Shown: positions 1 to 64,000 of the stretch, piece by piece | Layout of the letters: each line of letters begins with the position of its first letter | Position numbering within the stretch: position 1 is the stretch's first letter | Sequence record: MH383160 | Strand: one strand, 5' to 3' | Origin: Escherichia phage UB | Length of the DNA stretch: 64,000 bases | Notes under the pieces: model-generated | The model's database searches: none | What the model saw: the letters and a program-made list of their open reading frames with translations, nothing else | Told to the model about the DNA's origin: nothing | Program-made: the position numbers and the translations under genes

Positions 1-303
1 TAAATCATTGAACTCATGTGATGCAGTTTGAACTTTAATTTCTTTGAAGTTATTGGTTATACAACCGGAATAAATATTTCGGTGCAACTCTCTGTACAAC
101 GCAGCATAATCTATGAATTTTGCTTTAGGGTTAAAATCAAGAACACTTTCACCTTTATATGACAATCGGTGGAACGCCGAGAACATAGTCACTTCCCACG
201 GTTGCTTAATATCTAGCTCAGTAATATCAATATTATTGGACAGAAGAACCGTAAAAATCTCACCAATCTTTAATAGTAACTTAGTACGTGCTAGTACTGT
301 CAT
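1..303 (-). CDS. hypothetical protein (partial, C-terminus beyond window start)
   Basis: ATG at 303, open frame of 101 codons to window edge, continues minus-strand gene chain; absent from ORF track because no stop in window. Confidence 0.4.
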   Translation of the reverse strand, partial: MTVLARTKLLLKIGEIFTVLLSNNIDITELDIKQPWEVTMFSAFHRLSYKGESVLDFNPKAKFIDYAALYRELHRNIYSGCITNNFKEIKVQTASHEFNDL

Positions 304-314
304 AGGTTCAATCA

Positions 315-728
315 TTATACACCTTCATATTCATCAAGGAAATCTTCGATGATCATTTCAGCTTCATCCATATGCATCGCATCAACTTCAATAATACGAA
401 TTTTAGATGTATCCCAAATCATAAAGCTAGGAACATTGTCTGGCTCGTAATCATTTTTGTACTGAACAGCATCATAACCTTGAGCCGTGCAATTCTCAAT
501 AAGTGAACGCCACTCATCATCACTGCCTAAATCTTCACACAGAAGCACGTTATCAACATCAACTTCTAAGGTATGCAAGTATACTGTACATGCGTCAACA
601 ACGTTTAGTGGGCTTCTCAGCTTGCGTAAGGCAGCTTCCAAAGCACTGTGTTTACCTCCCATATGAAGTCCACCATACGGGATATAAAAGTTATCAATTT
701 TTACAGTACTCGCATGATACAGTTTCAT
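315..728 (-). CDS. hypothetical protein
   Basis: ORF track 137 aa; AGGAA 8 nt upstream of ATG; in minus-strand chain. Confidence 0.55.
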   Translation of the reverse strand: MKLYHASTVKIDNFYIPYGGLHMGGKHSALEAALRKLRSPLNVVDACTVYLHTLEVDVDNVLLCEDLGSDDEWRSLIENCTAQGYDAVQYKNDYEPDNVPSFMIWDTSKIRIIEVDAMHMDEAEMIIEDFLDEYEGV

Positions 729-737
729 ATTTCATTC

Positions 738-1322
738 CTATTTCAGTACTTTAGTCAATGCTTTCACAGCGGTTTCGAGTTGAGCATAGTCGTTAATTGT
801 AAGGTAATGAATACCATGTGCATTCATTTCAGCATCTATTTTACTATATAAATCAAACATGTCAAGGATATGATTGTATGCATATGAAGTATTTGAAACA
901 CACAATTCTTGGAACAAACGTTCTTCCAAGTCATTCACAACTTCACCATGAATGTCAAGTACTACACCATCTTTGTAAGTATAGTATTCTTCACTCCACT
1001 CTTCAGAAAGTCGGAACAGTAACGGATTCCCGCCGAACACTTCCATGTCATAGGAATTTATCTCACTAAGTAGTGTTTCACCTGGTTCTGGTGTGAAGTC
1101 GAAATATGCGAGTGTTGAACCATCATAGTCCTTGAGTGATATACCAGTATGATTTAAGCTTACTTCACCATAATTATTATTCTTGAACTTAATTTTGATA
1201 TTAATCTCAATGTATTTTATTGTCTCATCATCACTGAAATTGTAATCAATTTTATACTTTTCCCAAAGAAGTTTGATATCTTTGAAGTACTTTAATTTAC
1301 TTTCAATTTCTTTAAAGTCCAT
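738..1322 (-). CDS. FQ-motif family protein (hypothetical)
   Basis: ORF track 194 aa; motif ERLFQELCVS. Confidence 0.6.
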   Translation of the reverse strand: MDFKEIESKLKYFKDIKLLWEKYKIDYNFSDDETIKYIEINIKIKFKNNNYGEVSLNHTGISLKDYDGSTLAYFDFTPEPGETLLSEINSYDMEVFGGNPLLFRLSEEWSEEYYTYKDGVVLDIHGEVVNDLEERLFQELCVSNTSYAYNHILDMFDLYSKIDAEMNAHGIHYLTINDYAQLETAVKALTKVLK

Positions 1323-1914
1323 CTGGAACCACCATTTCTTGAATGTGCTTACATTTTATATTTCCCATATTAGTATGCAATATAAGGGTGTGATTACGCA
1401 ATGATTTTACTTTATAGCACTCATTGAGTACTGAAATAATTCCCCATAACTCTTCTACACTAATAGTGATAGGTTCACTTGTACTCAGTTGCATTAGTGC
1501 TGCTTCAACATCATCTTTGTTATTAATAGTGAACTGAATTCCTCTTTTGAGAATTTTAGTTTTTGGATTGTATTCAGCTAATACATCACCTTCTGGATAA
1601 CCCTCATGAAGTAATAATGTTGTTTCAAAATCACCGCAGTTGAAGTTAATTTCATCATAATCAGGTACACAAATGTTTCCTTCCCCGTACTCATTAGGTT
1701 CAGATTCTAGTGTTAAAATACGCTGAGTCTCATTGCTCAGGATGATAGAATCATTCCAGTACTGGGTAGTGAATGCTCTACGTTTCTTTTGAAAGCACAT
1801 ACTCGACATTGACCCATACTTCTTGTATATGGACTTCTTGAACTCAATAGCAGCAGGAGCCACCTTGATAACTTCACGAATTAAGTCAATAGCTTCTTGA
1901 TAACTTTTTCTCAT
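1312..1914 (-). CDS. hypothetical protein
   Basis: ORF track 200 aa; overlaps neighbours by a few nt in chain. Confidence 0.55.
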   Translation of the reverse strand: MRKSYQEAIDLIREVIKVAPAAIEFKKSIYKKYGSMSSMCFQKKRRAFTTQYWNDSIILSNETQRILTLESEPNEYGEGNICVPDYDEINFNCGDFETTLLLHEGYPEGDVLAEYNPKTKILKRGIQFTINNKDDVEAALMQLSTSEPITISVEELWGIISVLNECYKVKSLRNHTLILHTNMGNIKCKHIQEMVVPDGL

Positions 1915-2462
1915 TTATCGTATCCATATAAAATATGATCTAGTGTACTTTGGACTTCTTCATGAAAGAATGAAGGGTAAACTTGTATTAATTTATCTTT
2001 AAGTTCAAGGGAATGGCATAGTTCTAATGTTTTGTAACAATCCTCGTACTGTGCCAGTACATGCAATGTACTTAACTGAAAATGTTGTTCTTCGGAGTAC
2101 AATAAATCATAAACCATATTATCGGATAAAAGATTAGATTTGATTGAAGGATCAAGTACTGTCTGATGGTGACCAACCCAAAAGATAGCTTTGGAGTTAA
2201 TGTTATTACAACCCCATCCTTTCCCCATCTTTTGGTGAATAGCAAATACACAGGAATCATACAAATTAATGTTCAGACGTTCTTCGTCTGCATGGATAGT
2301 TACACCATCAATAGATAGTGTATATTTGAAATCCATAGCCCCCTCACTTCGTGCACGGGAACTAAAGACGAGATATCGATGAATTATGGTATTGATTTTA
2401 TCTGCCCATCCTTCAACACATTTGGATGCACATAATGTAAAAAGATCATGATTGTAGTTCAT
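1911..2462 (-). CDS. FQ-motif family protein (hypothetical)
   Basis: ORF track 183 aa; motif EEQHFQLSTLH; RBS AAGGAGA upstream. Confidence 0.65.
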   Translation of the reverse strand: MNYNHDLFTLCASKCVEGWADKINTIIHRYLVFSSRARSEGAMDFKYTLSIDGVTIHADEERLNINLYDSCVFAIHQKMGKGWGCNNINSKAIFWVGHHQTVLDPSIKSNLLSDNMVYDLLYSEEQHFQLSTLHVLAQYEDCYKTLELCHSLELKDKLIQVYPSFFHEEVQSTLDHILYGYDK

Positions 2463-2491
2463 AAAATTCTCCTTGAGAACAATGTATCATA

Positions 2492-2517
2492 CAAAAAAAC
2501 CAGAGTCAACCCCTGGT
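2492..2517 (-). terminator. intrinsic terminator
   Basis: minus-strand hairpin ACCAG-loop-CTGGT followed by U7 run, just after stop of 2524..3105. Confidence 0.45.
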
Positions 2518-2523
2518 ACAAAT

Positions 2524-3105
2524 TTAATCCATCATAAGTGGGATGATTGCCCATATCTTTTTCATAATCATATCTTCAGTAAAAACAAATGTTTTAGGAG
2601 CAGTATATGATATTGACACACCAAATGGAAGTTTGATTGCATCATCAATTATATTATGAATATCAAACCATGTTTTAACATAATCATATGGTGGAAGTTC
2701 ATGAATTGTACTTAACTGAAAGTAATGTTCTTCACCAAAATCATTATATTCAATTTCACAAATTTTAGTGAATTGTTGATTCCATTTAGATATAATACTA
2801 TTTTTATTATTGTACATAGTAGTTCTATGCATAAAACCATTTTTGCTAGTATGATTTGATATTATGTTTTCTTCAATGTCAGTATCTATTTTAAAATTCA
2901 TATCAAAGTTGTAGTACGGACTCGAAGATTCTTTGAATTTTAAATGTAAATTGCGATTGTTATTAATTTCAATTTCAATACAAAACACATCTGAATCAAA
3001 ACGATTAAACTTGTAATCGTTATCTTCCGGTAGATTCTGTATTTTTTTCATAATACTAAGCATAGGGTGTACTACACTTTTAATAAAATCATTTGTTATT
3101 TTCAT
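2524..3105 (-). CDS. FQ-motif family protein (hypothetical)
   Basis: ORF track 193 aa; motif EEHYFQLSTIH. Confidence 0.65.
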   Translation of the reverse strand: MKITNDFIKSVVHPMLSIMKKIQNLPEDNDYKFNRFDSDVFCIEIEINNNRNLHLKFKESSSPYYNFDMNFKIDTDIEENIISNHTSKNGFMHRTTMYNNKNSIISKWNQQFTKICEIEYNDFGEEHYFQLSTIHELPPYDYVKTWFDIHNIIDDAIKLPFGVSISYTAPKTFVFTEDMIMKKIWAIIPLMMD

Positions 3106-3598
3106 AGTATTCCTTTAGAACTTTATATGATTCAACAATACTATCTTGTGTATAATTTGAACTATATACAACAGCACTTGTTTTAGTTGACCATAGATAT
3201 GACATAAAGGTTATAACACTACTACATGGACTTAATGTATTGTTTTGAAATTCAATTTCTTCAATGTTATCAGTACTGGTATAGATGAATTGGAAAGTAT
3301 CTCGTTTCTGATTCGATACCGAAACTAAAGTGCAATCAGTATAAGGGTTGTATATAAATGTCTCATTACTAATTGAACTATCATTAGTATATGAAGGTTT
3401 GGGAATATAAATCAAACGCATGATATCACGTTCAAGACCTGACTTATTACTTTCCACCAAAGAAATCATATCTATAATTGTCATATGTTCAACACTGACA
3501 TGGAACTTTTTGTTTAGAATTACATCTTTTGGAGAATTTTTATATGAAGACAAAATCTCATACATCTCAACCAATTCGCGTGCATTTAATAAACTCAT
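3089..3598 (-). CDS. FQ-motif family protein, divergent (hypothetical)
   Basis: ORF track 169 aa; motif EEIEFQNNTLS. Confidence 0.55.
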   Translation of the reverse strand: MSLLNARELVEMYEILSSYKNSPKDVILNKKFHVSVEHMTIIDMISLVESNKSGLERDIMRLIYIPKPSYTNDSSISNETFIYNPYTDCTLVSVSNQKRDTFQFIYTSTDNIEEIEFQNNTLSPCSSVITFMSYLWSTKTSAVVYSSNYTQDSIVESYKVLKEYYENNK

Positions 3599-4023
3599 AT
3601 TTTGTCTCTTAATGAAAGAATATCCTTAGTATAAACTGAAACAGAAATATGATTATATTTCATCATTAATTTATACACATAAGAAGCTAGTACTAAATCG
3701 TAAATTAATTTAGTATTATATAGTACTTGGTATTGTAACGCAAGTGAATCAATATCATCTTTACTTTCAATATCCAGAAATGTACCAAAAATTGTAGTAC
3801 CGTAGAGATGAAAAGTGGAATTAATGCAATCAATGCATTCATTGTCCAACAGAGTAGATGATGATGCCCTCGGTGAATCCCAAATAGTCACTGCGTGTAT
3901 GCCCTCAACGAACAAATCTATCCATATTTTGTGTCGTTGTCTTTTTTTTGTTTTATAATTTTCTGGATTTGAAAGTGTAGTTTCAATTATATCCCATATG
4001 TACAAACAATCATCTCTTGTCAT
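3595..4023 (-). CDS. hypothetical protein
   Basis: ORF track 142 aa; 4-nt overlaps with neighbours. Confidence 0.55.
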   Translation of the reverse strand: MTRDDCLYIWDIIETTLSNPENYKTKKRQRHKIWIDLFVEGIHAVTIWDSPRASSSTLLDNECIDCINSTFHLYGTTIFGTFLDIESKDDIDSLALQYQVLYNTKLIYDLVLASYVYKLMMKYNHISVSVYTKDILSLRDKI

Positions 4024-4601
4024 TATAGCACCTTATCCATTGCTGCATTTAATGCTTTTAAACGATCTACATTCAAATTATTGAAGATGTATGTTCCTAA
4101 CATGTGGAAATCGAACTGGTACTTTTTGTATTCATGATAAATTAAACTACAAAAAATAACAGTACTAAGAACCTCTTCAGGTATAACAGTGCTCATCTGG
4201 AACAGTTCTTCTTCAACTGTACTTGATTCTGGATTGATAGATTTTAACACATACTCTTCATCACCGAATAGTACTTTAATATTATATAAAACACCAATAG
4301 TACTAATATGGAATGGGTGGTGTGAAAAACTTCCATCATCCTTAATTTGTATATCGGTTCTAATCTCACACTCTTGATTACTTTTATTTTTATTTTTTAC
4401 AATACAAATATTTCTAGCCCCAGAAATAGTAAGAATACCGTGATCGTAATATTCATTGGACCAACATTTAGATGAAATTGCTACATCACGGATGAGGTAT
4501 TGTTTTTCAATTTCTTTCGCACTACTAACAATTGATAACATTTTTGTACTGATATCATATAATAACTGATGGCGTTCTGTCATATAACTATAAGCGTTCA
4601 T
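4023..4601 (-). CDS. FQ-motif family protein (hypothetical)
   Basis: ORF track 192 aa; motif EEELFQMSTVI. Confidence 0.65.
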   Translation of the reverse strand: MNAYSYMTERHQLLYDISTKMLSIVSSAKEIEKQYLIRDVAISSKCWSNEYYDHGILTISGARNICIVKNKNKSNQECEIRTDIQIKDDGSFSHHPFHISTIGVLYNIKVLFGDEEYVLKSINPESSTVEEELFQMSTVIPEEVLSTVIFCSLIYHEYKKYQFDFHMLGTYIFNNLNVDRLKALNAAMDKVL

Positions 4602-5172
4602 ATTTTTCCTTAACCGATTCTATATTTTGAAGTAGTGTATTCAGAACATCAGTCTTGTAATTGATAAAATCATTGTACATAACTAGTTCACCACAATCAA
4701 GAACTTTTGCAGTATCGTAACAAAGCATTAAGTACTCGAATTCTTTGTAATTGTCCAACAATGATTTCTGGAAAATGAATGCATCTCGAATATCTTCACT
4801 TTGGTCTAATTCTGGTGGAACATCCAACCCAATAAAACCATCATCTTCACTGAAATCAGATTCTACAATTTTATTCATTTTTTCATGTAATGCATTCGCA
4901 AATACCATATTAGAAGAAATAGAACCAATACGTTCACGATTTCTGGATGTGCGAATGTACATAGTAATCGTATCCCATGAACTTTTAATTTTTTTAGAAA
5001 ATTCATAAGTTTTATATACATCCAACTGAACTGATCCAAAACGATGTTTGGATTTGTTTTCAATTTTCAGTCGATAATCATCAAATTCAACAATTTCTGT
5101 AATGTCATGAATCTCTGAAAGTTCTGCAATGTCATGCATGAGTCTCAAAATTTTAGTTCTGATATGGTTCAT
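4588..5172 (-). CDS. FQ-motif family protein (hypothetical)
   Basis: ORF track 194 aa; motif DAFIFQKSLLD. Confidence 0.6.
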   Translation of the reverse strand: MNHIRTKILRLMHDIAELSEIHDITEIVEFDDYRLKIENKSKHRFGSVQLDVYKTYEFSKKIKSSWDTITMYIRTSRNRERIGSISSNMVFANALHEKMNKIVESDFSEDDGFIGLDVPPELDQSEDIRDAFIFQKSLLDNYKEFEYLMLCYDTAKVLDCGELVMYNDFINYKTDVLNTLLQNIESVKEKYERL

Positions 5173-5735
5173 TGTGCATCCTCGAATTTAACAGGTACAT
5201 GTTCATTAATGAAATTCTTAAGAGCCTGTACTAAATCCTCTAATTCTTTTGTACTGTATTTTAAAATAGTTTTAAAGTGAATCAAATCTTTTCTTTCCAT
5301 GATCTTTGGAATTTTATATGCTAACTCTAAACAGCGTACAGTACTGGCATCATACAAAAGGTTTGCGTTGAACATTAGCACATTGTATTCATCAGATGAA
5401 ATTTTATAATTATATGTATCAATCACTTCATGTGTGTATAAATTCTTATACACAATTTTATTCTCACTGAAGTTTGAGCAAACACACAGATAATCGTTGT
5501 AAAATGAAGAACGATAATCTTGTTTACGTTGTACATCTGCTATGATTTGTAATACTGTATATTTTTCTTCAGAATCCAACTCAATGTTAGCATAACTGCT
5601 CGCAGTTTCAGATACAAGGATATTGATGTTATATTTCTCATTAACTTTAATGTACTGGCGTGAACCAGTATCAGGAATGAACTTAAAACAATGCTTCAGA
5701 AGTAAGGTAACTTCTTTAATTAATTCAGTACTCAT
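5169..5735 (-). CDS. FQ-motif family protein, divergent (hypothetical)
   Basis: ORF track 188 aa; RBS AGGAG 5 nt upstream; degenerate motif DEYNVLMFNANLLYD. Confidence 0.55.
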   Translation of the reverse strand: MSTELIKEVTLLLKHCFKFIPDTGSRQYIKVNEKYNINILVSETASSYANIELDSEEKYTVLQIIADVQRKQDYRSSFYNDYLCVCSNFSENKIVYKNLYTHEVIDTYNYKISSDEYNVLMFNANLLYDASTVRCLELAYKIPKIMERKDLIHFKTILKYSTKELEDLVQALKNFINEHVPVKFEDAQ

Positions 5736-5762
5736 ATCTTCTCCTGTCCTCTATTAAAAGCG

Positions 5763-5791
5763 ATTATAACACATCTAAATGCTACTGTAAA
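5763..5791 (-). promoter_or_regulatory. sigma70-like promoter
   Basis: minus strand TTTACA-N17-TATAAT with TG extension, between terminator and RBS of 5169..5735. Confidence 0.5.
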
Positions 5792-5799
5792 GACATAAA

Positions 5800-5822
5800 C
5801 ACAAAAAGACCCATAAGGGTCT
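5800..5822 (-). terminator. intrinsic terminator
   Basis: hairpin AGACCC-ATAA-GGGTCT directly after stop of 5823..6389, U-rich tail on minus strand (T-run also on plus strand). Confidence 0.5.
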
Positions 5823-6389
5823 TTATTTTGGTAAAACACTGTCAATGTACGCTAGAGCTTCATCTCCGAGGTACGTTCCATCTATTGTTATGTAATAGTT
5901 CATGGGAATATCACACCCAACCTTCTCATAAATTTTCATACATGATATCACATCTTCATCACAAATGGTACTCAATTGAAAAAGTACTTCATCAGTTAAA
6001 GGTACGATATCATGTTTAGATATAGGATTGGTATTTTCATTTAAAACAATATCAAACAAGTTGGGAGTATTCTTTGACGAAATGTAACGATGCTTACTAC
6101 GAATTACCATTCTCGATAGTGAAATACTGGAACTCCATCTTGGATCAACATCTTCATATGATAACGATATTAACATCTCGTGAAAATCTTGGAATTTCAT
6201 TGATGCATAATATGTTTTTTCCTCACCGTACATTCCAAATGATTTGAATTCAATGTCACCTATATTGTGTGTATCACTGGCACTATTCACGAAATTTAAC
6301 AGACTATTGATTAGTCTGATTAGAATATCATCTTTATCCATTCTTAAATAACTCCAAGTGCATGTCGTATAAATCTCTGAAGTCTTCAT
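5823..6389 (-). CDS. FQ-motif family protein (hypothetical)
   Basis: ORF track 188 aa; motif DEVLFQLSTIC; start may instead be internal ATG at 6341. Confidence 0.6.
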   Translation of the reverse strand: MKTSEIYTTCTWSYLRMDKDDILIRLINSLLNFVNSASDTHNIGDIEFKSFGMYGEEKTYYASMKFQDFHEMLISLSYEDVDPRWSSSISLSRMVIRSKHRYISSKNTPNLFDIVLNENTNPISKHDIVPLTDEVLFQLSTICDEDVISCMKIYEKVGCDIPMNYYITIDGTYLGDEALAYIDSVLPK

Positions 6390-6897
6390 AGAAATCTTTT
6401 TCTTCCAGAATATCCTTTAAACTAGGAAACTCTTCCATAATTTCTTCTATATCCGATTCTATGAAAAACCCTGATGGATTATCGTAGTTTTGTAACAGAT
6501 AACTGAAAGTAATAATGTAAAGAAGTTCATTAGGATCGTGAATTAAACTTAGCTGGAACATAGCTGATTCTAAATCGGATTCAGTACTAAGATCAACCCA
6601 ACGTGAATTTCTATAATCAATTCGTACTTGACTTGTATTTGGATTCCATGTGAAGCAATGTGTACCAATATGACCTATACAACCAACCCTTGTACTGTCT
6701 CCGGTATCAACACTGATATCAACAAATAGTTCAACACTGATATCGGATGATGTTACACGACCTTTTTTCAGAAATAAATCATTATCCTTACGAAATTGTT
6801 TGGATGAAAGAGTGTCAATGATGCACATCAATGTTTTTGCAAATGCAACACAATGACGAAATTCAAGCCTATGAAATTGGTAATCATTGATATTCAT
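6334..6897 (-). CDS. FQ-motif family protein (hypothetical)
   Basis: ORF track 187 aa; motif ESAMFQLSLIHD. Confidence 0.65.
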   Translation of the reverse strand: MNINDYQFHRLEFRHCVAFAKTLMCIIDTLSSKQFRKDNDLFLKKGRVTSSDISVELFVDISVDTGDSTRVGCIGHIGTHCFTWNPNTSQVRIDYRNSRWVDLSTESDLESAMFQLSLIHDPNELLYIITFSYLLQNYDNPSGFFIESDIEEIMEEFPSLKDILEEKDFYEDFRDLYDMHLELFKNG

Positions 6898-7436
6898 AAT
6901 TCAACCCCCAATATTTTATCAGCAATTGATATAACCTTATCATTGAATACATTACCAATCTCAATCCTTATATACATAGCAGGTGGAATCTTTCCTTGTA
7001 GTGAATAATATGTTTGTATACCTAAGTACTCATTATCTGATAATGAAAATTTGATTCTCTCCATATCAATGTCTGTTACTGGTAAATCAATCATTTCATA
7101 ATGGTAGTCAACGTTTTCAGTGTATATTTTATCGAAGTAATTTGAATAATCACTACTAATATAGATGCTATCATCACGAATAATCACTTTATAATCAGAA
7201 GGTTCAAATTTATCTTTAGAAGAAAAGAATGCATCATCTATCTTCTCTTCTCTTATACCGAATAACATTTTACCATCATATTTTACATCAAGAATACTAC
7301 CTAGTATATTAATGGTACAATGCTCATCAATATTATGACGTAAAGAACGAGTCTTGTATTTTGGGTTAATGAAAATTTTCATTAATTTTATACAAATGTC
7401 AGTAATGCATTTTACATTCTCATTTTCTATGTACAT
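6894..7436 (-). CDS. hypothetical protein
   Basis: ORF track 180 aa; 4-nt overlap coupling. Confidence 0.55.
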   Translation of the reverse strand: MYIENENVKCITDICIKLMKIFINPKYKTRSLRHNIDEHCTINILGSILDVKYDGKMLFGIREEKIDDAFFSSKDKFEPSDYKVIIRDDSIYISSDYSNYFDKIYTENVDYHYEMIDLPVTDIDMERIKFSLSDNEYLGIQTYYSLQGKIPPAMYIRIEIGNVFNDKVISIADKILGVEL

Positions 7437-7914
7437 TAAAAGCCCTCTTTAATTCTTTTACATTTTTAATGAATACTTTCATTGCAGAAATCTCAAAAGA
7501 TAATGTATTAAATTTGCAGTACTTTTTAAAGTACGACATTATGAATAACATTTTGAGTTCTTTTTCTGTGTAAATTAAACTATTTTGAAAGTAACTTTCT
7601 TCTGATAAATCATCAAGAAACGGATATAAAACTCCATTTGTTCTCAAGAACATGATACCTTCACTCCATGATCTAAATGAAAGGTAATCAGTCTTACCAC
7701 ATTCATATAAGGAGTTTATCATTCCATCAATCATTAAGGAGAACTCAATACTGTATCCTAATCTTTCACACTTGTATCTCTTATCTTCTTTCTTTGTAAT
7801 TACGAAGTGATGACCCAGTGAGTCTTTGTTATCGAAAATGAAATCAACTGTCTCTAAACACTCCTTAGCGAACTTCATAGTTTCTCTGTACTTTCGGTTC
7901 ATTAGTCTCTCCAA
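7420..7914 (-). CDS. FQ-motif family protein (hypothetical)
   Basis: ORF track 164 aa; motif EESYFQNSLIY. Confidence 0.65.
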   Translation of the reverse strand: MERLMNRKYRETMKFAKECLETVDFIFDNKDSLGHHFVITKKEDKRYKCERLGYSIEFSLMIDGMINSLYECGKTDYLSFRSWSEGIMFLRTNGVLYPFLDDLSEESYFQNSLIYTEKELKMLFIMSYFKKYCKFNTLSFEISAMKVFIKNVKELKRAFNVHRK

Positions 7915-8315
7915 ACTTTACCAGGGAAGTGTTTCTCGTAGTACTCATCATCACTTAACATATAATCAGGAGTTTCTACTTCTATGGTTTTGAAGATTGT
8001 TTCTGGAATGTGTGTGACTTTATTGGGTTGTACTTTATGTTCGCGTAAAACCTTCTGTATCGCTCCTAGACGTTGTAAATCGATACATGTAGGAAAGACT
8101 AAGCTGTACTGAAATAGCTCGTCGGGGGTCATTATAGACACATCCTTAGCTTGTTTGATTTTATTGTTGGCATCAATGAATATATCAAATCCTTGTACAG
8201 CATTATAGCTTACATAGGTTGTTTTATTTTTGTCAATAGGAGCACTTAAACGATATCCATATACCCCGTGTTGGTCAACAATGCATCGTTGCATAATTTT
8301 AATCATTTCGAACAT
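7902..8315 (-). CDS. FQ-motif family protein (hypothetical)
   Basis: ORF track 137 aa; motif PDELFQYSLVF. Confidence 0.65.
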   Translation of the reverse strand: MFEMIKIMQRCIVDQHGVYGYRLSAPIDKNKTTYVSYNAVQGFDIFIDANNKIKQAKDVSIMTPDELFQYSLVFPTCIDLQRLGAIQKVLREHKVQPNKVTHIPETIFKTIEVETPDYMLSDDEYYEKHFPGKVWRD

Positions 8316-8661
8316 AATTTACCTCGTATGTGTTATAATTCCACGCTTTAACACTATCCATTTGTATATCCTGAACTTCATGGAAATATTTAAGTACCTT
8401 CTGGTATTCCATTATTTCATATACATCTTCAGTATTGACAGTGCTCTCCTGAAACAATTCCTCTTCTGATAAAGTACTATAATCCGGGATTTTTATTTCA
8501 GAATATATCTCATTCATATATGAATCATTTTGGTAAATCTGTAGATAAAACTGATTATATTCAGGGATATAGGTTACGAAATGGTTCTTGTTGAATTCAT
8601 ATCTTGAAGCAAAGCATTCATTGCCATCCGTCATGTACTGAATTGTTTTCTTATTTTGCAT
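8299..8661 (-). CDS. FQ-motif family protein (hypothetical)
   Basis: ORF track 120 aa; motif EEELFQESTVN. Confidence 0.65.
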   Translation of the reverse strand: MQNKKTIQYMTDGNECFASRYEFNKNHFVTYIPEYNQFYLQIYQNDSYMNEIYSEIKIPDYSTLSEEELFQESTVNTEDVYEIMEYQKVLKYFHEVQDIQMDSVKAWNYNTYEVNYVRND

Positions 8662-9121
8662 TCAAATAATCCACGCATTTATAGTAGACTGCTAAATCTA
8701 AAAAGAATCGTTGATTGTATTTGTAATGATTAAGTAGTGCACCATAAAATAACATAGCATTAAGTACTTTTACATCATGAATACAAGAACCCTGAAAGTA
8801 CATTTCCTCTGACATGAAGACTAAATCATTATACGGAACAAATACTGCTTCTCTAAATGTATCAATATTAATCTTCAAATCAGACCCAGGGCAATATGAA
8901 ATGTATTCGGCTTTGTAATGAAAGTCATTATCATCAAAGTACTCCGCGTAGATTTGATTACCTCTACCATTAGTAAATGCTAGTCTTCCTTTAGATGAAC
9001 TGAACTCATCGTATTGAAACATACCACCAAAAGGCTTAGGACTTCTGAACTCCTTTGCAATGCGATAGATATTTTCTGTAAATTCTAAAACACCATAGTA
9101 ATCATATTCTGTAGTAATCAT
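8651..9121 (-). CDS. FQ-motif family protein (hypothetical)
   Basis: ORF track 156 aa; motif EEMYFQGSCIHD. Confidence 0.65.
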   Translation of the reverse strand: MITTEYDYYGVLEFTENIYRIAKEFRSPKPFGGMFQYDEFSSSKGRLAFTNGRGNQIYAEYFDDNDFHYKAEYISYCPGSDLKINIDTFREAVFVPYNDLVFMSEEMYFQGSCIHDVKVLNAMLFYGALLNHYKYNQRFFLDLAVYYKCVDYLNAK

Positions 9122-9594
9122 AAACCATTTTTCTCCAGGTACTCAATAATACAATCGACATTGTTCAGGTCCAAGTAGAAATGATCACTATCGGAATTTA
9201 GTTCATTTTTAAGGGCTGTTAAAATCACTGAACTGAAAACAATCCTCTCTGGATACACAGTACTGTACTGGAAGAACTCTTCTTCAGTGTTAATTACAAT
9301 CGTATTAAATGCTTCATTTATAAGAAGATGATTGTAGTATTTGAAATTATCTGAACTTGGAAAATGGTATGAAATAAAATCACCACTTGGTACTTCATCA
9401 AGTACTCTAATGCTACAAGTTGATTCATCTGAACTATAGAGTAACCCATCCATAAAGGAAAGGTATCCATTTCGTTTAATAACTTTATGTTCCCCCACGG
9501 AAAAATCTTCAGTAACATTCGCAAGGAATTTATAAACCCTGATAATGTCTTTTGCTATTTTTTGTGCATTGCTAAATGATAGGTCTTTGGACAT
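9118..9594 (-). CDS. FQ-motif family protein (hypothetical)
   Basis: ORF track 158 aa; motif EEEFFQYSTVY. Confidence 0.65.
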   Translation of the reverse strand: MSKDLSFSNAQKIAKDIIRVYKFLANVTEDFSVGEHKVIKRNGYLSFMDGLLYSSDESTCSIRVLDEVPSGDFISYHFPSSDNFKYYNHLLINEAFNTIVINTEEEFFQYSTVYPERIVFSSVILTALKNELNSDSDHFYLDLNNVDCIIEYLEKNGL

Positions 9595-9627
9595 TGTGAT
9601 ATAACCCTTTACAATTAATATAAAGAG

Positions 9628-9658
9628 ATTATATCACAAAGAATCGGAGGGTGTCAAG
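9628..9658 (-). promoter_or_regulatory. sigma70-like promoter (consensus hexamers)
   Basis: minus strand TTGACA-N18-TATAAT in 59-bp gap upstream of 9118..9594; -35 overlaps stop of upstream gene. Confidence 0.55.
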
Positions 9659-10190
9659 ATGGGTTGCGAAGTTCTACCATTTCTTTCCAAACTAATTGGT
9701 AATCTTCTAAGTCCAGATAGAAGTCTTCATTCCAGTGCTCATGAAAGTACTTATACATGAATAGAACTCCTAAATCGTATGCAGGAAACAATAATGATAG
9801 TTGAAAGTAGTATTCCTGATTTAAAACTATATCAATGAACTCTAATGTACGTATGCCACCTTTCGATGAACGTATCTCAATGTGTGAGGTATCCTTTATA
9901 CTGTAACACATGAAACCGCCTCTGAATTCTGGATCATATTCACATTCGAACTGCTCACTGTTGTTATAGAAATCTCTCCCACTTTCTTTATCTTTCGGTC
10001 TACGTACTGATACATGAATATTGTTATCACGGTACATTGAACGATTTAGTATTTTCAAACATTTGAACTTATTTTCTTTAATGAACTTGATAATATCAAT
10101 TATATCTTGTGCAGTACTGATAGCTGATTCGAATGTATCCAACTTAAGATGATTATATTGTGTTCCATTGTTCATTTTTTCATCTAACAT
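9654..10190 (-). CDS. FQ-motif family protein (hypothetical)
   Basis: ORF track ORF trimmed to internal ATG (10190) preceded by GAGGT RBS; motif QEYYFQLSLLF. Confidence 0.6.
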   Translation of the reverse strand: MLDEKMNNGTQYNHLKLDTFESAISTAQDIIDIIKFIKENKFKCLKILNRSMYRDNNIHVSVRRPKDKESGRDFYNNSEQFECEYDPEFRGGFMCYSIKDTSHIEIRSSKGGIRTLEFIDIVLNQEYYFQLSLLFPAYDLGVLFMYKYFHEHWNEDFYLDLEDYQLVWKEMVELRNPS

Positions 10191-10197
10191 ATAAACC

Positions 10198-10533
10198 TCA
10201 TAATTCATACATTTTTGATTTGAACTGCATATGACCACCTATTTCACATGGATAACAATTCATAATTTTGTTCAATAAAATCTGGTATTTTTTAATAACT
10301 TCTATATCAATTTTTATATTACTATTAAAAACTAATGATTCTTGAAATAATTCACCCTCGTCAAGTGAAGTAAAATCATTTATCTTCAACGGTATATTGT
10401 TGCATCGCAAGGAGAATGTATTTTCATCACGAATTAAAGTATAGAAATCATTATGTTTTTTATTATAATCAAATTTCACAAGTAGTAGTTTAATATGAGT
10501 AGCGTACATTACTTTCACTAATTCAGTCTTCAT
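10198..10533 (-). CDS. FQ-motif family protein (hypothetical)
   Basis: ORF track 111 aa; motif EGELFQESLVF. Confidence 0.65.
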   Translation of the reverse strand: MKTELVKVMYATHIKLLLVKFDYNKKHNDFYTLIRDENTFSLRCNNIPLKINDFTSLDEGELFQESLVFNSNIKIDIEVIKKYQILLNKIMNCYPCEIGGHMQFKSKMYEL

Positions 10534-10885
10534 AACGGAATAAAATTCTCCTGTACTGCTCCGGTCCAGTACTCAATCTCTTCACTGGATAATTATCAAA
10601 GATTCTTTTCATTTCTTTCTGGATTAAACATAAGAAATCAAAGTTACAATCGTACTTATTATCCCATACTAAACTTTCTTGGAATAACTCATCCTCTTGC
10701 ATTAGTGTAGTGTCAATTACATCTTCACGAACATAGCTATATACTTCATAGCTCTTGAAGCCATCTTCTGATAATTCTAATTCATATGCCGCCATATCAA
10801 ACATATCATCATGGTTTGTCTTCAATGATATTAAACAAGTAACTAATTTTTTAGTTGTATAGTATGTAATACTTAATGTGTTCAT
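10523..10885 (-). CDS. FQ-motif family protein (hypothetical)
   Basis: ORF track 120 aa; motif EDELFQESLVWD. Confidence 0.65.
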   Translation of the reverse strand: MNTLSITYYTTKKLVTCLISLKTNHDDMFDMAAYELELSEDGFKSYEVYSYVREDVIDTTLMQEDELFQESLVWDNKYDCNFDFLCLIQKEMKRIFDNYPVKRLSTGPEQYRRILFRYED

Positions 10886-10890
10886 TTGTT

Positions 10891-11493
10891 TTATACCTCA
10901 GTATAAAGCTTACAATAGCTTTCATCAAAATCACAAACACTTCTCAAGTACTGACACAGGTCAGTAAAAATATTTACATTTGCTATATATACATTATCAA
11001 ATTCTACTCGTTGAAAGAATGTATGCATAGAATTTGTAATATATCTCATTGCAGATTCACGTTCCATCGTTAAATCATTTGTGAACATTGCATCTTCATC
11101 AGTACTGACTAATTCAATATCAAATGATTGCATATATGGAATACTCTTTCCTAGGGCATAACTATCACCATATGATGCTTCTACTGCACCTTTAGAATAC
11201 ACCAATTGATATAAGTCCGAAATAGGGTTATAAAACGTGCGGCAAATTGAGGAACATAATTTATTATTCATCCAATAGAAAACCCTATTTGAATTACCGT
11301 CAAATGCTATACGCAATCCATCACCATCTAGAGTAATAATCCCATCCAGCATAAAAGAGAACTGAACTAATGCTTTTTCTAAGTCCATTCTTTTGTGATA
11401 AATGATTTCTTGCATATAGATAATATCATTTACTAATTTCTTAAAAAACAAATGCACATCTGCACTACAACATTTATTTGCATTTATTGGCAT
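10891..11493 (-). CDS. FQ-motif family protein, divergent (hypothetical)
   Basis: ORF track 200 aa; degenerate motif DEDAMFTNDLTM. Confidence 0.55.
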   Translation of the reverse strand: MPINANKCCSADVHLFFKKLVNDIIYMQEIIYHKRMDLEKALVQFSFMLDGIITLDGDGLRIAFDGNSNRVFYWMNNKLCSSICRTFYNPISDLYQLVYSKGAVEASYGDSYALGKSIPYMQSFDIELVSTDEDAMFTNDLTMERESAMRYITNSMHTFFQRVEFDNVYIANVNIFTDLCQYLRSVCDFDESYCKLYTEV

Positions 11494-12044
11494 AATAGTT
11501 CCTTATACATATTATGTACTTTACAAATCTCATTATAGTATTTCATATCAATATCATTTGTATTAAAAACGGAAACAGACAATACCGCTAAATCATCAAT
11601 GAAGTAATTATTATCGGCGTACTCTTTTAACTTATTGAACATATAGATGCATTTTATACTTAATTCATCATGCAACACACTGTTCTGAAAAATATTCTCT
11701 TCAGTATTAGGAGATAAGTAATCTTCAATTATATACGATAAACTACTATCGCAATCTTTATAGATTGAAATTGATGGATGTAATGTGTCATACATTACAC
11801 TAAACAGATCACCGTCATATGTGGATATTAAACTATTATTGGAAACAGTAGGATGATAATATTTCAGTACTGAAAACTTTGAACAATCAGTGCAGTAAAA
11901 ATGATCCATCCCTCGACGACTTTCGTATGAGAATAGTTTACTTGTATATTCAATCCCTTTGGTGCGACGGATTGTTTCATGCATTTCTGCACATTGCATT
12001 AAAATTACCATACGTTCAAACGCAAGATCTAAATCATCGTACAT
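11484..12044 (-). CDS. FQ-motif family protein (hypothetical)
   Basis: ORF track 186 aa; motif EENIFQNSVLHD. Confidence 0.65.
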   Translation of the reverse strand: MYDDLDLAFERMVILMQCAEMHETIRRTKGIEYTSKLFSYESRRGMDHFYCTDCSKFSVLKYYHPTVSNNSLISTYDGDLFSVMYDTLHPSISIYKDCDSSLSYIIEDYLSPNTEENIFQNSVLHDELSIKCIYMFNKLKEYADNNYFIDDLAVLSVSVFNTNDIDMKYYNEICKVHNMYKELLCQ

Positions 12045-12225
12045 AACGGATATCCTTCTTCAACGAATTAATATATTCCAAAATAACTTGTTCCTGATAT
12101 TGAGTTCCCAAGTACATCAGGACTTTCAACTCTTTGAATTCAGTACTATATGAGTCTGTTTGCATCATTCTAGTAGAATATATATTGAATAGTTTAGCAA
12201 TGTCATTTTGGTCTATTATTTTCAT
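12034..12225 (-). CDS. LGT-QE family small protein (hypothetical)
   Basis: ORF track 63 aa; core YLGTQYQEQ. Confidence 0.55.
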   Translation of the reverse strand: MKIIDQNDIAKLFNIYSTRMMQTDSYSTEFKELKVLMYLGTQYQEQVILEYINSLKKDIRYVR

Positions 12226-12421
12226 ATATTCTCTTCTGGATTAGTTCCTGTAAGTGCTGAATATAACCCTTCATTGCAACATCCTGTTTGTTAGAGCCAA
12301 CGAAGAACAAGAGCTTAAAGTCATGGTAATCCATTTTTGGTTTAGTAGTGAACCATATGTCCCACACTGCACTCACAGTTCTCATGTATTCAATTCGATT
12401 AAATGTTTTTGAATACTTCAT
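12203..12421 (-). CDS. LGT-QE family small protein, divergent (hypothetical)
   Basis: ORF track 72 aa; core FVGSNKQDV. Confidence 0.5.
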   Translation of the reverse strand: MKYSKTFNRIEYMRTVSAVWDIWFTTKPKMDYHDFKLLFFVGSNKQDVAMKGYIQHLQELIQKRIYENNRPK

Positions 12422-12935
12422 CGATGTTCATCGCCAATAAGTTAATATACAAATTACTGTTAAATGCTATCTGCAATTCCATATAGAACTGAATGATAGC
12501 ATAGTCAGGGTCAGTACACGATAGTTGAAAGCACTGTTCTTCAAATGAATTGTAATTGTACTTAGGGATGTGAATTTCACGCTTCAAATCAGGTTGACCC
12601 CACTTCATCGCGTACACACCAATGTTATTGTTCTTTTTCCTTTTCTTAAATGTTAATTGTTGAATATTTCCTGCGTCATCCAGGAAAATAGTATTATTCG
12701 ACACAGGTGCACCAATAGAAAACAATGATGTATCAATTACGTGTGTCGCACGCACCTCACACTTCTGGAATGCCCCAGTACCCTGTAATACATAATGAAA
12801 ATTGTACTTCTCATTAACAACAGTACTAGGATCGATTAAACCAGTACTGCATTTTTTGAGTACTGGTACAATGGTGCGAATCTTTTTTGATAAATCTTGT
12901 AATGCATCAAAGTCATTGATGTTAACTTTCATCAC
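12399..12935 (-). CDS. FQ-motif family protein (hypothetical)
   Basis: ORF track 178 aa; motif EEQCFQLSCTD. Confidence 0.6.
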   Translation of the reverse strand: MMKVNINDFDALQDLSKKIRTIVPVLKKCSTGLIDPSTVVNEKYNFHYVLQGTGAFQKCEVRATHVIDTSLFSIGAPVSNNTIFLDDAGNIQQLTFKKRKKNNNIGVYAMKWGQPDLKREIHIPKYNYNSFEEQCFQLSCTDPDYAIIQFYMELQIAFNSNLYINLLAMNIDEVFKNI

Positions 12936-13381
12936 TCGAATGTAGCCTCTTCAGTAGTAACAAAATTGGTTAGTGTATCCAGTTCAGCAGTGTCAAGATA
13001 AAATACATCTAGTACAGATTTCTGATATATTACACTGAATGTGCATAGATTGTCAAGTGTTCCTTGTTCATAAACAGTACTACCCTGGAAGTACCCTTCT
13101 TCAGTACTCAGGGATAAAATATCTGAAATTTTAAAAGATTCTTCAGTTGCATGTCTTTCTATATTAACTATATTGCCGTTTCGGTTCAATGAAATATAAT
13201 CGTATGCTAACTCAATTAGACTATAATTATCCGCATTAGTGTCAAATAAAGCGACAATTTTTCGTCTCAATCTCTCATCGTGATCATGGTTTTCATCAGC
13301 TAAGTATTCAGGATTTTCTTTGAAGAATTTAACGACGCGTAGAATATCATTTGCTTTCTTGATTGCACTTTCGTAACTCAT
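12932..13381 (-). CDS. FQ-motif family protein (hypothetical)
   Basis: ORF track 149 aa; motif EEGYFQGSTVY. Confidence 0.65.
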   Translation of the reverse strand: MSYESAIKKANDILRVVKFFKENPEYLADENHDHDERLRRKIVALFDTNADNYSLIELAYDYISLNRNGNIVNIERHATEESFKISDILSLSTEEGYFQGSTVYEQGTLDNLCTFSVIYQKSVLDVFYLDTAELDTLTNFVTTEEATFE

Positions 13382-13686
13382 AATAATTCAACCACTCCAT
13401 CTCTAAAGTACATATAACTACCACCATTGGATACTGTGAATTCTATTGTCCCCAATAATATATTATATTTTTTTATTTCACATGTAGTACTTGTAGTGTA
13501 AGGCTCACCATCTCCTAAGTACATTGACATATGACATAGAACTTTTCTACCAGCATATTTCTCTTCAAACGATTGTTCAAAACTATGCATAATTTGATTT
13601 AAAGCTGAAATGTAATTAATAAAGTCAGGTATTTCTGTCAATGAATTATAAACCGTACAAAGTGAATCAAATTCATTTTTAGTCAT
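13378..13686 (-). CDS. hypothetical protein
   Basis: ORF track 102 aa; 4-nt overlap with upstream gene. Confidence 0.5.
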   Translation of the reverse strand: MTKNEFDSLCTVYNSLTEIPDFINYISALNQIMHSFEQSFEEKYAGRKVLCHMSMYLGDGEPYTTSTTCEIKKYNILLGTIEFTVSNGGSYMYFRDGVVELL

Positions 13687-14000
13687 TATATTTCTATCTC
13701 AATGTAATCCTGTGTGATTAAATAATCCCAATGATACTTCACCTGCTTTTGTAATTCAATTAACGTAAAGAAGTTGATCGATTTATCCCATACGAGCGAT
13801 TCCTGGAAAATAAATGATTCATGTTCATCGTAATAATCACACTCTAAAAAATCAGGTATATATTCACTATCGTGAATGTATTCAACAAACGAACTAGCTT
13901 GGCATTTCTTTACTACTAGTAATAATGAATTATCATGATCAAACAGATACAATAAACTAATTTCACCAGGGACGTACTGAACACTGAATAAGTTTTTCAT
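13686..14000 (-). CDS. FQ-motif family protein (hypothetical)
   Basis: ORF track 104 aa; motif ESFIFQESLVWD. Confidence 0.65.
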   Translation of the reverse strand: MKNLFSVQYVPGEISLLYLFDHDNSLLLVVKKCQASSFVEYIHDSEYIPDFLECDYYDEHESFIFQESLVWDKSINFFTLIELQKQVKYHWDYLITQDYIEIEI

Positions 14001-14449
14001 TCTATACCTTCTGGATCTTTACGAAGTTCTTCGAAATCCAAATAAAATCGAGGACAGTTAACACTCTTTAAGTACCACATAATAACTAATGCTTCAAGTA
14101 CTTCATCATCGTAAACAGTACTGTTTTGGAAGTAATACTCTTCACTATCCCACGGACCTTCCAGTACTTCATAATTCAAAATTAATGGTTTTTTGCGATT
14201 AATAAAACGAATGCTACCATTTTCAACATAACTAATAAATTCTGCATCTCTATTGTATTCAGAAAACGATATAGGACTATTGGAATTCAACCCAAGAATA
14301 ACCCTTACACCAACGGAGTTATTATACATTTCATCCTTGTAGTAGTTGCCGTTCTCGGCTTTGTACACTTCTTTGAACTTTCCTGCCTTTATATCGTCAA
14401 AGTATCCATGTAGTTCTTTTGCTTTTTCAAGAGCACTTTGTAATGACAT
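13997..14449 (-). CDS. FQ-motif family protein, MSLQSALEKAK subgroup
   Basis: ORF track 150 aa; GPWDSEEYYFQNSTVYD...IMWYLKS; one of 5 tandem paralogs. Confidence 0.7.
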   Translation of the reverse strand: MSLQSALEKAKELHGYFDDIKAGKFKEVYKAENGNYYKDEMYNNSVGVRVILGLNSNSPISFSEYNRDAEFISYVENGSIRFINRKKPLILNYEVLEGPWDSEEYYFQNSTVYDDEVLEALVIMWYLKSVNCPRFYLDFEELRKDPEGIE

Positions 14450-14915
14450 TACCTTCTCCTACAGTATTCTCTACATATTCATAATCAAAATAGAAACTAC
14501 TGGAGTCAATACTTTTGAAATACCACATAATTACAATAACATCTAATTCTTCTTCATTGTACAACGTACTATTCTGGAAGTAATATTCTTCACTATCCCA
14601 CGGTCCTTCCAGTACTGAATAAGGAATGATAGTGTCATCAGCATCACTATCTGTGTTGTAGATGGTAATATCTTCATTACGGCAATAACTAATGTACTGA
14701 TTGTACATATGATATTCACAGTTATCACTGTCACCAGTATCAGTGTGCAGTACTAATGTTTCTGCACATATCTCGGACTCGTCATAATCGTCACGGTCTT
14801 TTACAAAAAATTCAGTATCAGATGTTTTATACACCCCAGGTACTGAACCTTCCTGTACCATAATCATGTACTCATGAATCTTCTTTGCTTCTTTCAATGC
14901 ACTTTGTAACGACAT
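14427..14915 (-). CDS. FQ-motif family protein, MSLQSALEKAK subgroup
   Basis: ORF track 162 aa; GPWDSEEYYFQNSTLYN...IMWYFKS. Confidence 0.7.
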   Translation of the reverse strand: MSLQSALKEAKKIHEYMIMVQEGSVPGVYKTSDTEFFVKDRDDYDESEICAETLVLHTDTGDSDNCEYHMYNQYISYCRNEDITIYNTDSDADDTIIPYSVLEGPWDSEEYYFQNSTLYNEEELDVIVIMWYFKSIDSSSFYFDYEYVENTVGEGNVITKCS

Positions 14916-15358
14916 TACAAATCCCCTGTACTTAAATATTCACATGCTCCCCAGTCAAGAAAAAATGGTTCAAACTTCAATTCCTTAAAGTACCACAAAA
15001 CAACCAAGGAATCAAGCATTTCTTGGTTAAAAATAAGACTCTGTTGGAAGTAATACTCTTCAGTACCCCACGGGCCATCAAGTACCCCGAAGTCAACAGG
15101 TGTATTTGATGTGTCAAACGTAATCTTAGTACCTGGAATATATACAAAAAAACTAGTATATTGACTACATGAAGAGTACTGTATAGTATTGTCTTTATCC
15201 TGTCCCATAAGTAAAATATCATCAGAGTATGTCTTTATACCTGATAGATAATACTCATCACCAAATGCACTTACTTTATCACCATAGAACCCACTTTTTA
15301 TGTTATCGTGGAAGTGATGTATTCTGTGTGCTAGTTCAAGTGCACTTGCTAAACTCAT
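14915..15358 (-). CDS. FQ-motif family protein, MSLQSALEKAK subgroup
   Basis: ORF track 147 aa; GPWGTEEYYFQQSLIFN...VLWYFKE. Confidence 0.7.
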   Translation of the reverse strand: MSLASALELAHRIHHFHDNIKSGFYGDKVSAFGDEYYLSGIKTYSDDILLMGQDKDNTIQYSSCSQYTSFFVYIPGTKITFDTSNTPVDFGVLDGPWGTEEYYFQQSLIFNQEMLDSLVVLWYFKELKFEPFFLDWGACEYLSTGDL

Positions 15359-15825
15359 ATATCCTCTTTAATAACTCGTAGTAGATCCAAGTCCAAATAG
15401 AAGCTAGGACAATCTGTATTATTAAAGTACCACAGAATGACAAGCTTGTCAAGTACATCTTCCTCGTAGATAGTATTCTGCTGGAAGTAGTACTCTTCAC
15501 TTCCCCAGTCATTATCCAGTACTGAATACGGAAGATGTTTCTCTGCTGCACCAGATATAATGTCAGAATCTTGTATTAAAATATCAGCATCACGACAGAA
15601 GTACATGTAATTATCTTCCAAATTAACATCACACCCATTGAGTGTTGTTTCAGAAGAATCTAAGTTTTCTTCATACATGTGAATGTACTCACTACTGTCA
15701 TCGTATCTCATTCGACAATAAGATTTACCTTCCTTGAATAGATATCCATTAAGACAATTTGCTACAATTTCTTTGCTGCATAAATCAATTAACTTCGCAA
15801 TCTCTAATGCTCTTTCTAAACTCAT
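15355..15825 (-). CDS. FQ-motif family protein, MSLQSALEKAK subgroup
   Basis: ORF track 156 aa; NDWGSEEYYFQQNTIYE...ILWYFNN. Confidence 0.7.
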   Translation of the reverse strand: MSLERALEIAKLIDLCSKEIVANCLNGYLFKEGKSYCRMRYDDSSEYIHMYEENLDSSETTLNGCDVNLEDNYMYFCRDADILIQDSDIISGAAEKHLPYSVLDNDWGSEEYYFQQNTIYEEDVLDKLVILWYFNNTDCPSFYLDLDLLRVIKEDI

Positions 15826-15826
15826 T

Positions 15827-16318
15827 TCAACCCCTGTTAATACCGTTATCTACAGTTTTCTTTACGTATTTGTAATCGAAATAGAAGTTCCCAGAACCAA
15901 TACTTTTAAAGTACCACATAATTATAATAACATCAAGTACTTCATTATCATATACAGTACTTTGTTGGAAGTAATACTCTTCACTATCCCACGGACCTTC
16001 CAGTACTTCACTCGGAATTATAATGTCATTGGAATCGCTGTCAGTACTGTTGATGGTATCTGTATCATTAATATAGACCATGTACTCATTATGCATATTA
16101 ATGAAGCATTCATAATCATTAGGGTCGGTATCTAGTATGCACGTTTCTGTATCCAGTACGCACGTTTCTGTATCTGAGCAGTCATTATAAAGGAGGTTAT
16201 CCGGTACATAATATTGAGTACTTGTGTCTTTGAAAACACCGTAAACTGAACCTTCTTTTGCCATATTCATGTACTCATGAATCTTCTTTGCTTTTTCCAA
16301 TGAACTCTGTAATGTCAT
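15827..16318 (-). CDS. FQ-motif family protein, MSLQSALEKAK subgroup
   Basis: ORF track 163 aa; GPWDSEEYYFQQSTVYD...IMWYFKS; internal short tandem repeat ETCVLDTETCILDT. Confidence 0.7.
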   Translation of the reverse strand: MTLQSSLEKAKKIHEYMNMAKEGSVYGVFKDTSTQYYVPDNLLYNDCSDTETCVLDTETCILDTDPNDYECFINMHNEYMVYINDTDTINSTDSDSNDIIIPSEVLEGPWDSEEYYFQQSTVYDNEVLDVIIIMWYFKSIGSGNFYFDYKYVKKTVDNGINRG

Positions 16319-16327
16319 TTTATAATC

Positions 16328-16687
16328 TCATATATTGAAATAATAATTATTCGTTCTTGATGGGGATGGATTAAATACGTTTTCTTTTTCAAATCTCTTC
16401 ATTTCATTTTGCAAAGAAACCATTTCTTCAAATGTACAGGAGTACTTATTCTTATCAAACACTAATGCAGCCTGAAATAGTTCGCCATCGTCCAGTACTG
16501 TATAATCTATAAGACTCTCAGATTCATAGTCATAGTCGTCATGTGATACATGAATAAATTTAAAACAAGAATCTTTGTAATGCATATATAAACTCAACTC
16601 ATGTTCCGAGTCGCCCTTAATAAGATTACAGCACAAGTCCCATCCTTTAGGTAACTTATAATAGTACATAGAATAATCATATGTCAT
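16328..16687 (-). CDS. FQ-motif family protein, ELFQxxLVFDK subgroup
   Basis: ORF track 119 aa; DGELFQAALVFDKNKYSCTFEEM. Confidence 0.7.
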   Translation of the reverse strand: MTYDYSMYYYKLPKGWDLCCNLIKGDSEHELSLYMHYKDSCFKFIHVSHDDYDYESESLIDYTVLDDGELFQAALVFDKNKYSCTFEEMVSLQNEMKRFEKENVFNPSPSRTNNYYFNI

Positions 16688-17043
16688 TCTTGAATTCCTA
16701 AATTGAATTTGTATTCTTGATTAATACTTGCATTGGGTTTATGCAAAGCAGCATACTCTTTCATTTCATTTTGTATTGCAATAACTTCTTCAAATGTACA
16801 CAAGTACTTCTTATCAAATACTAATGATTCTTGGAATAGTTCTGCGGTATCCATTAATGTATAGTCCGGCATATCTTGGTGTGGATACTGTAATGAACTG
16901 TAATCAATGAATGTAAATTTACCCTGAGTGTAATGAATATACTCATTCGCACTGTGCATTAAATCACCTTTGTTTAAATTACAAAAGTACTGATAACTGT
17001 GCTTGAAAGTATGTACTGATATTAAAAAATCAAATTCCATCAC
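16684..17043 (-). CDS. FQ-motif family protein, ELFQxxLVFDK subgroup
   Basis: ORF track 119 aa; TAELFQESLVFDKKYLCTFEEV. Confidence 0.7.
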   Translation of the reverse strand: MMEFDFLISVHTFKHSYQYFCNLNKGDLMHSANEYIHYTQGKFTFIDYSSLQYPHQDMPDYTLMDTAELFQESLVFDKKYLCTFEEVIAIQNEMKEYAALHKPNASINQEYKFNLGIQE

Positions 17044-17417
17044 TCTTCTCCTAGATTAAAAAATTTCCAGAAATCGGCCTCACCAGTACTGCACCAGATA
17101 TCTATACATTCCCTGTGAATACATTTAATTCTACGCTGTAATTCAATCATCTCTTCTAATGTACAGATGTACTTCTTATCAAATACTAATGCCTCCTGGA
17201 ACAGTGCAGCATCATCAAGTACTGTATAGTCCGGCATCTCGATAGATATCCCATGAAACCCAGTACTAAAATCCATCAAATAAAAGTCAGCATTCCAGTA
17301 CTTTAAAATCTTGTCCCTAGCGTAGTTTAAATCACCCTTGTATAAGTTAGAGTGCGTAACTAACTCACCAGTGTACATCCATGTCCTTGCACAAAATTCA
17401 TTATATTTTATTTCCAT
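17040..17417 (-). CDS. FQ-motif family protein, ELFQxxLVFDK subgroup
   Basis: ORF track ORF trimmed to ATG 17417 (MEIKYNEF) by length comparison with the two paralogs; DAALFQEALVFDKKYICTLEEM. Confidence 0.6.
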   Translation of the reverse strand: MEIKYNEFCARTWMYTGELVTHSNLYKGDLNYARDKILKYWNADFYLMDFSTGFHGISIEMPDYTVLDDAALFQEALVFDKKYICTLEEMIELQRRIKCIHRECIDIWCSTGEADFWKFFNLGEE

Positions 17418-17614
17418 CTTAATCTCTACTATAATTAATAAGGTAAACTCCAATATAAGGAGCACGTTGCGGGGGCGGGGTATTTTTTGTTTCAGGAAAC
17501 ATGAACTGTACTCTGAAAAACACAATATAAAACTTTATATTAAACATATACCTTAGCATGTTTTTCAGCGGAAATTTTTTTGACCCCCCTGCGGCCTGTA
17601 AAAATGAAACGTCT

Positions 17615-17824
17615 CTATTTATTCAGCCTAGAAAGCTTGATTTCTTCAATCCTTTTCATCGCACAAAGCCTTCGACTCGTCATCTCGTATAAATTCAATA
17701 CTCGGTGTACCGTATTATCTACACTCTGAACCAAATATGTATCCTTCAAAATCAAATCCATCATGTATTCAAAACCCTTAATACTATGCGAACTTAACAC
17801 TTCCGGCTCTTCAAACGTAATCAT
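17615..17824 (-). CDS. hypothetical protein
   Basis: ORF track 69 aa. Confidence 0.45.
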   Translation of the reverse strand: MITFEEPEVLSSHSIKGFEYMMDLILKDTYLVQSVDNTVHRVLNLYEMTSRRLCAMKRIEEIKLSRLNK

Positions 17825-18041
17825 AATTCCAATCCCCTATCCCATCTAACCTTCTAAGATATCTTGCGTAAATTATTTCGAAATATCTGTGCAACGAAAT
17901 TACGGATTGCTCATAATCATCATTCCTGTACATTGTGCATGTAAGAAAATCATTTAACCCAAAATCTAAACTGCACTTGAACTTCTCCTTTGCAATATCA
18001 CTATTACTTGCACTTTTCATAATAAACCCTTTGTACCGCAT
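17811..18041 (-). CDS. hypothetical protein
   Basis: ORF track 76 aa. Confidence 0.45.
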   Translation of the reverse strand: MRYKGFIMKSASNSDIAKEKFKCSLDFGLNDFLTCTMYRNDDYEQSVISLHRYFEIIYARYLRRLDGIGDWNYDYV

Positions 18042-18174
18042 TGGTGTACTGTGAACTCAGCACCACTAATAGGTAATCTATATTGTAAGCACGATTTCCT
18101 CGTTGACTAGCACGGCTGGAATAAAGAATATTATCCACATATGTATTGAACTGATCTTCAAATAACTCTTTCAT
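18004..18174 (-). CDS. small hypothetical protein
   Basis: 56-codon ORF (MKELFEDQFN...) filling the 18042-18195 gap; below ORF-track length cutoff; weak RBS. Confidence 0.3.
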   Translation of the reverse strand: MKELFEDQFNTYVDNILYSSRASQRGNRAYNIDYLLVVLSSQYTNAVQRVYYEKCK

Positions 18175-18195
18175 CAGCATTATCCCATCACATAA

Positions 18196-18747
18196 TCATA
18201 CATTAACAACTTTATCGATGTAATCTTCTAACATATCAATATATCTGGTATTGGTTCTAACTAAAAGGTATGCAAATCCAGAGAACTCATGTGTATAATG
18301 CTTTACAGCGTACATACAACGAAGCTTATCATTGTCATACATTGTACTGTACTGAAACAAACTCTCGTCTGATAGCTCTAATAACGCTTGGGCTTCACTT
18401 CTCGTGAACTTCATAGGGTCATGTACTGCATCACAAAAACAAACCTGTGTCTCGCTATTGAAACCCTGTGATAGATATATACCTTCACACTCTGAACGCA
18501 CCGATACTGCATTATAACTATGTGTTGCCCCCATCATATCTGAACTCAAAACTAAAATCAACCCATTTTTATTTTTAATCAACAAATCTGACTTAAGGGA
18601 TTTGATCTCCGTATGGGAAATATCACCAAATCTTCCTGGGACTTCAAACTTATCAACGTTGTATACAATCTTTTGTACTTGCTCTTTTAAACGCTTAATT
18701 GCACTTCTGTCTTTTTCTAATGTATCTAATAAACTCATTGAACTCAT
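18196..18747 (-). CDS. FQ-motif family protein (hypothetical)
   Basis: ORF track ORF trimmed to internal ATG 18747 with AAGGA RBS; motif DESLFQYSTMYD. Confidence 0.6.
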   Translation of the reverse strand: MSSMSLLDTLEKDRSAIKRLKEQVQKIVYNVDKFEVPGRFGDISHTEIKSLKSDLLIKNKNGLILVLSSDMMGATHSYNAVSVRSECEGIYLSQGFNSETQVCFCDAVHDPMKFTRSEAQALLELSDESLFQYSTMYDNDKLRCMYAVKHYTHEFSGFAYLLVRTNTRYIDMLEDYIDKVVNV

Positions 18748-18757
18748 TGTGCTTTCC

Positions 18758-19102
18758 TTACATATTTGTACCGAACAAAACGGAACTTTGAATGCCATTA
18801 ATCGACACTTCATGTACATATATATTTTGTCTGAACAAAGGAACTAATTGAACTAAACTCGTTTGCATAATAATATGCATATGTACATTGTCATATGCCG
18901 TTTCGTATTGGAAACGTGCAGCTTCATCTTCTATGAAATTCGGAACTTGGACTGGATTCTCAAAATTTGTCCTTGTACTGAACTGTACATCATTGTCCTG
19001 TACCTTAATACCATATGAATTATCATTGTTATCAACTACATCAAATTCAATTAAACTACCATCTTTACTGACGTTTACTATATAAACCGAAAATCGACTC
19101 AT
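18758..19102 (-). CDS. FQ-motif family protein, divergent (hypothetical)
   Basis: ORF track 114 aa; motif DEAARFQYETAYD. Confidence 0.55.
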   Translation of the reverse strand: MSRFSVYIVNVSKDGSLIEFDVVDNNDNSYGIKVQDNDVQFSTRTNFENPVQVPNFIEDEAARFQYETAYDNVHMHIIMQTSLVQLVPLFRQNIYVHEVSINGIQSSVLFGTNM

Positions 19103-19614
19103 AAACCTATTTCCTCTAAATCTTTGACAAATGTATCATAATCCGATAATGACAAAAATATGTCTGTACTGATGTTTTGACGTAATGTATTAAACAAATT
19201 ATGTACCTGTAATAAATCAGGTGCATAAATCAGGGATTGCTGGAAATACGATTCTTCTGTATCTAATATATCCCTGCACTCAATTTCACGAACTCGTTGG
19301 TATATTGAATTTAATAATACATTTTCATCTTTGAGCATTGGAAGGTATCGGATGTACATGTGCTCCATCAACTCATCCTGGATTGAACCCCTGAACTGCA
19401 ACACGTATTCAAAACACATCACTACATCTTGTAGGTAATTGGCACTGTAATTATTGCTGTAAACAATCTTATGACTTCTGAACTCATCATCATTTCTGAA
19501 CCAATTGTCACCTACTTTGGTGTACTTATGACTAAGCTTCCCATCCTCCAACGCTCGAATGAACTTCATAATGTTAATTGCAAAATCATATGAATGATGC
19601 TTGTGTTGATGCAT
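19099..19614 (-). CDS. FQ-motif family protein (hypothetical)
   Basis: ORF track ORF trimmed to ATG 19614 with GAGGT RBS 6 nt upstream; motif EESYFQQSLIY. Confidence 0.65.
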   Translation of the reverse strand: MHQHKHHSYDFAINIMKFIRALEDGKLSHKYTKVGDNWFRNDDEFRSHKIVYSNNYSANYLQDVVMCFEYVLQFRGSIQDELMEHMYIRYLPMLKDENVLLNSIYQRVREIECRDILDTEESYFQQSLIYAPDLLQVHNLFNTLRQNISTDIFLSLSDYDTFVKDLEEIGL

Positions 19615-19621
19615 TTTTACC

Positions 19622-19816
19622 TCAATTCTGTCCGAAAAAATAACCAAAATGTTTAAAGCAAGAAAGCATTACTATGTTCATCACTCTATCATCAAATTCA
19701 TCTTGTGTTTCTGCACATAATGTTTCACAGATATTCAAATGTAATAATTCAAGCTGGAAACTGTCGGTGAACCAATCAAACTTACGGTATTTTTGTTTAA
19801 CATCAACTGTAAGCAT
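19622..19816 (-). CDS. hypothetical protein
   Basis: ORF track 64 aa; abuts neighbours. Confidence 0.45.
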   Translation of the reverse strand: MLTVDVKQKYRKFDWFTDSFQLELLHLNICETLCAETQDEFDDRVMNIVMLSCFKHFGYFFGQN

Positions 19817-19817
19817 A

Positions 19818-20441
19818 CTATATATCCAACCCTTTTACAACATCTACGAAATGTTCAAACACTTCTTTTGAAAAATAACCACCTTCACAAAAAAGCATAC
19901 TAAACGGTGGCAGCATGTCCGATAACTCTTTAGCTAAATTGATTTCTGCTCTTAACTCTTGAACATCAATGATATCATGTACTAAAGATAATTGAAACAT
20001 GAATGCATCTACATCTTCATTCATTTCTGAATTGTAATATAACTCTTCAGGGAATTTGTCGGTTTCGTAATAATAAAAAACTTTATTGTTGAACACACCA
20101 CTAATAGGAACATCATTTTCATCTTTCTTTGAAATGTTTGTTTCCCATGACTCTATATTATTAGGAACAAAAAAATCATAGGCTGACTTTGAACCCTGTA
20201 CTGAATCCAACTTTATTCCATAATATTCCGTATCCATGTATTTCTGCTGTAATGTAATACCACGTGTACTGACATTCACTTGGAATATATCATCTTTATC
20301 TGGAACACTAAATGGAATACATAACACTGAATTCTCAGGGTATTTGGCAATGAATGCATCCAGCACTTTATTAAGCACTGGAATGGCAATTTTACTGTAC
20401 TGCATCAAATCATACATTTTAATTCTGGTCATATCATTCAC
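19818..20441 (-). CDS. FQ-motif family protein (hypothetical)
   Basis: ORF track 207 aa; motif DAFMFQLSLVHD. Confidence 0.65.
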   Translation of the reverse strand: MNDMTRIKMYDLMQYSKIAIPVLNKVLDAFIAKYPENSVLCIPFSVPDKDDIFQVNVSTRGITLQQKYMDTEYYGIKLDSVQGSKSAYDFFVPNNIESWETNISKKDENDVPISGVFNNKVFYYYETDKFPEELYYNSEMNEDVDAFMFQLSLVHDIIDVQELRAEINLAKELSDMLPPFSMLFCEGGYFSKEVFEHFVDVVKGLDI

Positions 20442-20973
20442 CTGTGTATGTTTTCACCCTTAGCGATTCAAAATCCCATACATCACTGATTGTACCATTG
20501 TGCCTGTAATCATAATATTCTACTAATACATTATACAATAACTTCAACGATACAAATTCATGATTCCACGGAGCTTTATTGTCATGAACACATTTGGTGA
20601 TATAAGGTATAATATATAAACTAAACAACACTAATGGTGAATGTATACATTGCATTTGAAAATATTCTTCTTCTTGCATACAATGTTCAGGAATAATTAG
20701 ATCATAATGTGTCTCAAATAAATGTAAACCTATTGTGGTTTTTTTCGTATCACATGCGTACCATATTGTACTATCCGAAATAAATGGAATGATACCATTA
20801 TTGTTTGCAATGTACATCATATGGTAAGAGCGATTTGTCTTGTTAAATATCTCGATACTTTCGATATTACTACAAATCATGTATTCAAGGCAATCAATGA
20901 TCTTATCTTTAAATGTACCAATTTCATTGAATGACATTGCTTTCTGTACTTTTGATACTGTTGTACTGCTCAT
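20434..20973 (-). CDS. FQ-motif family protein (hypothetical)
   Basis: ORF track 179 aa; motif EEEYFQMQCIH. Confidence 0.65.
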   Translation of the reverse strand: MSSTTVSKVQKAMSFNEIGTFKDKIIDCLEYMICSNIESIEIFNKTNRSYHMMYIANNNGIIPFISDSTIWYACDTKKTTIGLHLFETHYDLIIPEHCMQEEEYFQMQCIHSPLVLFSLYIIPYITKCVHDNKAPWNHEFVSLKLLYNVLVEYYDYRHNGTISDVWDFESLRVKTYTGE

Positions 20974-21512
20974 ATGTTCTCCTTAAAAAAATCCAAATAC
21001 TCTTCATTGAAAGCATATGTATCATCTTTTTTGTTATGCACCACATAATCATAAAGAGCTATGAATGCAGGGATTATGATCTTACATGATTTATTATTGT
21101 ATTTGTACTGCTCCAAATCAACGGTGTTCAATTTAGCAATAAGCATAGCAGCAAAGATATCTTCATGGCGGTGTACTGTGCTGTACTGAAAATACTCATC
21201 CTCTCCAATATCGGGATGATATAACGGTATAACCAAATTATTACGAATTGACATTTTATATTTTTGTAATGCAGCTAAATGCATGAACCACAATCTATCT
21301 TCATGGAAAGATGGAAAAATAATTTTGTCTGTGCTAATAAAAATTTCTTCATTTCGATTATTTGTCACAAGAGGTGCATACATTTTAATTTTTGCAGATT
21401 TAATAATTAAATTAAAAATATAATGAATCTTATGAACTGCACTTGATGCATCTTCGTATGTACTTGGGATTATGAAACTCACTATATGTTCTCCTTTAAA
21501 ATGAATACACAT
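20970..21512 (-). CDS. FQ-motif family protein (hypothetical)
   Basis: ORF track 180 aa; motif EDEYFQYSTVH; true start may be GTG at 21482 after AAAGGAG RBS because ATG 21512 lies inside the promoter -10. Confidence 0.6.
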   Translation of the reverse strand: MCIHFKGEHIVSFIIPSTYEDASSAVHKIHYIFNLIIKSAKIKMYAPLVTNNRNEEIFISTDKIIFPSFHEDRLWFMHLAALQKYKMSIRNNLVIPLYHPDIGEDEYFQYSTVHRHEDIFAAMLIAKLNTVDLEQYKYNNKSCKIIIPAFIALYDYVVHNKKDDTYAFNEEYLDFFKENI

Positions 21513-21539
21513 GATAACAGCTTTGGTCTTCTATGTCAA
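21511..21539 (-). promoter_or_regulatory. sigma70-like promoter
   Basis: minus strand TTGACA-N17-TATCAT immediately downstream of terminator. Confidence 0.45.
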
Positions 21540-21544
21540 TACCA

Positions 21545-21586
21545 AAACGAAAAAAGCCCATATCTTACGATACAGGCGTTATGGGC
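21545..21586 (-). terminator. intrinsic terminator
   Basis: minus strand hairpin GCCCAT-19 nt loop-ATGGGC followed by UUUUUUCGUUUU; overlaps stop of 21565..22071. Confidence 0.5.
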
Positions 21587-22071
21587 ATGTTGATTTGAAT
21601 TTCATTGTACAAATCATCAATATATAGACATGAAAAAAATACACTATCTTGTACTATATTGTTGTGATAAAGCATTTTAAATACTACATAAAAAAATAAA
21701 TCAATATCATCGTGGACTAAATTCTGCTGGAACCACCACTCGTCTGTTAAATCTTGTGCATTAAAATCATCAGGAACTTCAATGAACGACATATCACAAT
21801 CTTCTTTGTACTCAAACCACATGTCGTCATTCGGATAACGTTCATGCTTCTCTGGGTAACAATTGCTGGGATTAAATGTTAAAATATTAAACCCCGTAGA
21901 GCAACGTTCTTTATTTAAAAATGTATTATTCCATACCTGATATTTTTCACCAACATCAAGCTCTTCTGTTACTGATTTTATTGCACATAATGTACTGTAT
22001 ATTGTTTCTATCTTGTGAACATATTTAAATGCAGCATCTAAGCTGAACTCTAAATCATACATGTACTGCAT
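21565..22071 (-). CDS. FQ-motif family protein (hypothetical)
   Basis: ORF track 168 aa; motif DEWWFQQNLVHD. Confidence 0.65.
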   Translation of the reverse strand: MQYMYDLEFSLDAAFKYVHKIETIYSTLCAIKSVTEELDVGEKYQVWNNTFLNKERCSTGFNILTFNPSNCYPEKHERYPNDDMWFEYKEDCDMSFIEVPDDFNAQDLTDEWWFQQNLVHDDIDLFFYVVFKMLYHNNIVQDSVFFSCLYIDDLYNEIQINMPITPVS

Positions 22072-22391
22072 AAAATTACCTCAACTAAAGCAAGGACTGT
22101 ATTGAATTCCACTATACTTGTAATTCCTTGAAGGTACATGTACTTTGCTACTACATATTTCTGTACTAAATTATAATTATTAAATTCCTCAAAATTGTAA
22201 TTTAGAACATAATCTGTACTCAAAAATATCTTATGCATCTCTAATGCACTTTGATAATACGCGTACAACTCACGGATATCAATACTGGTTAAATTATATT
22301 GTTCATATCTATGATACGGGATGGCTTCAATTTCAATACTATAAAACCATTCTCTTAACTTATTAATATCAAATGTATTATTCAGCTTCAT
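22050..22391 (-). CDS. hypothetical protein
   Basis: ORF track 113 aa. Confidence 0.5.
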   Translation of the reverse strand: MKLNNTFDINKLREWFYSIEIEAIPYHRYEQYNLTSIDIRELYAYYQSALEMHKIFLSTDYVLNYNFEEFNNYNLVQKYVVAKYMYLQGITSIVEFNTVLALVEVILCSTCMI

Positions 22392-22944
22392 AACTCAATA
22401 CCTCCATTAAACACTCATACACACCGTCAATCGCATAAGCACAAAAATTGAAATTAATTTTGTGATTCTTGTGTAATGGACTATTGTGTACTGTACTCAT
22501 TATGACATTATAAAATAACAAACGCACTGGTACAAGCATTGAACCTTGGAAAAATTCTTCCTCTGATTTATATGTATTGTACTCTATTGCGTTGTTCGTT
22601 TCTTTATCATATGTTACCATTACTAACGGGGCATTTTTATTATACCATGCGTACTCTAAATCATTCTTTCCAATAACAGAACCAGGTGCGAAATCCAAAA
22701 GACCAATAACACTACGGGCATTTGGTATATCTGGTGTATTGAATCGTTTATCAAAATGACTCGTGCACGCAATATATGTATTGTACTTCGATGGAATAAT
22801 ACCAATACATTTGTGGAAATGACGCTTGTGATATTTCTGGGCATTATATAAGGCTGCAACAATACAAGCTAACTTTTGTCCCATAAGGATGGCATTAGCG
22901 TAGGTGTACTGAATTTCATTGCTGGTATGGTACTTCGAGGTCAT
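22378..22944 (-). CDS. FQ-motif family protein (hypothetical)
   Basis: ORF track 188 aa; motif EEEFFQGSMLV. Confidence 0.65.
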   Translation of the reverse strand: MTSKYHTSNEIQYTYANAILMGQKLACIVAALYNAQKYHKRHFHKCIGIIPSKYNTYIACTSHFDKRFNTPDIPNARSVIGLLDFAPGSVIGKNDLEYAWYNKNAPLVMVTYDKETNNAIEYNTYKSEEEFFQGSMLVPVRLLFYNVIMSTVHNSPLHKNHKINFNFCAYAIDGVYECLMEVLSYEAE

Positions 22945-23227
22945 AATATTTCCTTTGCCATATCATGGGCTTAAAATCAATAACAGCTTTCTGTATCTTT
23001 TTTAATAATAAGACATCATAACCACCCGTGTCAATCACTAATTGCTGTTGGAACAATTCTTCATCGGATAATGTATTGAAATCTACAAAATAATCTGTAA
23101 CTATCGAATCATTTAAATGTGCCATGTACCAACCTGAACTTCTTGAATAAATCAAATTCCACCCATCGTCATCATCTTCTAATTCAACATAAATCATATC
23201 TGGGGTATACATCATTTTATACTTCAT
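22916..23227 (-). CDS. FQ-motif family protein (hypothetical)
   Basis: ORF track 103 aa; motif DEELFQQQLVID. Confidence 0.65.
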   Translation of the reverse strand: MKYKMMYTPDMIYVELEDDDDGWNLIYSRSSGWYMAHLNDSIVTDYFVDFNTLSDEELFQQQLVIDTGGYDVLLLKKIQKAVIDFKPMIWQRKYYDLEVPYQQ

Positions 23228-23765
23228 AACTATATCCTTGCATTAATAAATCATAAACTACATGGACTAAATTTAATTGAATATAAAATTTTAAACCTTT
23301 AATTAATGAATTCAAATGCATTGTACTGAATAACATTAGATACATCATCTCATGCGGTTTTGTGATTAATGATTTTTGAAATACTTCAGCTTCATCATAA
23401 GGGTCTATGAACTGAAATTTGTCTTCATCATAATTTGTATTGGAATGCTGATATATAAAATAATCATCATTGGTATTGTACCACAAATATCCTTCGAATC
23501 CTGTACTAACATCTTTGGTCAATGGGGATGCTGATACTGGATTTGAACTGATTAATGCACCTACATCAACAATCCCCGTTGTATCATATTCGATTTCAAC
23601 ATCAATATCAATGTATTTCCTTGCGATATCTGCGTTTATGGACAAATATAAACTACCACCTGTCCTCTGACTCAGGATTCCATCTATCTGCGATATAGGA
23701 TGGTTGTTATTGAGGATAAGCATTATTGTACTTATCTTGTGTGCTAATAACTCTATCTCATTCAT
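23217..23765 (-). CDS. FQ-motif family protein (hypothetical)
   Basis: ORF track 182 aa; motif EAEVFQKSLIT. Confidence 0.65.
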   Translation of the reverse strand: MNEIELLAHKISTIMLILNNNHPISQIDGILSQRTGGSLYLSINADIARKYIDIDVEIEYDTTGIVDVGALISSNPVSASPLTKDVSTGFEGYLWYNTNDDYFIYQHSNTNYDEDKFQFIDPYDEAEVFQKSLITKPHEMMYLMLFSTMHLNSLIKGLKFYIQLNLVHVVYDLLMQGYSYEV

Positions 23766-23965
23766 AATTTACCTATCGATGGATACCTAGGATTTGTAGG
23801 ATGTAAAATCCTGTCCTGTACTGAAAGGTGCTCAAATGTAATTAAACTCAAATAATAATCGTAATTATCAATACCACCCTTCAAATGTATATTGTAATAC
23901 ATCTTAATACTATCTAATAATGAATCCTGTAATGCATTTAATGTTATCGTATTAATCTTTTGCAT
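23762..23965 (-). CDS. hypothetical protein
   Basis: ORF track 67 aa. Confidence 0.45.
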   Translation of the reverse strand: MQKINTITLNALQDSLLDSIKMYYNIHLKGGIDNYDYYLSLITFEHLSVQDRILHPTNPRYPSIGKL

Positions 23966-24171
23966 TAATGTTCTTCTCTTAAAAATCGTTTGATAGCATA
24001 ATCTAAATAAAATTCATAACACATGCTATCTCTGTTCTTTATCCATATTTTGTAATCGGATTTTATATTACTCAACAAATAATTTGTATTAATTGTGTAA
24101 TAATCCAAACGACCTAATCGTGCCATTTGATAGGATACTCCGTTCCATTTATTGTATAAGATATAATCCAT
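23965..24171 (-). CDS. hypothetical protein
   Basis: ORF track 68 aa; start may be internal ATG. Confidence 0.4.
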   Translation of the reverse strand: MDYILYNKWNGVSYQMARLGRLDYYTINTNYLLSNIKSDYKIWIKNRDSMCYEFYLDYAIKRFLREEH

Positions 24172-24524
24172 CCGTAATGAATAGGACTATTCTTTTCTCC
24201 TTTAGGAATAAAATATAAAGATGTACTGGGGTTATAACTGAATAAATCGTTGTTACCAAATGTAAAATGCGATAACTCAATTTTCCTTGTACCTGTACTT
24301 GGACGAAGAGCATTCTTAACACCGAAGACTGTACCTTGATATTTCTCGGAAAATTCAAACAATACATCTGTAATTAAATCACGAAACTCCGCATGTATGG
24401 TTTCAAAAAAATCTATATTACACGATGTTTTAATATCCTTGAACTCATTATAAAAAGCATGTCTTGTATTCAAAAGAAATATTACTTTTTTAAGATCCTG
24501 AACTATTTCTGGATTCATATTCAT
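24114..24524 (-). CDS. hypothetical protein
   Basis: ORF track 136 aa. Confidence 0.5.
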   Translation of the reverse strand: MNMNPEIVQDLKKVIFLLNTRHAFYNEFKDIKTSCNIDFFETIHAEFRDLITDVLFEFSEKYQGTVFGVKNALRPSTGTRKIELSHFTFGNNDLFSYNPSTSLYFIPKGEKNSPIHYGWIISYTINGTEYPIKWHD

Positions 24525-24756
24525 TTATCTCATTCTGTAACTTAAGCATCAAAATTTGCATATTAATTTTTTGTAAAAGGTGCTTGATAAATTTCTGTGC
24601 CATTTCTTCTTGTTCTTTTGTACCAAGATAAAATAACAGATTAAATTCTGATAATCGCAAAGAAAAATCTTCATCACCACCCTTTAAACAAAAATCCCTG
24701 TACTTTGTAGCGTACAAATATTGGTTTACCTTTTTATAATACCCTGTGTTTTGCAT
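24490..24756 (-). CDS. LGT-QE family small protein (hypothetical)
   Basis: ORF track 88 aa; core YLGTKEQEE. Confidence 0.55.
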   Translation of the reverse strand: MQNTGYYKKVNQYLYATKYRDFCLKGGDEDFSLRLSEFNLLFYLGTKEQEEMAQKFIKHLLQKINMQILMLKLQNEINEYESRNSSGS

Positions 24757-24944
24757 ACTATCTCCGTTCGCAACGAATTTATATAATAATGAACAAATTG
24801 TTCTTGTGAACGTGTTCCAAGAAAAATAAACATATCAAACTCTGTTGTTTTTAAATTCAATGCATCTTTTGTAAAATTCCTGTTGAATTCCCTGTACTTT
24901 TGGGTCTTCCATTCTTGATTAATTGTCTTGTATATCGATTTCAA
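24726..24944 (-). CDS. LGT-QE family small protein (hypothetical)
   Basis: ORF track 72 aa; core FLGTRSQEQ. Confidence 0.55.
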   Translation of the reverse strand: MKSIYKTINQEWKTQKYREFNRNFTKDALNLKTTEFDMFIFLGTRSQEQFVHYYINSLRTEIVCKTQGIIKR

Positions 24945-25239
24945 TGATTCTCCCTGACATACCTTGTATTAGCTTATCATACATATCGAGCATCACTTTT
25001 TGAATATTAATTAGTACTGGCATCGTGCAAATATCAATGTCGTATACTAAGCTGTACTGGAATAATTCATCTTCCTGCATTTGTACTAAATTAGGTAAAA
25101 GATAATTGTCTGCCTCTTCATCCTGGTACTTGAAATGCATAACACCATCCTTTTTGTACAAAAGAATGTCAATATCACCTAACTCTTCTGCATAACCAAA
25201 AATACATATACTCGATGTTTTTGCTATATTAAATTTCAT
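24919..25239 (-). CDS. FQ-motif family protein (hypothetical)
   Basis: ORF track 106 aa; motif EDELFQYSLVYD. Confidence 0.65.
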   Translation of the reverse strand: MKFNIAKTSSICIFGYAEELGDIDILLYKKDGVMHFKYQDEEADNYLLPNLVQMQEDELFQYSLVYDIDICTMPVLINIQKVMLDMYDKLIQGMSGRIIEIDIQDN

Positions 25240-26045
25240 GATTTATATTGTTCCTTAAAAACACCACAATGATAATTTTTATTGTATTGTGTAATACTAT
25301 AATCACACGGCATTGTCCCGCACGAAGCTCTGTGTTTTAAACGTTCCAATACCTTATCGTAATCTTTACTGAAAATGCCATTTTCATTGGGCGTAGCAAT
25401 CATTAATGCTTGCTCATATAAATCTTTTGTTCTTGTTGAACCATGCGAATGTTTGTTAAAATAAAATACATATTCAACTTCCCAATTACTTCTTAAATAG
25501 GATATTCCGTAATTGATAATCATATAATAATGTAAATCCTTGTAATAATTGAATGTCTTATCTGTATTAATCAAAATATATGAAGAACTATCATTGTCCT
25601 TAATAACAAATAAACGACCAATCTTATTTTCTTTATCTTTAACTAATTGTCTAATTTCATCACCTTCTTCAAATTTACGATGCACTTCAATTACAGATTT
25701 AGCAATCCCAGTCTGTACTAAAGATTCATATGTTGCGTACATAAAATCACTTACATGACCTAAACCAACATCTTCTTTTCTTGGTGTCTCTGTTGTATTG
25801 ACAAACATATTCAATAACTTTTGAATTGAAAAATCAGTACTGCAATCTTTATTAATTTTAATTTTTTCTCGAATCTCTTCCTTTAATGCATTAATATATT
25901 GCTCTTGTGCTGCTTCCTGATAATTTGTACCAAGATATAAACTCAAGGCAACTGAACCTTTGTAAGATGCTGATTTCTTTAAATCACCAGAACTAAATTT
26001 TTTCATAATCAAATTGGTTGCTTCAGATTCTGTTAAAAATTTCAT
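25236..26045 (-). CDS. fusion protein: N-terminal LGT-QE module plus ~200 aa C-terminal domain with Cys/His cluster (hypothetical)
   Basis: ORF track 269 aa; N-terminus LYLGTNYQEAAQEQYINALKEEI; C-terminus contains CGTMPCDYS...YHCG. Confidence 0.6.
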   Translation of the reverse strand: MKFLTESEATNLIMKKFSSGDLKKSASYKGSVALSLYLGTNYQEAAQEQYINALKEEIREKIKINKDCSTDFSIQKLLNMFVNTTETPRKEDVGLGHVSDFMYATYESLVQTGIAKSVIEVHRKFEEGDEIRQLVKDKENKIGRLFVIKDNDSSSYILINTDKTFNYYKDLHYYMIINYGISYLRSNWEVEYVFYFNKHSHGSTRTKDLYEQALMIATPNENGIFSKDYDKVLERLKHRASCGTMPCDYSITQYNKNYHCGVFKEQYKS

Positions 26046-26153
26046 ATCATTGTACCTTATCTTAAAATTGAATAGGTAAACATGTTAACACTATTCAAAT
26101 GGAGTGTCAACATTGATCTTCATTCTGTGAATATTAAATTTCATATTATTCTC

Positions 26154-26486
26154 TTATATATTGAATTCACATACGTGTTGAACAAAATTCTTTGGAAGAT
26201 GACAATGTGCAATCATCTGCTGTTGCACTTTCTTCATATCTTCTAATGTAAAACCTAAAGAATCATCGTGTACTAACATGTACTGAAACTCTTCTTCTTC
26301 AGAGATAGAACATAAATTCGGTACTGAAATTGTTTTTGTTTTTCTTGCACCTAATTTCCAATGAAAAGAATTATTGCATTTTCTGTACTCAAATATCTTC
26401 AACCCAGCACCTCTATTAAAATCAGCTACTACAATGTAACATGAATTCTTACGTACAATACAATTAAATTTACGCATTATCTCCAC
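26154..26486 (-). CDS. FQ-motif family protein (hypothetical)
   Basis: ORF track 110 aa; motif EEEEFQYMLVHD. Confidence 0.65.
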   Translation of the reverse strand: MEIMRKFNCIVRKNSCYIVVADFNRGAGLKIFEYRKCNNSFHWKLGARKTKTISVPNLCSISEEEEFQYMLVHDDSLGFTLEDMKKVQQQMIAHCHLPKNFVQHVCEFNI

Positions 26487-26722
26487 CTCTCTCCGTCATC
26501 GCAAGAGTACTGGTACGTTGTCGTTAGGGTAGGGACCATGTTGGTAATGGGCATATTATTAACAATAACCGTAACAGGCATAAGAATCGTCTCTACTCTA
26601 CTCTGTCCTGTCCTTGTGCAATTCATCTTTTGCATTTCATCTGAATCCATGAAATACAATACAAATGGTGCAATCCCAAGAACAATACACAAGACGATAA
26701 GGAAATTTAAAAAATTTAACAT
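26477..26722 (-). CDS. small putative membrane protein
   Basis: ORF track 81 aa; hydrophobic N-terminus FLNFLIVLCIVLGIAPFVLYF; AGGGT RBS. Confidence 0.45.
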   Translation of the reverse strand: MLNFLNFLIVLCIVLGIAPFVLYFMDSDEMQKMNCTRTGQSRVETILMPVTVIVNNMPITNMVPTLTTTYQYSCDDGERWR

Positions 26723-26751
26723 AATTTTTACCCTATGATTAACGTTAGTGT

Positions 26752-26780
26752 ACTATATCAGTAATGAAAAGTACTGTCAA
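26752..26780 (-). promoter_or_regulatory. sigma70-like promoter
   Basis: minus strand TTGACA-N17-TATAGT in gap upstream of 26477..26722. Confidence 0.5.
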
Positions 26781-26781
26781 G

Positions 26782-27177
26782 CTAGTACTGCACTGTTCTA
26801 ATGAAAGTACCTTTACTCATGGATTTAAGCTTATGAACCTCTTCCTGCATACCCTTAATTAACCCTAAAGGTATAGGTAAATCATGTACTAAGCTGTACT
26901 GAAAGTATTCTTCTTCAGATAAAGTACTAACATCTGGGACTCCAATTTTAGTTAGATAATCTTGATGTGTTGACCAATAAATTATATCTTCAGTACTATT
27001 GTACTCCCCATATACTGAACAATATTGATGAATATCTTTCCTGTACCCTTGAGCAATAAAGAACTTATCTACTGCATTACCAGCATTAATAGAATTCACT
27101 TCTATTGTCACAGTACTTGAGCTTGTATAACTCTTAATATTATCAGTACTCAATAATGTGTTCTTCATAATCACCAT
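26782..27177 (-). CDS. FQ-motif family protein (hypothetical)
   Basis: ORF track 131 aa; motif EEEYFQYSLVHD. Confidence 0.65.
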   Translation of the reverse strand: MVIMKNTLLSTDNIKSYTSSSTVTIEVNSINAGNAVDKFFIAQGYRKDIHQYCSVYGEYNSTEDIIYWSTHQDYLTKIGVPDVSTLSEEEYFQYSLVHDLPIPLGLIKGMQEEVHKLKSMSKGTFIRTVQY

Positions 27178-27487
27178 TAGGCTCCTGTTTAGATTCTTTC
27201 ATTAGTACTATCATCTTATGTACTAATGGCATAGGAAACTCTAAATCCCATACTAATGATTCCTGAAAGTATTCTTCTTCAGATAAAGTACTTAAATCTT
27301 TAATATCAACGTGCTTGTATATTTTATTTTCGTAATTAACAAATGATATATATAAATCACTAACATAAGAATCATAGGTAATTGTGAATGGCTTACCCTT
27401 GTAATCCATTACATCTCTACATAGACTACTTTTGATATATGTATGTTCAAATGATTTATATACCTTGAGTTGTATATTAGTTTTCAT
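27143..27487 (-). CDS. FQ-motif family protein (hypothetical)
   Basis: ORF track 114 aa; motif EEEYFQESLVWD. Confidence 0.65.
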   Translation of the reverse strand: MKTNIQLKVYKSFEHTYIKSSLCRDVMDYKGKPFTITYDSYVSDLYISFVNYENKIYKHVDIKDLSTLSEEEYFQESLVWDLEFPMPLVHKMIVLMKESKQEPNGDYEEHIIEY

Positions 27488-27752
27488 ATTTCTCTTTATT
27501 AGCTTGTTTTGTTTTATGGTGAATTAAATCTATTAATGTAATCAAGTACAACGTCAAATAGTACTCTTGTTGATCTGTACCTAATGATACAAAGAACTTG
27601 TGCTCATAGATTAAAACCTGTTTCTCTTCAAATGGACATTTAATCCTCTGTATAGGCTTAAGTAAATGATAGTACTTATTAAATCTATGATACATTTCTA
27701 GTTCTGTCAGTACTTTCATATTAAACACGTACTCCATTAGCAGTAGCATCAC
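27477..27752 (-). CDS. LGT-QE family small protein (hypothetical)
   Basis: ORF track 91 aa; core SLGTDQQEYY. Confidence 0.55.
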   Translation of the reverse strand: MMLLLMEYVFNMKVLTELEMYHRFNKYYHLLKPIQRIKCPFEEKQVLIYEHKFFVSLGTDQQEYYLTLYLITLIDLIHHKTKQANKEKYEN

Positions 27753-27942
27753 GTAAAGCTGTCAAATACTTCTGTACTGCTTGCTCTTGTTTATTTGTAC
27801 CTAAAAGTATATACATCCATAATTCACTGTAATGTACATCTTCTGTATAAGGGTTGTTGTAACTTTTTGATAATATAGCATCAAATTCAGATGCATGAAC
27901 CCTTGTGAACTTAAGAATATCTTGTTGTGTTATGATTCTCAT
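27721..27942 (-). CDS. LGT-QE family small protein (hypothetical)
   Basis: ORF track 73 aa; core LLGTNKQEQ. Confidence 0.55.
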   Translation of the reverse strand: MRIITQQDILKFTRVHASEFDAILSKSYNNPYTEDVHYSELWMYILLGTNKQEQAVQKYLTALRDATANGVRV

Positions 27943-28154
27943 ATCTTTTCCTGTACAATCTGTATAAGAATACCTATGTGTGAATTAACAGTTCTCTCTT
28001 GATGCTGTGTTCCTAAGAGTGTCAGTACTATCATATCTGAACGCAAAAGATTTTTTTCAAGTTCACTTATATCAGTTCTTGAATCAAGTGCCATATATTT
28101 GTGATTATTCTTCCTGAATAGTGCCAAGTACTCTTGATTTGATATTTCCTTCAT
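27939..28154 (-). CDS. LGT-QE family small protein (hypothetical)
   Basis: ORF track 71 aa; core LLGTQHQER. Confidence 0.55.
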   Translation of the reverse strand: MKEISNQEYLALFRKNNHKYMALDSRTDISELEKNLLRSDMIVLTLLGTQHQERTVNSHIGILIQIVQEKI

Positions 28155-28372
28155 AGTTTATTCCTGATGCCATTTAAAAGTGCTCTAATATGCTCATTGA
28201 CAAATCGCTCTTGGGAATCTGTTCCTAGAGTGAGTAGCAATCTTAAATCTGAACTTTTGATGTGATATTCTAAATCATTATTTGATTCTTGCATCAGTTT
28301 CTTAAAGGATGAGAAGTTTGCAGCCATTAGTTCAATGTATTCTGCTGTTCCTAGTGGTTTGTGTGTTGACAT
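28151..28372 (-). CDS. LGT-QE family small protein (hypothetical)
   Basis: ORF track 73 aa; core TLGTDSQER. Confidence 0.55.
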   Translation of the reverse strand: MSTHKPLGTAEYIELMAANFSSFKKLMQESNNDLEYHIKSSDLRLLLTLGTDSQERFVNEHIRALLNGIRNKL

Positions 28373-28584
28373 TTGAGTTGTATTACCCTTTTGAGTGTAT
28401 TAATGTAATTATACACATTGGCTTCTTGATAGTTTGTTCCTAGAGTAGCTTGAACATAGATTTCATTTAACTTAATAATTTTATCAGTATCTGGTAGTTT
28501 TGATGTGTTAATGGCAAATAACTTCAAAAACAGTCCATTTAAGATTGTTAGGTATTCTTCGTCGGTAATGATTCGCATTTGCAT
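28351..28584 (-). CDS. LGT-QE family small protein (hypothetical)
   Basis: ORF track 77 aa; core IYVQATLGTNYQEA; near-identical to next gene. Confidence 0.55.
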   Translation of the reverse strand: MQMRIITDEEYLTILNGLFLKLFAINTSKLPDTDKIIKLNEIYVQATLGTNYQEANVYNYINTLKRVIQLKCQHTNH

Positions 28585-28796
28585 TGGATAAACCTTTTTA
28601 GTTCTTTGATGTAATCATTAATATTGCATTCTTGGTAGTTAGTTCCCAGTGTAGCTTGAACATAGATTTCACTTACTAGAATACTTATTTCATCATCTGG
28701 TAATTTCATGCTTTTTGTTATAAACAACTTTAGAATTAAACTACTTAATAGTTGGTTGTATTCTGTGGGTGAAATGATTTTCATTTTCATTTGCAT
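28548..28796 (-). CDS. LGT-QE family small protein (hypothetical)
   Basis: ORF track 82 aa; core IYVQATLGTNYQEC. Confidence 0.55.
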   Translation of the reverse strand: MQMKMKIISPTEYNQLLSSLILKLFITKSMKLPDDEISILVSEIYVQATLGTNYQECNINDYIKELKRFIQCKCESLPTKNT

Positions 28797-29002
28797 TTTC
28801 TCAGTACTGATTCTTTAAGTTCATTGATGTAGTCCTCAACGAATTGTTCTTGTAGGTTTGTTCCGAGATATAACAGTACTCTTAAATCTGCTCTAAGTAC
28901 TTCTTTGTCATCTTCATCTATATCAGACAGTGTTATGTTTAAGAATTTACTTGAATTCTCTACAAGTAATATTACTTCTTCACCTTCTCTTAAAATTTTC
29001 AT
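28787..29002 (-). CDS. LGT-QE family small protein (hypothetical)
   Basis: ORF track 71 aa; core YLGTNLQEQ. Confidence 0.55.
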   Translation of the reverse strand: MKILREGEEVILLVENSSKFLNITLSDIDEDDKEVLRADLRVLLYLGTNLQEQFVEDYINELKESVLRKCK

Positions 29003-29208
29003 AATCTTAGTGCTTTCCTCGACAGTAGGTACAGGTAACGTTCAGTGCATTGTTCTTGATAGTTTGTTCCTAATAAATGAACTAAATGTTGTTCAGCTAT
29101 AGAAAGCTGCTTGTCTTCATAACAAGCGTATCGTTGTTTCCTATGGTATTCTTTATTGATAACATCAAGGATGATAACACCGTATTCGTCATCTGTCAAG
29201 TGTTTCAT
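28999..29208 (-). CDS. LGT-QE family small protein (hypothetical)
   Basis: ORF track 69 aa; core LLGTNYQEQ. Confidence 0.55.
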   Translation of the reverse strand: MKHLTDDEYGVIILDVINKEYHRKQRYACYEDKQLSIAEQHLVHLLGTNYQEQCTERYLYLLSRKALRL

Positions 29209-29446
29209 GCTTTTTTCTTTTTCTTATATGTTTAGTTAAAAGGTATATTAGTTTTCTGATGTATTCTTCCTGATAGTTTGTTCCTAAGAGTGCAAGAAGT
29301 TTTGCTTCAACTAAAGCTAATTGACGTTCTTCGAATGTGTGTTCCAGTATGTACTTGGGGTTTGATTTTTTAGCGTAAGCACTATTAGTCTTCATTACAA
29401 TCTTATGATATTCATTAGCTGTTAGGATTTTTAAATACTTGATCAT
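29189..29446 (-). CDS. LGT-QE family small protein (hypothetical)
   Basis: ORF track 85 aa; core LLGTNYQEE. Confidence 0.55.
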   Translation of the reverse strand: MIKYLKILTANEYHKIVMKTNSAYAKKSNPKYILEHTFEERQLALVEAKLLALLGTNYQEEYIRKLIYLLTKHIRKRKKHETLDR

Positions 29447-29666
29447 GTATCTTTTCCTTTATAGAGAATTTAAGATATCGAAGCATACTTTCAATGTAAT
29501 ACTCTTGTCTGTCAGTGCCAAGAAAGTACATGAGTTGAATGTATAAAACTTCTGCACTCCTTTCCGCTGGAGACTTGTTTGTGTCGTTTGGAAGTTGATT
29601 TGTATGTTTTCTTGATTTAATTAGTCGTTCTTTTAACTCATCGTCTGTTAAGTATTTCATTTTCAT
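29415..29666 (-). CDS. LGT-QE family small protein (hypothetical)
   Basis: ORF track 83 aa; core PAERSAEVL...FLGTDRQEY. Confidence 0.55.
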   Translation of the reverse strand: MKMKYLTDDELKERLIKSRKHTNQLPNDTNKSPAERSAEVLYIQLMYFLGTDRQEYYIESMLRYLKFSIKEKIHDQVFKNPNS

Positions 29667-29892
29667 TTACTTTTTCCTTAATAGTAATTTTAAGATATCT
29701 AATCATACGTGCAACATATTCCTCTTGTCTATCAGTTCCCAGAAGATATGGTAGTGATTGGAATAATACTTCTGCACTCCTTTCTGCTGGGGTTTGGTTT
29801 AGGTCAATTGGACGTTTATTGGTATATCTCTTGGCACGAACTAATCTCTCGACGTATTCATTATAGGTTAAGTATATCATTTCATTTTGCAT
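29638..29892 (-). CDS. LGT-QE family small protein (hypothetical)
   Basis: ORF track 84 aa; core LLGTDRQEE. Confidence 0.55.
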   Translation of the reverse strand: MQNEMIYLTYNEYVERLVRAKRYTNKRPIDLNQTPAERSAEVLFQSLPYLLGTDRQEEYVARMIRYLKITIKEKVNENEILNRR

Positions 29893-30118
29893 TTACTTTT
29901 TCCTTAATAGTAATTTTGAGATATTTAATTATACGTTCAATGTGATACTCTTGCCTATCAGTTCCAAGAAGGTATGGTAATCTTTGGAATAAAACTTCCG
30001 CACTCCTTTCTGCTGGGGTTTGATTTGTGTTGTGAGGAAGTTTATTTGTAAGTCTTTTGGATTTATCTAGTCTTTCTGTTAACTCATCATGTGTTAAGTA
30101 TATCATTTCATTTTGCAT
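29882..30118 (-). CDS. LGT-QE family small protein (hypothetical)
   Basis: ORF track 78 aa; core LLGTDRQEY. Confidence 0.55.
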   Translation of the reverse strand: MQNEMIYLTHDELTERLDKSKRLTNKLPHNTNQTPAERSAEVLFQRLPYLLGTDRQEYHIERIIKYLKITIKEKVNAK

Positions 30119-30345
30119 TTAATGTTCCTTACGTAAATTGTCTGGATTAAACAATCAATCCAAGTTTGAATATATTGGTTTTGATACTGTGTGCCTAAGA
30201 GACTCTGCATTTTAAACTCTGCTTCAAGTTCATATCTCTTTTCTATAGAAAAGCTCAAATGACCATATTCTTTATCGTATCTTCTCAGTGCTTCCCCAAT
30301 TCTATTAAATCTTTCTGCTAATCTGATGTTATTCACAATATTCAT
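30103..30345 (-). CDS. LGT-QE family small protein (hypothetical)
   Basis: ORF track 80 aa; core LLGTQYQNQ. Confidence 0.55.
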   Translation of the reverse strand: MNIVNNIRLAERFNRIGEALRRYDKEYGHLSFSIEKRYELEAEFKMQSLLGTQYQNQYIQTWIDCLIQTIYVRNIKCKMK

Positions 30346-30632
30346 CGATCAGTATACCTCAGTGGTTGGGTCATTTGATAAAAGTACAGCTTACCTTTGA
30401 TTTCCAGTAGTAACTCCGCGATTAAGCGATTTACTTCTGTATCTTGATAGTTTGTTCCTAAGAATACACCCATCTTTAACTCACGCATCATAATCATTTT
30501 CTTACTGTGTTGGATTTCTGGGTTGTGATAAATTGTATTACGTTTGTGCGTAATTTTTGTCATACGCTCGGTATATTCATCTTTACTTAAATTGATCATT
30601 TGCATGTTAATTACCCTTACATTTATTTTCAA
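30342..30632 (-). CDS. LGT-QE family small protein (hypothetical)
   Basis: ORF track 96 aa; core FLGTNYQDT. Confidence 0.55.
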   Translation of the reverse strand: MKINVRVINMQMINLSKDEYTERMTKITHKRNTIYHNPEIQHSKKMIMMRELKMGVFLGTNYQDTEVNRLIAELLLEIKGKLYFYQMTQPLRYTDR

Positions 30633-30837
30633 TACTATTCATGAGTTCTATAAGATAGTTTTCTACCTTACCTTCCTGATAGTTAGTCCCTAGGAAGTTG
30701 CACAACACGGCTTCTATGATTTTGATTTTCCTGATATCAGGCTTCAATCTTTTGTTATTGAATATTTGAATCCTTATATCTCTGGATGCATTTAAACGTT
30801 TTTGATATTCATGGTAAGTTAAATGAATCATTTTCAT
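30607..30837 (-). CDS. LGT-QE family small protein (hypothetical)
   Basis: ORF track 76 aa; core FLGTNYQEG. Confidence 0.55.
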   Translation of the reverse strand: MKMIHLTYHEYQKRLNASRDIRIQIFNNKRLKPDIRKIKIIEAVLCNFLGTNYQEGKVENYLIELMNSIENKCKGN

Positions 30838-31052
30838 TTACGTTTAACCTCTCGCTGGAGGGCATCAATTAACATCAGTACAGCATTCTCTTGATAGTTT
30901 GTTCCTAAGACTGAAAGCATCTTTATCTCATTTACTAAAATCAACTTCTTTGAGGGTTCAATAATGTGACTATCATAAACGGCCTTACGTGCTGGATAAG
31001 TTTTCGCCAGTATAACATAAAATTCGTCTTTACTTAAATTAATCATTTGCAT
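30834..31052 (-). CDS. LGT-QE family small protein (hypothetical)
   Basis: ORF track 72 aa; core VLGTNYQEN. Confidence 0.55.
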   Translation of the reverse strand: MQMINLSKDEFYVILAKTYPARKAVYDSHIIEPSKKLILVNEIKMLSVLGTNYQENAVLMLIDALQREVKRK

Positions 31053-31261
31053 TTACTTTTAACCTCTTTCTGTAGAGCGTCAATCCATAGATCTACATAC
31101 ATTTGTTGATAGTTTGTGCCTAAGAGTGCACCTACATAGAGTTCAGTTACTAGTGCGTGCTTAAGGTTAGCTTGGATGCTCTTATCGCTTGATATCATTC
31201 TCCTTCTGCTTCCACATGTTTTCAGGAGTCTGATGTATTCAAAGCCTTGTAAATTTCTCAT
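31043..31261 (-). CDS. LGT-QE family small protein (hypothetical)
   Basis: ORF track 72 aa; core LLGTNYQQM. Confidence 0.55.
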   Translation of the reverse strand: MRNLQGFEYIRLLKTCGSRRRMISSDKSIQANLKHALVTELYVGALLGTNYQQMYVDLWIDALQKEVKSKCK

Positions 31262-31473
31262 ATTTTGGATACCACCTTGTTACGTAAGGAACTTAATAAT
31301 ACGTCAGTGTAGATGTTTTGATAGTTTGTCCCTACGAATACACCCAACTTCATTTCAGCTATTATAACACATTTGTCCTCTTGTGCAATAGATTTGTTTA
31401 ACACAATACTATACACTTTTGATTTGATAGTTTGTAACCTCCAATGATACTGATACTCATTAAGGATTATCAT
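31258..31473 (-). CDS. LGT-QE family small protein (hypothetical)
   Basis: ORF track 71 aa; core FVGTNYQNI. Confidence 0.55.
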   Translation of the reverse strand: MIILNEYQYHWRLQTIKSKVYSIVLNKSIAQEDKCVIIAEMKLGVFVGTNYQNIYTDVLLSSLRNKVVSKI

Positions 31474-31708
31474 TCTCTTTCCTCCAGATTTCGGTTCTCA
31501 TGTGTTGGCAGTGTGCTTCGATGAACATATCTATTGATTTGGCAATTGCGTTTTTATCAGTGCCTGTCATCAGTACAAGCATCTCGGCCTCACAGTGAAG
31601 TAAACGCATGATATCATAGGGTAATATTTCAGATACAGTGTCATAGTGTTTCTGTGCCAGTGTCTGCAATAGTTTACAATACATTTTGTGATTTAGTCTT
31701 TGTCGCAT
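31460..31708 (-). CDS. LGT-QE family small protein, divergent (hypothetical)
   Basis: ORF track 82 aa; core LMTGTDKNAI. Confidence 0.5.
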   Translation of the reverse strand: MRQRLNHKMYCKLLQTLAQKHYDTVSEILPYDIMRLLHCEAEMLVLMTGTDKNAIAKSIDMFIEAHCQHMRTEIWRKENDNP

Positions 31709-31965
31709 TGTTTATTCCATTCTTTTTTGGCCTTGATGGTTTTATATTGGATTTGGTTTCTTAATGCTGATAAGTATCGTTGAATGAACAGATCTTGATA
31801 GTTTGTTCCAATGAATTTCATAAGATAAAGTTCACCGTTGATAACATCCACTTCAGGTGCACCATATAAGGCATTGTTTTTTCTAAGGGCATGGATTAAA
31901 GAGAATAGGGCAGTTTGATACTCAACTCCTGATAAAGTCTTCATGTTTTGTGAGCAAATAATCAT
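31693..31965 (-). CDS. LGT-QE family small protein (hypothetical)
   Basis: ORF track 90 aa; core FIGTNYQDL. Confidence 0.55.
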   Translation of the reverse strand: MIICSQNMKTLSGVEYQTALFSLIHALRKNNALYGAPEVDVINGELYLMKFIGTNYQDLFIQRYLSALRNQIQYKTIKAKKEWNKQCDKD

Positions 31966-32179
31966 CTAGTTTATCCTGTATAACATTCGTTAATTGTTCG
32001 ATATATTCTGTGCAAAACTTATCTTGATATTGAGTCCCCATAAAGTACAGCAACCATAGCTCATTAACTTTAGCTCGCATTTGGTTCCATGTAAGGCTGG
32101 GGTCACCGTAGACTATCCTTGTGATGGGGGTTAGTTTACGAATTATAGTTTCAAATTCATCATCAGTTAAGTGTTTCAT
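31922..32179 (-). CDS. LGT-QE family small protein (hypothetical)
   Basis: ORF track 85 aa; core FMGTQYQDK. Confidence 0.55.
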   Translation of the reverse strand: MKHLTDDEFETIIRKLTPITRIVYGDPSLTWNQMRAKVNELWLLYFMGTQYQDKFCTEYIEQLTNVIQDKLDDYLLTKHEDFIRS

Positions 32180-32394
32180 TTACATTTGTCCCTTATTAGA
32201 TCAGTGAGGGCAACTATGTGTGCAACAACATACTCTTCCTGAAAGTTCGTCCCCAGTACAGCCATCATGCGTATATCGGTGGTGTTTATCCTGTGTTCCC
32301 TTACACATAAACCTTCTGTGTGAGGAAGTGTAAAATATTTGTTTATTGCAGCAACGATAATTTTATTCTTCTCGGAGTTACTTAAATGTTTCAT
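32176..32394 (-). CDS. LGT-QE family small protein (hypothetical)
   Basis: ORF track 72 aa; core VLGTNFQEE. Confidence 0.55.
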   Translation of the reverse strand: MKHLSNSEKNKIIVAAINKYFTLPHTEGLCVREHRINTTDIRMMAVLGTNFQEEYVVAHIVALTDLIRDKCK

Positions 32395-32603
32395 AGTTTA
32401 CTCCTGATATAATTCTGAAGTGCAATTAAGTATTCCCCTACATAATACACCTGAAAGTCTGTATCAAGGAATGCACCCATAAGTAAATCTTTTTCTAATA
32501 CCCTTGATAAGTTAAGGTCTGCATTTGAAAGGTATATAAGTAAGATTTCACCCTGTGCGGAATTGAAACGTTTCTTATATTCTTCTGATGTTAAAAAAAT
32601 CAT
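32391..32603 (-). CDS. LGT-QE family small protein (hypothetical)
   Basis: ORF track 70 aa; core FLDTDFQVY. Confidence 0.5.
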   Translation of the reverse strand: MIFLTSEEYKKRFNSAQGEILLIYLSNADLNLSRVLEKDLLMGAFLDTDFQVYYVGEYLIALQNYIRSKL

Positions 32604-32815
32604 AATTTGCTCCTGATATATTTCTCAAGAGATGACAAATACTTTTCCTCATAATACTTCTGATAGTCTGTTCCTAAGAATGCACCCAATAGTATATCAT
32701 TTTCCAATACCTCGGCTAAGTTTAAATCAGAAGTCTCTTCGTATATTATGAGGATTTCAAGTTGTCTGGCAGCGATGCGTTCAGTATATTGATATGAGTT
32801 TTCTATAATAATCAT
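32600..32815 (-). CDS. LGT-QE family small protein (hypothetical)
   Basis: ORF track 71 aa; core FLGTDYQKY. Confidence 0.55.
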   Translation of the reverse strand: MIIIENSYQYTERIAARQLEILIIYEETSDLNLAEVLENDILLGAFLGTDYQKYYEEKYLSSLEKYIRSKL

Positions 32816-33021
32816 AGTTTACTCTTAATATCTTCTATTAAAAATCGAATCCATTCTTCAACATAATCTTCCTGATGGTTTGTGTTCAGTACAGCCAACA
32901 TGCGGATCTCTGCTCTTGCAACTTCAATTTCAGTTTTAGGAAGGTCTTTGCTGATATCCACCATTAAGTCCATGTATTTCAAGATAAGACCGTATGATTG
33001 GGTTCGTGTTATAGTTTTCAT
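32812..33021 (-). CDS. LGT-QE family small protein (hypothetical)
   Basis: ORF track 69 aa; core VLNTNHQED. Confidence 0.5.
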   Translation of the reverse strand: MKTITRTQSYGLILKYMDLMVDISKDLPKTEIEVARAEIRMLAVLNTNHQEDYVEEWIRFLIEDIKSKL

Positions 33022-33218
33022 TGTTTCCTCGTGGACAATATTTTATTTTTCAATGTATCCATATATTGAATCACCCATCTTTCCTGATAGTTAGTTCCCA
33101 AAGTAATCAAAAGGTATAACTCCATTCGTTCTACGTGTGTGTCTGTATTATAAATCTTTGTGAAGTTTTTACGTAACAGTGATTGATATTCTTCTTTATT
33201 TAAAATACGCATTTTCAT
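33018..33218 (-). CDS. LGT-QE family small protein (hypothetical)
   Basis: ORF track 66 aa; core TLGTNYQER. Confidence 0.55.
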   Translation of the reverse strand: MKMRILNKEEYQSLLRKNFTKIYNTDTHVERMELYLLITLGTNYQERWVIQYMDTLKNKILSTRKQ

Positions 33219-33412
33219 AGTTTACTCGTTATATCTTCAATTAAATACCAAATCCAATCGTTGACATACCTTTCCTGAAAGTTAGTTCCAATGAATAGTG
33301 CCATAATTAATTCACGCTTATAGGCAATACCACGGTCATGGGACTTATACATTATCATAGCCATGTTATTGATAAGTCTTTCGTGGTGCTGTTCTTTAGT
33401 TAAAATACGCAT
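33215..33412 (-). CDS. LGT-QE family small protein (hypothetical)
   Basis: ORF track 65 aa; core FIGTNFQER; first gene of the array. Confidence 0.55.
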   Translation of the reverse strand: MRILTKEQHHERLINNMAMIMYKSHDRGIAYKRELIMALFIGTNFQERYVNDWIWYLIEDITSKL

Positions 33413-33661
33413 AGGGACTCCATTAAAAATAATATCAATCCTATAATATACGATTCGTATAAAAAATCAATAACATTTTATTCGTAATACCCCTTTATCG
33501 AAGTCGCTAAGGTTACCCGCCCTTTAGCCCCCTACGCATTTTGCCATAGTCCAATCCCTTTTATTTCAAAAAAGTCAAGGGATTACCTATGCATTTTTTT
33601 AACGCATAATTTTAAAAACGCCTTGACTTTTTTCTGAATCAGTACTAGATCCCTTTACGCA
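33413..33661 (-). promoter_or_regulatory. non-coding control region upstream of the LGT-QE array
   Basis: 249-bp gap with 13-bp inverted repeat AAAAAAGTCAAGG / CCTTGACTTTTTT (33567..33633), four CTACGCATT-like repeats and a candidate TTGATT-N16-TATTAT promoter. Confidence 0.3.
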
Positions 33662-33871
33662 TTAATCCTTCGTTACGCTAACGATTATCTGTGTATCCCC
33701 GTAGTCCTGCCATACTTCCACGCCATCGGTCGCCCTGGTTAGTCGTGCTGTCATCTGCTTAATGGTCTTAGGCTTTAGTGGAACCTGTTGCAGTACTGTA
33801 CGCATAGCATCATTGACGTTATCATGTACGCCTGCAATAGTACCTAGAACGCTGTATACTGTATAGAACAT
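33662..33871 (-). CDS. hypothetical protein
   Basis: ORF track 69 aa; AGGAG RBS 9 nt upstream. Confidence 0.55.
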   Translation of the reverse strand: MFYTVYSVLGTIAGVHDNVNDAMRTVLQQVPLKPKTIKQMTARLTRATDGVEVWQDYGDTQIIVSVTKD

Positions 33872-33896
33872 ATGTATGTACTCCTGATATAGTTAA

Positions 33897-33914
33897 GGCC
33901 GCTAGAGAGCGGCC
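33897..33914 (-). other. intercistronic GC hairpin
   Basis: perfect 7-bp stem GGCCGCT-AGAG-AGCGGCC between 33940..34341 and 33662..33871, no adjacent U-run. Confidence 0.4.
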
Positions 33915-33939
33915 TATGATGTTTGGTGATGTGTATTGC

Positions 33940-34341
33940 TTACAGCCCTAAGATAGTACGTGCTTCGTTACGTTCCGTACACAGCTGCATGATGTGAGCA
34001 AGTAAGTCCTTGCTAATGTATCCGGTGTTCATAGCTTCACGAATAGATACATCATAAGCACCGAACCCCGTGCGAACGATACGCACATCATTCAGGTTAG
34101 TATTATAGATACCGCCGAGATCAACGGCTTCGAATACTACATCAACAGAATATTCATTGTTGCCATCGTGGAAGTTTTCCAGTGCAATAGTATTGGATAC
34201 CGCCCAACGTTTGCAGTTTCCAATGATGCGGCACTGTTCCGGTTGGATAGTGCCATTACTTACAGCGTACTCCAGTGCATCTTTACCAAAAGTCCGAGCC
34301 AGTACTAAAACGTCAGCGAAGGAAGTGATTGAGAAGGTCAT
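33940..34341 (-). CDS. hypothetical protein
   Basis: ORF track ORF trimmed to ATG 34341 (MTFSITSF) with TAAGGAG RBS; the upstream 21 codons are translated promoter/5'UTR. Confidence 0.6.
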   Translation of the reverse strand: MTFSITSFADVLVLARTFGKDALEYAVSNGTIQPEQCRIIGNCKRWAVSNTIALENFHDGNNEYSVDVVFEAVDLGGIYNTNLNDVRIVRTGFGAYDVSIREAMNTGYISKDLLAHIMQLCTERNEARTILGL

Positions 34342-34395
34342 GATAAAACTCCTTAATTTAGGAGGGAGAACCATTTCCCCCTCTCTATGTAAAAC

Positions 34396-34423
34396 ATTAT
34401 ACATGAATCTAAGTACTATGCAA
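34396..34423 (-). promoter_or_regulatory. sigma70-like promoter
   Basis: minus strand TTGCAT-N16-TATAAT, then 5'UTR hairpin and RBS. Confidence 0.55.
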
Positions 34424-34430
34424 GTACTTT

Positions 34431-34763
34431 TTACATTTTGATACCTGGATTCAGGTAGCGGTGAGATCCATATTCTGGATCGGTTTCGGTCCAGTACTGT
34501 AAATCAATAGTGCCTTTAGCGTTAATCTTGTCTACCAGCTTATTCATCTTAGCGTATACTACATCGGCATCGATGCGTTTAAAGCCAGTAGCTTTAGTGA
34601 AGTAGTAGTGATTTGCTTCACTATCATTGAGGATATACCGAGCACCGTTTGCAGTCTGTGCGATAATGATTGAGTATTCTACTTCACGATCCAGTCCGTC
34701 GATGAATACAGATGAAACATTGGTACGGATGAAAGCTTTAACGATAGCGATTGAAGTACTCAT
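34431..34763 (-). CDS. hypothetical protein
   Basis: ORF track 110 aa; AGGAG RBS 7 nt upstream. Confidence 0.6.
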   Translation of the reverse strand: MSTSIAIVKAFIRTNVSSVFIDGLDREVEYSIIIAQTANGARYILNDSEANHYYFTKATGFKRIDADVVYAKMNKLVDKINAKGTIDLQYWTETDPEYGSHRYLNPGIKM

Positions 34764-34816
34764 TTTGAATCTCCTAACTTTGTGGGCCGTCGCACCATTG
34801 CCGCCCTACGAGATAC

Positions 34817-34845
34817 ATTATCGCAGTACTGATATACTTTGTCAA
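34817..34845 (-). promoter_or_regulatory. sigma70-like promoter
   Basis: minus strand TTGACA-N17-GATAAT. Confidence 0.5.
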
Positions 34846-34924
34846 TACTTTTTTATTAATAGTTTTAGTTCCACCAGCAGATAGTTACTCACCGTTATTA
34901 ACTATATATTTTGGATACACCTAT

Positions 34925-34938
34925 GCACCCTGTGGGCT
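34925..34938. repeat. conserved intergenic box GCACCC-N3-GGGCT
   Basis: gcaccctgtgggct; same box recurs at 37178, 40450, 42807, 44471, 50403 and reversed at 48367, 52116. Confidence 0.5.
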
Positions 34939-34968
34939 AGTTTTTGTCTATGCGTATATAATAGCAAA

Positions 34969-34997
34969 GGGACTGACCGGAGTCAATCCTTTTTTTA
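34969..34997. terminator. intrinsic terminator hairpin (plus-strand geometry, possibly bidirectional)
   Basis: GGGACTGAC-CGGA-GTCAATCC followed by T8 on plus strand; ends minus-strand gene 35008..35208. Confidence 0.5.
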
Positions 34998-35007
34998 TTC
35001 TTTTTTG

Positions 35008-35208
35008 TTAGATGATTCTCCAATCATCAACGATCATGGTAAGATACCGAACCAGTGATTCGAGTGATTCGTGTTCTCGATAGTCTGCCGCTCCACCAGC
35101 GGTACAAGTACAGCCGATTACGCCGTTTTGTAGTTCCTGGATCTTTACGTCGATCTGGTTGGCTTTAGCTTCTTTCAGTACTTCAACCAGGGCGATAGCG
35201 ATAGACAT
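35008..35208 (-). CDS. hypothetical protein
   Basis: ORF track 66 aa; GGAG RBS. Confidence 0.55.
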   Translation of the reverse strand: MSIAIALVEVLKEAKANQIDVKIQELQNGVIGCTCTAGGAADYREHESLESLVRYLTMIVDDWRII

Positions 35209-35263
35209 AATGTTTTACTCCAAACTATTGGCGGGAGAACTATTCCCCCGCTCTATGTAAAAC

Positions 35264-35291
35264 ATTATACATTACTGGTTAGTACTGTCAA
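35264..35291 (-). promoter_or_regulatory. sigma70-like promoter
   Basis: minus strand TTGACA-N16-TATAAT followed by hairpin GCGGGGGAATAGTTCTCCCGC. Confidence 0.55.
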
Positions 35292-35298
35292 ATAGTTT

Positions 35299-35556
35299 TT
35301 ATGAAATATCTTCGATGTAGTCGGCCCATTTCATTTTTTCAGTACTGTCAATGGCTACCGGATTATTTGGATCAAACCATTCACCATCCCCGCAATACAT
35401 ACCCACGGCAACGGTTTTATAGCCATCCTGGGCAGTACTCCACGACATAGCACGATAGATATGGCCTTTAACTGGTTGCAGTACTGGTAACGTTTTATGG
35501 TCTTCTACGTAGGCCATAGCTTGAGGATTTACCCGATATTGTGTGAATTGTTCCAT
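35299..35556 (-). CDS. hypothetical protein
   Basis: ORF track 85 aa; AGGGG RBS. Confidence 0.6.
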   Translation of the reverse strand: MEQFTQYRVNPQAMAYVEDHKTLPVLQPVKGHIYRAMSWSTAQDGYKTVAVGMYCGDGEWFDPNNPVAIDSTEKMKWADYIEDIS

Positions 35557-35584
35557 TATGTTTCCCCTTGTTGTTAGTAAAGTT

Positions 35585-35613
35585 ATTACATCAGTACTAT
35601 CAAGCTATGTCAA
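35585..35613 (-). promoter_or_regulatory. sigma70-like promoter
   Basis: minus strand TTGACA-N17-TGTAAT. Confidence 0.45.
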
Positions 35614-35632
35614 TAGTACTGAAATAAAACTT

Positions 35633-35857
35633 TTAGATTAGATTATTGATGCCGTTGATGGTAGACTCGCTTTCTTCTTTCTCCCATTGGCGGTAGTACT
35701 TCCATGCTTCATGATATGTGGCGATTAGTTCATCTTTTTGATCCTGAGTACATGCCAGTACTGAATCACTGTAAGCGGTGTTATAGATAGAATCAAATGA
35801 TTTCTTATCTGCCGCCAGGTTTACTACTGCCCGGATCAGGTCATCGTGATTAGCCAT
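35633..35857 (-). CDS. hypothetical protein
   Basis: ORF track ORF trimmed to ATG 35857 (MANHDDLIRAV) with AAGGAG RBS. Confidence 0.55.
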   Translation of the reverse strand: MANHDDLIRAVVNLAADKKSFDSIYNTAYSDSVLACTQDQKDELIATYHEAWKYYRQWEKEESESTINGINNLI

Positions 35858-35905
35858 CGTATTACTCCTTATTAGTGGGGGAGGATATCTCCCCCTATGC
35901 AAAAC

Positions 35906-35933
35906 ATTATACTTTGTTTTAGTTATTATGCAA
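35906..35933 (-). promoter_or_regulatory. sigma70-like promoter
   Basis: minus strand TTGCAT-N16-TATAAT; hairpin GGGGGAGATATCCTCCCCC in 5'UTR. Confidence 0.55.
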
Positions 35934-36189
35934 GTACTTTTTTCATATAAACATTAAATTCTACACCGCCGTAACCTTCTACGATGATATGTTTTGCGTT
36001 ATCACGTTTGCACATAGTGAAACCGTTGTTGATATGTTCTGCATTTTCCAGGGATACATCACCGATTGCAGCACATACGGCACTAATAACAGTATTCCGC
36101 AAAGTACTGGTATCATTAGCGGTCATAGTAGTTTGCAGTACTACGTTGTCGTATACGTGTGCATTGATAGTGATTTCGATAGTGTTCAT
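35926..36189 (-). CDS. hypothetical protein
   Basis: ORF track 87 aa; AGGAG RBS. Confidence 0.6.
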   Translation of the reverse strand: MNTIEITINAHVYDNVVLQTTMTANDTSTLRNTVISAVCAAIGDVSLENAEHINNGFTMCKRDNAKHIIVEGYGGVEFNVYMKKVLA

Positions 36190-36240
36190 GGTGTATCTCC
36201 TGGACTAGCGGGAGAACTATTCCCCCGCTCTATGTAAAAC

Positions 36241-36268
36241 ATTATACGTTAATCTAACTACAATGCAA
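36241..36268 (-). promoter_or_regulatory. sigma70-like promoter
   Basis: minus strand TTGCAT-N16-TATAAT. Confidence 0.55.
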
Positions 36269-36275
36269 GTACTTT

Positions 36276-36467
36276 TTAAATTTTATTTCCGATATAGTCC
36301 GGCCTGTTCTTTTCGGTCATACGCTTAAGCATTTTTTGCATATGGCTTATTGCTTGTAGTGTATCCTCTTCCAGGGATGAATCGAGATAATCAGGATCAT
36401 TCTTTACCTTGCAATGATTATGATAGCGTAGTACTGCCAGTACTTTTTTAACTTCTTCAACTGTCAT
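36276..36467 (-). CDS. hypothetical protein
   Basis: ORF track 63 aa; 4-nt overlap with upstream gene. Confidence 0.5.
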   Translation of the reverse strand: MTVEEVKKVLAVLRYHNHCKVKNDPDYLDSSLEEDTLQAISHMQKMLKRMTEKNRPDYIGNKI

Positions 36468-36736
36468 AATAAGTACTCCACTTCGTTAGCTTTCAGGTTA
36501 GTATCAATCATCAGTGGTTTTTTGTAGTCCACAAAACGATTAGTTTTCTCGATGGCGAATCCCATATAATCCAGCTTACTTACCGTGCATTCATTCTTAA
36601 AAACTTCTTTCGCTGCATTGATGGCTGATTCAATTGATAACCGACCATCTAAGTTAATGTTTCCAAATGATCCACCAGCAGAAGTAGGATTACCGTTCAT
36701 ATCTTTAATGATCATAGTAGCGGAGTAGCTAGACAT
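36464..36736 (-). CDS. hypothetical protein
   Basis: ORF track 90 aa. Confidence 0.6.
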   Translation of the reverse strand: MSSYSATMIIKDMNGNPTSAGGSFGNINLDGRLSIESAINAAKEVFKNECTVSKLDYMGFAIEKTNRFVDYKKPLMIDTNLKANEVEYLL

Positions 36737-36789
36737 AATTTTGTTTCCTTTTATTGGTGGGGAGAACTATTCTCCCCTTGATGTAAACT

Positions 36790-36817
36790 ATTATACAGTA
36801 CTGATATACTTTGTCAA
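36790..36817 (-). promoter_or_regulatory. sigma70-like promoter
   Basis: minus strand TTGACA-N16-TATAAT; hairpin GGGGAGAATAGTTCTCCCC in 5'UTR. Confidence 0.55.
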
Positions 36818-36820
36818 TAC

Positions 36821-43994: not shown

Positions 43995-44336
43995 TTATTC
44001 GAAATCTTCTGGACCGGACTGATAATCATCTTCACCGTATGCACTTTCTAACCGCTCACCAGTGTAATCATCAGTTAAGCTATCATCCTCATAGTTCACG
44101 TCTACGCCTGTGATGTAAAACTGGCTATCGTCTGGATCATTGAAATTAATTTTTTGGATGTTTACAATAACTGTATTGATGCCCAGGACACCGCCATCAG
44201 CCGTTACAAAGTACTGATAGTTTTCACAACCGCCTGAATTGAAACCGTAATTAATTTCGGCCCGACCATCATTTAAACGCAGTGCCTGGGCAATGATTTC
44301 ATTTTCAAAGTTAGATTGAGCAATTGAGATAGTCAT
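43995..44336 (-). CDS. hypothetical acidic protein
   Basis: ORF track 113 aa; AAGGAA RBS. Confidence 0.6.
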   Translation of the reverse strand: MTISIAQSNFENEIIAQALRLNDGRAEINYGFNSGGCENYQYFVTADGGVLGINTVIVNIQKINFNDPDDSQFYITGVDVNYEDDSLTDDYTGERLESAYGEDDYQSGPEDFE

Positions 44337-44387
44337 GATTCGTTTCCTTATTACCAGGGGAAACCGTTTCCCCTTGCGATGTAAAAC

Positions 44388-44415
44388 ATTATACGCTTAT
44401 TGAGATAGTTTGCAA
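44388..44415 (-). promoter_or_regulatory. sigma70-like promoter
   Basis: minus strand TTGCAA-N16-TATAAT. Confidence 0.5.
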
Positions 44416-44470
44416 GTACTTTTTAAAAATAGTTTTCAGTACTCAAACATTATACAATAGATACACTCCT

Positions 44471-44484
44471 GCACCCTGTGGGCT
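44471..44484. repeat. conserved intergenic box GCACCC-N3-GGGCT
   Basis: gcaccctgtgggct. Confidence 0.5.
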
Positions 44485-44520
44485 AGTGAGCTATCTCTCA
44501 ATGAATATATAATAGCAAAC

Positions 44521-44548
44521 TGGCTGACCGAAGTCAACCACTTTTTCA
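44521..44548. terminator. terminator-like hairpin
   Basis: TGGCTGAC-CGAA-GTCAACCA (one mismatch) followed by T-run; overlaps stop of 44546..44683. Confidence 0.4.
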
Positions 44549-44683
44549 TTTATTTTTAGCTTTTAGAATCGCCGCCTTTCGCGTCATGCCTTGCTTGATG
44601 TACTCATTTACTTTCGCTTTTTTAGCGTTTACCTTGTCTGCTTTCGTTTTAGGAGTACTGTAAATTATACCGTTAGGATTCAT
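44546..44683 (-). CDS. small basic hypothetical protein
   Basis: 45-aa Lys-rich ORF (MNPNGIIYSTPKTKADK...); below ORF-track cutoff. Confidence 0.4.
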   Translation of the reverse strand: MNPNGIIYSTPKTKADKVNAKKAKVNEYIKQGMTRKAAILKAKNK

Positions 44684-44773
44684 TTAAATCACCATAAAGA
44701 ATAGATAGGTTACTAACAATGCCGCGATCATTGCACCGACCAGGGCCGAACTGTAATAAGCTAATGATTTCAT
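44684..44773 (-). CDS. putative small hydrophobic (membrane) peptide
   Basis: 29-aa ORF MKSLAYYSSALVGAMIAALLVTYLFFMVI; ATGA overlap with upstream gene. Confidence 0.35.
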   Translation of the reverse strand: MKSLAYYSSALVGAMIAALLVTYLFFMVI

Positions 44774-44922
44774 TTTTTAGCCTGAAAATAATGTTTAATT
44801 TGAGCGGCGGTCAGTGCACAATTACGCAGGAAGTTTTCTGTATAACTGCGTCGAGTACTGAAAGAAAATTGACCTTTACCGTTCCCGATAGTAACATCAA
44901 ACCGAGCATTATATTGTTTCAT
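44770..44922 (-). CDS. hypothetical protein
   Basis: ORF track ORF trimmed to ATG 44922 (MKQYNARF) with AGGAGA RBS. Confidence 0.5.
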   Translation of the reverse strand: MKQYNARFDVTIGNGKGQFSFSTRRSYTENFLRNCALTAAQIKHYFQAKK

Positions 44923-44972
44923 TTTGTTTCTCCTGTTCTTGGGGAGAATCATTTCTCCCCTTCATGTAAACT

Positions 44973-45000
44973 ATTATACAGTACTAAAAACTAATTGCAA
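44973..45000 (-). promoter_or_regulatory. sigma70-like promoter
   Basis: minus strand TTGCAA-N16-TATAAT; hairpin GGGGAGAAATGATTCTCCCC. Confidence 0.5.
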
Positions 45001-45003
45001 GTA

Positions 45004-45150
45004 TTATTTTTTAGATTTACGTAAACTTTCTACCATCTCAGGAGTAAGCCCCAGCGGGTAGGAAACCACTTCATCCACAAAACGCAAAGGGAATACCCCA
45101 TCTAAAGTTGAACGTGCTTTCTTATTAGTACTCTTTTTTGATGCTTTCAT
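45004..45150 (-). CDS. small hypothetical protein
   Basis: 48-aa ORF (MKASKKSTNKKAR...) with AAGGAA RBS. Confidence 0.4.
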   Translation of the reverse strand: MKASKKSTNKKARSTLDGVFPLRFVDEVVSYPLGLTPEMVESLRKSKK

Positions 45151-45201
45151 TTCATATTCCTTAATTAGTGGGGAGAACTATTTCTCCACTTCATGTAAAC
45201 T

Positions 45202-45229
45202 ATTATACAGTACTAAAAACTAATTGCAA
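45202..45229 (-). promoter_or_regulatory. sigma70-like promoter
   Basis: minus strand TTGCAA-N16-TATAAT. Confidence 0.5.
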
Positions 45230-45429
45230 GTATTATTTTCTAAAAAATGTTTGTATGCTGAATCAACCACTCTTTCGATAACATACGCTAACGGCACGTA
45301 TCCAACTACATGACTACAATAAAAAGGACTACGATTAGAATCATCGTATGCAAATACTTTTTCAGGATCTGCATCAATCACATACATATTAACCTTTAAG
45401 ATGTCGATCTTATCCTGTACAGTAAGCAT
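45220..45429 (-). CDS. hypothetical protein
   Basis: ORF track 69 aa. Confidence 0.55.
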   Translation of the reverse strand: MLTVQDKIDILKVNMYVIDADPEKVFAYDDSNRSPFYCSHVVGYVPLAYVIERVVDSAYKHFLENNTCN

Positions 45430-45434
45430 ATTAA

Positions 45435-45707
45435 TTAACCTTTTAAGTACTGGCTTAAGTAGTCTTTTTGATCTTCGGTGATTGCAGTCATCTTCCCTAG
45501 TACTGGGTTGATGATATAATCCCCTGTAACGTCCTGTGACGCATTCTCAGGGTGTTTAACGGCTGGGGTAGCCATAGCCATTGCCTGGACTTGTTCGACG
45601 CTGTAACGCTCATAAAGGCGGCATTCTTCCGGTGTTAACATAGCATCAGTACGCTTCATCGGTTTAATGATGCTTTCGATCTCATTCAGTACTTGATTAA
45701 CGTTCAT
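45435..45707 (-). CDS. hypothetical protein
   Basis: ORF track 90 aa. Confidence 0.6.
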   Translation of the reverse strand: MNVNQVLNEIESIIKPMKRTDAMLTPEECRLYERYSVEQVQAMAMATPAVKHPENASQDVTGDYIINPVLGKMTAITEDQKDYLSQYLKG

Positions 45708-45758
45708 GGTATAATCCCCAATATAAGCGGCCTAAAACGACCGCTAACGATGTTTTGA

Positions 45759-46028
45759 TTAATAGGTGTAAGGTTGACGCTCAAACAATGATTGCACGTT
45801 GTACGCCCCGCTAATGGGCTTTGCTGGCAAATCGATTTTATATTGTTCACGCTTAAAGATAATAAAACGGCAATTGTTTTTAACATCAAAATTGATTGAA
45901 CGTTCCAGGAGTTTTCCATCGTGCACAAATACAAGATAACCGCTTGGTACTTGTTTTGTAGTACTGGTTGCAACCATAGACCGACGAACATGAGTACCTG
46001 CATCGATTAAAGTACTGATATTTTTCAT
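45759..46028 (-). CDS. hypothetical protein
   Basis: ORF track 89 aa; AAGGAA RBS and promoter module upstream; preferred over overlapping frame 45704..46003. Confidence 0.55.
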   Translation of the reverse strand: MKNISTLIDAGTHVRRSMVATSTTKQVPSGYLVFVHDGKLLERSINFDVKNNCRFIIFKREQYKIDLPAKPISGAYNVQSLFERQPYTY

Positions 46029-46059
46029 TTTAGTTTCCTTAGTTGTCTTGATAAAATCT

Positions 46060-46088
46060 ATTATGCCAGTACTATCAAACTATGTCAA
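46060..46088 (-). promoter_or_regulatory. sigma70-like promoter
   Basis: minus strand TTGACA-N17-CATAAT. Confidence 0.5.
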
Positions 46089-46107
46089 TAGTACTGTGAT
46101 AATATTT

Positions 46108-46251
46108 TTACTTACTTTTTGCTTTCTTAATTGCTTCCACCTGGTCGGCCCATTCTTTACCCCATACTTGTAAATTATAATGGTACTGGCAAAGAGCAAC
46201 GCCCCGCTTTAAACCAGTAATAGATTTTTTACCACATTGACAAGTTTTCAT
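46108..46251 (-). CDS. small hypothetical protein with CxC...CxxH
   Basis: 47-aa ORF MKTCQCGKK...CQYH; AAGGAA RBS. Confidence 0.4.
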   Translation of the reverse strand: MKTCQCGKKSITGLKRGVALCQYHYNLQVWGKEWADQVEAIKKAKSK

Positions 46252-46300
46252 ATTAGTTTCCTTGTAGTGGGGAGAATCATTTCTCCCCTTGATGTAATGT

Positions 46301-46328
46301 ATTATACTTTATTCGATTTACTTTGCAA
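46301..46328 (-). promoter_or_regulatory. sigma70-like promoter
   Basis: minus strand TTGCAA-N16-TATAAT. Confidence 0.5.
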
Positions 46329-46336
46329 GTACTTTT

Positions 46337-46564
46337 TTAATTTAATTCATCCAGGCAAAGGATACGCTCAACGCCCAAATCAGTTAAACTAATGGTCGGC
46401 ACTTGATAGGTTTCAATGTATGCTACAGTTGCCCACTGACCGAACTCATTAACGGCCCAGGTATTCATTGCATTTTGCAATTCCGCACCTGCCTTGTTAG
46501 TAATGACTGCAACTACTTGTTCGTTGCCAGTAGTACCAGATACGCGAGTAATGATAATAGCCAT
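46337..46564 (-). CDS. hypothetical protein
   Basis: ORF trimmed to ATG 46564 (MAIIITRVSG) with AAGGAA RBS; upstream codons are translated 5'UTR. Confidence 0.55.
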   Translation of the reverse strand: MAIIITRVSGTTGNEQVVAVITNKAGAELQNAMNTWAVNEFGQWATVAYIETYQVPTISLTDLGVERILCLDELN

Positions 46565-46619
46565 TGTTTTGATTCCTTTGATTTGGAAGGAGAACCGTTT
46601 TCCCCTCTCGATGTAAAAC

Positions 46620-46647
46620 ATTATACGCTAATCTATTAATCATGCAA
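46620..46647 (-). promoter_or_regulatory. sigma70-like promoter
   Basis: minus strand TTGCAT-N16-TATAAT. Confidence 0.55.
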
Positions 46648-46799
46648 GTACTTTTTATTACTTTTTGCAAAATACTTTAAACGCTCTCAATCGCATTCTA
46701 ACGACCTTAACGCCACCAGCTAGGGCGATGTATCAGATAATCAGTTTAATGCGTTAGAATCGATTATAGGCGGTGCTAGTGGACTGGAATACTATAGAC

Positions 46800-46827
46800 A
46801 CAAAAAAGCCCACTGTTTAAGGTGGGC
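46800..46827 (-). terminator. intrinsic terminator
   Basis: minus strand hairpin AGCCCAC-CTTAAACA-GTGGGCT followed by U6; after stop of 46850..47332. Confidence 0.6.
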
Positions 46828-46849
46828 TATTGATTCAGTACTTTAATTG

Positions 46850-47332
46850 TTATGCTTCAACTTTGCGATGAGCTTCGATCCATTCCTCGCGAGTCATACC
46901 GCTTTCTTTGATAGCGTCCAGTACTACCGCAATGCAGTTACCGCGTACAGGAATCAAATGTTCTTCACCGTTATCAAGTACTACAGTAACACGTTCTTGA
47001 ATCCATTTTTTAGGTTTAGATTCTGGCTTATCTTCACCATACTTAACCGCCAGGGCTTTATGTGCCATTTCTACAACTACTTCCAGATCCAATCCAGACA
47101 CTGCCGCCTGGATACTGTCAATTGTTGCTTGCAGTTCGGCTTCACGGGCTTTTTTCTGTTCTTCCAGTTCTGCTACCTTTTTGGCTTGTAATTCTTTCGC
47201 TTCACTGTACGCAATGTTAAAATTGTTGCGTACTGCTTTCATGGTATCGTTATCCAGGTCAGCCAGCAATTCAGCAGCAATAACAGTATCGTTTGAAATC
47301 AGTGCTTTCAGGAATGATTTTACATTAGCCAT
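46850..47332 (-). CDS. hypothetical protein (Lys/Glu-rich, likely coiled coil)
   Basis: ORF trimmed to ATG 47332 (MANVKSFL) with GAGGAT RBS. Confidence 0.6.
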   Translation of the reverse strand: MANVKSFLKALISNDTVIAAELLADLDNDTMKAVRNNFNIAYSEAKELQAKKVAELEEQKKAREAELQATIDSIQAAVSGLDLEVVVEMAHKALAVKYGEDKPESKPKKWIQERVTVVLDNGEEHLIPVRGNCIAVVLDAIKESGMTREEWIEAHRKVEA

Positions 47333-47455
47333 TTTATAAATCCTCAATTAAAGTTTAGTTTACGTTTATTAGTGTATCAAAGTTTTTTTGACGTGTCCAG
47401 TTTTTCGTTCGACTTACTGGCGGTCTACTTAGTGCTCCCCGTCTTGATGTAATAC

Positions 47456-47483
47456 ATTCTACGCCTTTTTGCGGTATTGTCAA
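47456..47483 (-). promoter_or_regulatory. sigma70-like promoter
   Basis: minus strand TTGACA-N16-TAGAAT; ~110-nt leader. Confidence 0.45.
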
Positions 47484-47534
47484 CTACTTTTTTAAAACTA
47501 TTTTCAAAGTATCTCAGTACTACAATACTACAAA

Positions 47535-47564
47535 AATAAAAAAGCCCACTGTTTAAGGTGGGCT
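47535..47564 (-). terminator. intrinsic terminator
   Basis: second copy of AGCCCAC...GTGGGCT hairpin followed by U-rich run; after stop of 47582..47881. Confidence 0.6.
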
Positions 47565-47581
47565 AGTGATTCAGTACTATA

Positions 47582-47881
47582 TTATAAACAGTTAATTACT
47601 CCGGTGTGCGTTACTTTCTCAGTATCCATAACCGTGACCGATCCACGCTTAGTACTTGCATCATAATAAATTGTTGTGCTACCGTTTTCGTCTTCTTCAT
47701 GGAACGGGCCGTTTTTAAATGCTTCTGGTTGGATCTCTAAATCCTTTAAAACAATCTCGCCCGTACTTTCATTGGTCATCGCAACAGTGCACTGAATGAA
47801 TTTTTCACTACTCACATCTAACGACGCATTAACAGCGAAAGAGGAAACAGATAAAGCCAGGGCGATGATTGCAATTTTCAT
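47582..47881 (-). CDS. putative secreted protein with N-terminal signal peptide
   Basis: ORF track 99 aa; MKIAIIALALSVSSFAVNA-SLD signal-peptide-like N-terminus; AAGGAT RBS. Confidence 0.6.
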   Translation of the reverse strand: MKIAIIALALSVSSFAVNASLDVSSEKFIQCTVAMTNESTGEIVLKDLEIQPEAFKNGPFHEEDENGSTTIYYDASTKRGSVTVMDTEKVTHTGVINCL

Positions 47882-47932
47882 TTGATTATCCTTAGTTACT
47901 AGGGGGAACCTCTCCCCCGTGCTATGTAAAAT

Positions 47933-47960
47933 ATTATACAGTACTAAAAACTAATTGCAA
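47933..47960 (-). promoter_or_regulatory. sigma70-like promoter
   Basis: minus strand TTGCAA-N16-TATAAT. Confidence 0.55.
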
Positions 47961-47965
47961 GTACT

Positions 47966-48202
47966 TTATGATTTTTTATAAAACATTTCGGCAGTGATAT
48001 TTTTACCCGTTGGTTGTACTTTATCCAGAATTTTTTGATGCCCAGGCCGTCCAAATGAATATGATCCGTAAACCGTAAACCAGTAGTTACCCTCAGTGTT
48101 TACATGTACAGCACAATAGGGAACGCCCCGCGATTCATCACTAGTAAAGTGTGCTACCGTTCCCGTTACATTCGAAGTCGTTGATTTGATTTGTTCAAGC
48201 AT
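47966..48202 (-). CDS. hypothetical protein
   Basis: ORF track 78 aa; AAGGAA RBS. Confidence 0.55.
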   Translation of the reverse strand: MLEQIKSTTSNVTGTVAHFTSDESRGVPYCAVHVNTEGNYWFTVYGSYSFGRPGHQKILDKVQPTGKNITAEMFYKKS

Positions 48203-48249
48203 TTTCTTATTCCTTAGTTACCAGGGGAACCGCTCCCCCTATGCAAAAC

Positions 48250-48277
48250 ATTATACGCGTTTAAAAACTAATAGCAA
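48250..48277 (-). promoter_or_regulatory. sigma70-like promoter
   Basis: minus strand TTGCTA-N16-TATAAT. Confidence 0.5.
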
Positions 48278-48310
48278 GTATTTTAATAAAAAGTATTTGA
48301 AAAATAATTG

Positions 48311-48339
48311 TTGACAACTGCATCCAGTACTGGCATAAT
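48311..48339 (+). promoter_or_regulatory. sigma70-like promoter on plus strand (divergent)
   Basis: plus strand TTGACA-N17-CATAAT; no plus-strand ORF downstream. Confidence 0.4.
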
Positions 48340-48345
48340 ACTTAT

Positions 48346-48453
48346 ATAAAGACGATACAGTCACTAACCCACAGGGTGCCGAGATCCGTCTATTAAATGA
48401 TTCAGTACTGAAAAAGTAACGGGGAGTTATTATCTCCCCGCGTTGTTATTTGG
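48346..48453 (+). ncRNA. candidate small non-coding RNA
   Basis: ~105 nt between plus-strand promoter and hairpin GGGGAG-TTATTA-CTCCCC (48421..48439) with U-rich tail; contains ACCCACAGGGTGC box; no ORF. Confidence 0.3.
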
Positions 48454-48667
48454 TAAGGTATAAACAGAAGTCACCTTTATTTGCTACGCCGCCAGTGTAA
48501 CGCGATGAATAGTTAGAAATATCTTGTACTTCTGCTATTACCAGTGTATCATCATTCATTTCGTCGCAGAAGCAAACGGCTGGATCTTTAACGCCGATAT
48601 TGTCGGCATGTTCCCGCATAGATTTAACCAGTGCTTCCAGTTGAGAAAGAGTAGTGATATTAGCCAT
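48446..48667 (-). CDS. hypothetical protein
   Basis: ORF trimmed to ATG 48667 (MANITTLSQ) with GAGGAA RBS. Confidence 0.55.
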   Translation of the reverse strand: MANITTLSQLEALVKSMREHADNIGVKDPAVCFCDEMNDDTLVIAEVQDISNYSSRYTGGVANKGDFCLYLTK

Positions 48668-48717
48668 TGTATTTTCCTCATTACCAGGGAGAACCATTTC
48701 TCCCCTCTATGTAAAAC

Positions 48718-48745
48718 ATTATACAGTACTAAAAACTAATTGCAA
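48718..48745 (-). promoter_or_regulatory. sigma70-like promoter
   Basis: minus strand TTGCAA-N16-TATAAT. Confidence 0.55.
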
Positions 48746-48752
48746 GTACTTT

Positions 48753-48941
48753 TTAATTAAATTCCATAAAATCATTCTCAACGTGCACAACAATCTGATT
48801 ATTTTTAAAGTCCGCAGAAAACTCAATACAATCATATACTGCTTTTTCTGTTACCATACTATGAGTACCAATCGGATTAATAGGGGATTGAATTGTTTCA
48901 ATCTCGTTACCTTGTTCATTAACAATTAAAATATTAAACAT
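48753..48941 (-). CDS. hypothetical protein
   Basis: ORF track 62 aa; AGGAG RBS. Confidence 0.55.
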   Translation of the reverse strand: MFNILIVNEQGNEIETIQSPINPIGTHSMVTEKAVYDCIEFSADFKNNQIVVHVENDFMEFN

Positions 48942-48978
48942 AACTTTTACTCCTGATAGTGTTTACCTGATATAAAGT

Positions 48979-49006
48979 ATTATACGCCTTTATTGCTTAG
49001 TGTCCA
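48979..49006 (-). promoter_or_regulatory. sigma70-like promoter
   Basis: minus strand TGGACA-N16-TATAAT. Confidence 0.45.
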
Positions 49007-49203
49007 GTACTTTTTAAAACATAATCAAAGACACTTCTCACATCATTGATCATCGCCTGGCGGTTAGCAGGTAAAGCATCAGGATCACCACTATCCCAAG
49101 CCTGTATGAAGCCTCCAAGCTCTGAATAAACTTTATTACGCAATCCGATTAACTGTAATTCTTTTTCTTCAAGCTCTTTGATACGTTCAATTAAATCACT
49201 CAT
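48997..49203 (-). CDS. hypothetical protein
   Basis: ORF trimmed to ATG 49203 (MSDLIERIKELEEKE) with AAGGAT RBS. Confidence 0.55.
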   Translation of the reverse strand: MSDLIERIKELEEKELQLIGLRNKVYSELGGFIQAWDSGDPDALPANRQAMINDVRSVFDYVLKSTGH

Positions 49204-49220
49204 TAGATAATCCTTAGTAC

Positions 49221-49508
49221 TTAACTGTAAGATCCGCAACGGTCGCAGTAGTGCCCGTCTTCCTCGTCATCGTCAACGAATTGCCCGACGAAATGATCTA
49301 CTTTCGCTTTCAGGTTATTATAATCGTTTTCTACTTCCTTTAATCGTTCCTGGTAGTATTCCAGTGCCTCAAGATACGCCGCCTCAGCAGTTTTTGCACG
49401 CATAGCTAAATTCATGCCACGCGATTCATCATAAAGCCAATAACCATCAGTGCACTGGCTAATAGATAATGACTTGCTTAATACTGTATAGCTAATTACT
49501 TTGCTCAT
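49221..49508 (-). CDS. hypothetical protein
   Basis: ORF trimmed to ATG 49508 (MSKVISYTVL) with GAGGAA RBS; C-terminal HYCDRCGSYS. Confidence 0.55.
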   Translation of the reverse strand: MSKVISYTVLSKSLSISQCTDGYWLYDESRGMNLAMRAKTAEAAYLEALEYYQERLKEVENDYNNLKAKVDHFVGQFVDDDEEDGHYCDRCGSYS

Positions 49509-49526
49509 TAGATATTCCTCAGTAAA

Positions 49527-49546
49527 GGCGGGAACCATTCCCCGCC
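49527..49546 (-). other. intercistronic GC hairpin
   Basis: GGCGGG-N8-CCCGCC between 49564..50175 and 49221..49508; no promoter in this gap. Confidence 0.4.
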
Positions 49547-49563
49547 ATTATCTCAGTACTAAA

Positions 49564-50175
49564 TTAATATGCGATTGATTCTACTACGCCATCAATAACA
49601 TTGAATTGATACTCGTTACCCTCGATCAGTGCCGTGATGTTCTCAGTAGTGAATTGATCCTCATATGCATTCTCTAAATCACGGTACAACTTGCGGGATA
49701 ATTCACGAATAGTTTCAGTGAGTAGTTCCTCAAGCTCATTAACTAACGTTTCTTGTTTTGCGGTTAAATCAGTGTAAGCCGATTCAATGTACCCGCTTAC
49801 AGTATTCTCATGCGAGTAGTGGGAGTGAGAACGCTTTACACTCATCGGCAAATCATCTTCATTCAGCAGGTGACGGATTGAGCGATACTTAGTTAATGCT
49901 CTTACCTTGCGTAAAAACTTCACTGCGTCAACGTGGTCAGTACTGATTGATGCACCGTCACCTTGCGACCAAAAACCACTGAATCGTAAATCTGCGTCAT
50001 TAATGCCATATTCCGGTAGTACTGTTTCTTTATAGTATTCAATTTCACTTTCAGAAAAATAATCATCGTTTAAGTTTTTTTCACGTTCCCGAACCAGTTC
50101 GATAGCTGACGTTTGTTGTTCTGCGTTCAATTCAGAAAAAGCCATAACATAAGTAGTAGTAGTGATAGTTTTCAT
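49564..50175 (-). CDS. hypothetical acidic protein
   Basis: ORF track 203 aa; GAGGGT RBS. Confidence 0.6.
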   Translation of the reverse strand: MKTITTTTYVMAFSELNAEQQTSAIELVREREKNLNDDYFSESEIEYYKETVLPEYGINDADLRFSGFWSQGDGASISTDHVDAVKFLRKVRALTKYRSIRHLLNEDDLPMSVKRSHSHYSHENTVSGYIESAYTDLTAKQETLVNELEELLTETIRELSRKLYRDLENAYEDQFTTENITALIEGNEYQFNVIDGVVESIAY

Positions 50176-50207
50176 TTTGTAACCCTCATTCAGTAGTTGA
50201 TGTAAGT

Positions 50208-50235
50208 ATTATACGCTTTTAAAAACAATTGTCAA
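50208..50235 (-). promoter_or_regulatory. sigma70-like promoter
   Basis: minus strand TTGACA-N16-TATAAT. Confidence 0.55.
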
Positions 50236-50317
50236 ACTATTTTATCAGGGGAGTTTTTCGTGTGCCTTACTCCTGGGCTACTTAACGGGGAGTTACTTAT
50301 TTCGTCCCCCGTCCTGA
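50236..50317 (-). repeat. ~80-nt structured non-coding unit between tandem promoters (copy 2)
   Basis: near-identical to 40277..40358, with the same flanking promoter arrangement. Confidence 0.4.
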
Positions 50318-50325
50318 TGTAAAAC

Positions 50326-50353
50326 ATTATACGCCTTTAAACATAGTTTGCAA
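50326..50353 (-). promoter_or_regulatory. sigma70-like promoter
   Basis: minus strand TTGCAA-N16-TATAAT. Confidence 0.5.
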
Positions 50354-50402
50354 GTACTTTTTGAAAAATAGTTTTTAATCACTTTTATATAGATACACTC
50401 CC

Positions 50403-50416
50403 GCACCCTATGGGCT
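50403..50416. repeat. conserved intergenic box GCACCC-N3-GGGCT
   Basis: gcaccctatgggct; here followed by a different hairpin CCGGCTT-N17-AAGCCGG (50429..50459). Confidence 0.45.
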
Positions 50417-50476
50417 ATCGCCTTGTGTCCGGCTTGTAAGTATTATCTCACTAAGCCGGATAATGGTCAAGTACTT

Positions 50477-50743
50477 TTATTCAAGTACTGCTATCTTTTT
50501 AGTACTGTACACAGTAACACGGTTGCCCTTGCGGTCGTGCTTTATTTCTACCACTCGACGCGATACACTATCAGGACTTTTTAACGCCGATAACCAGTAC
50601 TGTAAGGATCTGGCTGTACTTTGCTTTACTACCGCCCAACGTTTACCACGTTCCGATTGCACGCCCATATCTTTAAACGTTGCCCCGTCCTGGCGAGCGG
50701 CGATCCGAGCTTGTTCACGCGTTGCAAAGTATATAATATTCAT
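50477..50743 (-). CDS. hypothetical protein, FATRE...HDRKGNRVTVYS paralog
   Basis: ORF trimmed to ATG 50743 (MNIIYFATREQARIAARQDGATFKDMG); paralog of 38767..39162. Confidence 0.55.
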   Translation of the reverse strand: MNIIYFATREQARIAARQDGATFKDMGVQSERGKRWAVVKQSTARSLQYWLSALKSPDSVSRRVVEIKHDRKGNRVTVYSTKKIAVLE

Positions 50744-50825
50744 GCTGTTATCCCATCGTTGATGTATGAATAAAATCCTATTATAAAGTACTATCACCGT
50801 GCAATAGTACTTTAAATAAATTCTA

Positions 50826-51065
50826 TTACATTCCAACCATTGCAGCACGGATCGCCGTAGTGCTATATTTGAATCCGTCCGGCGTTTTATCTTGTCCAGT
50901 CTGTTCTAAAAATAGCATCATATGACGGGCCGCATCATTGCGATTAGTGTTAGCGGCAATAAAGTCCTGGGCCAACCGGTATAATGATTCATCGTTATTA
51001 ATCCAAAGGCTTACATTCCATTGAGTTTTGTTAGCGTGACCTAAGAACATTTTTGATTTAGCCAT
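50826..51065 (-). CDS. hypothetical protein
   Basis: ORF track 79 aa; GAGGAT RBS. Confidence 0.55.
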   Translation of the reverse strand: MAKSKMFLGHANKTQWNVSLWINNDESLYRLAQDFIAANTNRNDAARHMMLFLEQTGQDKTPDGFKYSTTAIRAAMVGM

Positions 51066-51120
51066 TTTTAAATCCTCGTTTGATTTGAGGCGGGAATAGT
51101 TCCCGCTCTCGATGTAAAGT

Positions 51121-51148
51121 ATTATACGCTATTTGTTAGTACTGTCAA
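51121..51148 (-). promoter_or_regulatory. sigma70-like promoter
   Basis: minus strand TTGACA-N16-TATAAT. Confidence 0.55.
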
Positions 51149-51163
51149 ACTACTTTTTAAAAC

Positions 51164-51526
51164 TTATTCGTAAATCTTGCCACTGTCAGCCCATACCAGG
51201 AAACGAGGCATATTATCCCATGCATCTTGTTTTAAATTTAAACCGTGTAATACTTCTGTACTTTCCATTCCTGGTACTGGTTTACTATACACCGCGAACA
51301 ATTCACCCATATACTGATAAGCCATCGTTAAATCACTTGCGATCATCTTATGGATCATCGCATCAAGCATCACGGTAGCGGCGTATTGTTCACGCTTAAG
51401 CGGTAACATTGCAATAAGTTCCCGATAAGCTGAAATGTGAATTTTTACCGTTTCTGCCGGAAGATCTTTCATCTCGTCGCGGAAGTTAACCAGGTTAGCA
51501 ATAATTTTATTGATTTGAGTAGCCAT
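51164..51526 (-). CDS. hypothetical protein
   Basis: ORF trimmed to ATG 51526 (MATQINKIIANL); first gene of the early-like block. Confidence 0.6.
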   Translation of the reverse strand: MATQINKIIANLVNFRDEMKDLPAETVKIHISAYRELIAMLPLKREQYAATVMLDAMIHKMIASDLTMAYQYMGELFAVYSKPVPGMESTEVLHGLNLKQDAWDNMPRFLVWADSGKIYE

Positions 51527-51581
51527 CGTTTTAATCTCTCTTAAAGTGTAGCGGGAAGTGTTCCCGCTCTCGATGTAAAAC

Positions 51582-51609
51582 ATTCTACACCTTTCCCAAT
51601 ACTTTGCAA
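51582..51609 (-). promoter_or_regulatory. sigma70-like promoter
   Basis: minus strand TTGCAA-N16-TAGAAT. Confidence 0.5.
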
Positions 51610-51845
51610 GTACTTTCTACAAATACTTTTAAAATAGTTTTCTTTCTATATAGGAGTACTATCATTCAGTACTGCTACACTAGAATCAATCAACCAAATC
51701 ACTACTATACCCCATAAAACGGCCTCAGACGCATTCTAACGCATTAATACACCTAAGCTATACATTTGCACCGCCACCAGCTAACCAGGGCTTTACGATG
51801 CGTTTAAACGCGTTAAATTATTTTCAATTATTTTGTTTTTTGCTA

Positions 51846-51873
51846 TTGACTCAGTACTAAAAAAGCGTATAAT
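51846..51873 (+). promoter_or_regulatory. sigma70-like promoter on plus strand
   Basis: plus strand TTGACT-N16-TATAAT, directed toward the iteron region; no ORF downstream. Confidence 0.4.
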
Positions 51874-52061
51874 TACTACATAGACGCGAGAAAGCGGATA
51901 TCCCAAGGGGTGCGGAATTGTGCCCAAAATTCAAGATATAAAAAAAAGGATACACTCCCGCACCCTAGCAGGTCAAAGCACTTTCTCAGTACTGAATCAT
52001 AGTACCATAGTACGCCCCAGGATGGCAAGCAAATTAATTAAAACTTTTTTCATCCAGGGTA

Positions 52062-52089
52062 TTGCTTTATTTTTCCAGTACTGTATAAT
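52062..52089 (+). promoter_or_regulatory. sigma70-like promoter on plus strand
   Basis: plus strand TTGCTT-N16-TATAAT followed by AGCCCACCGGGTGC box (52116..52129). Confidence 0.4.
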
Positions 52090-52187
52090 AGTTTCATCAA
52101 GTCGAGAAAGACTATAGCCCACCGGGTGCATAGTTACGCCCAAAATTTCAGTACTAGATTATTTTTTAAAAATATTCATCCAGGCGG

Positions 52188-52216
52188 TTGACATTGCCCC
52201 CAGTTTATTAGATAAT
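52188..52216 (+). promoter_or_regulatory. sigma70-like promoter on plus strand
   Basis: plus strand TTGACA-N17-GATAAT immediately upstream of the iteron-like repeats. Confidence 0.4.
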
Positions 52217-52312
52217 GATTCCAGATTCAGAAAAATCTAACTCCAGATACTGCGGGGAAACTATCCCCACGCGGTAGGGGAACTATTGGAAAAAAACAAA
52301 ATAAAATTTTGA

Positions 52313-52500
52313 TTTAGCCGTCTATACTTCCAGACGTGTAACCATCTAGCCGTTTAGCCGTCCAAACGTCTAGCCATACAGCCATCCAGAAATCTAGCCG
52401 TTTAGCCGTCTAGATAGATAGCCATCTTTACTTCCAGACTTCTGGAGGGCTAGACATATCTACGTCCAAAATCCATCCAGGGTAACTACGCCCAAAATCC
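52313..52500. repeat. iteron-like direct repeat array (candidate replication origin or protein-binding array)
   Basis: TAGCCGT x5 and TAGCCAT x2; 19-mer ATCTAGCCGTTTAGCCGTC repeated at 52344 and 52392 (48-bp period); CCAGA motifs; non-coding. Confidence 0.45.
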
Positions 52501-52622
52501 GTCAGTACTATACCATAGATCTATCTTTTGAAAGGGAGTATTCAGTACTGCCACAATAGCCCTCACTGTTACTGTAGGAGGATGAAGACTATCATGTAGT
52601 ACTGAATACTGTTAGAGGGAAC

Positions 52623-52642
52623 CCACCAGCTTGTGCTGGTGG
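52623..52642. other. strong GC hairpin
   Basis: perfect 8-bp stem CCACCAGC-TTGT-GCTGGTGG, no U-run. Confidence 0.4.
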
Positions 52643-52826
52643 CATAATGCTTTAGATTAAAATCAGTACTAATACCATTCTGTTAATATCAGTACTGTTA
52701 TTACGATTTTCATATGAGGTTCAAAAAGATGTACCACCACAGGAGGAACTATCTTTTCTGTACTGTCTCACGACAGGAGGTAGAGTAAATGAATTGTTCG
52801 CAGCAACTCATCTCTCTATGTAGAAC

Positions 52827-52854
52827 ATTATACAGTACTGAATCATAATGTCAA
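52827..52854 (-). promoter_or_regulatory. sigma70-like promoter
   Basis: minus strand TTGACA-N16-TATAAT, directed leftward into the non-coding iteron region. Confidence 0.45.
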
Positions 52855-53492
52855 TAGCTTTCTTTCATTATTCAGTACTGATATTCTTGAGAACTACCCG
52901 ACTACAAACATCATTATATCCCACAAATCATAAACGTCCCAACGTAAATTTCAACTTTCGAAGATCCAACTTTTATTTCATAGGTACTCCAAAATTTTTA
53001 GGATCGAGATTTAGGATGGAGTACTAACCAACTTTTTGCTGGAGCCTCAAGGGGTAATGGAATTTTACCCCGAAGGGTAAAGGGGTAATTGAAATTAAGG
53101 TGAAAGTAATAATTCAGTACTAATCATTGCGTGATTACTTTTGATTACATTTGATGTAATTTGAAAAATGGAAAAGGAGCTTGGAAACTACAAAGTACGG
53201 CAGACTTCCTCTGCCTACTTAGTGGCATATTAGTACTGAATCATTCACACACATTTCCGTGCATTCTTGAGCAATCTTGTCTATACTAATCAGTACTGAA
53301 TCATATATAATCATTCTGTGATTCTACGGTGCTCATATAAATGTTTATATATGATTACTTATGACTACCTATGATTACGGGGTTTAGCCTGGGGAGAATC
53401 CTAGTGATCGCATTTGTCCAGGCTGAATTTTAACAATTCGCCTGTACATAAAGGTTGTTCACTAGGAGCTTCCCCTGTCTACTTGTGTTTAA

Positions 53493-53693
53493 TTACTTCC
53501 TATATATAAGCATTAAGATATAGTAGTACTGATTGTACTGTACATTCTCTTTAATATTATAAGGGTCTATAGCAATCTCGGTACATCTGTTAAATGCATA
53601 TCTATTAAATGCCAGTGGAATTATAGATCTAATCCATACTTGTTCATTTTCTTTTAGTTTACTTATATAGAAGTTTTTATACTCTTTATGCAT
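53493..53693 (-). CDS. MHKEYY family small protein (hypothetical)
   Basis: ORF track 66 aa; MHKEYKNFY...YYILMLIYRK. Confidence 0.55.
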   Translation of the reverse strand: MHKEYKNFYISKLKENEQVWIRSIIPLAFNRYAFNRCTEIAIDPYNIKENVQYNQYYYILMLIYRK

Positions 53694-53706
53694 AGTATTA
53701 TGTCTA

Positions 53707-53889
53707 TTAATATGATAGTACTAGTGTTAGTACTGAGCACAATTTTTCTTTATAGTTCTTAGGGTATATAGAATCTTTTATGCACTCATTGAAGTGCCAT
53801 AGGTATAATCTTGGGTCGCATTCTTTATATATTCTTACGGGGACGAATGTTAGTTTTCTTATATAGAATTCTTTATGTTCTTTATTCAT
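53707..53889 (-). CDS. MHKEYY family small protein (hypothetical)
   Basis: ORF track 60 aa; MNKEHKEFY... Confidence 0.55.
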   Translation of the reverse strand: MNKEHKEFYIRKLTFVPVRIYKECDPRLYLWHFNECIKDSIYPKNYKEKLCSVLTLVLSY

Positions 53890-53890
53890 A

Positions 53891-54079
53891 TTAGTACCTG
53901 AATATAAGTAGGATTATGTTATAGTACTGGTTAGTACTGCAATGATTCTCTATACATCGATTAACAGTTATGGAATAGCTATATCTGGCGTAAGCATTAT
54001 CCAGCGGGATTTTACATTGAGCACTTAGAGAAAGTACAGTAGGTAGTGTATTCAAATAGAAGTCTTTGTAATTATTCAT
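53891..54079 (-). CDS. MHKEYY family small protein (hypothetical)
   Basis: ORF track 62 aa; MNNYKDFY...YNIILLIFRY. Confidence 0.55.
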   Translation of the reverse strand: MNNYKDFYLNTLPTVLSLSAQCKIPLDNAYARYSYSITVNRCIENHCSTNQYYNIILLIFRY

Positions 54080-54281
54080 ACAGGAATAGTATACCTATGA
54101 TGCCGGAGTACAGGTTAGTACTGTTACCATCTTCATTTGCGTTTAAAGTCATTTGAATACAATTATTGTAGCATACTCTGCCGAAATATGTATTAGTACT
54201 TAAAGGTGGTGTAGTCCTTAGAAACATTTGTTCTGAGGGGCTTATGTATTTGGAGTAGAATTCTTTATGTTCTTTATTCAT
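54072..54281 (-). CDS. MHKEYY family small protein (hypothetical)
   Basis: ORF track 69 aa; MNKEHKEFY...; near-duplicate of 57255..57464. Confidence 0.55.
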   Translation of the reverse strand: MNKEHKEFYSKYISPSEQMFLRTTPPLSTNTYFGRVCYNNCIQMTLNANEDGNSTNLYSGIIGILFLYE

Positions 54282-54286
54282 ATTAG

Positions 54287-54472
54287 TTAGTGTCTGTATA
54301 TAAGTAATAGTAAGAATACGTACTGCACATCTTCATCTTTAGTATTGAGTACTGTACGTATTGCGTCATGGAACAAGAATATAGTACTTGGGTCATGAAA
54401 ATTTAAAGGGGTTCTGGGTACGGCACATTTGTAGTTCCCTTTAACAAATTGTGTGTAGTATTCTCTATGCAT
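54287..54472 (-). CDS. MHKEYY family small protein (hypothetical)
   Basis: ORF track 61 aa; MHREYY...LLLLIYRH. Confidence 0.55.
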   Translation of the reverse strand: MHREYYTQFVKGNYKCAVPRTPLNFHDPSTIFLFHDAIRTVLNTKDEDVQYVFLLLLIYRH

Positions 54473-54473
54473 A

Positions 54474-54659
54474 TTAGTACCTATATATTAGGGCGAGAAT
54501 GTAGTACAATTCATATGGAATGTAATTTGGGGTGATCGCACACTGTGTATGGTAAATGAATTGTTCGGTATTTTTCTTATCCTTGATATCTATTGGGATT
54601 TGTGGTATAAGCATTTGGGAGTTTAGATCGAGATGGCTTAAGTAGAATTCTTTATGCAT
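54474..54659 (-). CDS. MHKEYY family small protein (hypothetical)
   Basis: ORF track 61 aa; MHKEFY...YYILALIYRY. Confidence 0.55.
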   Translation of the reverse strand: MHKEFYLSHLDLNSQMLIPQIPIDIKDKKNTEQFIYHTQCAITPNYIPYELYYILALIYRY

Positions 54660-54668
54660 ATTGTTCTC

Positions 54669-54857
54669 TTAGAATACGAAAGCTAGGTACAGGGTATGAT
54701 ACAGTACTCGATGATAGCTGTCAAAATCTAGTATACATGCTTTAGTACACATAGTAAAATACACTTTATCATTTTGTGCATTGATACCGCGAGGTTTATC
54801 TAATAGATTAGTTCTGAGGTACATTGGGAAATATTTTGTGTAGTATTCTTTATGCAT
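54669..54857 (-). CDS. MHKEYY family small protein (hypothetical)
   Basis: ORF track ORF trimmed to ATG 54857 (MHKEYYTKYFPMYL). Confidence 0.55.
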   Translation of the reverse strand: MHKEYYTKYFPMYLRTNLLDKPRGINAQNDKVYFTMCTKACILDFDSYHRVLYHTLYLAFVF

Positions 54858-54858
54858 G

Positions 54859-55041
54859 TTAGTACCTGAATATAAGTAGGATAGTGTTATATAGCTGGTC
54901 ATAACTACTACTATTTTCTATACTTCGTTCTATGCAGTTATTGAATCCAAGTACTGCCAAATCGTTATCCAGAGGGACTTTATATCTGGCGTAGTGTTCA
55001 AAAATGCTGGGGAGAAATTGTTTGTAGTATTCTTTGTGCAT
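54859..55041 (-). CDS. MHKEYY family small protein (hypothetical)
   Basis: ORF track 60 aa; MHKEYYKQF...YNTILLIFRY. Confidence 0.55.
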   Translation of the reverse strand: MHKEYYKQFLPSIFEHYARYKVPLDNDLAVLGFNNCIERSIENSSSYDQLYNTILLIFRY

Positions 55042-55051
55042 ATTGTTCTCT

Positions 55052-55240
55052 TTAGTACTTGAATATTAGGGCGAGGATGTAATACAGTTTATATGTTCTA
55101 TCCTCGTACATTAGGGTGTACTTAGTACATTCTTGGAACATTGTTTTTGCGTCATCTTTTATGCCCAATGTAACGTTTGGTATAAGGCTTTGTAGATACA
55201 TTGGGAGTTTCTCTATGTAGTATTCTTTATAGTTGTTCAT
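55052..55240 (-). CDS. MHKEYY family small protein (hypothetical)
   Basis: ORF track 62 aa; MNNYKEYYIEKLPMYL...YYILALIFKY. Confidence 0.55.
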   Translation of the reverse strand: MNNYKEYYIEKLPMYLQSLIPNVTLGIKDDAKTMFQECTKYTLMYEDRTYKLYYILALIFKY

Positions 55241-55248
55241 ATTATGTG

Positions 55249-55428
55249 TTATTTCGTGAAAACAAGGGTTAGTACTGCATAGTACAAGTCATACGTATCT
55301 TTAGGGTTAATAGCACCTTTAATACATTCTTTCATTAATTCATTATAGATAATTTTAGTACTGAAGGTATTGGATGTTACTATATCGGAATTAAGGTACG
55401 ACAAGTAGAATTCTTTATGTTTGTGCAT
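55249..55428 (-). CDS. MHKEYY family small protein (hypothetical)
   Basis: 59-aa ORF MHKHKEFYLSYL...YYAVLTLVFTK; below ORF-track cutoff. Confidence 0.45.
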   Translation of the reverse strand: MHKHKEFYLSYLNSDIVTSNTFSTKIIYNELMKECIKGAINPKDTYDLYYAVLTLVFTK

Positions 55429-55429
55429 A

Positions 55430-55615
55430 TTAGTACTTATATATTAGTAAAAGGATGTGATACAGTACTCGATTATAGTCTTCAATATATATCGAGGATT
55501 TAGTGCACTGAATGAAGTAGTCTTTTTCGTAGTTTTTTTCTATACCCAATGGTTCTGTTGGTAGAAGGTGTTGGAGATACATTGGGAGTTTCTCTATGTA
55601 GTATTCTTTATGCAT
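55430..55615 (-). CDS. MHKEYY family small protein (hypothetical)
   Basis: ORF track ORF trimmed to ATG 55615 (MHKEYYIEKLPMYL). Confidence 0.55.
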   Translation of the reverse strand: MHKEYYIEKLPMYLQHLLPTEPLGIEKNYEKDYFIQCTKSSIYIEDYNRVLYHILLLIYKY

Positions 55616-56273
55616 AGTTTGTAATATACGTAATGAGGTGATGCATTTTCTTATTAGTACTGATAATTTCCTGTACATGTTTTGTCAGATTGTACGCGTT
55701 TTTATAGAGTACTGGATTATCGATTACAGTACTGTACATGAATAGTTCTTCTTCCTGTAGTTCTTTGTGTTCTAGTTCTTTGAGGAATTGCAGTACTGTA
55801 TCAGTTTCGTCAGTAGGTTGTGCTTGCCAGAAGTGCATTTTCTCGTGTACTTTTTCTGATCCTACGTAGTATCCATCACCGATTTGGAATTGAGCACTAC
55901 TGATATCATTTGGTGTATTACAATTCACGAATAGGTATACGTTTCCATAAGAGATATTCAAAACACACGGGATACCATTTAACTGTATAGTTAAGCCGAA
56001 ATATACGTTTTTTATATTTTTAGTACTAGTATTAGTACTCAATACTTTTAAATCAGTATTATAGATATTCGCATAATCAATAGAGATATTATTTTTCTTC
56101 AAGTACGATTTGAGGTTCTTAGATACGAGAACTGTACTGAATTTATCCTTTTTATTTCGTTTCTTTAGTACATTAGGGTGATAAGTATATGAAGATGTAA
56201 CTGATTCTGCTTGAATACTGTTGAGGTACTTAAAGTGCTTAAGGTATTGTTTACTGTGTGCATTAAGTTTCAT
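55608..56273 (-). CDS. FQ-motif family protein (hypothetical), outlier copy inside MHKEYY array
   Basis: ORF track 221 aa; motif EEELFMYSTVID. Confidence 0.6.
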   Translation of the reverse strand: MKLNAHSKQYLKHFKYLNSIQAESVTSSYTYHPNVLKKRNKKDKFSTVLVSKNLKSYLKKNNISIDYANIYNTDLKVLSTNTSTKNIKNVYFGLTIQLNGIPCVLNISYGNVYLFVNCNTPNDISSAQFQIGDGYYVGSEKVHEKMHFWQAQPTDETDTVLQFLKELEHKELQEEELFMYSTVIDNPVLYKNAYNLTKHVQEIISTNKKMHHLITYITNYA

Positions 56274-56283
56274 TTGGTTTCCT

Positions 56284-56463
56284 TTATATAGATGCCAGGG
56301 CGAGGATTTCCCTGTAGGGATTATCTTGTGTTAGTACAGAATAAATGCAGCTATTGAGATTAATATTTTTAGTACTTTTTGTTCCTAGTTTGTAGTAATC
56401 AACGAATGTGTCGTACATGAAACGGTCTTTTATGGTTATACGTTCTATATAGAATTGTTGCAT
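56284..56463 (-). CDS. MHKEYY family small protein, divergent (hypothetical)
   Basis: 59-aa ORF MQQFYIERITIKDRF...; below ORF-track cutoff. Confidence 0.4.
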   Translation of the reverse strand: MQQFYIERITIKDRFMYDTFVDYYKLGTKSTKNINLNSCIYSVLTQDNPYREILALASI

Positions 56464-56471
56464 AGTATTCC

Positions 56472-56654
56472 TTATATAGAGATTAGTTTCATTACTTCTC
56501 TGTATGTGTACTTTTCGTTTTGTGCATCTCTTGTGACGACATATAGGAAGGTGTGTTTATCTTTTTTGTTCCCGCAATTGTAGAAAATATTGAACTTATT
56601 GAAGTTGAATCTTTCGGCGTGTTGTAGTTTAGTTAAATAGAATTCTATGTTCAT
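56472..56654 (-). CDS. MHKEYY family small protein, divergent (hypothetical)
   Basis: ORF track 60 aa; MNIEFYLTKL...KYTYREVMKLISI. Confidence 0.5.
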   Translation of the reverse strand: MNIEFYLTKLQHAERFNFNKFNIFYNCGNKKDKHTFLYVVTRDAQNEKYTYREVMKLISI

Positions 56655-56662
56655 TTTATTCC

Positions 56663-56848
56663 TTACATTTCAATAAGTTTAAGTACTGCTCGGTACGTGT
56701 ACTTAGTTGTCAGTGCTTCTTTAATAGAAACACAGAAGTAATGTTTTTTGTCTCTTATACTGCCGCGTTTGTAGTACCACACATGGGAGTTGTGACTGTA
56801 CTTGTCTCTGTCGGATAGTTGTTGGTAGTAGTAGCTTATATGATTCAT
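56663..56848 (-). CDS. MHKEYY family small protein, divergent (hypothetical)
   Basis: ORF track 61 aa; ...KYTYRAVLKLIEM. Confidence 0.5.
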   Translation of the reverse strand: MNHISYYYQQLSDRDKYSHNSHVWYYKRGSIRDKKHYFCVSIKEALTTKYTYRAVLKLIEM

Positions 56849-57057
56849 TATAATGTAATTAGCCTTACTATATTAAAGTACTCGGTTCCTGGTGTACCTT
56901 GTAGTATATTACGCACGACATTTTTTTGGTGCTGGATGATTGCTGAAGGTGCGGTTCTTTTTAGTTTTTTTAAAGTACTGAATTCTTGTTTAAGTATGAA
57001 CTGTACATCTTTAGGGAGAATATCTATGTAGTACTGATGAATGTTTGTAGTTTTCAT
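56848..57057 (-). CDS. MHKEYY family small protein, divergent (hypothetical)
   Basis: ORF track 69 aa; MKTTNIHQYYIDILP... Confidence 0.5.
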   Translation of the reverse strand: MKTTNIHQYYIDILPKDVQFILKQEFSTLKKLKRTAPSAIIQHQKNVVRNILQGTPGTEYFNIVRLITL

Positions 57058-57067
57058 ATAGCACCTT

Positions 57068-57262
57068 TTAGAACTTAAAGATGAGGTTCAGGATAGAGCG
57101 GTACTTAGTTTCAGGGAACTGATGTTCTATTGCATAACGTGTCGCCATCCTGAAATCGTAATTGTAATATAGATTATCCTTTCTCATAGGTGGTGCTAAA
57201 GAGAATGATAGCTGGTCTTGCTTGTGTAGTTTACTACCATAGAAATCTTTATGATTATTCAT
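57068..57262 (-). CDS. MHKEYY family small protein (hypothetical)
   Basis: ORF track 64 aa; MNNHKDFY...LNLIFKF. Confidence 0.55.
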   Translation of the reverse strand: MNNHKDFYGSKLHKQDQLSFSLAPPMRKDNLYYNYDFRMATRYAIEHQFPETKYRSILNLIFKF

Positions 57263-57464
57263 AGAAGTAGATTAGTCCTATTAAACCTGAGTACATAATA
57301 TTTTTGTTATTGCATTCGATTGCTTCTAGAGTACTACGTATACAATTATTAAAGCAATCTCTACCGAATTGAGTATTGGTACTTACAGGTGATACACTCC
57401 TTAGAAACAATTGTTCTTCGTTGCTAAGGTATTTGGTGTAGAATTCTTTATGTTCAGTATTCAT
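57255..57464 (-). CDS. MHKEYY family small protein (hypothetical)
   Basis: ORF track 69 aa; MNTEHKEFYTKYLS... Confidence 0.55.
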   Translation of the reverse strand: MNTEHKEFYTKYLSNEEQLFLRSVSPVSTNTQFGRDCFNNCIRSTLEAIECNNKNIMYSGLIGLIYFYE

Positions 57465-57465
57465 A

Positions 57466-57669
57466 TTAGTACTCGATTAATAGGGTAAGGATGTAATAGT
57501 ATTGCATACATTCTACCCCTTGTAAAGCATTTCTTATGTTATTATTCCTGTACGAGTTCAGGAGTTTAGGGCTACGTTTGAGGTGTTTGAAATTAGTTTG
57601 TGTATGCAGTAGGCTTTCACGTAGACCTTTTGTTGGTAGTGCATCGATGTAGTACTGTTCGATATTCAT
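57466..57669 (-). CDS. MHKEYY family small protein, divergent (hypothetical)
   Basis: ORF track 67 aa; MNIEQYYIDALP...YYYILTLLIEY. Confidence 0.5.
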   Translation of the reverse strand: MNIEQYYIDALPTKGLRESLLHTQTNFKHLKRSPKLLNSYRNNNIRNALQGVECMQYYYILTLLIEY

Positions 57670-57893
57670 ATAGATAGCAGTACTAAGATTTTTGATAATT
57701 GTTTATTGCTATCCCCGCAGATGTTGCTGTGTAAAATACTCACAATGAGGGTATCAATTGCATTGTTCATCATAAGGGTGCATCCTGGACTATTATAATT
57801 TTTTAGCTCAATTAGCCACGAACTATCCGAGAGAAATTCCCCGTACTCTAGTTCATTTAGAGTATTGAGGTAGTACTTAAGAGTATTTGTCAT
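57666..57893 (-). CDS. MHKEYY family small protein, divergent (hypothetical)
   Basis: ORF track 75 aa; first gene of array; AAGGAG RBS. Confidence 0.5.
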   Translation of the reverse strand: MTNTLKYYLNTLNELEYGEFLSDSSWLIELKNYNSPGCTLMMNNAIDTLIVSILHSNICGDSNKQLSKILVLLSI

Positions 57894-57908
57894 GTGTAGT
57901 TCTCCTTA

Positions 57909-57937
57909 TATTCCTTCTATAGTACACCAGTACTGAA
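57909..57937 (-). promoter_or_regulatory. sigma70-like promoter for the MHKEYY array
   Basis: minus strand TTGACA-N17-TACTAT in the divergent intergenic region. Confidence 0.45.
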
Positions 57938-57964
57938 AGGATGTCAAGGGTTTTCTTTATGGGG

Positions 57965-57979
57965 TAAATATGATATAAT
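57965..57979 (+). promoter_or_regulatory. -10-only promoter-like element (candidate late-type promoter)
   Basis: TAAATATGATATAAT followed by GAATAAGGAGG RBS; no -35 match. Confidence 0.35.
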
Positions 57980-57995
57980 GAATAAGGAGGGAAAT

Positions 57996-59132
57996 ATGTT
58001 ACCTTTTGCAAGAATGATGAATTATGGGAACGTAGCACCAGATAAACTAAAAATACGTGATATTGTTGCAGGTGCTAATTCATTATTACTAATAACAGAG
58101 GATAATGAATTATGGGTGCGTGGTAATAATGCGTATGGCAAATTAGGTATAGGAACTGATACTATAGTGAATGTAACCGAGTGGACTAAAGTTAGAGATG
58201 ATGTTAAGTTTGCTTGTGCTAGTAATTTAGTATGCGTTGTATTAACTGTAGATAATAAAATTTTATACTGTGGTGATGAATGGTTTGAATCTGGTGGTTC
58301 GACAAGTTCTAAAGTTGTTACATGGAAAGATGTTACGACACAATTTAGTGCAGTGAATCTAAGCACAGTTCGTGAAATGAAAATAACTTATTATTGTGTA
58401 GGATTACTTACAAATGATAATAGATTATATGCTAAAGGATATGATAATAACCAATCATTTGGTGGTTCAACAAGCAAAGTTAATGCTGTATTAGTTGCGT
58501 CAAATGTTTCAAAATTCTACACTTCTCTATCTGGTACTATATATTCTAGTACTACTGGTGGTTACTATCGCTGTGGTATAAGCAATACTGGAGCATTGGG
58601 TACTAGCACAAATTTAACTTCTTATAATTTGTACTCTGCTCCCGAATTTGCATCCGAATGTGCAGTTGGTATGTCAACATTAAACTCTGGTATATTATAT
58701 TATGATACTAATGGTATCACTAGATATGTTATAGCAGGTCAAAATAGAAATTATCAACTAGGTAATTCTTCTTCAAATACCACAAACGTATATTCGTATA
58801 CAGAATTAACCGGATATAGAGGCAGGTTTAGGGATTTGTGGAGTGATATGAATAACTCTGTTCTTTCTTTTGCTATAAGCACAGATGGCAATACTTTATA
58901 TTATGCTGGTACTAACAATACACTATCTTCTGGTGATCCTGGTGTTGAATATTCATCTGCATTCAAAGAAGTACCACACGGGTTTAATGATATAACAAAG
59001 GCGGCATCGTTAGCATATCTATCTATAGTGCAAGATTCAACGGGATGGTATTATTCTGGAAATGCAACTACGTTATATGGTTTGCCATCGAGTGGTGAAT
59101 TTATACCATTACCATTACCAACATTAATTTAA
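57996..59132 (+). CDS. RCC1-like repeat (beta-propeller) protein, MLPFARM paralog family
   Basis: ORF trimmed to ATG 57996 after AAGGAGG; repeats GNNAYGKLGIG, GYDNNQSFGG, GQNRNYQLGN. Confidence 0.6.
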   Translation: MLPFARMMNYGNVAPDKLKIRDIVAGANSLLLITEDNELWVRGNNAYGKLGIGTDTIVNVTEWTKVRDDVKFACASNLVCVVLTVDNKILYCGDEWFESGGSTSSKVVTWKDVTTQFSAVNLSTVREMKITYYCVGLLTNDNRLYAKGYDNNQSFGGSTSKVNAVLVASNVSKFYTSLSGTIYSSTTGGYYRCGISNTGALGTSTNLTSYNLYSAPEFASECAVGMSTLNSGILYYDTNGITRYVIAGQNRNYQLGNSSSNTTNVYSYTELTGYRGRFRDLWSDMNNSVLSFAISTDGNTLYYAGTNNTLSSGDPGVEYSSAFKEVPHGFNDITKAASLAYLSIVQDSTGWYYSGNATTLYGLPSSGEFIPLPLPTLI

Positions 59133-59138
59133 ATATAG

Positions 59139-59169
59139 GCCAGTACTTGATACTGGCTTTCTTTTTTTT
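59139..59169 (+). terminator. intrinsic terminator
   Basis: GCCAGTA-CTTGA-TACTGGC then T-rich run. Confidence 0.6.
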
Positions 59170-59172
59170 GTA

Positions 59173-59188
59173 TTAAATATAGTATAAT
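59173..59188 (+). promoter_or_regulatory. -10-only promoter-like element
   Basis: conserved TTAAATATAGTATAAT immediately before GAATAAGGAGG. Confidence 0.35.
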
Positions 59189-59204
59189 GAATAAGGAGGG
59201 ATTT

Positions 59205-60314
59205 ATGTTACCTTTTGGAAGAATGGTTAAGTACGGAAATATTGTACCTGGTCCTAAAAATATAATTAAAGTTGGTGCTTCTACACAAGGTCAATTCTTA
59301 TTGACTGATTCACATGATTTATATTACATAGGTAGAAATCAAGGTGGTGAATCTGGAAATGGTAATACCAACACGGTATCTTCATGGATATTAGTAAGTG
59401 CAGATGTTTCTAATTTTTTCGTGGGTGATCGTACACTTGTTATTATTAAAAATGATAATACTATATGGACATCAGGTCAAACGTACTGGTTCTCATCTTC
59501 TACAACTACTTCTTACAGTACTGTATTAGTTGAAAGGACTAGTTGGTTTACCACGGCTATACCAGTAAGTGAGATTGCTAATATTGTATGTACAAATGGT
59601 TTAATATTTGTACTTAGCACTAATTCAGTACTCTATGGTGCAGGAGATAATGGATATCGTGGTTCTTTGGGTATTGGTTCATCATCAATTTATACATTAA
59701 CTCAATGTGCTACGAACGTTCGTAAAGTAATGACAAATGCGAATGATAGTATGTATCTTACATTAGATAATAAGCTATATAGTTCTGGATGGAATAGTAG
59801 TGGGCAGCATGGTACGGGGAACCAAACACAAATTAATACTTGGGGATTACGTAGTTCTGGTGTAATCGATGCAGCAATTGGTGGTAATGCATTAAATTAC
59901 TATAATGGTACATCATATTTCGTATGTGGTCAAACTCCAAACTTTCTTAGTTCAGGTACGACTACATTCCGTGCAGTTCCTGTAAGTACTTTGCCTAATA
60001 GTTCTCCGTTGTTTATGACGAATTCACCTGCATTAAATACTGCTACACAAATGGTAATTACTAGTACATATCAGAAGGGTGTTGGGGCGAACCGTGGTTT
60101 GGGATTAAACAATTCTCAAACTGGTGCTATATATAGTGCTACCAATTTACAATTACCCGTTGAAGTTAGTGAGATTAGGGATGTTCTTTTTAGTGATGGT
60201 TTGACATCGATATTAACCAAAAATGGAGATGTGTATAGTACTGGATCGTATTACGCCATTCCAGGTGCAATCGAGGATGTTGCAGTCTTTACTAAAATTG
60301 ATTTACCAAAATAA
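59205..60314 (+). CDS. RCC1-like repeat protein, MLPFGRM paralog family
   Basis: ORF trimmed to ATG 59205; repeats GDNGYRGSLGIG, GWNSSGQHGTG. Confidence 0.6.
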   Translation: MLPFGRMVKYGNIVPGPKNIIKVGASTQGQFLLTDSHDLYYIGRNQGGESGNGNTNTVSSWILVSADVSNFFVGDRTLVIIKNDNTIWTSGQTYWFSSSTTTSYSTVLVERTSWFTTAIPVSEIANIVCTNGLIFVLSTNSVLYGAGDNGYRGSLGIGSSSIYTLTQCATNVRKVMTNANDSMYLTLDNKLYSSGWNSSGQHGTGNQTQINTWGLRSSGVIDAAIGGNALNYYNGTSYFVCGQTPNFLSSGTTTFRAVPVSTLPNSSPLFMTNSPALNTATQMVITSTYQKGVGANRGLGLNNSQTGAIYSATNLQLPVEVSEIRDVLFSDGLTSILTKNGDVYSTGSYYAIPGAIEDVAVFTKIDLPK

Positions 60315-60320
60315 CATAAT

Positions 60321-60350
60321 GCCAGTACTTGATACTGGCTTTTATTTTTT
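60321..60350 (+). terminator. intrinsic terminator
   Basis: GCCAGTA-CTTGA-TACTGGC then TTTTATTTTTT. Confidence 0.6.
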
Positions 60351-60352
60351 GA

Positions 60353-60368
60353 TTAAATATAGTATAAT
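60353..60368 (+). promoter_or_regulatory. -10-only promoter-like element
   Basis: TTAAATATAGTATAAT before RBS. Confidence 0.35.
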
Positions 60369-60384
60369 GAATAAAGGAGGAATT

Positions 60385-61572
60385 ATGTTACCTTTTGCAA
60401 GAATGGTTAAGTACGGGAATAAAGTCATTCCATATGTTCCCAATTTTACTAAATTAGTCACCCCAGCAGTTGGTTATTCATTTACATGCACAATGCTGCT
60501 GGATGTAAATGGATCAGTGTGGGCTATGGGTCTTCAGAATGGTGGAATTTTTGGGTTAGGGAATACTACACAGGTTACTGAATGGACAAAAATATATAGC
60601 AATGTTAAAGATTTTTGGTGCAGTACAGGGAATGGGTTTTGTCTAATACGAACAAATGATGATAGATTCTTTTATAGTGGTTTAGATAAATGGCTAGGTA
60701 ATAATACAACAAATACTGTAACAACATTCACTGAATGTACGAGTTATTTTACACAATTTGGTATTTCAAAAATCAAAGAGATATATGTAGGTCTTGATTA
60801 TGCTTTGATTTTAGGTACTGATAATAGTTTATATTTGTTAGGTGATAATAAAAATTCAAAGTTTGGTTTAAACACTGCATCATATTTTAATAAATTTACA
60901 TTTTTAGTCGATAATGTTAAAAAATTCTGTTCATCCATCACACCCTCTAACTGGATTATTAAACTAGATAATACAATATGGCGTACTGGGACAACATCTC
61001 ATGGAACGTTGGGAAATGGAGTTCAAAACACATATATATTTCCTTGGGTTCAATATAAGGGCACACCTGTTACCGAAGCTATAGACGTTTTTTGTAGTGC
61101 GAGTTATATTGGTATTATAACTAAAGGTACACCAGAATCATGTCCTATGTATACAATGGGCTATCAAGCTGATGGTCAGTTGGGTAATAATACTACAGCA
61201 GGGGGTTATAAATTAACGCCAACGTTATCGAAAACCGTTCCAGATGATAGTGAATTCATTCGAATTGAAAACATCTCATCCCGTGGCCTGGTATATTATA
61301 GCTCTGGTAAAATTTATAGTACTGGTTATAATAACAATGGTCAATTGGCAAATAACAGTACAATTAATTCTGGTTCATTTGTTGAAGCAATTTTACCTGA
61401 TGGTGTTAATTTTAAGAAAAGTGAATCACTTGTAGCTGGGAACGATGCAACGTTGTATATGTACATTAATAATAAATTATACTACGCGGGGAAATCCCCT
61501 GATAATATTTCAGCAAGTAGTTCATCTGTCATGAAAGAGTTCCCACTTCCAACAATCAATGCCAGTACTTGA
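60385..61572 (+). CDS. RCC1-like repeat protein, MLPFARM paralog family
   Basis: ORF-track ORF 60223..61572 trimmed to ATG 60385 after AAAGGAGG; repeats GLQNGGIFGLGN, GYQADGQLGNN, GYNNNGQLANN. Confidence 0.6.
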   Translation: MLPFARMVKYGNKVIPYVPNFTKLVTPAVGYSFTCTMLLDVNGSVWAMGLQNGGIFGLGNTTQVTEWTKIYSNVKDFWCSTGNGFCLIRTNDDRFFYSGLDKWLGNNTTNTVTTFTECTSYFTQFGISKIKEIYVGLDYALILGTDNSLYLLGDNKNSKFGLNTASYFNKFTFLVDNVKKFCSSITPSNWIIKLDNTIWRTGTTSHGTLGNGVQNTYIFPWVQYKGTPVTEAIDVFCSASYIGIITKGTPESCPMYTMGYQADGQLGNNTTAGGYKLTPTLSKTVPDDSEFIRIENISSRGLVYYSSGKIYSTGYNNNGQLANNSTINSGSFVEAILPDGVNFKKSESLVAGNDATLYMYINNKLYYAGKSPDNISASSSSVMKEFPLPTINAST

Positions 61573-61590
61573 TACTGGTATTCTTATTTG
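61561..61590 (+). terminator. intrinsic terminator
   Basis: CCAGTA-CTTGA-TACTGG then T-rich run; overlaps stop codon. Confidence 0.55.
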
Positions 61591-61592
61591 TA

Positions 61593-61608
61593 TTAAATAT
61601 AGTATAAT
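61593..61608 (+). promoter_or_regulatory. -10-only promoter-like element
   Basis: TTAAATATAGTATAAT before RBS. Confidence 0.35.
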
Positions 61609-61624
61609 GAATAAAGGAGGAATT

Positions 61625-62812
61625 ATGTTACCTTTTGCAAGAATGATGAATTATGGGAATATTGTGCCTGTACCACTACAAATTAAGAAAATAATACCAA
61701 CTGATACTGATGTTGTTGTACTTTATACTGATGGTCAACTATACGCACGAGGAAATAATGCTTTTGGGAAGTTTGGAAGAGGCAACAACACTGCATTAAG
61801 AACATGGACATTAATTAGAGAAAACGTTAACGATTTCTGGATCACACAAGGAACTTTGTTAGTTCAAGATAATGACTTAAATTATTACTATTGTGGATAT
61901 GGTGATCATATTGGTTTACCAAGTAGTACTACTACGTTTTTAAGTTATAACCAATATATTGAAAATTTGTTCACGCAAAGTTCAAGTACTTCAATTAAAC
62001 AGATGTATGCAGGTACTACGTGGTTTACTTTCTTAATGGATAATAATACAATATGGAGTACTGGTTGGAGTGGGGGTAAACAATTCGCTGATGGTACGGG
62101 TAGTACTCAACAAATAACAGATGGATCATTTGTAAAAGCTGTCACGCCTGATGTTGATATTGCACAAATACAGTCAACAAATAACTGTGTAATGTTTTTT
62201 GATACACAAAATAATTTATATATTGGTGGTGGTACGTCAGGTATAAGTACTAGTACTACATGGACTTCATATAATGAATATACTTTATATAAACCAAGTA
62301 CAACATACACAAAAACGTTACAATACACTGGATGCTCAAGTGGTGCAGTCAGTGCTTTGGTTGAGAATCCAAGTACTGGTGCACGTCAGTTTCTAGTTGG
62401 TGGTTTAGCGAATAATGGTGCATGGGGCAACAATACCACAACCAGTTCAGCACTTGCTGTATTAGGGAGCAATAGTACGACATTACCACCCGGTACTTTG
62501 TATTCAATTCATACTGGATACCCAACACAATCTAGTATACTAGTTACGAGTACTGGTGTATATGCAACTGGTTTAAATGCGAGTAGTTATGCTGGCTCTT
62601 TGGGTGTAGGTTCTAATGTTACTATTGGTAAATTTACTGCATGTCCAATGCCTACACAAATAACATATTCTATGTATGATAAAATAAAAATATATAGAGG
62701 TTCATATCGTACATTTCTAACTGATATGAAAAATATATATTCAACCGGAACTTATGATGATGGTGGTCCTAGTACAACTAGATATGTACTAGATACACCC
62801 CGTCAATTATAA
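61625..62812 (+). CDS. RCC1-like repeat protein, MLPFARM paralog family
   Basis: ORF-track ORF trimmed to ATG 61625; repeat GNNAFGKFGRGN. Confidence 0.6.
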   Translation: MLPFARMMNYGNIVPVPLQIKKIIPTDTDVVVLYTDGQLYARGNNAFGKFGRGNNTALRTWTLIRENVNDFWITQGTLLVQDNDLNYYYCGYGDHIGLPSSTTTFLSYNQYIENLFTQSSSTSIKQMYAGTTWFTFLMDNNTIWSTGWSGGKQFADGTGSTQQITDGSFVKAVTPDVDIAQIQSTNNCVMFFDTQNNLYIGGGTSGISTSTTWTSYNEYTLYKPSTTYTKTLQYTGCSSGAVSALVENPSTGARQFLVGGLANNGAWGNNTTTSSALAVLGSNSTTLPPGTLYSIHTGYPTQSSILVTSTGVYATGLNASSYAGSLGVGSNVTIGKFTACPMPTQITYSMYDKIKIYRGSYRTFLTDMKNIYSTGTYDDGGPSTTRYVLDTPRQL

Positions 62813-62818
62813 TATAAT

Positions 62819-62849
62819 AGCCAGTACTCAGTACTGGCTTTCTTATTTG
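62819..62849 (+). terminator. intrinsic terminator
   Basis: 9-bp stem AGCCAGTAC-TCA-GTACTGGCT then T-rich run. Confidence 0.6.
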
Positions 62850-62851
62850 TA

Positions 62852-62867
62852 TTAAATATAGTATAAT
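62852..62867 (+). promoter_or_regulatory. -10-only promoter-like element
   Basis: TTAAATATAGTATAAT before RBS. Confidence 0.35.
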
Positions 62868-62883
62868 GAATAAAGGAGGAAGT

Positions 62884-63621
62884 ATGTTACCTTTTGGAAG
62901 AATGGTAAAGTACGGGAATAAAATTGAATATAAGCCAGATGGTGAACAATTAATCACGACAATAGGAACAACACAATTTACAGTTCCTGCTGGCGTTACC
63001 GAAATATCAGTATGTGTTATTTCGCCGGGTGGTCAACGTGGTGCTGGTGGCGGCTTATCGTGGCGTAATAATATTCCGGTTACTAGTGGTGAGTACTTAA
63101 GTGTTTCTCTTACACATCCCAACACTACTACACCAGTTGAAAACGGTTTATATCGTGGAACTGAAAAACTATGTGTTAGCTTCACTGGTGAATATAGGGT
63201 TGGTGGACTAGGTGGGAAAGCTGCTAACGCTATTAATGATGGTGGTGGTAATGGGGGCAACGCTGGTGTAAGTGGTGGTGCAGTCATTGGTGGTGGTGCT
63301 GGTGGCTACACTGGTAAAGGTGGTAACGGAGATGCAATCACTGGTGAAAATGGTGCTGGCGGCGGCGGTGGTGGTGGTGCATTCTATAATACCTCGTTCA
63401 TTGGTACGGGTGGTGGTACTGGTATCATTGTTCAAGGTGCTAATGGTATTGGCGGTAGATACGATGGTTCATATAATGGTGGTGCTGGTAGTGGTGGTGC
63501 TGGTAAGATGTATGGTGGTGGTGGTAGTATATGGGATAATTTTTCTTATACGGCTGCTGGTGGTGGTGCTGTGCGAATAATATGGGGACGTGGGAGATAT
63601 TATCCTAACAATTCAGTCTAA
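62884..63621 (+). CDS. MLPFGRM-family protein with glycine-rich C-terminal region
   Basis: ORF trimmed to ATG 62884; shared N-terminus MLPFGRMVKYGN; C-terminal 150 aa about half Gly (GGGAGGYTGKGGNGD..., GGGGGGGAF...). Confidence 0.55.
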   Translation: MLPFGRMVKYGNKIEYKPDGEQLITTIGTTQFTVPAGVTEISVCVISPGGQRGAGGGLSWRNNIPVTSGEYLSVSLTHPNTTTPVENGLYRGTEKLCVSFTGEYRVGGLGGKAANAINDGGGNGGNAGVSGGAVIGGGAGGYTGKGGNGDAITGENGAGGGGGGGAFYNTSFIGTGGGTGIIVQGANGIGGRYDGSYNGGAGSGGAGKMYGGGGSIWDNFSYTAAGGGAVRIIWGRGRYYPNNSV

Positions 63622-63628
63622 AATATAG

Positions 63629-63658
63629 GCCAGTACTTGATACTGGCTTTCTTATTTG
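63629..63658 (+). terminator. intrinsic terminator
   Basis: GCCAGTA-CTTGA-TACTGGC then T-rich run. Confidence 0.6.
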
Positions 63659-63660
63659 TA

Positions 63661-63676
63661 TTAAATATAGTATAAT
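63661..63676 (+). promoter_or_regulatory. -10-only promoter-like element
   Basis: TTAAATATAGTATAAT before RBS. Confidence 0.35.
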
Positions 63677-63693
63677 GAATAAGGAGGGGAATT

Positions 63694-64000
63694 ATGTTAC
63701 CTTTTGCAAGAATGGTTAAGTACGGGAATATAGCACCAGTTCCAGTAGTTCCTACAATAAAAGATTTTAAGATTGGCTTTTCACATGAAGTGTTATTGGA
63801 CAGTGCAGGTGATGCATGGGGTATTGGATACAATACAGATGGGCAGTTAGGCTTTTTGGATGCAAATACCAATTCACTAGGTGTGTGGTCTAAGATATAT
63901 ACTGATGTTCGATTAATTGGAGTTACTGCTAGATATACAGTGGTAGTTACTAATAATAATAGAATCCTTTACGCAGGAAATAACTTAATTTCTAGTACTA
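63694..64000 (+). CDS. RCC1-like repeat protein, MLPFARM paralog family (partial, continues beyond window end)
   Basis: ATG 63694 after AAGGAGGG; MLPFARMVKYGN...GYNTDGQLGF; no stop in window so absent from ORF track. Confidence 0.5.
   Translation, partial: MLPFARMVKYGNIAPVPVVPTIKDFKIGFSHEVLLDSAGDAWGIGYNTDGQLGFLDANTNSLGVWSKIYTDVRLIGVTARYTVVVTNNNRILYAGNNLISST

Follow-up and report, generated by a model that had tools for sequence, protein, structure and literature searches.

Some 20 kb from the left terminus of its genome, the Rak2-like jumbo coliphage Escherichia phage UB (an Asteriusvirus related to PBECO4, 121Q and phAPEC6) carries 27 abutting minus-strand genes of a single protein family, at 27477..33412 of the window, i.e., of the 64,000-nucleotide stretch of sequence record MH383160 analysed here. 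This locus accounts for ~5% of Asteriusvirus genes, and the family is by far the largest in the window. It is tentatively best explained as an early polycistronic operon that may encode a repertoire of host-directed binders, a reading whose timing, protein binding and host targets we infer. The array is probably the one mentioned in a single sentence of a 2017 mBio paper (PMC5646251), in which the genes are called 'very similar' and taken as evidence of genome expansion, without coordinates or analysis. In contrast, the genes are found here to share only ~25% identity, to be under purifying selection and to be conserved slot by slot.

Organization of the Array and Membership of the Family

The original prediction described 27 open reading frames with an LGTxxQE core, all of which are present where it had placed them. 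The core follows the consensus LGTNYQExxVxxYIxxLxxxIxxK, in which conservation reaches at least 90% for G, T, Q and L. The 27 proteins were used to build an HMM, and a six-frame search of the whole window with it, covering all 700 stop-to-stop ORFs of 35 aa or longer, recovers the 27 and exactly the five extra members listed previously (E-values of 2e-6 to 4e-13 for the latter), and yields no plus-strand or other-frame matches. Two starts were corrected, with ATG 27719 replacing GTG 27752 and ATG 30605 replacing TTG 30632; both changes restore the MK/MQ-x-L-T N-terminus of the family, and a Shine-Dalgarno core lies upstream of each.

Counted from the leader, and given with coordinates (all on the minus strand), protein length and HMM E-value, the array begins with gene 1 (33215..33412, 65 aa, 1.4e-20), gene 2 (33018..33218, 66 aa, 1.3e-20) and gene 3 (32812..33021, 69 aa, 7.5e-23), the last with NT replacing GT. 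Gene 4 (32600..32815, 71 aa, 3.8e-20) encodes an acidic protein with a pI of 4.4 and shares 53% identity with gene 5 (32391..32603, 70 aa, 1.7e-22), in which DT replaces GT. They are followed by gene 6 (32176..32394, 72 aa, 3.7e-25), gene 7 (31922..32179, 85 aa, 3.7e-26), gene 8 (31693..31965, 90 aa, 4.1e-21) and the divergent gene 9 (31460..31708, 82 aa, 1.1e-19), which has a six-residue insertion after GT. Gene 10 (31258..31473, 71 aa, 1.7e-24) precedes gene 11 (31043..31261, 72 aa, 6.5e-27), the member used for structure prediction, and gene 12 (30834..31052, 72 aa, 7.9e-24), gene 13 (30607..30837, 76 aa, 3.6e-26), gene 14 (30342..30605, 87 aa from ATG 30605, 2.3e-25) and gene 15 (30103..30345, 80 aa, 3.7e-20) come next. 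A recent triplication comprises gene 16 (29882..30118, 78 aa, 5.4e-25), gene 17 (29638..29892, 84 aa, 4.9e-24; 73% identical to gene 16) and gene 18 (29415..29666, 83 aa, 1.2e-25). Beyond it lie gene 19 (29189..29446, 85 aa, 1.8e-21), gene 20 (28999..29208, 69 aa, 1e-21), gene 21 (28787..29002, 71 aa, 4.9e-23), whose product is acidic, gene 22 (28548..28796, 82 aa, 9.5e-26) and gene 23 (28351..28584, 77 aa, 4.3e-25; 54% identical to gene 22). The array ends with gene 24 (28151..28372, 73 aa, 2.9e-22), gene 25 (27939..28154, 71 aa, 2.2e-22), gene 26 (27721..27942, 73 aa, 2.2e-22) and gene 27 (27477..27719, 80 aa from ATG 27719, 8.8e-23).

The extra members are likewise on the minus strand. Four are dispersed single genes, at 24726..24944 (72 aa, 6.4e-12), 24490..24756 (88 aa, 1.6e-6), 12203..12421 (72 aa, 2.3e-6; GS replaces GT) and 12034..12225 (63 aa, 3.9e-13). 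The fifth, a 269-aa protein at 25236..26045, had been described as carrying the family module at its N-terminus, and the HMM bears this out for its first ~65 residues (1.3e-10), while the C-terminal ~190 aa are an orphan whose homologs form one cluster only.

All eight members tested match phrog_4148 of PHROGs v4, annotated there as 'unknown function', over profile positions 1 to ~72 of 74 and with E-values of 1e-10 to 5e-24. They are gene 1 (7e-20), gene 7 (9e-21), gene 11 (1e-21), gene 13 (5e-24), gene 18, gene 22 (3e-17), the dispersed member at 12034..12225 (1e-16) and the 269-aa protein (1e-10, residues 1-63). phrog_4148 is the same family as the array, and its entry holds no function, structure, genome context or copy number. 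Searches of Pfam, NCBIfam, PADLOC and the PDB revealed neither relatives of the family nor a likeness of any member to a known host-takeover or anti-defence protein.

Translation Signals, Selection and Gene Order

Judged by their sequence, the array genes look translated. Missing ribosome-binding sites, or a repeat present at the DNA level only, had been named in advance as observations that would speak against the proposal. Instead, a Shine-Dalgarno core is found at 21 of the 27 starts, compared with 15% of control ATGs (Fisher p = 3e-10), and the frames are maintained across copies. The genes overlap or abut as proposed, with a 4-nt ATGA overlap at 12 of the 26 junctions and a largest gap of 1 nt. 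TRF detects the triplication (29452-30121, period 226, 74% matches) as the sole recent one; elsewhere, DNA similarity between copies is limited to the ~50 nt coding for the motif.

Paralogs share ~25% identity (range 20-39%), and adjacent copies are more alike than other pairs (0.32 vs 0.25; permutation p < 1e-4). This pattern points to an origin by tandem duplication, with copies that are now highly diverged. Across 10 genomes, 58 ortholog groups were distinguished, of which 23 hold their order in at least 8, and the orthologs occupy matching slots at dS values of up to 0.34. The loci compared contain 21-31 copies, 121Q having 23 in its main array and 2 nearby. All 27 frames are intact in phage UB and in every relative examined. 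The pooled dN/dS of the array genes against six relatives is 0.33-0.40, similar to the 0.36-0.43 of neighbouring non-family genes. The pI of the members ranges from 4.4 to 9.8, and 21 of 32 are basic (pI >7.5). The paralogs thus appear to be non-redundant, being only ~25% identical and yet kept in ordered ortholog groups that span this range of pI.

These data bear directly on the idea that the array is filler, in which tandem duplications enlarge the genome until it fills a bigger capsid (the ratchet proposed by Hua et al. 2017) and the copies have little or no function. The greater likeness of neighbours and the recent triplication are compatible with it, and the point made by Hua et al. 2017 is taken up again in a 2026 review (PMC13282480). 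However, intact frames, dN/dS values far under 1, ortholog-specific slots held by paralogs that are not 'very similar', and the maintenance of Shine-Dalgarno sequences and coupling overlaps all argue against filler, which is already disfavoured by the selection data and is very improbable.

In phAPEC6, the family corresponds to gp462 and gp467-489, and the virion proteome of this phage contains nothing from gp348 to gp548. The family is thus absent from the phAPEC6 virion, which indicates that its proteins are non-structural. The literature naming the genus yielded neither a transcriptome nor a proteome of infected cells for any Asteriusvirus.

Predicted Fold and Variable Surface

The AlphaFold (AF2) model of gene 11 shows four helices with a pLDDT of 97.7 and a pTM of 0.83, and a comparison with the PDB and with viral structures gave no specific structural neighbour. 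The family is lineage-specific and is predicted to consist of soluble four-helix proteins of ~70 residues. In the model, helix 4 has LGTxxQE as its turn and N-cap. Conservation is seen in hydrophobic columns and, in addition, at G48, T49, Q52, E53, E8, E40 and K70, which together are predicted to form the hydrophobic core and the helix-4 turn and N-cap. In contrast, helix 2 and its following loop are wholly different among paralogs, with entropies above 3 bits at positions 15-35. Between orthologs, the dN/dS of this variable region is 0.38, which indicates that the paralog-specific residues are constrained, and no excess of amino-acid change was detected there.

The conserved polar residues E8, E40, N50, Q52, E53 and K70 encircle the invariant GT..Q turn and might reflect binding to one common partner instead of a purely structural cap. 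Such a patch would suit a phage-internal role, in which the proteins are adaptors or chaperones docking on one shared phage or host machine, or make up, as subunits, a hetero-oligomeric assembly found in infected cells but not in virions. The stable order and number of ~23 paralogs fit this role, as does the joining of the family module to other domains, seen both in the 269-aa protein and in a pair of K64-1 members with a common C-terminal extension. In one metagenomic contig two adjacent paralogs are fused in frame, although this case stands alone and a sequencing error could account for it. The predicted monomer, however, is a compact, self-contained domain, and the variation from 21 to 31 copies among the loci compared argues against a fixed stoichiometry. 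A phage-internal role is considered unlikely.

A DNA-binding fold, suggested as an alternative in the original prediction, is unsupported: neither a helix-turn-helix fold nor a helix-turn-helix Pfam match was found, and the pI values are spread widely. The surroundings of LGT superficially resemble the turn of a helix-turn-helix, most members are basic, and the SPO1 takeover protein Gp49 is reported to be RNA-binding in the title of PMC10531801. It nevertheless appears distinctly unlikely that the paralogs are small nucleic-acid-binding regulators, each with its own DNA or RNA site, which time phage expression or silence host genes.

The colicin/pyocin DNase immunity proteins Im7 and Im9 (PF01320) are also four-helix proteins, of ~85 residues, in which a conserved element and a hypervariable helix set partner specificity. 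Membership in this family was rejected. PF01320 has no match among the array members, the predicted fold does not match the distorted four-helix Im fold, and hhalign of A1 against an Im2/7/8/9 alignment (its Im7 sequence verified against PDB 1AYI) returned a probability of 0.44% and an E-value of 0.13 over 11 columns. Immunity genes of bacteria can likewise be arranged in tandem as diverged paralogs, the 'polyimmunity' arrays.

Leader, Terminal Repeat and Promoters

The region upstream of the first gene, 33413..33661, had been proposed as the control region of the array. It does contain a conserved sigma-70-like site, but most of it belongs to the left direct terminal repeat, which spans 33510..53219 (19.7 kb). 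Its innermost 152 nt (33510..33661, minus strand) are non-coding and 96% conserved. The last repeat base is 33510 (...GGGCGGGTAACCT, followed by TAGCGAC), and the annotated repeat end of vB_Ec-M-J and that of fEgEco12, determined by PhageTerm and restriction digests (PMC13070987), map to the identical nucleotide. Only the final 97-98 nt (33413..33509, minus strand), a unique sequence between the repeat edge and the first ATG with a GGAG Shine-Dalgarno, are therefore the array's own leader, and read-through into the array from repeat promoters is possible. The sigma-70-like site lies within this leader (33470..33443), reads TTGATT-16-TATTAT in the window, where relatives have TTGACT, and is conserved in 6 phages.

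The repeat contains 13 perfect TTGACA-N16/17-TATAAT sites, compared with 0.09 expected, all of them on the gene strand. Because the repeat is packed with perfect host-type promoters aimed at the array, host RNA polymerase most likely transcribes the latter at early or delayed-early times. The early timing is not secure, since the array's own promoter-like site matches only 9-10 of 12 consensus positions. The gene arrangement is suggestive of a single long operon.

Possible Functions and Related Systems

In the tentatively preferred reading, host RNA polymerase would transcribe the array early or delayed-early into one long mRNA, the genes of which would be translated by coupling. One scaffold would then give rise to a set of cytoplasmic proteins acting as binders or inhibitors, with the helix-2/loop surface of each paralog directed at a different host protein, the targets being either those of host takeover or anti-phage defence effectors.

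SPO1's host-takeover module is located within the terminal redundancy and is made up of small genes that are early and highly expressed (PMC6873191), the products of which bind to host machines, RNA polymerase and ClpC among them. The array resembles modules of the SPO1 and T5 type as an inward-pointing cluster of small genes at a terminal repeat. The genes of these modules have strong ribosome-binding sites and host promoters of consensus type; the array has its Shine-Dalgarno cores at 21 of 27 starts and only the one promoter-like site with 9-10 of 12 matches. Unlike these modules of unrelated genes, it is one expanded family, has a weaker promoter, and is located just outside the repeat, where it is adjacent, co-oriented and single-copy; the perfect promoters are all in the repeat.

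The MGF110, MGF360 and MGF505 families of ASFV and the Bcl-2-like and ankyrin families of poxviruses are many diverged tandem paralogs of one small fold near a genome terminus that vary in copy number, each binding a different host immune component. The array shares the tandem, diverged paralogs, the position near a terminus and the variable copy number, but it differs in its unrelated sequence and fold, its bacterial host and a much steadier gene order.

Asteriusvirus has no chimallin nucleus (bioRxiv 10.1101/2024.12.31.630880), so that host defences presumably have access to its DNA. It is rather unlikely that the ~30 paralogs per genome form a hard-wired counter-immunity repertoire on one previously unclassified four-helix scaffold, in which every paralog binds tightly and stoichiometrically to inhibit a different defence or toxin effector of bacteria. 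Such a set would be the phage counterpart of polyimmunity loci in bacteria and of the poxvirus and ASFV multigene families. The binder reading as a whole must also reckon with the fast turnover that is usual for anti-defence loci between related phages. As the order of the array is unusually stable and its variable region shows no excess change, conserved targets or a phage-internal role fit at least as well.

Significance

The array is not the 'highly similar' padding suggested by the literature, but an old, ordered and selectively maintained set. Asteriusviruses are under development for therapy and have been found persisting in bacterial isolates; a locus of ~5% of their genes therefore deserves a functional assignment. 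A counter-immunity repertoire, if true, would help to explain how a jumbo phage that lacks a protective nucleus can infect, and persist in, E. coli and Salmonella strains of diverse kinds. Should the paralogs be specific binders, the locus would offer ~30 natural versions of a very small scaffold whose fold is predicted with confidence, with 58 or more ortholog groups in relatives, and each variant could flag a host protein that is important in nucleus-less jumbo phage infection. The family would then provide a ready probe set for the takeover and defence biology of E. coli and, possibly, a scaffold for engineered binders.

An array of divergent paralogs

Phage UB has 27 successive minus-strand ORFs of 65-90 aa at 27477..33412, in agreement with the original prediction. 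All of these ORFs exist, but two starts are better placed at the internal ATGs 27719 and 30605, because this restores the family N-terminus and a Shine-Dalgarno core lies upstream of both. An HMM built from the 27 array members was used to search the complete six-frame set of 700 stop-to-stop ORFs in the window. It returns the 27 and exactly five extra members, the same five that the original prediction had listed: 12034..12225, 12203..12421, 24490..24756, 24726..24944 and a module at the N-terminus of a 269-aa fusion protein (25236..26045). Plus-strand or off-frame matches are absent from this ORF set. For the C-terminal domain of the fusion protein, homologs were not found beyond one near-identical cluster.

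Identity among the 32 members is merely 20-39%. G48, T49, Q52 and L63 are near-invariant, and the family consensus is LGTNYQExxVxxYIxxLxxxIxxK. The sole tandem repeat detectable in the array at the DNA level is a recent triplication (29452-30121), while other DNA similarity between copies is restricted to about 50 nt coding for the motif. The array is therefore a family at the protein level and not a DNA repeat.

Predicted fold and family identity

The very confident AlphaFold2 model of a 72-aa member (31043..31261), computed with the 32-sequence alignment (pLDDT 97.7, pTM 0.83), places helices at residues 6-14, 17-25, 31-45 and 52-71, and residue 2 forms a beta-bridge with T49. A two-helix bundle or a DNA-binding fold had been envisaged; four helices are predicted, and a helix-turn-helix or other DNA-binding role is not supported. 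Judging from the helix positions in the model, LGTxxQE would form the H3-H4 turn and the N-capping box of helix 4, a structural rather than catalytic element. Conserved columns comprise the hydrophobic core plus E8, E40, G48, T49, Q52, E53 and K70. Positions 15-35, which run from helix 2 through the loop into helix 3, show entropy above 3 bits and indels, and the family alignment offers no stretch of 7-10 columns that is conserved throughout. The pI of the members ranges from 4.4 to 9.8.

The family corresponds to phrog_4148, labelled 'unknown function'. Sequence searches of Pfam, NCBIfam, PADLOC and the PDB with single members and with sets of 32 and 102 members gave no consistent match, and homology to colicin-immunity proteins was ruled out by hhalign. 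A full scan with the HMM across 1.84 billion cluster representatives matches only 102 clusters, nearly all of them standalone proteins of 52-96 aa.

Distribution and array evolution

Thirty-five phage records match the region at 85-94% identity. They all come from Escherichia/Salmonella jumbo phages of the genus Asteriusvirus (including BAU.Micro_ELP-22, phAPEC6, PBECO4 and 121Q), in which the array genes are annotated as 'hypothetical protein' throughout. Among cultured phages, a single-member query matches these 35 records only. When the search of cultured phages is widened to a consensus query and an HMM, Klebsiella phage K64-1 (genus Alcyoneusvirus) is found to carry at least nine scattered members in a 30-kb piece, arranged in small clusters and not in one long array; two of them (15552..15926 and 18903..19253 of that piece) end in a common C-terminal extension of about 55 aa. 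An array of 21 members is present in the divergent coliphage Turkey5. Metagenomic contigs with members show the same synteny, and for two divergent metagenomic members nothing related was found in IMG/VR or by tblastn in cultured phages. Family entries assigned to 'E. coli' come from contigs about 350 kb long, which are Asteriusvirus genomes inside bacterial assemblies.

Close relatives have 23 to 29 copies in the main array. When 283 members from 10 genomes are clustered at 60% identity, 58 ortholog groups result, 23 of which are present in at least eight genomes in the same order, and insertions, losses and replacements are concentrated at a few array slots. Adjacent paralogs are more similar to each other than distant ones (0.32 vs 0.25; permutation p < 1e-4), as expected from tandem duplication. 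On one ENA metagenome contig, P0103, two adjacent paralogs, orthologs of 29189..29446 and 28999..29208, are joined in frame into a 154-aa protein; this single instance may reflect either a genuine fusion or faulty assembly.

A passage in Hua et al. mentions an array of similar genes, probably this one (PMC5646251), and the point is repeated in the phAPEC6 paper and in a 2026 review (PMC13282480). An analysis of the family was not found in the 29 papers mentioning Asteriusvirus, so the existence of the array was known only in passing. New are the fold, the motif logic, the exact placement of the array at the repeat junction, the slot-wise conservation, the selective constraint and the taxonomic range.

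Translation signals and selective constraint

A 4-nt Shine-Dalgarno core at -17..-4 precedes 21 of the 27 starts, compared with 15% of the array's remaining ATGs (Fisher p = 3e-10). The genes overlap or abut as originally described: an ATGA overlap, typical of translational coupling, occurs at 12 of the 26 junctions, and the largest gap is 1 nt. Against six relatives, the pooled dN/dS of the array is 0.33-0.40 (dS 0.09 to 0.34), next to 0.36-0.43 for neighbouring non-family genes and 0.15-0.32 for terminal-repeat genes. This evidence speaks against both ways in which the original prediction could have failed, namely untranslated copies lacking RBS-like sequences, or repeats of DNA only, with frames not maintained.

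Between orthologs, dN/dS is 0.38 in the hypervariable segment, 0.21 in the motif and 0.29 in the H3 core. The hypervariable value is not raised and gives no arms-race signature; it lies near that of the rest of the protein, and paralog-specific residues are thus conserved rather than drifting freely. This conservation argues that each copy would have its own function. The selection and synteny data speak against pure 'filler' duplication, which appears highly improbable. The unusually stable array order and the missing arms-race signature are compatible with a role internal to the phage, exerted via a common partner or a hetero-oligomer, which is nevertheless unlikely, or a nucleic-acid-binding role, which is more doubtful still.

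The virion proteome of phAPEC6 comprises 62 proteins, none between gp347 and gp549. Since gp462 and gp467-489, the family members of that phage, fall in this gap, the family is not a virion component.

Terminal repeat and promoters

Position 1 of vB_Ec-M-J and fEgEco12, two relatives with determined termini, maps to 53219, and their inner repeat ends fall on the same nucleotide, 33510 (...GGGCGGGTAACCT/TAGCGAC). The repeat is annotated in the record of vB_Ec-M-J; for fEgEco12 it was established with PhageTerm together with restriction digests (PMC13070987). The direct terminal repeat therefore corresponds to 33510..53219 (19,710 bp), and its presence within the window means that the source assembly has a collapsed repeat or a permuted genome. 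The left terminus of both relatives opens with a hairpin (AGTAGGCAGAGGAAGTCTGCC) and repeats of AAAGTAATC. Over the ~1.7 kb next to this terminus (~51600..53219), minus-strand ORFs of 60 aa or more are absent, and the only ORF of that size is a plus-strand one of 65 aa (51920..52117).

The first ATG of the array lies 98 nt beyond the repeat, and this leader contains a conserved TTGAYT-16-TATTAT site. Thirteen perfect sigma-70 consensus sites (TTGACA-N16/17-TATAAT) are found on the minus strand at 35264..52854, where 0.09 would be expected by chance; all are on the gene strand inside the repeat, and none lies outside it. AGTACT occurs in the spacer of 11 of the 13, directly before the -10 element in nine, and also upstream of the array, and because of this recurrence it may be an operator that shuts off early transcription. 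A hairpin, AAAGGGATTGACTCCGGTCAGTCCCTTT, is repeated at 40518..40491 and 37251..37224, with variants at 34989..34970 and 44540..44521, and carries a TTGACT -35 element within its stem, followed by TATTAT. The arrangement may be akin to the promoter/stem-loop (PeSL) cassettes that have been reported for T4-type phages.

The intergenic block 33413..33661 is 96% identical across six phages, whereas its flanking genes reach only 85-94%. As it is conserved, GC-rich for this genome and straddles the repeat boundary, it may, on these sequence features, be a terminase or end-processing site. No convincing terminator was found between the repeat and the array or within the array, and every gene between 57.9 kb and position 1 points the same way.

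Neighbouring genes

Paralog families account for 72 of the 167 called genes in the window. Two of them are tandem or dispersed on the same strand as the array: the phrog_13866/15629 group (10 genes of 106-161 aa, 8299..27487), to which both genes directly downstream of the array belong, and phrog_9317 (8 genes of about 150 aa, 7420..16318). Inside the terminal repeat, a minus-strand gene of 84 aa (38451..38705) matches the ParE-like toxin domain PF24732 (E 6.4e-11, 42.5 bits vs a cut-off of 24.4), and the ortholog from a metagenomic contig is marked with this Pfam family as well. At its right end, the unique region has several small families of ~60-aa genes (53493..57893, minus strand), which are oriented toward the right repeat copy; the GC skew changes sign nearby. 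On the plus strand, 57978..63621 holds five paralogs, which are 251-449 aa long. Three were tested, and all three match phrog_4219, 'regulator of chromosome condensation' (RCC1-like). The paralogs probably correspond to the 'DNA condensation proteins' of ~41 kDa in the phAPEC6 virion (gp003-010, gp549, gp551).

Proposed role

The best-supported reading, although a tentative one, is that the array encodes a repertoire of small cytoplasmic binders; its stable order and the lack of an arms-race signature count against it. The layout of array and repeat resembles that of SPO1, whose host-takeover module sits in its terminal redundancy (PMC6873191). The array would be transcribed early or delayed-early as one operon and its genes translated by coupling. 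The products would share one common scaffold, every paralog presenting its own helix-2/loop surface, and their targets may be host proteins of takeover or anti-defence.

Follow-up and report, generated by a model that had tools for sequence, protein, structure and literature searches.

A recurrent 18-mer in a tandem gene array of Escherichia phage UB as the probable imprint of an LGTNYQ protein motif

The array and its copies of the 18-mer

The window is the whole stretch of Escherichia phage UB DNA analyzed (64,000 nt; MH383160). Its open reading frame list holds 27 overlapping small genes of one family (65–96 aa), arranged head-to-tail on the minus strand at 27477–33412, with overlaps of 4–44 nt at 26 of 26 junctions. 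Array genes matched the family HMM with E values of 5e-27 to 8.5e-20 and PHROG 4148 with E values of 3e-21 to 1.2e-11; Pfam gave no match for the protein family, and in 35 Asteriusvirus records the array proteins carry the label "hypothetical protein". The family was found only in Asteriusvirus-like jumbo coliphages, among which array copy number varies. The intergenic region upstream of the array (33413–33661) contains the inner boundary of a long direct terminal repeat at ~33510, mapped by homology with vB_Ec-M-J using the repeat_region annotation in OQ718158.1 and the blastn offset; the array starts ~100 bp outside this repeat. Elsewhere in the window, all on the minus strand, are two weaker family members at 12037–12240 and 12206–12427 (HMM E values 3e-13 and 2e-6; PHROG 4148 E value 1.6e-16), two divergent members at 24490–24756 and 24726–24944 (cores LGTKEQE and LGTRSQE), and a 269-aa protein (25236–26045) in which residues 1–63 are the family domain (LGTNYQE), followed by ~200 aa of unassigned sequence; this protein forms a single homologue cluster, and its single-sequence model had a pLDDT of 33.

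The 18-mer TGATAGTTTGTTCCTAAG had 13 plus-strand matches with ≤3 mismatches, all within 28000–33102, while 0.11 were expected from shuffles (maximum 2). Exact matches (n = 3) were at 29271–29288 in gene 29189–29446 (core LGTNYQE), 30445–30462 in 30342–30632 (LGTNYQD; the orthologue of ELP22_0085, adjoined by one extra gene in ELP-22 and SHEFM2K) and 30892–30909 in the chimeric 30834–31052 (LGTNYQE). Sites with one mismatch were at 29057–29074 in 28999–29208 (LGTNYQE), 31107–31124 in 31043–31261 (LGTNYQQ) and 32661–32678 in 32600–32815 (LGTDYQK), those with two at 28427–28444 in 28351–28584 (LGTNYQE), 31319–31336 in 31258–31473 (VGTNYQN) and 31796–31813 in 31693–31965 (IGTNYQD), and those with three at 28000–28017 in 27939–28154 (LGTQHQE), 30182–30199 in 30103–30345 (LGTQYQN), 30677–30694 in 30607–30837 (LGTNYQE; CTA GGG ACT, all synonymous) and 33085–33102 in 33018–33218 (LGTNYQE).

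At the remaining homologous sites, four mismatches were counted at 33276–33293 in the first array gene, 33215–33412 (IGTNFQE), and five at 27788–27805 in 27721–27942 (LGTNKQE; GGT, AAT) and at 28633–28650 in 28548–28796 (LGTNYQE; CTG GGA ACT AAC TAC, all synonymous), a recent duplicate of 28351–28584. Six were present at 27568–27585 in 27477–27752 (LGTDQQE; TTA GGT ACA GAT), 28212–28229 in 28151–28372 (LGTDSQE), 28851–28868 in 28787–29002 (LGTNLQE), 32240–32257 in 32176–32394 (LGTNFQE) and 32452–32469 in 32391–32603 (LDTDFQV), and seven at 32025–32042 in 31922–32179 (MGTQYQD) and 32873–32890 in 32812–33021 (LNTNHQE). Three recently duplicated genes with the core LGTDRQE (29415–29666, 29638–29892 and 29882–30118), whose number differs between phages, had nine mismatches each (29506–29523, 29726–29743 and 29952–29969), and the most divergent paralogue, 31460–31708 (TGTDKNA, with a 6-residue insertion), had ten (31551–31568). 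The recurrence reported in the initial annotation is therefore real, but "almost unchanged" overstated it, as only 6 of the 27 homologous sites had ≤1 mismatch and 14 had 4–10; its site coordinates were wrong by up to 16 nt.

Protein constraint and codon choice at the core

In an AF2 model of an array protein (pLDDT 96.9), helices at residues 8–27, 33–47 and 54–71 are predicted to form a three-helix bundle. LGTNYQE (residues 49–55) would be the loop that links helix 2 to helix 3 and would cap helix 3 at its N-terminus, and a bridge between residues 4 and 51 would let the core Thr reach back to the N-terminal strand. Mean pairwise nucleotide identity in the core was 0.79 at codon positions 1 and 2 vs 0.445 at position 3 (0.43 and 0.335, respectively, outside the core), and information was 1.6–2.0 bit at positions 1 and 2 of invariant residues vs 0.3–0.9 bit at third positions. 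Given the same residue, the same codon was used in 50% of core and 45% of non-core comparisons. From the predicted model and this conservation, the LGTNYQE motif is probably structurally essential.

The expectation for recurrence was obtained by redrawing synonymous codons within each gene's own core peptide (20,000 simulations). At cut-offs of 0, 1, 2 and ≤3 mismatches, 0.01, 0.15, 1.0 and 3.3 sites were expected and 3, 6, 9 and 13 observed, counts reached in 0 of 20,000 simulations. Since recurrence exceeds the prediction from protein sequence and background codon usage, with the excess arising at the third positions of Asn, Tyr and Gly, something beyond amino-acid selection acts on Gly3, Asn3 and Tyr3.

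Six Leu, four Gly, three Thr and two Gln codons occur at the core. Asn was AAC in 15/16 cases (25%–37% background; p about 1e-5 to 1e-6), Tyr was TAT in 13/14 (61% background; p = 0.02), and Gly was GGA in 15/25 and GGT in only 2/25 (58%–68% background; p about 1e-5). Leu, Thr and Gln followed background usage, the Thr third position being mixed (ACA 17, ACT 9, ACG 1). The proposal that synonymous positions are conserved thus applies to the skewed Asn, Tyr and Gly third positions and not to Leu, Thr or Gln. When each of 67 orthologue clusters was counted once, AAC was used in 28/38 core vs 62/185 other positions (p = 7e-6), TAT in 32/36 vs 131/244 (p = 4e-5) and GGT in 17/63 vs 35/60 (p = 5e-4). 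A lineage with paralogues only ~47% identical keeps the skew (TAT 8/10, AAC 6/9, GGA 11/21), although its background prefers TAC, which favors an active force over inertia. At the Asn and Tyr core codons, synonymous polymorphism was somewhat low (~5/35 clusters vs 26%), though not significantly so. The site-specific codon skew (AAC, TAT, not GGT) beyond amino-acid constraint is real; it suggests weak selection on codon choice at the invariant Gly, Asn and Tyr.

Orthologue divergence and alternative explanations

Synonymous rates were estimated by the Nei-Gojobori method for core and non-core codons of orthologues in eight related phages. Core/non-core dS was 0.278/0.192, 0.471/0.321, 0.245/0.319, 0.105/0.074, 0.371/0.399, 0.349/0.328, 0.341/0.228 and 0.147/0.138, so that core dS equaled or exceeded non-core dS in six of eight comparisons; dN/dS was 0.09–0.30 in the core vs 0.32–0.40 outside. 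Within orthologue clusters, 39% of core and 29% of outside sites were synonymously polymorphic. Matched for degeneracy, the values for core and outside were 25% vs 25.8% (two-fold C/T), 20.7% vs 16.7% (two-fold A/G), 54.9% vs 34.9% (four-fold) and 50% vs 36% (six-fold). Among orthologues, synonymous positions of the core thus varied no less freely than those outside, the outcome that the initial annotation had named as refuting its proposal. Reciprocal best matches in other phages were found for 25–26 of the 27 genes (83%–95% amino acid identity), while paralogues are ~20%–30% identical to one another. Core and flank identity among paralogues were not correlated (Mantel rho 0.05, p = 0.26); identical cores do not stem from recent whole-gene ancestry.

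A dedicated DNA or RNA element in each gene (for instance a site of binding or recognition, a structured or processed RNA, or a promoter within the gene) would account for recurrence above the protein and codon-usage expectation and for a skew at Asn3, Tyr3 and Gly3 that survives in a diverged lineage. We consider it very improbable: conservation is strictly three-periodic, core dS between orthologues is not reduced, the motif differs at at least four positions in 14/27 genes, and the C is not kept in Asp-containing copies. Searches for the DNA- or RNA-level role suggested earlier were all negative. RNAalifold gave no consensus structure, the core had a pairing probability of 0.53 vs 0.52 overall, Rfam gave no matches, promoter-like sites occurred at shuffle expectation, and AACTATCA, GGAACAAAC and similar sub-motifs were not enriched outside the array. 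For the residual synonymous skew only, and as a complement to the main explanation rather than a replacement, selection at translation is possible, if on balance unlikely. GGA-ACA-AAC would be preferred as the Watson-Crick cognates of phage tRNA-Gly(UCC), tRNA-Thr(UGU) and tRNA-Asn(GUU), with faster or more accurate decoding at residues where a wrong amino acid would abolish the fold (Akashi-type accuracy selection). Annotated tRNAs of Sharanji, whose copy of the 30834–31052 protein is 100% identical, include Thr(tgt), Asn(gtt), Met, two Ser, Arg(tct) and Gly(tcc) (PMC11895373), and ARAGORN found Asn(gtt) and two Thr(tgt) in fEgEco12. The two strongest skews, those of Gly and Asn, run toward the cognate codon and counter to genomic usage, Thr shows the same tendency (ACA 63% vs 45%), and Leu and Gln have neither a phage tRNA nor a skew. 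The preference for C is confined to Asn, as Asp in the same column has no GAC excess (3/9), which fits a codon-level better than a nucleotide-level effect. However, Tyr has no phage tRNA yet prefers the wobble codon TAT, conserved sites in 18 neighboring genes were not enriched (GGA 20% vs 22.5%, AAC 26% vs 24%), non-core Gly and Asn codons of array genes follow genomic preference, fEgEco12 lacks tRNA-Gly though in the same group, and the tRNA set is inferred from relatives, the window containing no tRNA gene.

Two further explanations invoke exchange between paralogues. Frequent gene conversion homogenizing the core, as the initial annotation had proposed, is compatible with tandem genes that have a 14–23-nt near-identical stretch in common, some of them mosaic, and with a 31-nt near-identical 5′ tract in 30342–30632 and 30834–31052. 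It is nevertheless the least probable reading, hardly to be credited: paralogues keep 1:1 orthologues, which argues against concerted evolution, and their paralogue-specific core codons are inherited stably across nine genomes; Leu3, Gly3, Thr3 and Gln3 are heterogeneous while the near-fixed Asn3 and Tyr3 lie only 3 nt away; and the duplicates 28351–28584 and 28548–28796, both LGTNYQE, differ at three synonymous core positions. Crossovers in unequal or ectopic recombination might instead fall preferentially at the core, adding, removing and reshuffling paralogues, with consensus copies recombining and multiplying more so that consensus codons become over-represented and N- and C-terminal halves are shuffled as modules. 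Consistent with this, nucleotide identity between 32812–33021 and 33215–33412 is 0.38 in the 5′ halves and 0.77 from core to stop codon, and the chi-square statistic for a breakpoint peaks inside the core; ELP22_0084 and ELP22_0085 are alike between start codon and core and unrelated beyond; and 30834–31052, which lacks a close orthologue in both 121Q and UE-S1, is 94% identical to 30342–30632 in its 5′ 58 nt and 68%–82% identical to 31043–31261 in its 3′ part. N-half and C-half similarities among paralogues are nearly uncoupled (Spearman 0.19), and copy number is not constant between phages. This drive is nonetheless doubtful. In the one recent indel resolved, the presence or absence of ELP22_0084, the junction lies in repeated gene-boundary sequence, not the core; the mixed Thr3 breaks the identity tract that the mechanism needs; the core did not stand out in systematic breakpoint scans, in which rate heterogeneity and edge effects prevailed; paralogues that share an identical core have flanks no more alike than other pairs; and core variants are stable across genomes. 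A few paralogue pairs are mosaics in which similarity begins or ends at or near the core. The core has thus at times acted as a crossover point for ectopic recombination since it is the only long near-identical stretch common to paralogues, most simply as passive microhomology.

A probable protein-motif imprint in a birth-and-death array

Taken as a whole, the best explanation, which we regard as probable, is the imprint of a protein motif in a birth-and-death array, with a smaller codon-specific effect. What was observed earlier and how it was interpreted each stand in part, the interpretation for the codon skew and the mosaics at the core. The 18-mer would be the nucleotide imprint of LGTNYQ and no separate DNA or RNA element. 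The array protein would be a lineage-specific three-helix bundle, encoded by an Asteriusvirus-type jumbo coliphage next to its terminal repeat, in an array built by repeated unequal recombination, through birth and death and with some chimeric genes. L-G-T-N-Y-Q-E would turn tightly from helix 2 into helix 3 and supply the helix-3 N-cap, and because of this role purifying selection would freeze, in most copies, the 12 of 18 bases that are non-synonymous. The smaller effect on top would keep Asn as AAC and Tyr as TAT and move Gly away from GGT, and crossovers at the core would be a by-product rather than a function.

The recurring 18-mer and its encoded motif

Twenty-seven small ORFs of 65–96 amino acids fill 27477-33412 on the minus strand, with an overlap of 4–44 nt at every junction of the array. 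An HMM made from these genes retrieved 27/27 at E values of 5e-27 to 8.5e-20 and also detected five weaker members in the window outside the array, where relatives lie at 12037-12427, at 24490-24944 and in the N-terminus of a 269-aa protein (25236-26045). The plus-strand 18-mer matched at 13 sites with three or fewer mismatches, all within the array, against 0.11 expected. Exact sites were at 29271, 30445 and 30892, and mismatches over the 27 homologous sites were 0, 0, 0, 1, 1, 1, 2, 2, 2, 3, 3, 3, 3, 4, 5, 5, with the rest at 6–10. The positions given in the initial annotation were approximate, and its description of the string as almost unchanged in many copies applies to roughly one gene in four.

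The reverse complement of the 18-mer, C TTA GGA ACA AAC TAT CA, encodes Leu-Gly-Thr-Asn-Tyr-Gln. An AlphaFold2 model of one paralogue, 30834-31052, was generated with the paralogue alignment as input (pLDDT 96.9) and predicted a three-helix bundle with helices at residues 8–27, 33–47 and 54–71. In this very confident model, LGTNYQE (residues 49–55, the core) makes up the turn that joins helix 2 to helix 3 together with the first part of helix 3, Thr51 bridges to residue 4, and we infer that the Thr and Glu may form a capping box. Thr, Gln and one downstream Leu were invariant among paralogues, and at least 90% of copies kept Gly. For invariant residues of the core, information was 1.6–2.0 bit at codon positions 1 and 2 and 0.3–0.9 bit at position 3, while mean pairwise nucleotide identity was 0.79 at positions 1 and 2 and 0.445 at position 3 in the core, and 0.43 and 0.335, respectively, outside it. 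Nucleotide conservation of the core is three-periodic. The 18-mer is an ordinary imprint of a protein motif in an array of tandem paralogues, on top of which there are a small, genuine anomaly of codon choice and signs of occasional recombination at the motif.

Synonymous rates, gene conversion and nucleic acid-level roles

Arrays were taken from eight related phages and one more distant lineage, family members were codon-aligned to the HMM, and orthologues were paired by reciprocal best hit. Core dS equaled or exceeded non-core dS in 6/8 comparisons of the window with related loci (core against non-core: L001, 0.278 and 0.192; L002, 0.471 and 0.321; L003, 0.245 and 0.319; L004, 0.105 and 0.074; L005, 0.371 and 0.399; L006, 0.349 and 0.328; L008, 0.341 and 0.228; L009, 0.147 and 0.138). 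dN/dS was 0.09–0.30 in the core and 0.32–0.40 outside it. Synonymous polymorphism, counted within orthologue clusters and matched for codon degeneracy, was 25% in the core against 25.8% elsewhere at C/T two-fold sites, 20.7% against 16.7% at A/G two-fold sites, 54.9% against 34.9% at four-fold sites, 50% against 36% at six-fold sites and 39% against 29% overall. Synonymous sites of the 18-mer are therefore no less variable than those elsewhere, contrary to the conservation at synonymous positions that the initial annotation had read from the string; this is the outcome that it had named as refuting its reading.

Two explanations had been offered for that supposed conservation: frequent gene conversion, which is rejected, and a role of the core in DNA or RNA, which the results do not support. 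A clear 1:1 orthologue was found for 25–26 of the 27 paralogues in each related phage at 83–95% amino acid identity, whereas paralogue-to-paralogue identity was ~20–30% (18–39% for 21 paralogues against one reference paralogue); paralogues within a genome were thus not more alike than orthologues between genomes. A paralogue's own synonymous variant of the core, such as CTA GGG ACG AAC TAT CAG, was inherited across genomes (stable in 9 genomes), and core and flank identity between paralogues were unrelated (Mantel rho 0.05). Contiguous tracts of identity taking in synonymous sites were sought in the 18-mer and not found; Leu3, Gly3, Thr3 and Gln3 were heterogeneous, and a conversion tract is ruled out because third positions 3 nt apart behave differently. 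As to a cis-acting DNA repeat, conservation depended on codon position (0.79 versus 0.445 identity), and the synonymous rate at the core was not lowered between genomes in 6/8 comparisons. RNAalifold gave zero consensus base pairs for the 27 codon-aligned genes, and pairing probability was 0.528 in the core versus 0.517 overall. Scans of the window with Rfam and for tRNAs gave no matches, promoter-like sites in the window were at shuffle expectation, and sub-motifs such as AACTATCA or GGAACAAAC were not enriched outside the array. Nothing was found for a terminator or an overlapping ORF as an explanation of the core; by inspection, no alternative-frame ORF is possible because ACT at the Thr codon makes an off-frame TAA. 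When a short nucleotide string recurs across tandem paralogues, it almost always reflects a protein motif; the decisive check, dS inside versus outside the motif among orthologues, cleared it here.

Codon choice and probable crossovers at the core

Synonymous codons were redrawn for each gene's own core peptide from background usage; this yielded ~3.3 sites with at most 3 mismatches, whereas 13 were observed. Background usage and constraint on the protein together thus fall short of the full recurrence, and the excess is localized. Core Asn was AAC in 15/16 genes (background 25–37%; p ~1e-5 to 1e-6), core Gly was GGA in 15/25 and GGT in 2/25 (background GGT 58–68%; p ~1e-5) and core Tyr was TAT in 13/14 (background 61%; p 0.02), while Leu, Thr and Gln were at background usage (not significant). 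In a cluster-level test giving one vote to each of 67 orthologue clusters from all lineages, AAC took 28/38 core and 62/185 non-core votes (p 7e-6), TAT 32/36 and 131/244 (p 4e-5) and GGT 17/63 and 35/60 (p 5e-4). Distant relatives were sought as independent codon samples, and the searches found the family only in Asteriusvirus-like contigs. The core codon skew (AAC, TAT, not GGT) is real, and several candidate causes were weighed. Phylogenetic inertia is unlikely because Tyr control columns elsewhere in the array genes were fully mixed (7/9, 9/3, 5/7); the Leu, Gln and Glu core columns were also at background frequencies. Recent common ancestry of the consensus-core genes was rejected: no core-flank correlation was seen and synonymous codon identity in the flanks was equal (39.5% versus 41.9%). 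Avoidance of GTAC, which GGT-ACN would create, was rejected as the cause of GGA: GTAC is over-represented (623 versus 388 expected) and Gly before Thr elsewhere is GGT in 35/59 cases. Codon-pair or context bias was rejected on usage outside the array, with AAT at 42/56 Asn codons preceding Tyr and TAT at 22/38 Tyr codons preceding Gln.

Akashi-type selection acts on translational accuracy at conserved residues, and the tRNAs of phage T4 match phage-preferred codons. By analogy, tRNA-matched accuracy selection would be a candidate lead for the core skew. The skew is limited to invariant residues and AAC is the fully cognate Asn codon; the C preference is particular to Asn, as Asp at this column lacks it. 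Genomes of close relatives carry genes for tRNA-Gly(UCC), tRNA-Thr(UGU) and tRNA-Asn(GUU) (PMC11895373; PMC12805682), of which the consensus GGA-ACA-AAC comprises the exact cognate codons. In contrast, core Tyr prefers the wobble codon TAT, against the tRNA-cognate pattern, and conserved Gly and Asn sites of neighboring genes show no effect. A genome-wide accuracy test was confounded by the highly conserved terminal-repeat genes and was restricted to 18 neighboring genes, in which GGA made up 20% of conserved versus 22.5% of variable sites and AAC 26% versus 24%, with low power (35–80 sites per class). Given the Tyr wobble codon and the lack of enrichment in these genes, the skew is reported as real but unexplained. 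The tRNA complement itself varies within the genus, as seen in the tRNA regions of fEgEco12 and Sharanji (L016, L017, L018): Gly(tcc) and Arg(tct) are present in Sharanji but not in fEgEco12, which has two Thr(tgt), and HNH endonuclease genes are annotated beside the tRNA cluster in several relatives.

In addition to the core, the 5′ ends of the array genes (M-K-x-L-T-x-x-E-Y, first ~8 codons, e.g. 30605-30632 and 31025-31052) were conserved at the nucleotide level between some paralogues, with identity of 0.8–0.94 over the first 24–58 nt. Leu at alignment column 14 was TTA in 14/20 genes (p 0.0014), so synonymous skew is not limited to the LGT core. The skew at the 5′ ends may reflect initiation of translation or the overlap shared with the gene upstream. 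At the core Gln-Glu junction of the 27 array genes, CAG was followed by GAG in 0/6 cases and CAA by GAG in 8/12, which looks like avoidance of Shine-Dalgarno-like AGGAG within genes.

Past crossovers in or close to the core are suggested by only three to four mosaic pairs of genes. Genes 32812-33021 and 33215-33412 share 38% identity upstream and 77% over the stretch running from core to stop codon, and the breakpoint falls within the core. Gene 30834-31052, which is missing from 121Q and UE-S1, combines a 5′ end like that of the gene at 30342 (94% over the first 58 nt) with a 3′ part like that of the gene at 31043. ELP22_0084, an array gene of phage ELP-22, resembles its neighbor over the stretch between start codon and core, but not downstream of that; it is the sole recent indel that could be resolved, and its junction lies in repeated gene-boundary sequence. 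In breakpoint scans (maximum chi-square; two-segment likelihood), the signal was dominated by the conserved N-terminal motif and edge effects. The core probably served as microhomology for occasional crossovers, and none of the results points to its being kept for this role. We regard as quite improbable a further reading in which the core is both a structural motif and a maintained joint, with GGA..AAC TAT held against codon preference to let half-genes shuffle among ~30 paralogues by homologous exchange. Under it, exchange of N- and C-terminal half-genes would yield new combinations of a host-interaction protein; the mosaics 32812/33215, 30834 and ELP22_0084 would be its traces, as would persistence of the skew in a lineage with saturated synonymous divergence. 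If true, such a joint would give a jumbo phage its own built-in means of modular diversification.

The array as a multigene family beside a terminal repeat

Five array genes tested against PHROG 4148 matched at full length (profile positions 1–74; E 3e-21 to 1.2e-11), and relatives outside the array also matched, namely 12037-12240 (E 1.6e-16) and residues 1–63 of the protein encoded at 25236-26045 (E 1.2e-10). The PHROG entry gives no function, structure or genomic context; the 27-copy array, the three-helix model and the codon analysis are new here. No Pfam family matched the array genes, and searches by structure or sequence found no relatives of known function. In the 269-aa protein, an N-terminal LGTNYQE domain is fused to ~200 aa without known function; its homologues formed one 99%-identical cluster only, and it gave no functional hints. 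The DNA was 88–94% identical to that of Asteriusvirus jumbo coliphages (ELP-22, phAPEC6, PBECO4, Sharanji, 121Q and others), in which the genes are annotated as hypothetical proteins. Using tblastn, the family was found in 33 phage records, all of Escherichia and Salmonella; a full HMMER scan of 1.84 billion representative proteins gave 85 matches, and the best matches in a collection of 5.8 billion sequences were on contigs of ~350 kb. By these searches, the family appears restricted to the Asteriusvirus-like group.

Phage vB_Ec-M-J has a direct terminal repeat of 21.5 kb whose end is ~100 bp away from the array's first gene; this boundary maps by homology to ~33510 in the window. Scanning with the family HMM gave 23–32 members per window or locus; ELP-22 and SHEFM2K have an extra array gene, and the number of copies of the triplet at 29415-30118 varies between phages. 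The array thus shows the features of birth-and-death evolution: tandem paralogues adjoining a terminal repeat, variable copy number and content, and chimeric genes. On the terminal-repeat side, genes at 33600-39600 were 85–100% identical in amino acids to those of a divergent Asteriusvirus-like lineage (L011, L013-L015). Reciprocal-best-hit array paralogues averaged ~47% identity to the same lineage, genes below 27 kb were at 24–62%, and GC stepped from ~0.30–0.34 to 0.36–0.41 at the array border. The array lies where a highly conserved terminal repeat gives way to a hypervariable region. Directly downstream, at 26782-27487, are two paralogous genes of PHROG 13866 (131 and 114 aa) with the common motif STLSEEEYFQ.SLV.DL. 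An additional gene of 84 aa with a ParE_like (PF24732) match (L015:1059-1313) lies within the gene block on the terminal-repeat side in one contig from the divergent lineage; the sister contigs L013 and L014 lack it. At ~54 kb the sign of the GC skew changes (negative to positive), and minus-strand genes make up nearly all of those at lower coordinates (143/152 called). This point lies ~21 kb, one terminal-repeat length, from the boundary at ~33510, and may be the physical genome end or a point of divergent transcription.

The window also has marked biases in short words. The palindrome AGTACT, weakly extended to CAGTACTG, was the most over-represented hexamer, with 262 copies versus 21.6 expected from base composition (12-fold). 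It occurred in all three reading frames (69/36/65), with 170 copies within genes versus 55.6 ± 5.5 after synonymous shuffling, and was densest between genes (91 copies in 10.3 kb of intergenic DNA). It was absent at 18–24 kb and 30–32 kb, scarce in the array and enriched in all related loci (L003, L010, L011, L013, L016, L018; 2.4–5.1 per kb). A literature search for AGTACT in jumbo phages found no linking paper; it may be a binding, modification or regulatory site. GCGC was absent from the window (49 expected) and from ~190 kb of related loci (18 fetched loci; ~120 expected), CTGCAG, TCCGGA, GGATCC, CCATGG, GGTACC and CGGCCG were also absent from the window, and GATC was at 0.57 of expectation. 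The missing GCGC and other sites look like strong avoidance of restriction sites.

Large DNA viruses have terminal multigene families, such as ASFV MGF110/360, the poxvirus terminal gene families and 'genomic accordions'. The array appears similar in its tandem paralogues next to a terminal repeat, with copy number varying by strain, in gene birth, loss and chimeras via unequal recombination, and in a conserved core motif within otherwise fast-diverging small proteins (non-core omega ~0.35). It differs in being in a bacteriophage rather than a eukaryotic virus and in its much smaller proteins (~70 aa).

Host-takeover modules of small early genes also lie in or beside terminal repeats, as in the SPO1 terminal redundancy, the T5 pre-early region and the Kayvirus tre genes. 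By analogy, the array would be at the first-injected genome end, and it likewise has many small genes packed tightly on one strand; those modules are made mostly of unrelated genes, whereas the array is one amplified family.

For phAPEC6 and 121Q, tandem duplication has been described as a way in which jumbo-phage genomes expand (PMC7247149), and paralogues have been reported in phage CBB (PMC5259590). These concern the same phage group and the same general process, and neither paper describes this array or the LGTNYQ motif. The phAPEC6 remark stands in the tail section, and we assume that it refers to other related genes. The arrangement fits the view of jumbo phages growing by tandem duplication (PMC7247149; PMC5259590). 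A literature search found no paper describing this array.

The array is a compact, previously undiscussed case of a multigene family that adjoins a jumbo coliphage's terminal repeat, and a confident predicted fold is now available for one of its proteins. The core codon skew and its coincidence with the phage tRNA set pose a cheap experimental question. The array would be a reasonable candidate for host-takeover or counter-defense screens.

Follow-up and report, generated by a model that had tools for sequence, protein, structure and literature searches.

At the concatemer junctions of phages T7 and T3, the terminal repeat is duplicated during processing, a hairpin intermediate is formed, and the junction carries an RNA polymerase pause site; the T7 repeat is 160 bp long, and T7 uses its own single-subunit RNA polymerase. 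A far longer repeat is found in phage T5 (10.1 kb), with small early genes transcribed inward from the left end and a non-coding inner end that carries the injection stop signal (bioRxiv 10.1101/866236). In Twort-like staphylococcal phages, 12-bp inverted repeats bracket the long terminal repeat/non-redundant genome (PMC7596081). Among jumbo phages, a direct terminal repeat (DTR) of ~20 kb has been derived from coverage for G17 (PMC6563267), one of 20,668 bp by PhageTerm for Sharanji (PMC11895373), and the termini of fEgEco12 were mapped by PhageTerm and confirmed by restriction digests (PMC13070987). In the literature searched, the long terminal repeats of ~350-kb phages are reported as length only, and neither the anatomy of their ends nor the duplication of a 20-kb repeat is described.

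We examined a 249-bp intergenic gap (33413-33661) within a window of 64,000 nucleotides, the whole stretch of DNA analysed. Based on comparison of the 4-kb stretch around the gap, which 41 phage records match at 80-99% identity, the window belongs to an Asteriusvirus jumbo coliphage (PBECO4/121Q/phAPEC6/G17 group, genomes of ~350 kb), the well-matching records being E. coli or Salmonella jumbo phages of this same group. Every gene around the gap lies on the minus strand, so the gap is to be read as the reverse complement (a caret marks the cut in the sequences below). Read in this direction, it lies downstream of a 69-aa gene (33662-33871, minus strand; phrog_17833) and upstream of the LGT array (27939-33412, minus strand), which comprises about 25 overlapping paralogous small genes of 65-96 aa with the motif LGTNYQ. 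The initial annotation regarded the gap as a probable operator or regulatory region controlling this whole array. The reading that we favour, with a probability of roughly 0.6 when the roles proposed for its elements are included, is that the gap represents the junction between a ~20-kb DTR and the unique genome, such that the supposed control region is mostly a genome-end feature.

The virion DNA end was assigned by homology with relatives that are 92-100% identical in the gap, and almost certainly lies between 33509 and 33510. At least seven records of relatives (G17, vB_Ec-M-J (EcMJ), fEgEco12, E9.1, CRJP21, WPEC3 and WPEC5) start, end or annotate their DTR at the one nucleotide corresponding to this position. 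The G17 record carries both repeat copies, opening with AGGTTACCCGCC at the equivalent of 33510 and closing with ...CTCTGCCTACT at that of 53219, and the 20,993-bp repeat of fEgEco12 begins with AGTAGGCAGAGG and ends with ...GGGCGGGTAACCT at the same two nucleotides. The feature annotated as 'Direct Terminal Repeats' at 1..21525 of EcMJ ends inside the homologous gap at the same place, while a distance of exactly 152 nt separates the stop codon of the 69-aa gene from the end of the E9.1 and CRJP21 records and from the start of those of WPEC3 and WPEC5. Where a record holds both DTR copies, the terminal copy of the gap stops at the position homologous to 33510; sequence on one side of the cut is present at both genome ends in the relatives' records, sequence on the other side occurs once, and a specific conserved sequence lies at the cut itself. 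From these record ends, the window holds one collapsed DTR copy of 19,710 bp (33510-53219) with early genes transcribed on the minus strand. The gap is divided into a 152-nt non-coding DTR tail (33510-33661), holding a long inverted repeat (IR) and four ACGCAT-type repeats, and 97 nt of unique DNA (33413-33509), holding the array promoter and Shine-Dalgarno sequence (SD). The DNA end in the window tail reads ..GGGTAACCT^TAGCGAC.., and the predicted virion ends are 5'-AGTAGGCAG... and ...GGGTAACCT-3'. The 69-aa gene has homologues that are likewise the last DTR gene in Klebsiella phage fENko-Kae01 (hereafter Kae01), Salmonella phage Munch, EJP2 and A4, each followed by a gap of 230-264 nt. The RaK2 homologue is a paralogue whose surroundings differ (the next gene follows after 9 nt), so it could not be used to place a right edge.

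DTR boundaries are a known kind of feature, and two relatives already have this one annotated. The internal anatomy of the boundary, consisting of blocks at fixed spacing, a hairpin and an inverted TAGYG at both borders, was not found in the literature searched and appears undescribed. The analysis provides the position of the cut to the nucleotide, the conserved blocks and the shared border motif, together with predicted ends for RaK2, A4, EJP2 and Turkey5. The defined end blocks make end formation directly testable, and the end sequences help to orient and annotate the many records opened at arbitrary points.

In organisation, we consider the T5 repeat to be the nearest analogue. Both are long DTRs (here about 20 kb) with small early genes transcribed inward from the left end, and in both the inner end is non-coding, contains inverted and direct repeats, and is better conserved than neighbouring genes. 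The T5 region, however, spans 1.6 kb and contains paired DnaA boxes within IRs, whereas the tail identified here is ten times shorter, and a search allowing up to one mismatch found no DnaA box of the T5-type injection stop in 33413-33661 or 51584-53492. Two-step injection is not known for Asteriusvirus-type phages. Also unlike T5, with which we found no sequence similarity, the window phage has its large repeat-rich non-coding region at the left end of the DTR, opposite to the tail. This region of ~1.9 kb (51584-53492) straddles the left DTR edge and contains ~20 copies of the palindromic sequence TTCAGTACTGAATCAT.

Alignment of the gap across eight Asteriusvirus sequences, including Turkey5 (68% identical over the gap), PBECO4 and BF17, revealed a right-end cut-site block, GCGGGTAACCT^TAGCGACTTCGA (33498-33520, minus strand), in which 11 nt inside and 12 nt outside the repeat (23 nt in all) flank the cut between 33510 and 33509. 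This block is invariant in the eight sequences, except that EcMJ and BF17 have one extra T at the cut, and is retained in Turkey5 and, despite different downstream DNA, in PBECO4 and BF17. Also near-invariant are AGGGATTGGACTATG and a promoter of the form TTGACT-N16-TAWWAT, while the rest of the gap diverges. Blastn homology to the window ends 12-19 nt past the cut in PBECO4, BF17 and Salmonella SD phages; in the former two it picks up again at the -35 box, and an inserted 366-nt gene (locus 1023-1388) separates the conserved promoter from the LGT array. The core CT^TAGC is kept in A4, EJP2 and Kae01/Munch, and a scan of IMG/VR with the cut-site block returned 121Q as its sole match. The cut falls in the 3' arm of a small GC-rich IR that straddles it, GCTAA(A)GG - GCGGGTAA - CCT^TAGC (33506-33528, minus strand; 8-nt spacer), which the extra T makes a perfect 8/8 in EcMJ and which has counterparts in EJP2 (CTAA(A)GGG/CCCT^TAG) and Kae01 (AAGGC/GCCT^T).

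Further inside the repeat, we identified two additional conserved blocks, namely the 12-mer GATTGGACTATG (33545-33556, minus strand), which is unique in the window and ends 35 nt before the cut, and AGGTAATCCCTTGAC, which comprises the 3' arm of the long IR and its 5' flank. In an ungapped alignment anchored at the cut, the 12-mer has an identical register in the window, Turkey5 and Kae01, EJP2 possessing CAAGACCTATG at this same register, while the register of AGGTAATCCCTTGAC is the same or differs by one nucleotide in EJP2 (CCCTTAAC) and Kae01 (GGTTGAC). Kae01 belongs to a different genus, and its PhageTerm repeat (1..19736) ends in the gap at ...CATGCCT^TAGCCACC, 145 nt past the stop codon and 39 nt before a TTGACA-N17-TATACT promoter, with CCT^TAGC at the end and the elements in the same order as in the window. 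Neither the 12-mer nor the long IR was found to have a counterpart at the left DTR edge. With chances that we judge to be about even, the arrangement AGGTAATCCCTTGAC - N16 - GATTGGACTATG - N35 - cut may represent end-formation signals, that is, a cis-acting site that would be read by an end-forming nuclease or terminase.

At the left DTR edge (53194-53226, plus strand), record ends place a terminal hairpin-capable IR (reverse complement AGTAGGCAGA-GGAAG-TCTGCCgTACT) that ends at 53219 and is followed outside by TAGTGGC; the junction in the window reads ...CTGCCTACT^TAGTGGCATAT. This junction is conserved in A4, Turkey5 and RaK2 (genus Alcyoneusvirus), and reads ...GAAGATA^TAGYG... in Kae01 and EJP2. 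In both genera with mapped termini, the left end opens with a hairpin-capable IR at nucleotide 1, and the packaged DNA is directly flanked at either end by TAG(C/T)(G/C), with the two copies inverted relative to each other, giving the border layout 5'-...CTA^genome^TAG...-3'. By homology, TAGYG is also found outside the ends of RaK2, A4 and EJP2, and it is the only motif common to both DTR edges. The ends of RaK2, A4, EJP2 and Turkey5 can be predicted from the conserved junctions, with right edges at CT^TAGC; a 30-nt match in RaK2 (JQ513383.1, ~224,788-224,817) to the left junction (ACT^TAGTGGCATAT..AGTACT) predicts its left edge at 224,814^224,815 of that record. The marking of both long-repeat borders by short sequences in inverted orientation is reminiscent of Twort-like phages and suggests symmetric recognition by the end-forming machinery, although the shared motif here is only ~5-7 nt (TAGYGRC), lies just outside the packaged ends, and occurs in unrelated Gram-negative jumbo myoviruses. 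Side by side with these features, TGATTAC(A/T)TTTGAT-type repeats with a 10-bp period occur on both sides of the left cut at 53219^53220 (53132-53165 and 53342-53375). Also observed was an iteron-like array with an 8-bp period (CGTCTAGCC / CGTTTAGCC / CATCTAGCC ...; 52319-52470), located ~750-900 bp inward from the left DTR end; it may bind a protein involved in replication or packaging.

Duplication of a terminal repeat by the classical model of staggered nicks and strand displacement requires inverted symmetry at the two borders. The inverted TAGYG outside both edges fits this model: at each DTR border a nick would fall after 5'-GYCRCTA^, the two being on opposite strands and staggered, and strand-displacement synthesis from them would duplicate the 20-kb repeat. 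We offer this as an inference drawn from a 5-7 nt motif, which presupposes that the PhageTerm positions are nucleotide-exact. Like T7 and T3, these phages have fixed ends and a terminal repeat that needs to be duplicated from a single concatemer copy, and beside the repeat end they possess a hairpin-forming sequence that may be associated with a transcription stop or pause.

This sequence is the perfect 13-bp IR with a ~40-bp spacer reported in the initial annotation, which we recovered as described, with arms AAAAAAGTCAAGG (33568-33580) and CCTTGACTTTTTT (33621-33633) complementary at 13/13 positions and exactly 40 nt between them. Of 2000 dinucleotide-shuffled versions of the 249-nt gap, just 2 contained a perfect IR of 13 bp or more. 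Across the 64-kb window, 18 perfect IRs measure 10 bp or more (spacers of up to 60), and this one is joint longest among them. The proposed search for it elsewhere, run within the window, found the 13-mer at no other place, nor were other hairpins of the A-tract/stem/T-tract type detected across the window. Folding of the transcribed strand indicated a compound hairpin (33568-33633, minus strand) in which the outer IR (33633-33621/33580-33568) encloses a nested 9-bp hairpin (33609-33601/33595-33587) with arms UUAUGCGUU/AAUGCAUAG, preceded by A6 and followed by T6. The IR starts 28 nt past the stop codon of the 69-aa gene. As RNA, the sense strand folds at -23.6 kcal/mol (z -5.0) versus -17.5 for the antisense strand, a difference of 6 kcal/mol owed to G-U pairs; the DNA fold has z -4.2, and the fold z-scores of the window hairpin span -3.7 to -5.0.

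In 5/5 lineages, the stretch from the stop codon to the 12-mer folds into a long compound hairpin, with differing sequences and z-scores of -1.9 to -5.4. The partner of the conserved 3' block CCCTTAAC in EJP2 is a distant 5' arm, GTTAcGGG, just past the stop codon, and one covarying pair was identified, C-G in the window (GTCAAGG/CCTTGAC) and T-A in EJP2. The arm core GTCAA/TTGAC is itself conserved in sequence across genera, while the spacing of the arms varies by lineage (40, 23 and 9 nt). In place of an IR of the window type, Turkey5 possesses ATGCAT-N10-ATGCAT, a hairpin with T6 on its 3' side; the A4 equivalent has an A run there and no T run. At this locus Turkey5 (PQ471516.1, ~1640-1835, minus strand) also contains a ~80-nt tandem duplication of the end of the 69-aa gene and the downstream hairpin.

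In its position past the stop codon and its flanking A and T tracts, the hairpin resembles the intrinsic terminators and RNase III-type processing hairpins of phage early operons, and in its two stems separated by an internal loop it resembles T7 RNase III sites. The core stem, GUCAAGG/CCUUGAC, is GC-rich (4/7 G-C pairs) and followed by U6, as in a terminator, but the 40 nt between the outer arms, partly taken up by the inner 9-bp hairpin, far exceed the short loop (about 3-8 nt) of canonical examples. Clear terminators of the same phage are short GC-rich hairpins, such as GGCGGGATCAGTTCCCGCC+T6 near 38,400, and the hairpin was called as a terminator neither by a simple scan of the window nor by ARNOLD in the G17 annotation. 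Rfam returned no match in the window at gathering scores, with only sub-threshold chance hits in 33300-33800 at E up to 5, and a tRNA/tmRNA search found none. Promoters overlapping the IR were also considered and rejected: the TTGACT arm as a sense-strand -35 box has no -10 box at 16-18 nt, GATTGG occurring there instead; an antisense TTGACT-N17-TAGATC is missing the invariant final T; and, checked by eye, sigma32, sigma54 and sigma28 patterns gave no fit at the IR.

Four (C)ACGCAT-like repeats had also been noted in the gap, and all four are present: CCTACGCATT (33531-33540), CCTATGCATT (33586-33595), AACGCATAA (33601-33609) and TTTACGCATT (33654-33663). They do not constitute one family. Two of them form the arms of the inner 9-bp hairpin nested in the long IR, and the other two belong to direct repeats located 123 nt apart that flank the hairpin, one (AATGCGTAAAGGGAT; 33649-33663, minus strand) starting within the stop codon of the last DTR gene and the other (AATGCGTAGGGGGCT; 33526-33540, minus strand) ending 16 nt before the cut. 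Kae01 carries another 15-mer (AATTTTTACCTWAGT) repeated at the two equivalent positions, the second copy ending 17 nt before its cut. The motif AATGC[GA]TA is locally enriched, with 3 of its 13 occurrences on both strands of the window falling in the gap.

Beyond the cut, only the last ~60 nt of the gap correspond to the array promoter. A sigma70-type promoter was predicted by promoter scan and conservation at 33443-33470 (minus strand), with the -35 box TTGATT (33470-33465), a 16-nt spacer and the -10 box TATTAT (33448-33443), and array transcription is predicted to start near 33436. An SD, GGAG (33421-33418), precedes the ATG of the first LGT gene (33412-33410; together 33410-33421, minus strand), placing promoter and SD 30-60 nt upstream of this gene, and the promoter elements begin 39 nt beyond the cut. 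The initial annotation had seen only a weak candidate promoter here, which understates it: TTGATT-N16-TATTAT matches the sigma70 hexamers at 9/12 positions with a spacing in the accepted range of 16-18 nt, most relatives have TTGACT as their -35 box, and the position is kept in 8/8 aligned relatives (TTGACT-N16-TAWWAT), including those with a different first gene. In Kae01, the promoter described above lies at the same place. The proposal of a control region thus survives in this conserved promoter and SD, and fails with respect to the IR and ACGCAT repeats, which provide no operator there. Members of the array that were tested match phrog_4148 (function unknown) with no Pfam hit, and no Pfam DNA-binding domain was found in the proteins neighbouring the gap.

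The array promoter belongs to another class than those of the early DTR cassettes (TTGACA-...AGTACTG-TATAAT-AGTTTACAT-GC hairpin-SD), and the array may therefore be timed differently; nothing ties such timing to the IR. Most DTR genes (34764-51163, e.g. 36737-36820 and 39582-39669) were found to possess a cassette composed of TTGACA-(AGTACTG)-TATAAT-AGTTTACATCAAG, a GC-rich 5'-UTR hairpin (GGGGAGA..TCTCCCC), an SD and ATG, reminiscent of the promoter-early-stem-loop (PeSL) cassettes of T4.

What the IR contributes to this junction is less firmly indicated than the position of the cut. We conclude from its sequence context that it would be part of the DTR-end module, with roles in genome-end formation and probably as a transcript-end hairpin, and not an operator of the array. 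On the sense transcript, where it most likely acts, it might serve as a terminator, a pause site, or a 3'-protecting or processing hairpin, and would bring early DTR transcription to a halt some 60 nt short of the DNA end, leaving the array insulated and dependent on its own promoter. Action on RNA, which we hold at somewhat less than even odds, is favoured by the start 28 nt past the stop codon, the A6 and T6 flanks and the more stable sense fold; the 40-nt loop, the absence of a call by ARNOLD or the simple scan and the A run in A4 argue against a canonical terminator. Conversely, the sequence-conserved GTCAA/TTGAC core and the register of the 3' arm with the cut point to a role at the level of DNA or protein more than to one on RNA only. 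An IR acting solely on DNA might extrude as a cruciform, fold on a displaced strand like the hairpin proposed for T7 concatemer processing, or present two inverted sites to the terminase small subunit or nuclease. Such a role would suit the fixed distance between the 3' arm block and the cut, an arm core (AAGTCAAG/TTGACTT) common to Asteriusvirus and Kae01 with GAGTCAA/TTGACTC in A4, the DNA fold (z -4.2) of an element unique in the window, and the small hairpin-capable IRs right at the cut at both genome ends. Yet Turkey5 retains the cut site, the 12-mer and the promoter having lost the IR, which indicates that the IR is not indispensable for end formation; the variable arm spacing is awkward for a dimeric protein site, the G-U pairs clearly stabilise the sense RNA over the antisense, and the left edge is without an IR counterpart. 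We regard a purely DNA-level role as rather unlikely, yet a DNA-level role in end formation as a serious rival. Returning to the DTR-end module, a more specific model, put forward tentatively and with well under even odds, is that the last ~100 bp of the DTR (AGGTAATCCCTTGAC - N16 - GATTGGACTATG - N35 - CCT^TAGYG plus hairpin) would constitute the cis-acting end-formation site of RaK2/Asteriusvirus-type jumbo phages, where a nuclease nicks after 5'-GYCRCTA on opposite strands 20 kb apart, strand displacement duplicates the repeat, and a transcript-stopping hairpin is coupled to the process, as with pausing at the T7 junction.

The operator proposed initially, in which the IR and repeats would bind a repressor or activator of the whole LGT array, could draw on a perfect and statistically unusual IR upstream of the array with flanking direct repeats, and on a promoter unlike the standard early cassette, such that separate regulation is possible. 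We nevertheless consider it highly improbable. The nearest IR arm (33568) lies 98 nt upstream of the -35 box (33470), with the DNA end between them, and as part of the DTR the IR has a second copy at the far right genome end with no array after it. Nor is it conserved together with the promoter: Turkey5 keeps the promoter without the IR, EJP2 keeps it with a stem built on a different, distant 5' arm, and PBECO4 and BF17 keep the IR where the sequence between the cut-site block and the -35 box, as well as the first downstream gene, differ. Furthermore, the 3' arm keeps its spacing to the cut and not to the promoter. The IR and repeats might otherwise be functionless, either relics of decayed LGT-type gene starts or local duplications in a fast-evolving spacer. 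Consistent with such an origin, ACGCAT is the reverse complement of the ATGCGT start (Met-Arg, as in MRILTK) of the first two LGT genes, and the tandem duplication in Turkey5 demonstrates that the spacer is plastic. Decayed starts are thus a possible source of the ACGCAT repeats, but leave unexplained both the register with the cut and the analogous 15-mer of Kae01, which is different in sequence and repeated at two equivalent positions. Since the IR is also perfect and significant against shuffled sequence, all five lineages have retained hairpins here even as the sequence changed, and the conserved blocks stand in exact register with the cut, we judge a functionless origin improbable.

Two further features were observed. 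AGTACT, with the consensus (C)AGTACT(G), is the commonest hexamer of the window, with 262 copies where base composition predicts about 22. Coding and non-coding DNA both contain it; it is wholly absent from 17298-25012 and from 28897-33640, the latter covering most of the LGT array. One copy of this genome-wide AGTACT(GAATCA) motif, AGTACTGATTCA (33635-33646, minus strand), lies in the DTR tail and is kept in Turkey5, fEgEco12 and A4; a literature search for the motif in phages returned nothing relevant. Finally, a GC-rich hairpin, AGGCCGCTAGAGAGCGGCCT, is located at 33896-33915 between a 154-aa gene and the 69-aa gene, with no T run on the transcribed strand, and may serve processing or stabilisation instead of termination.
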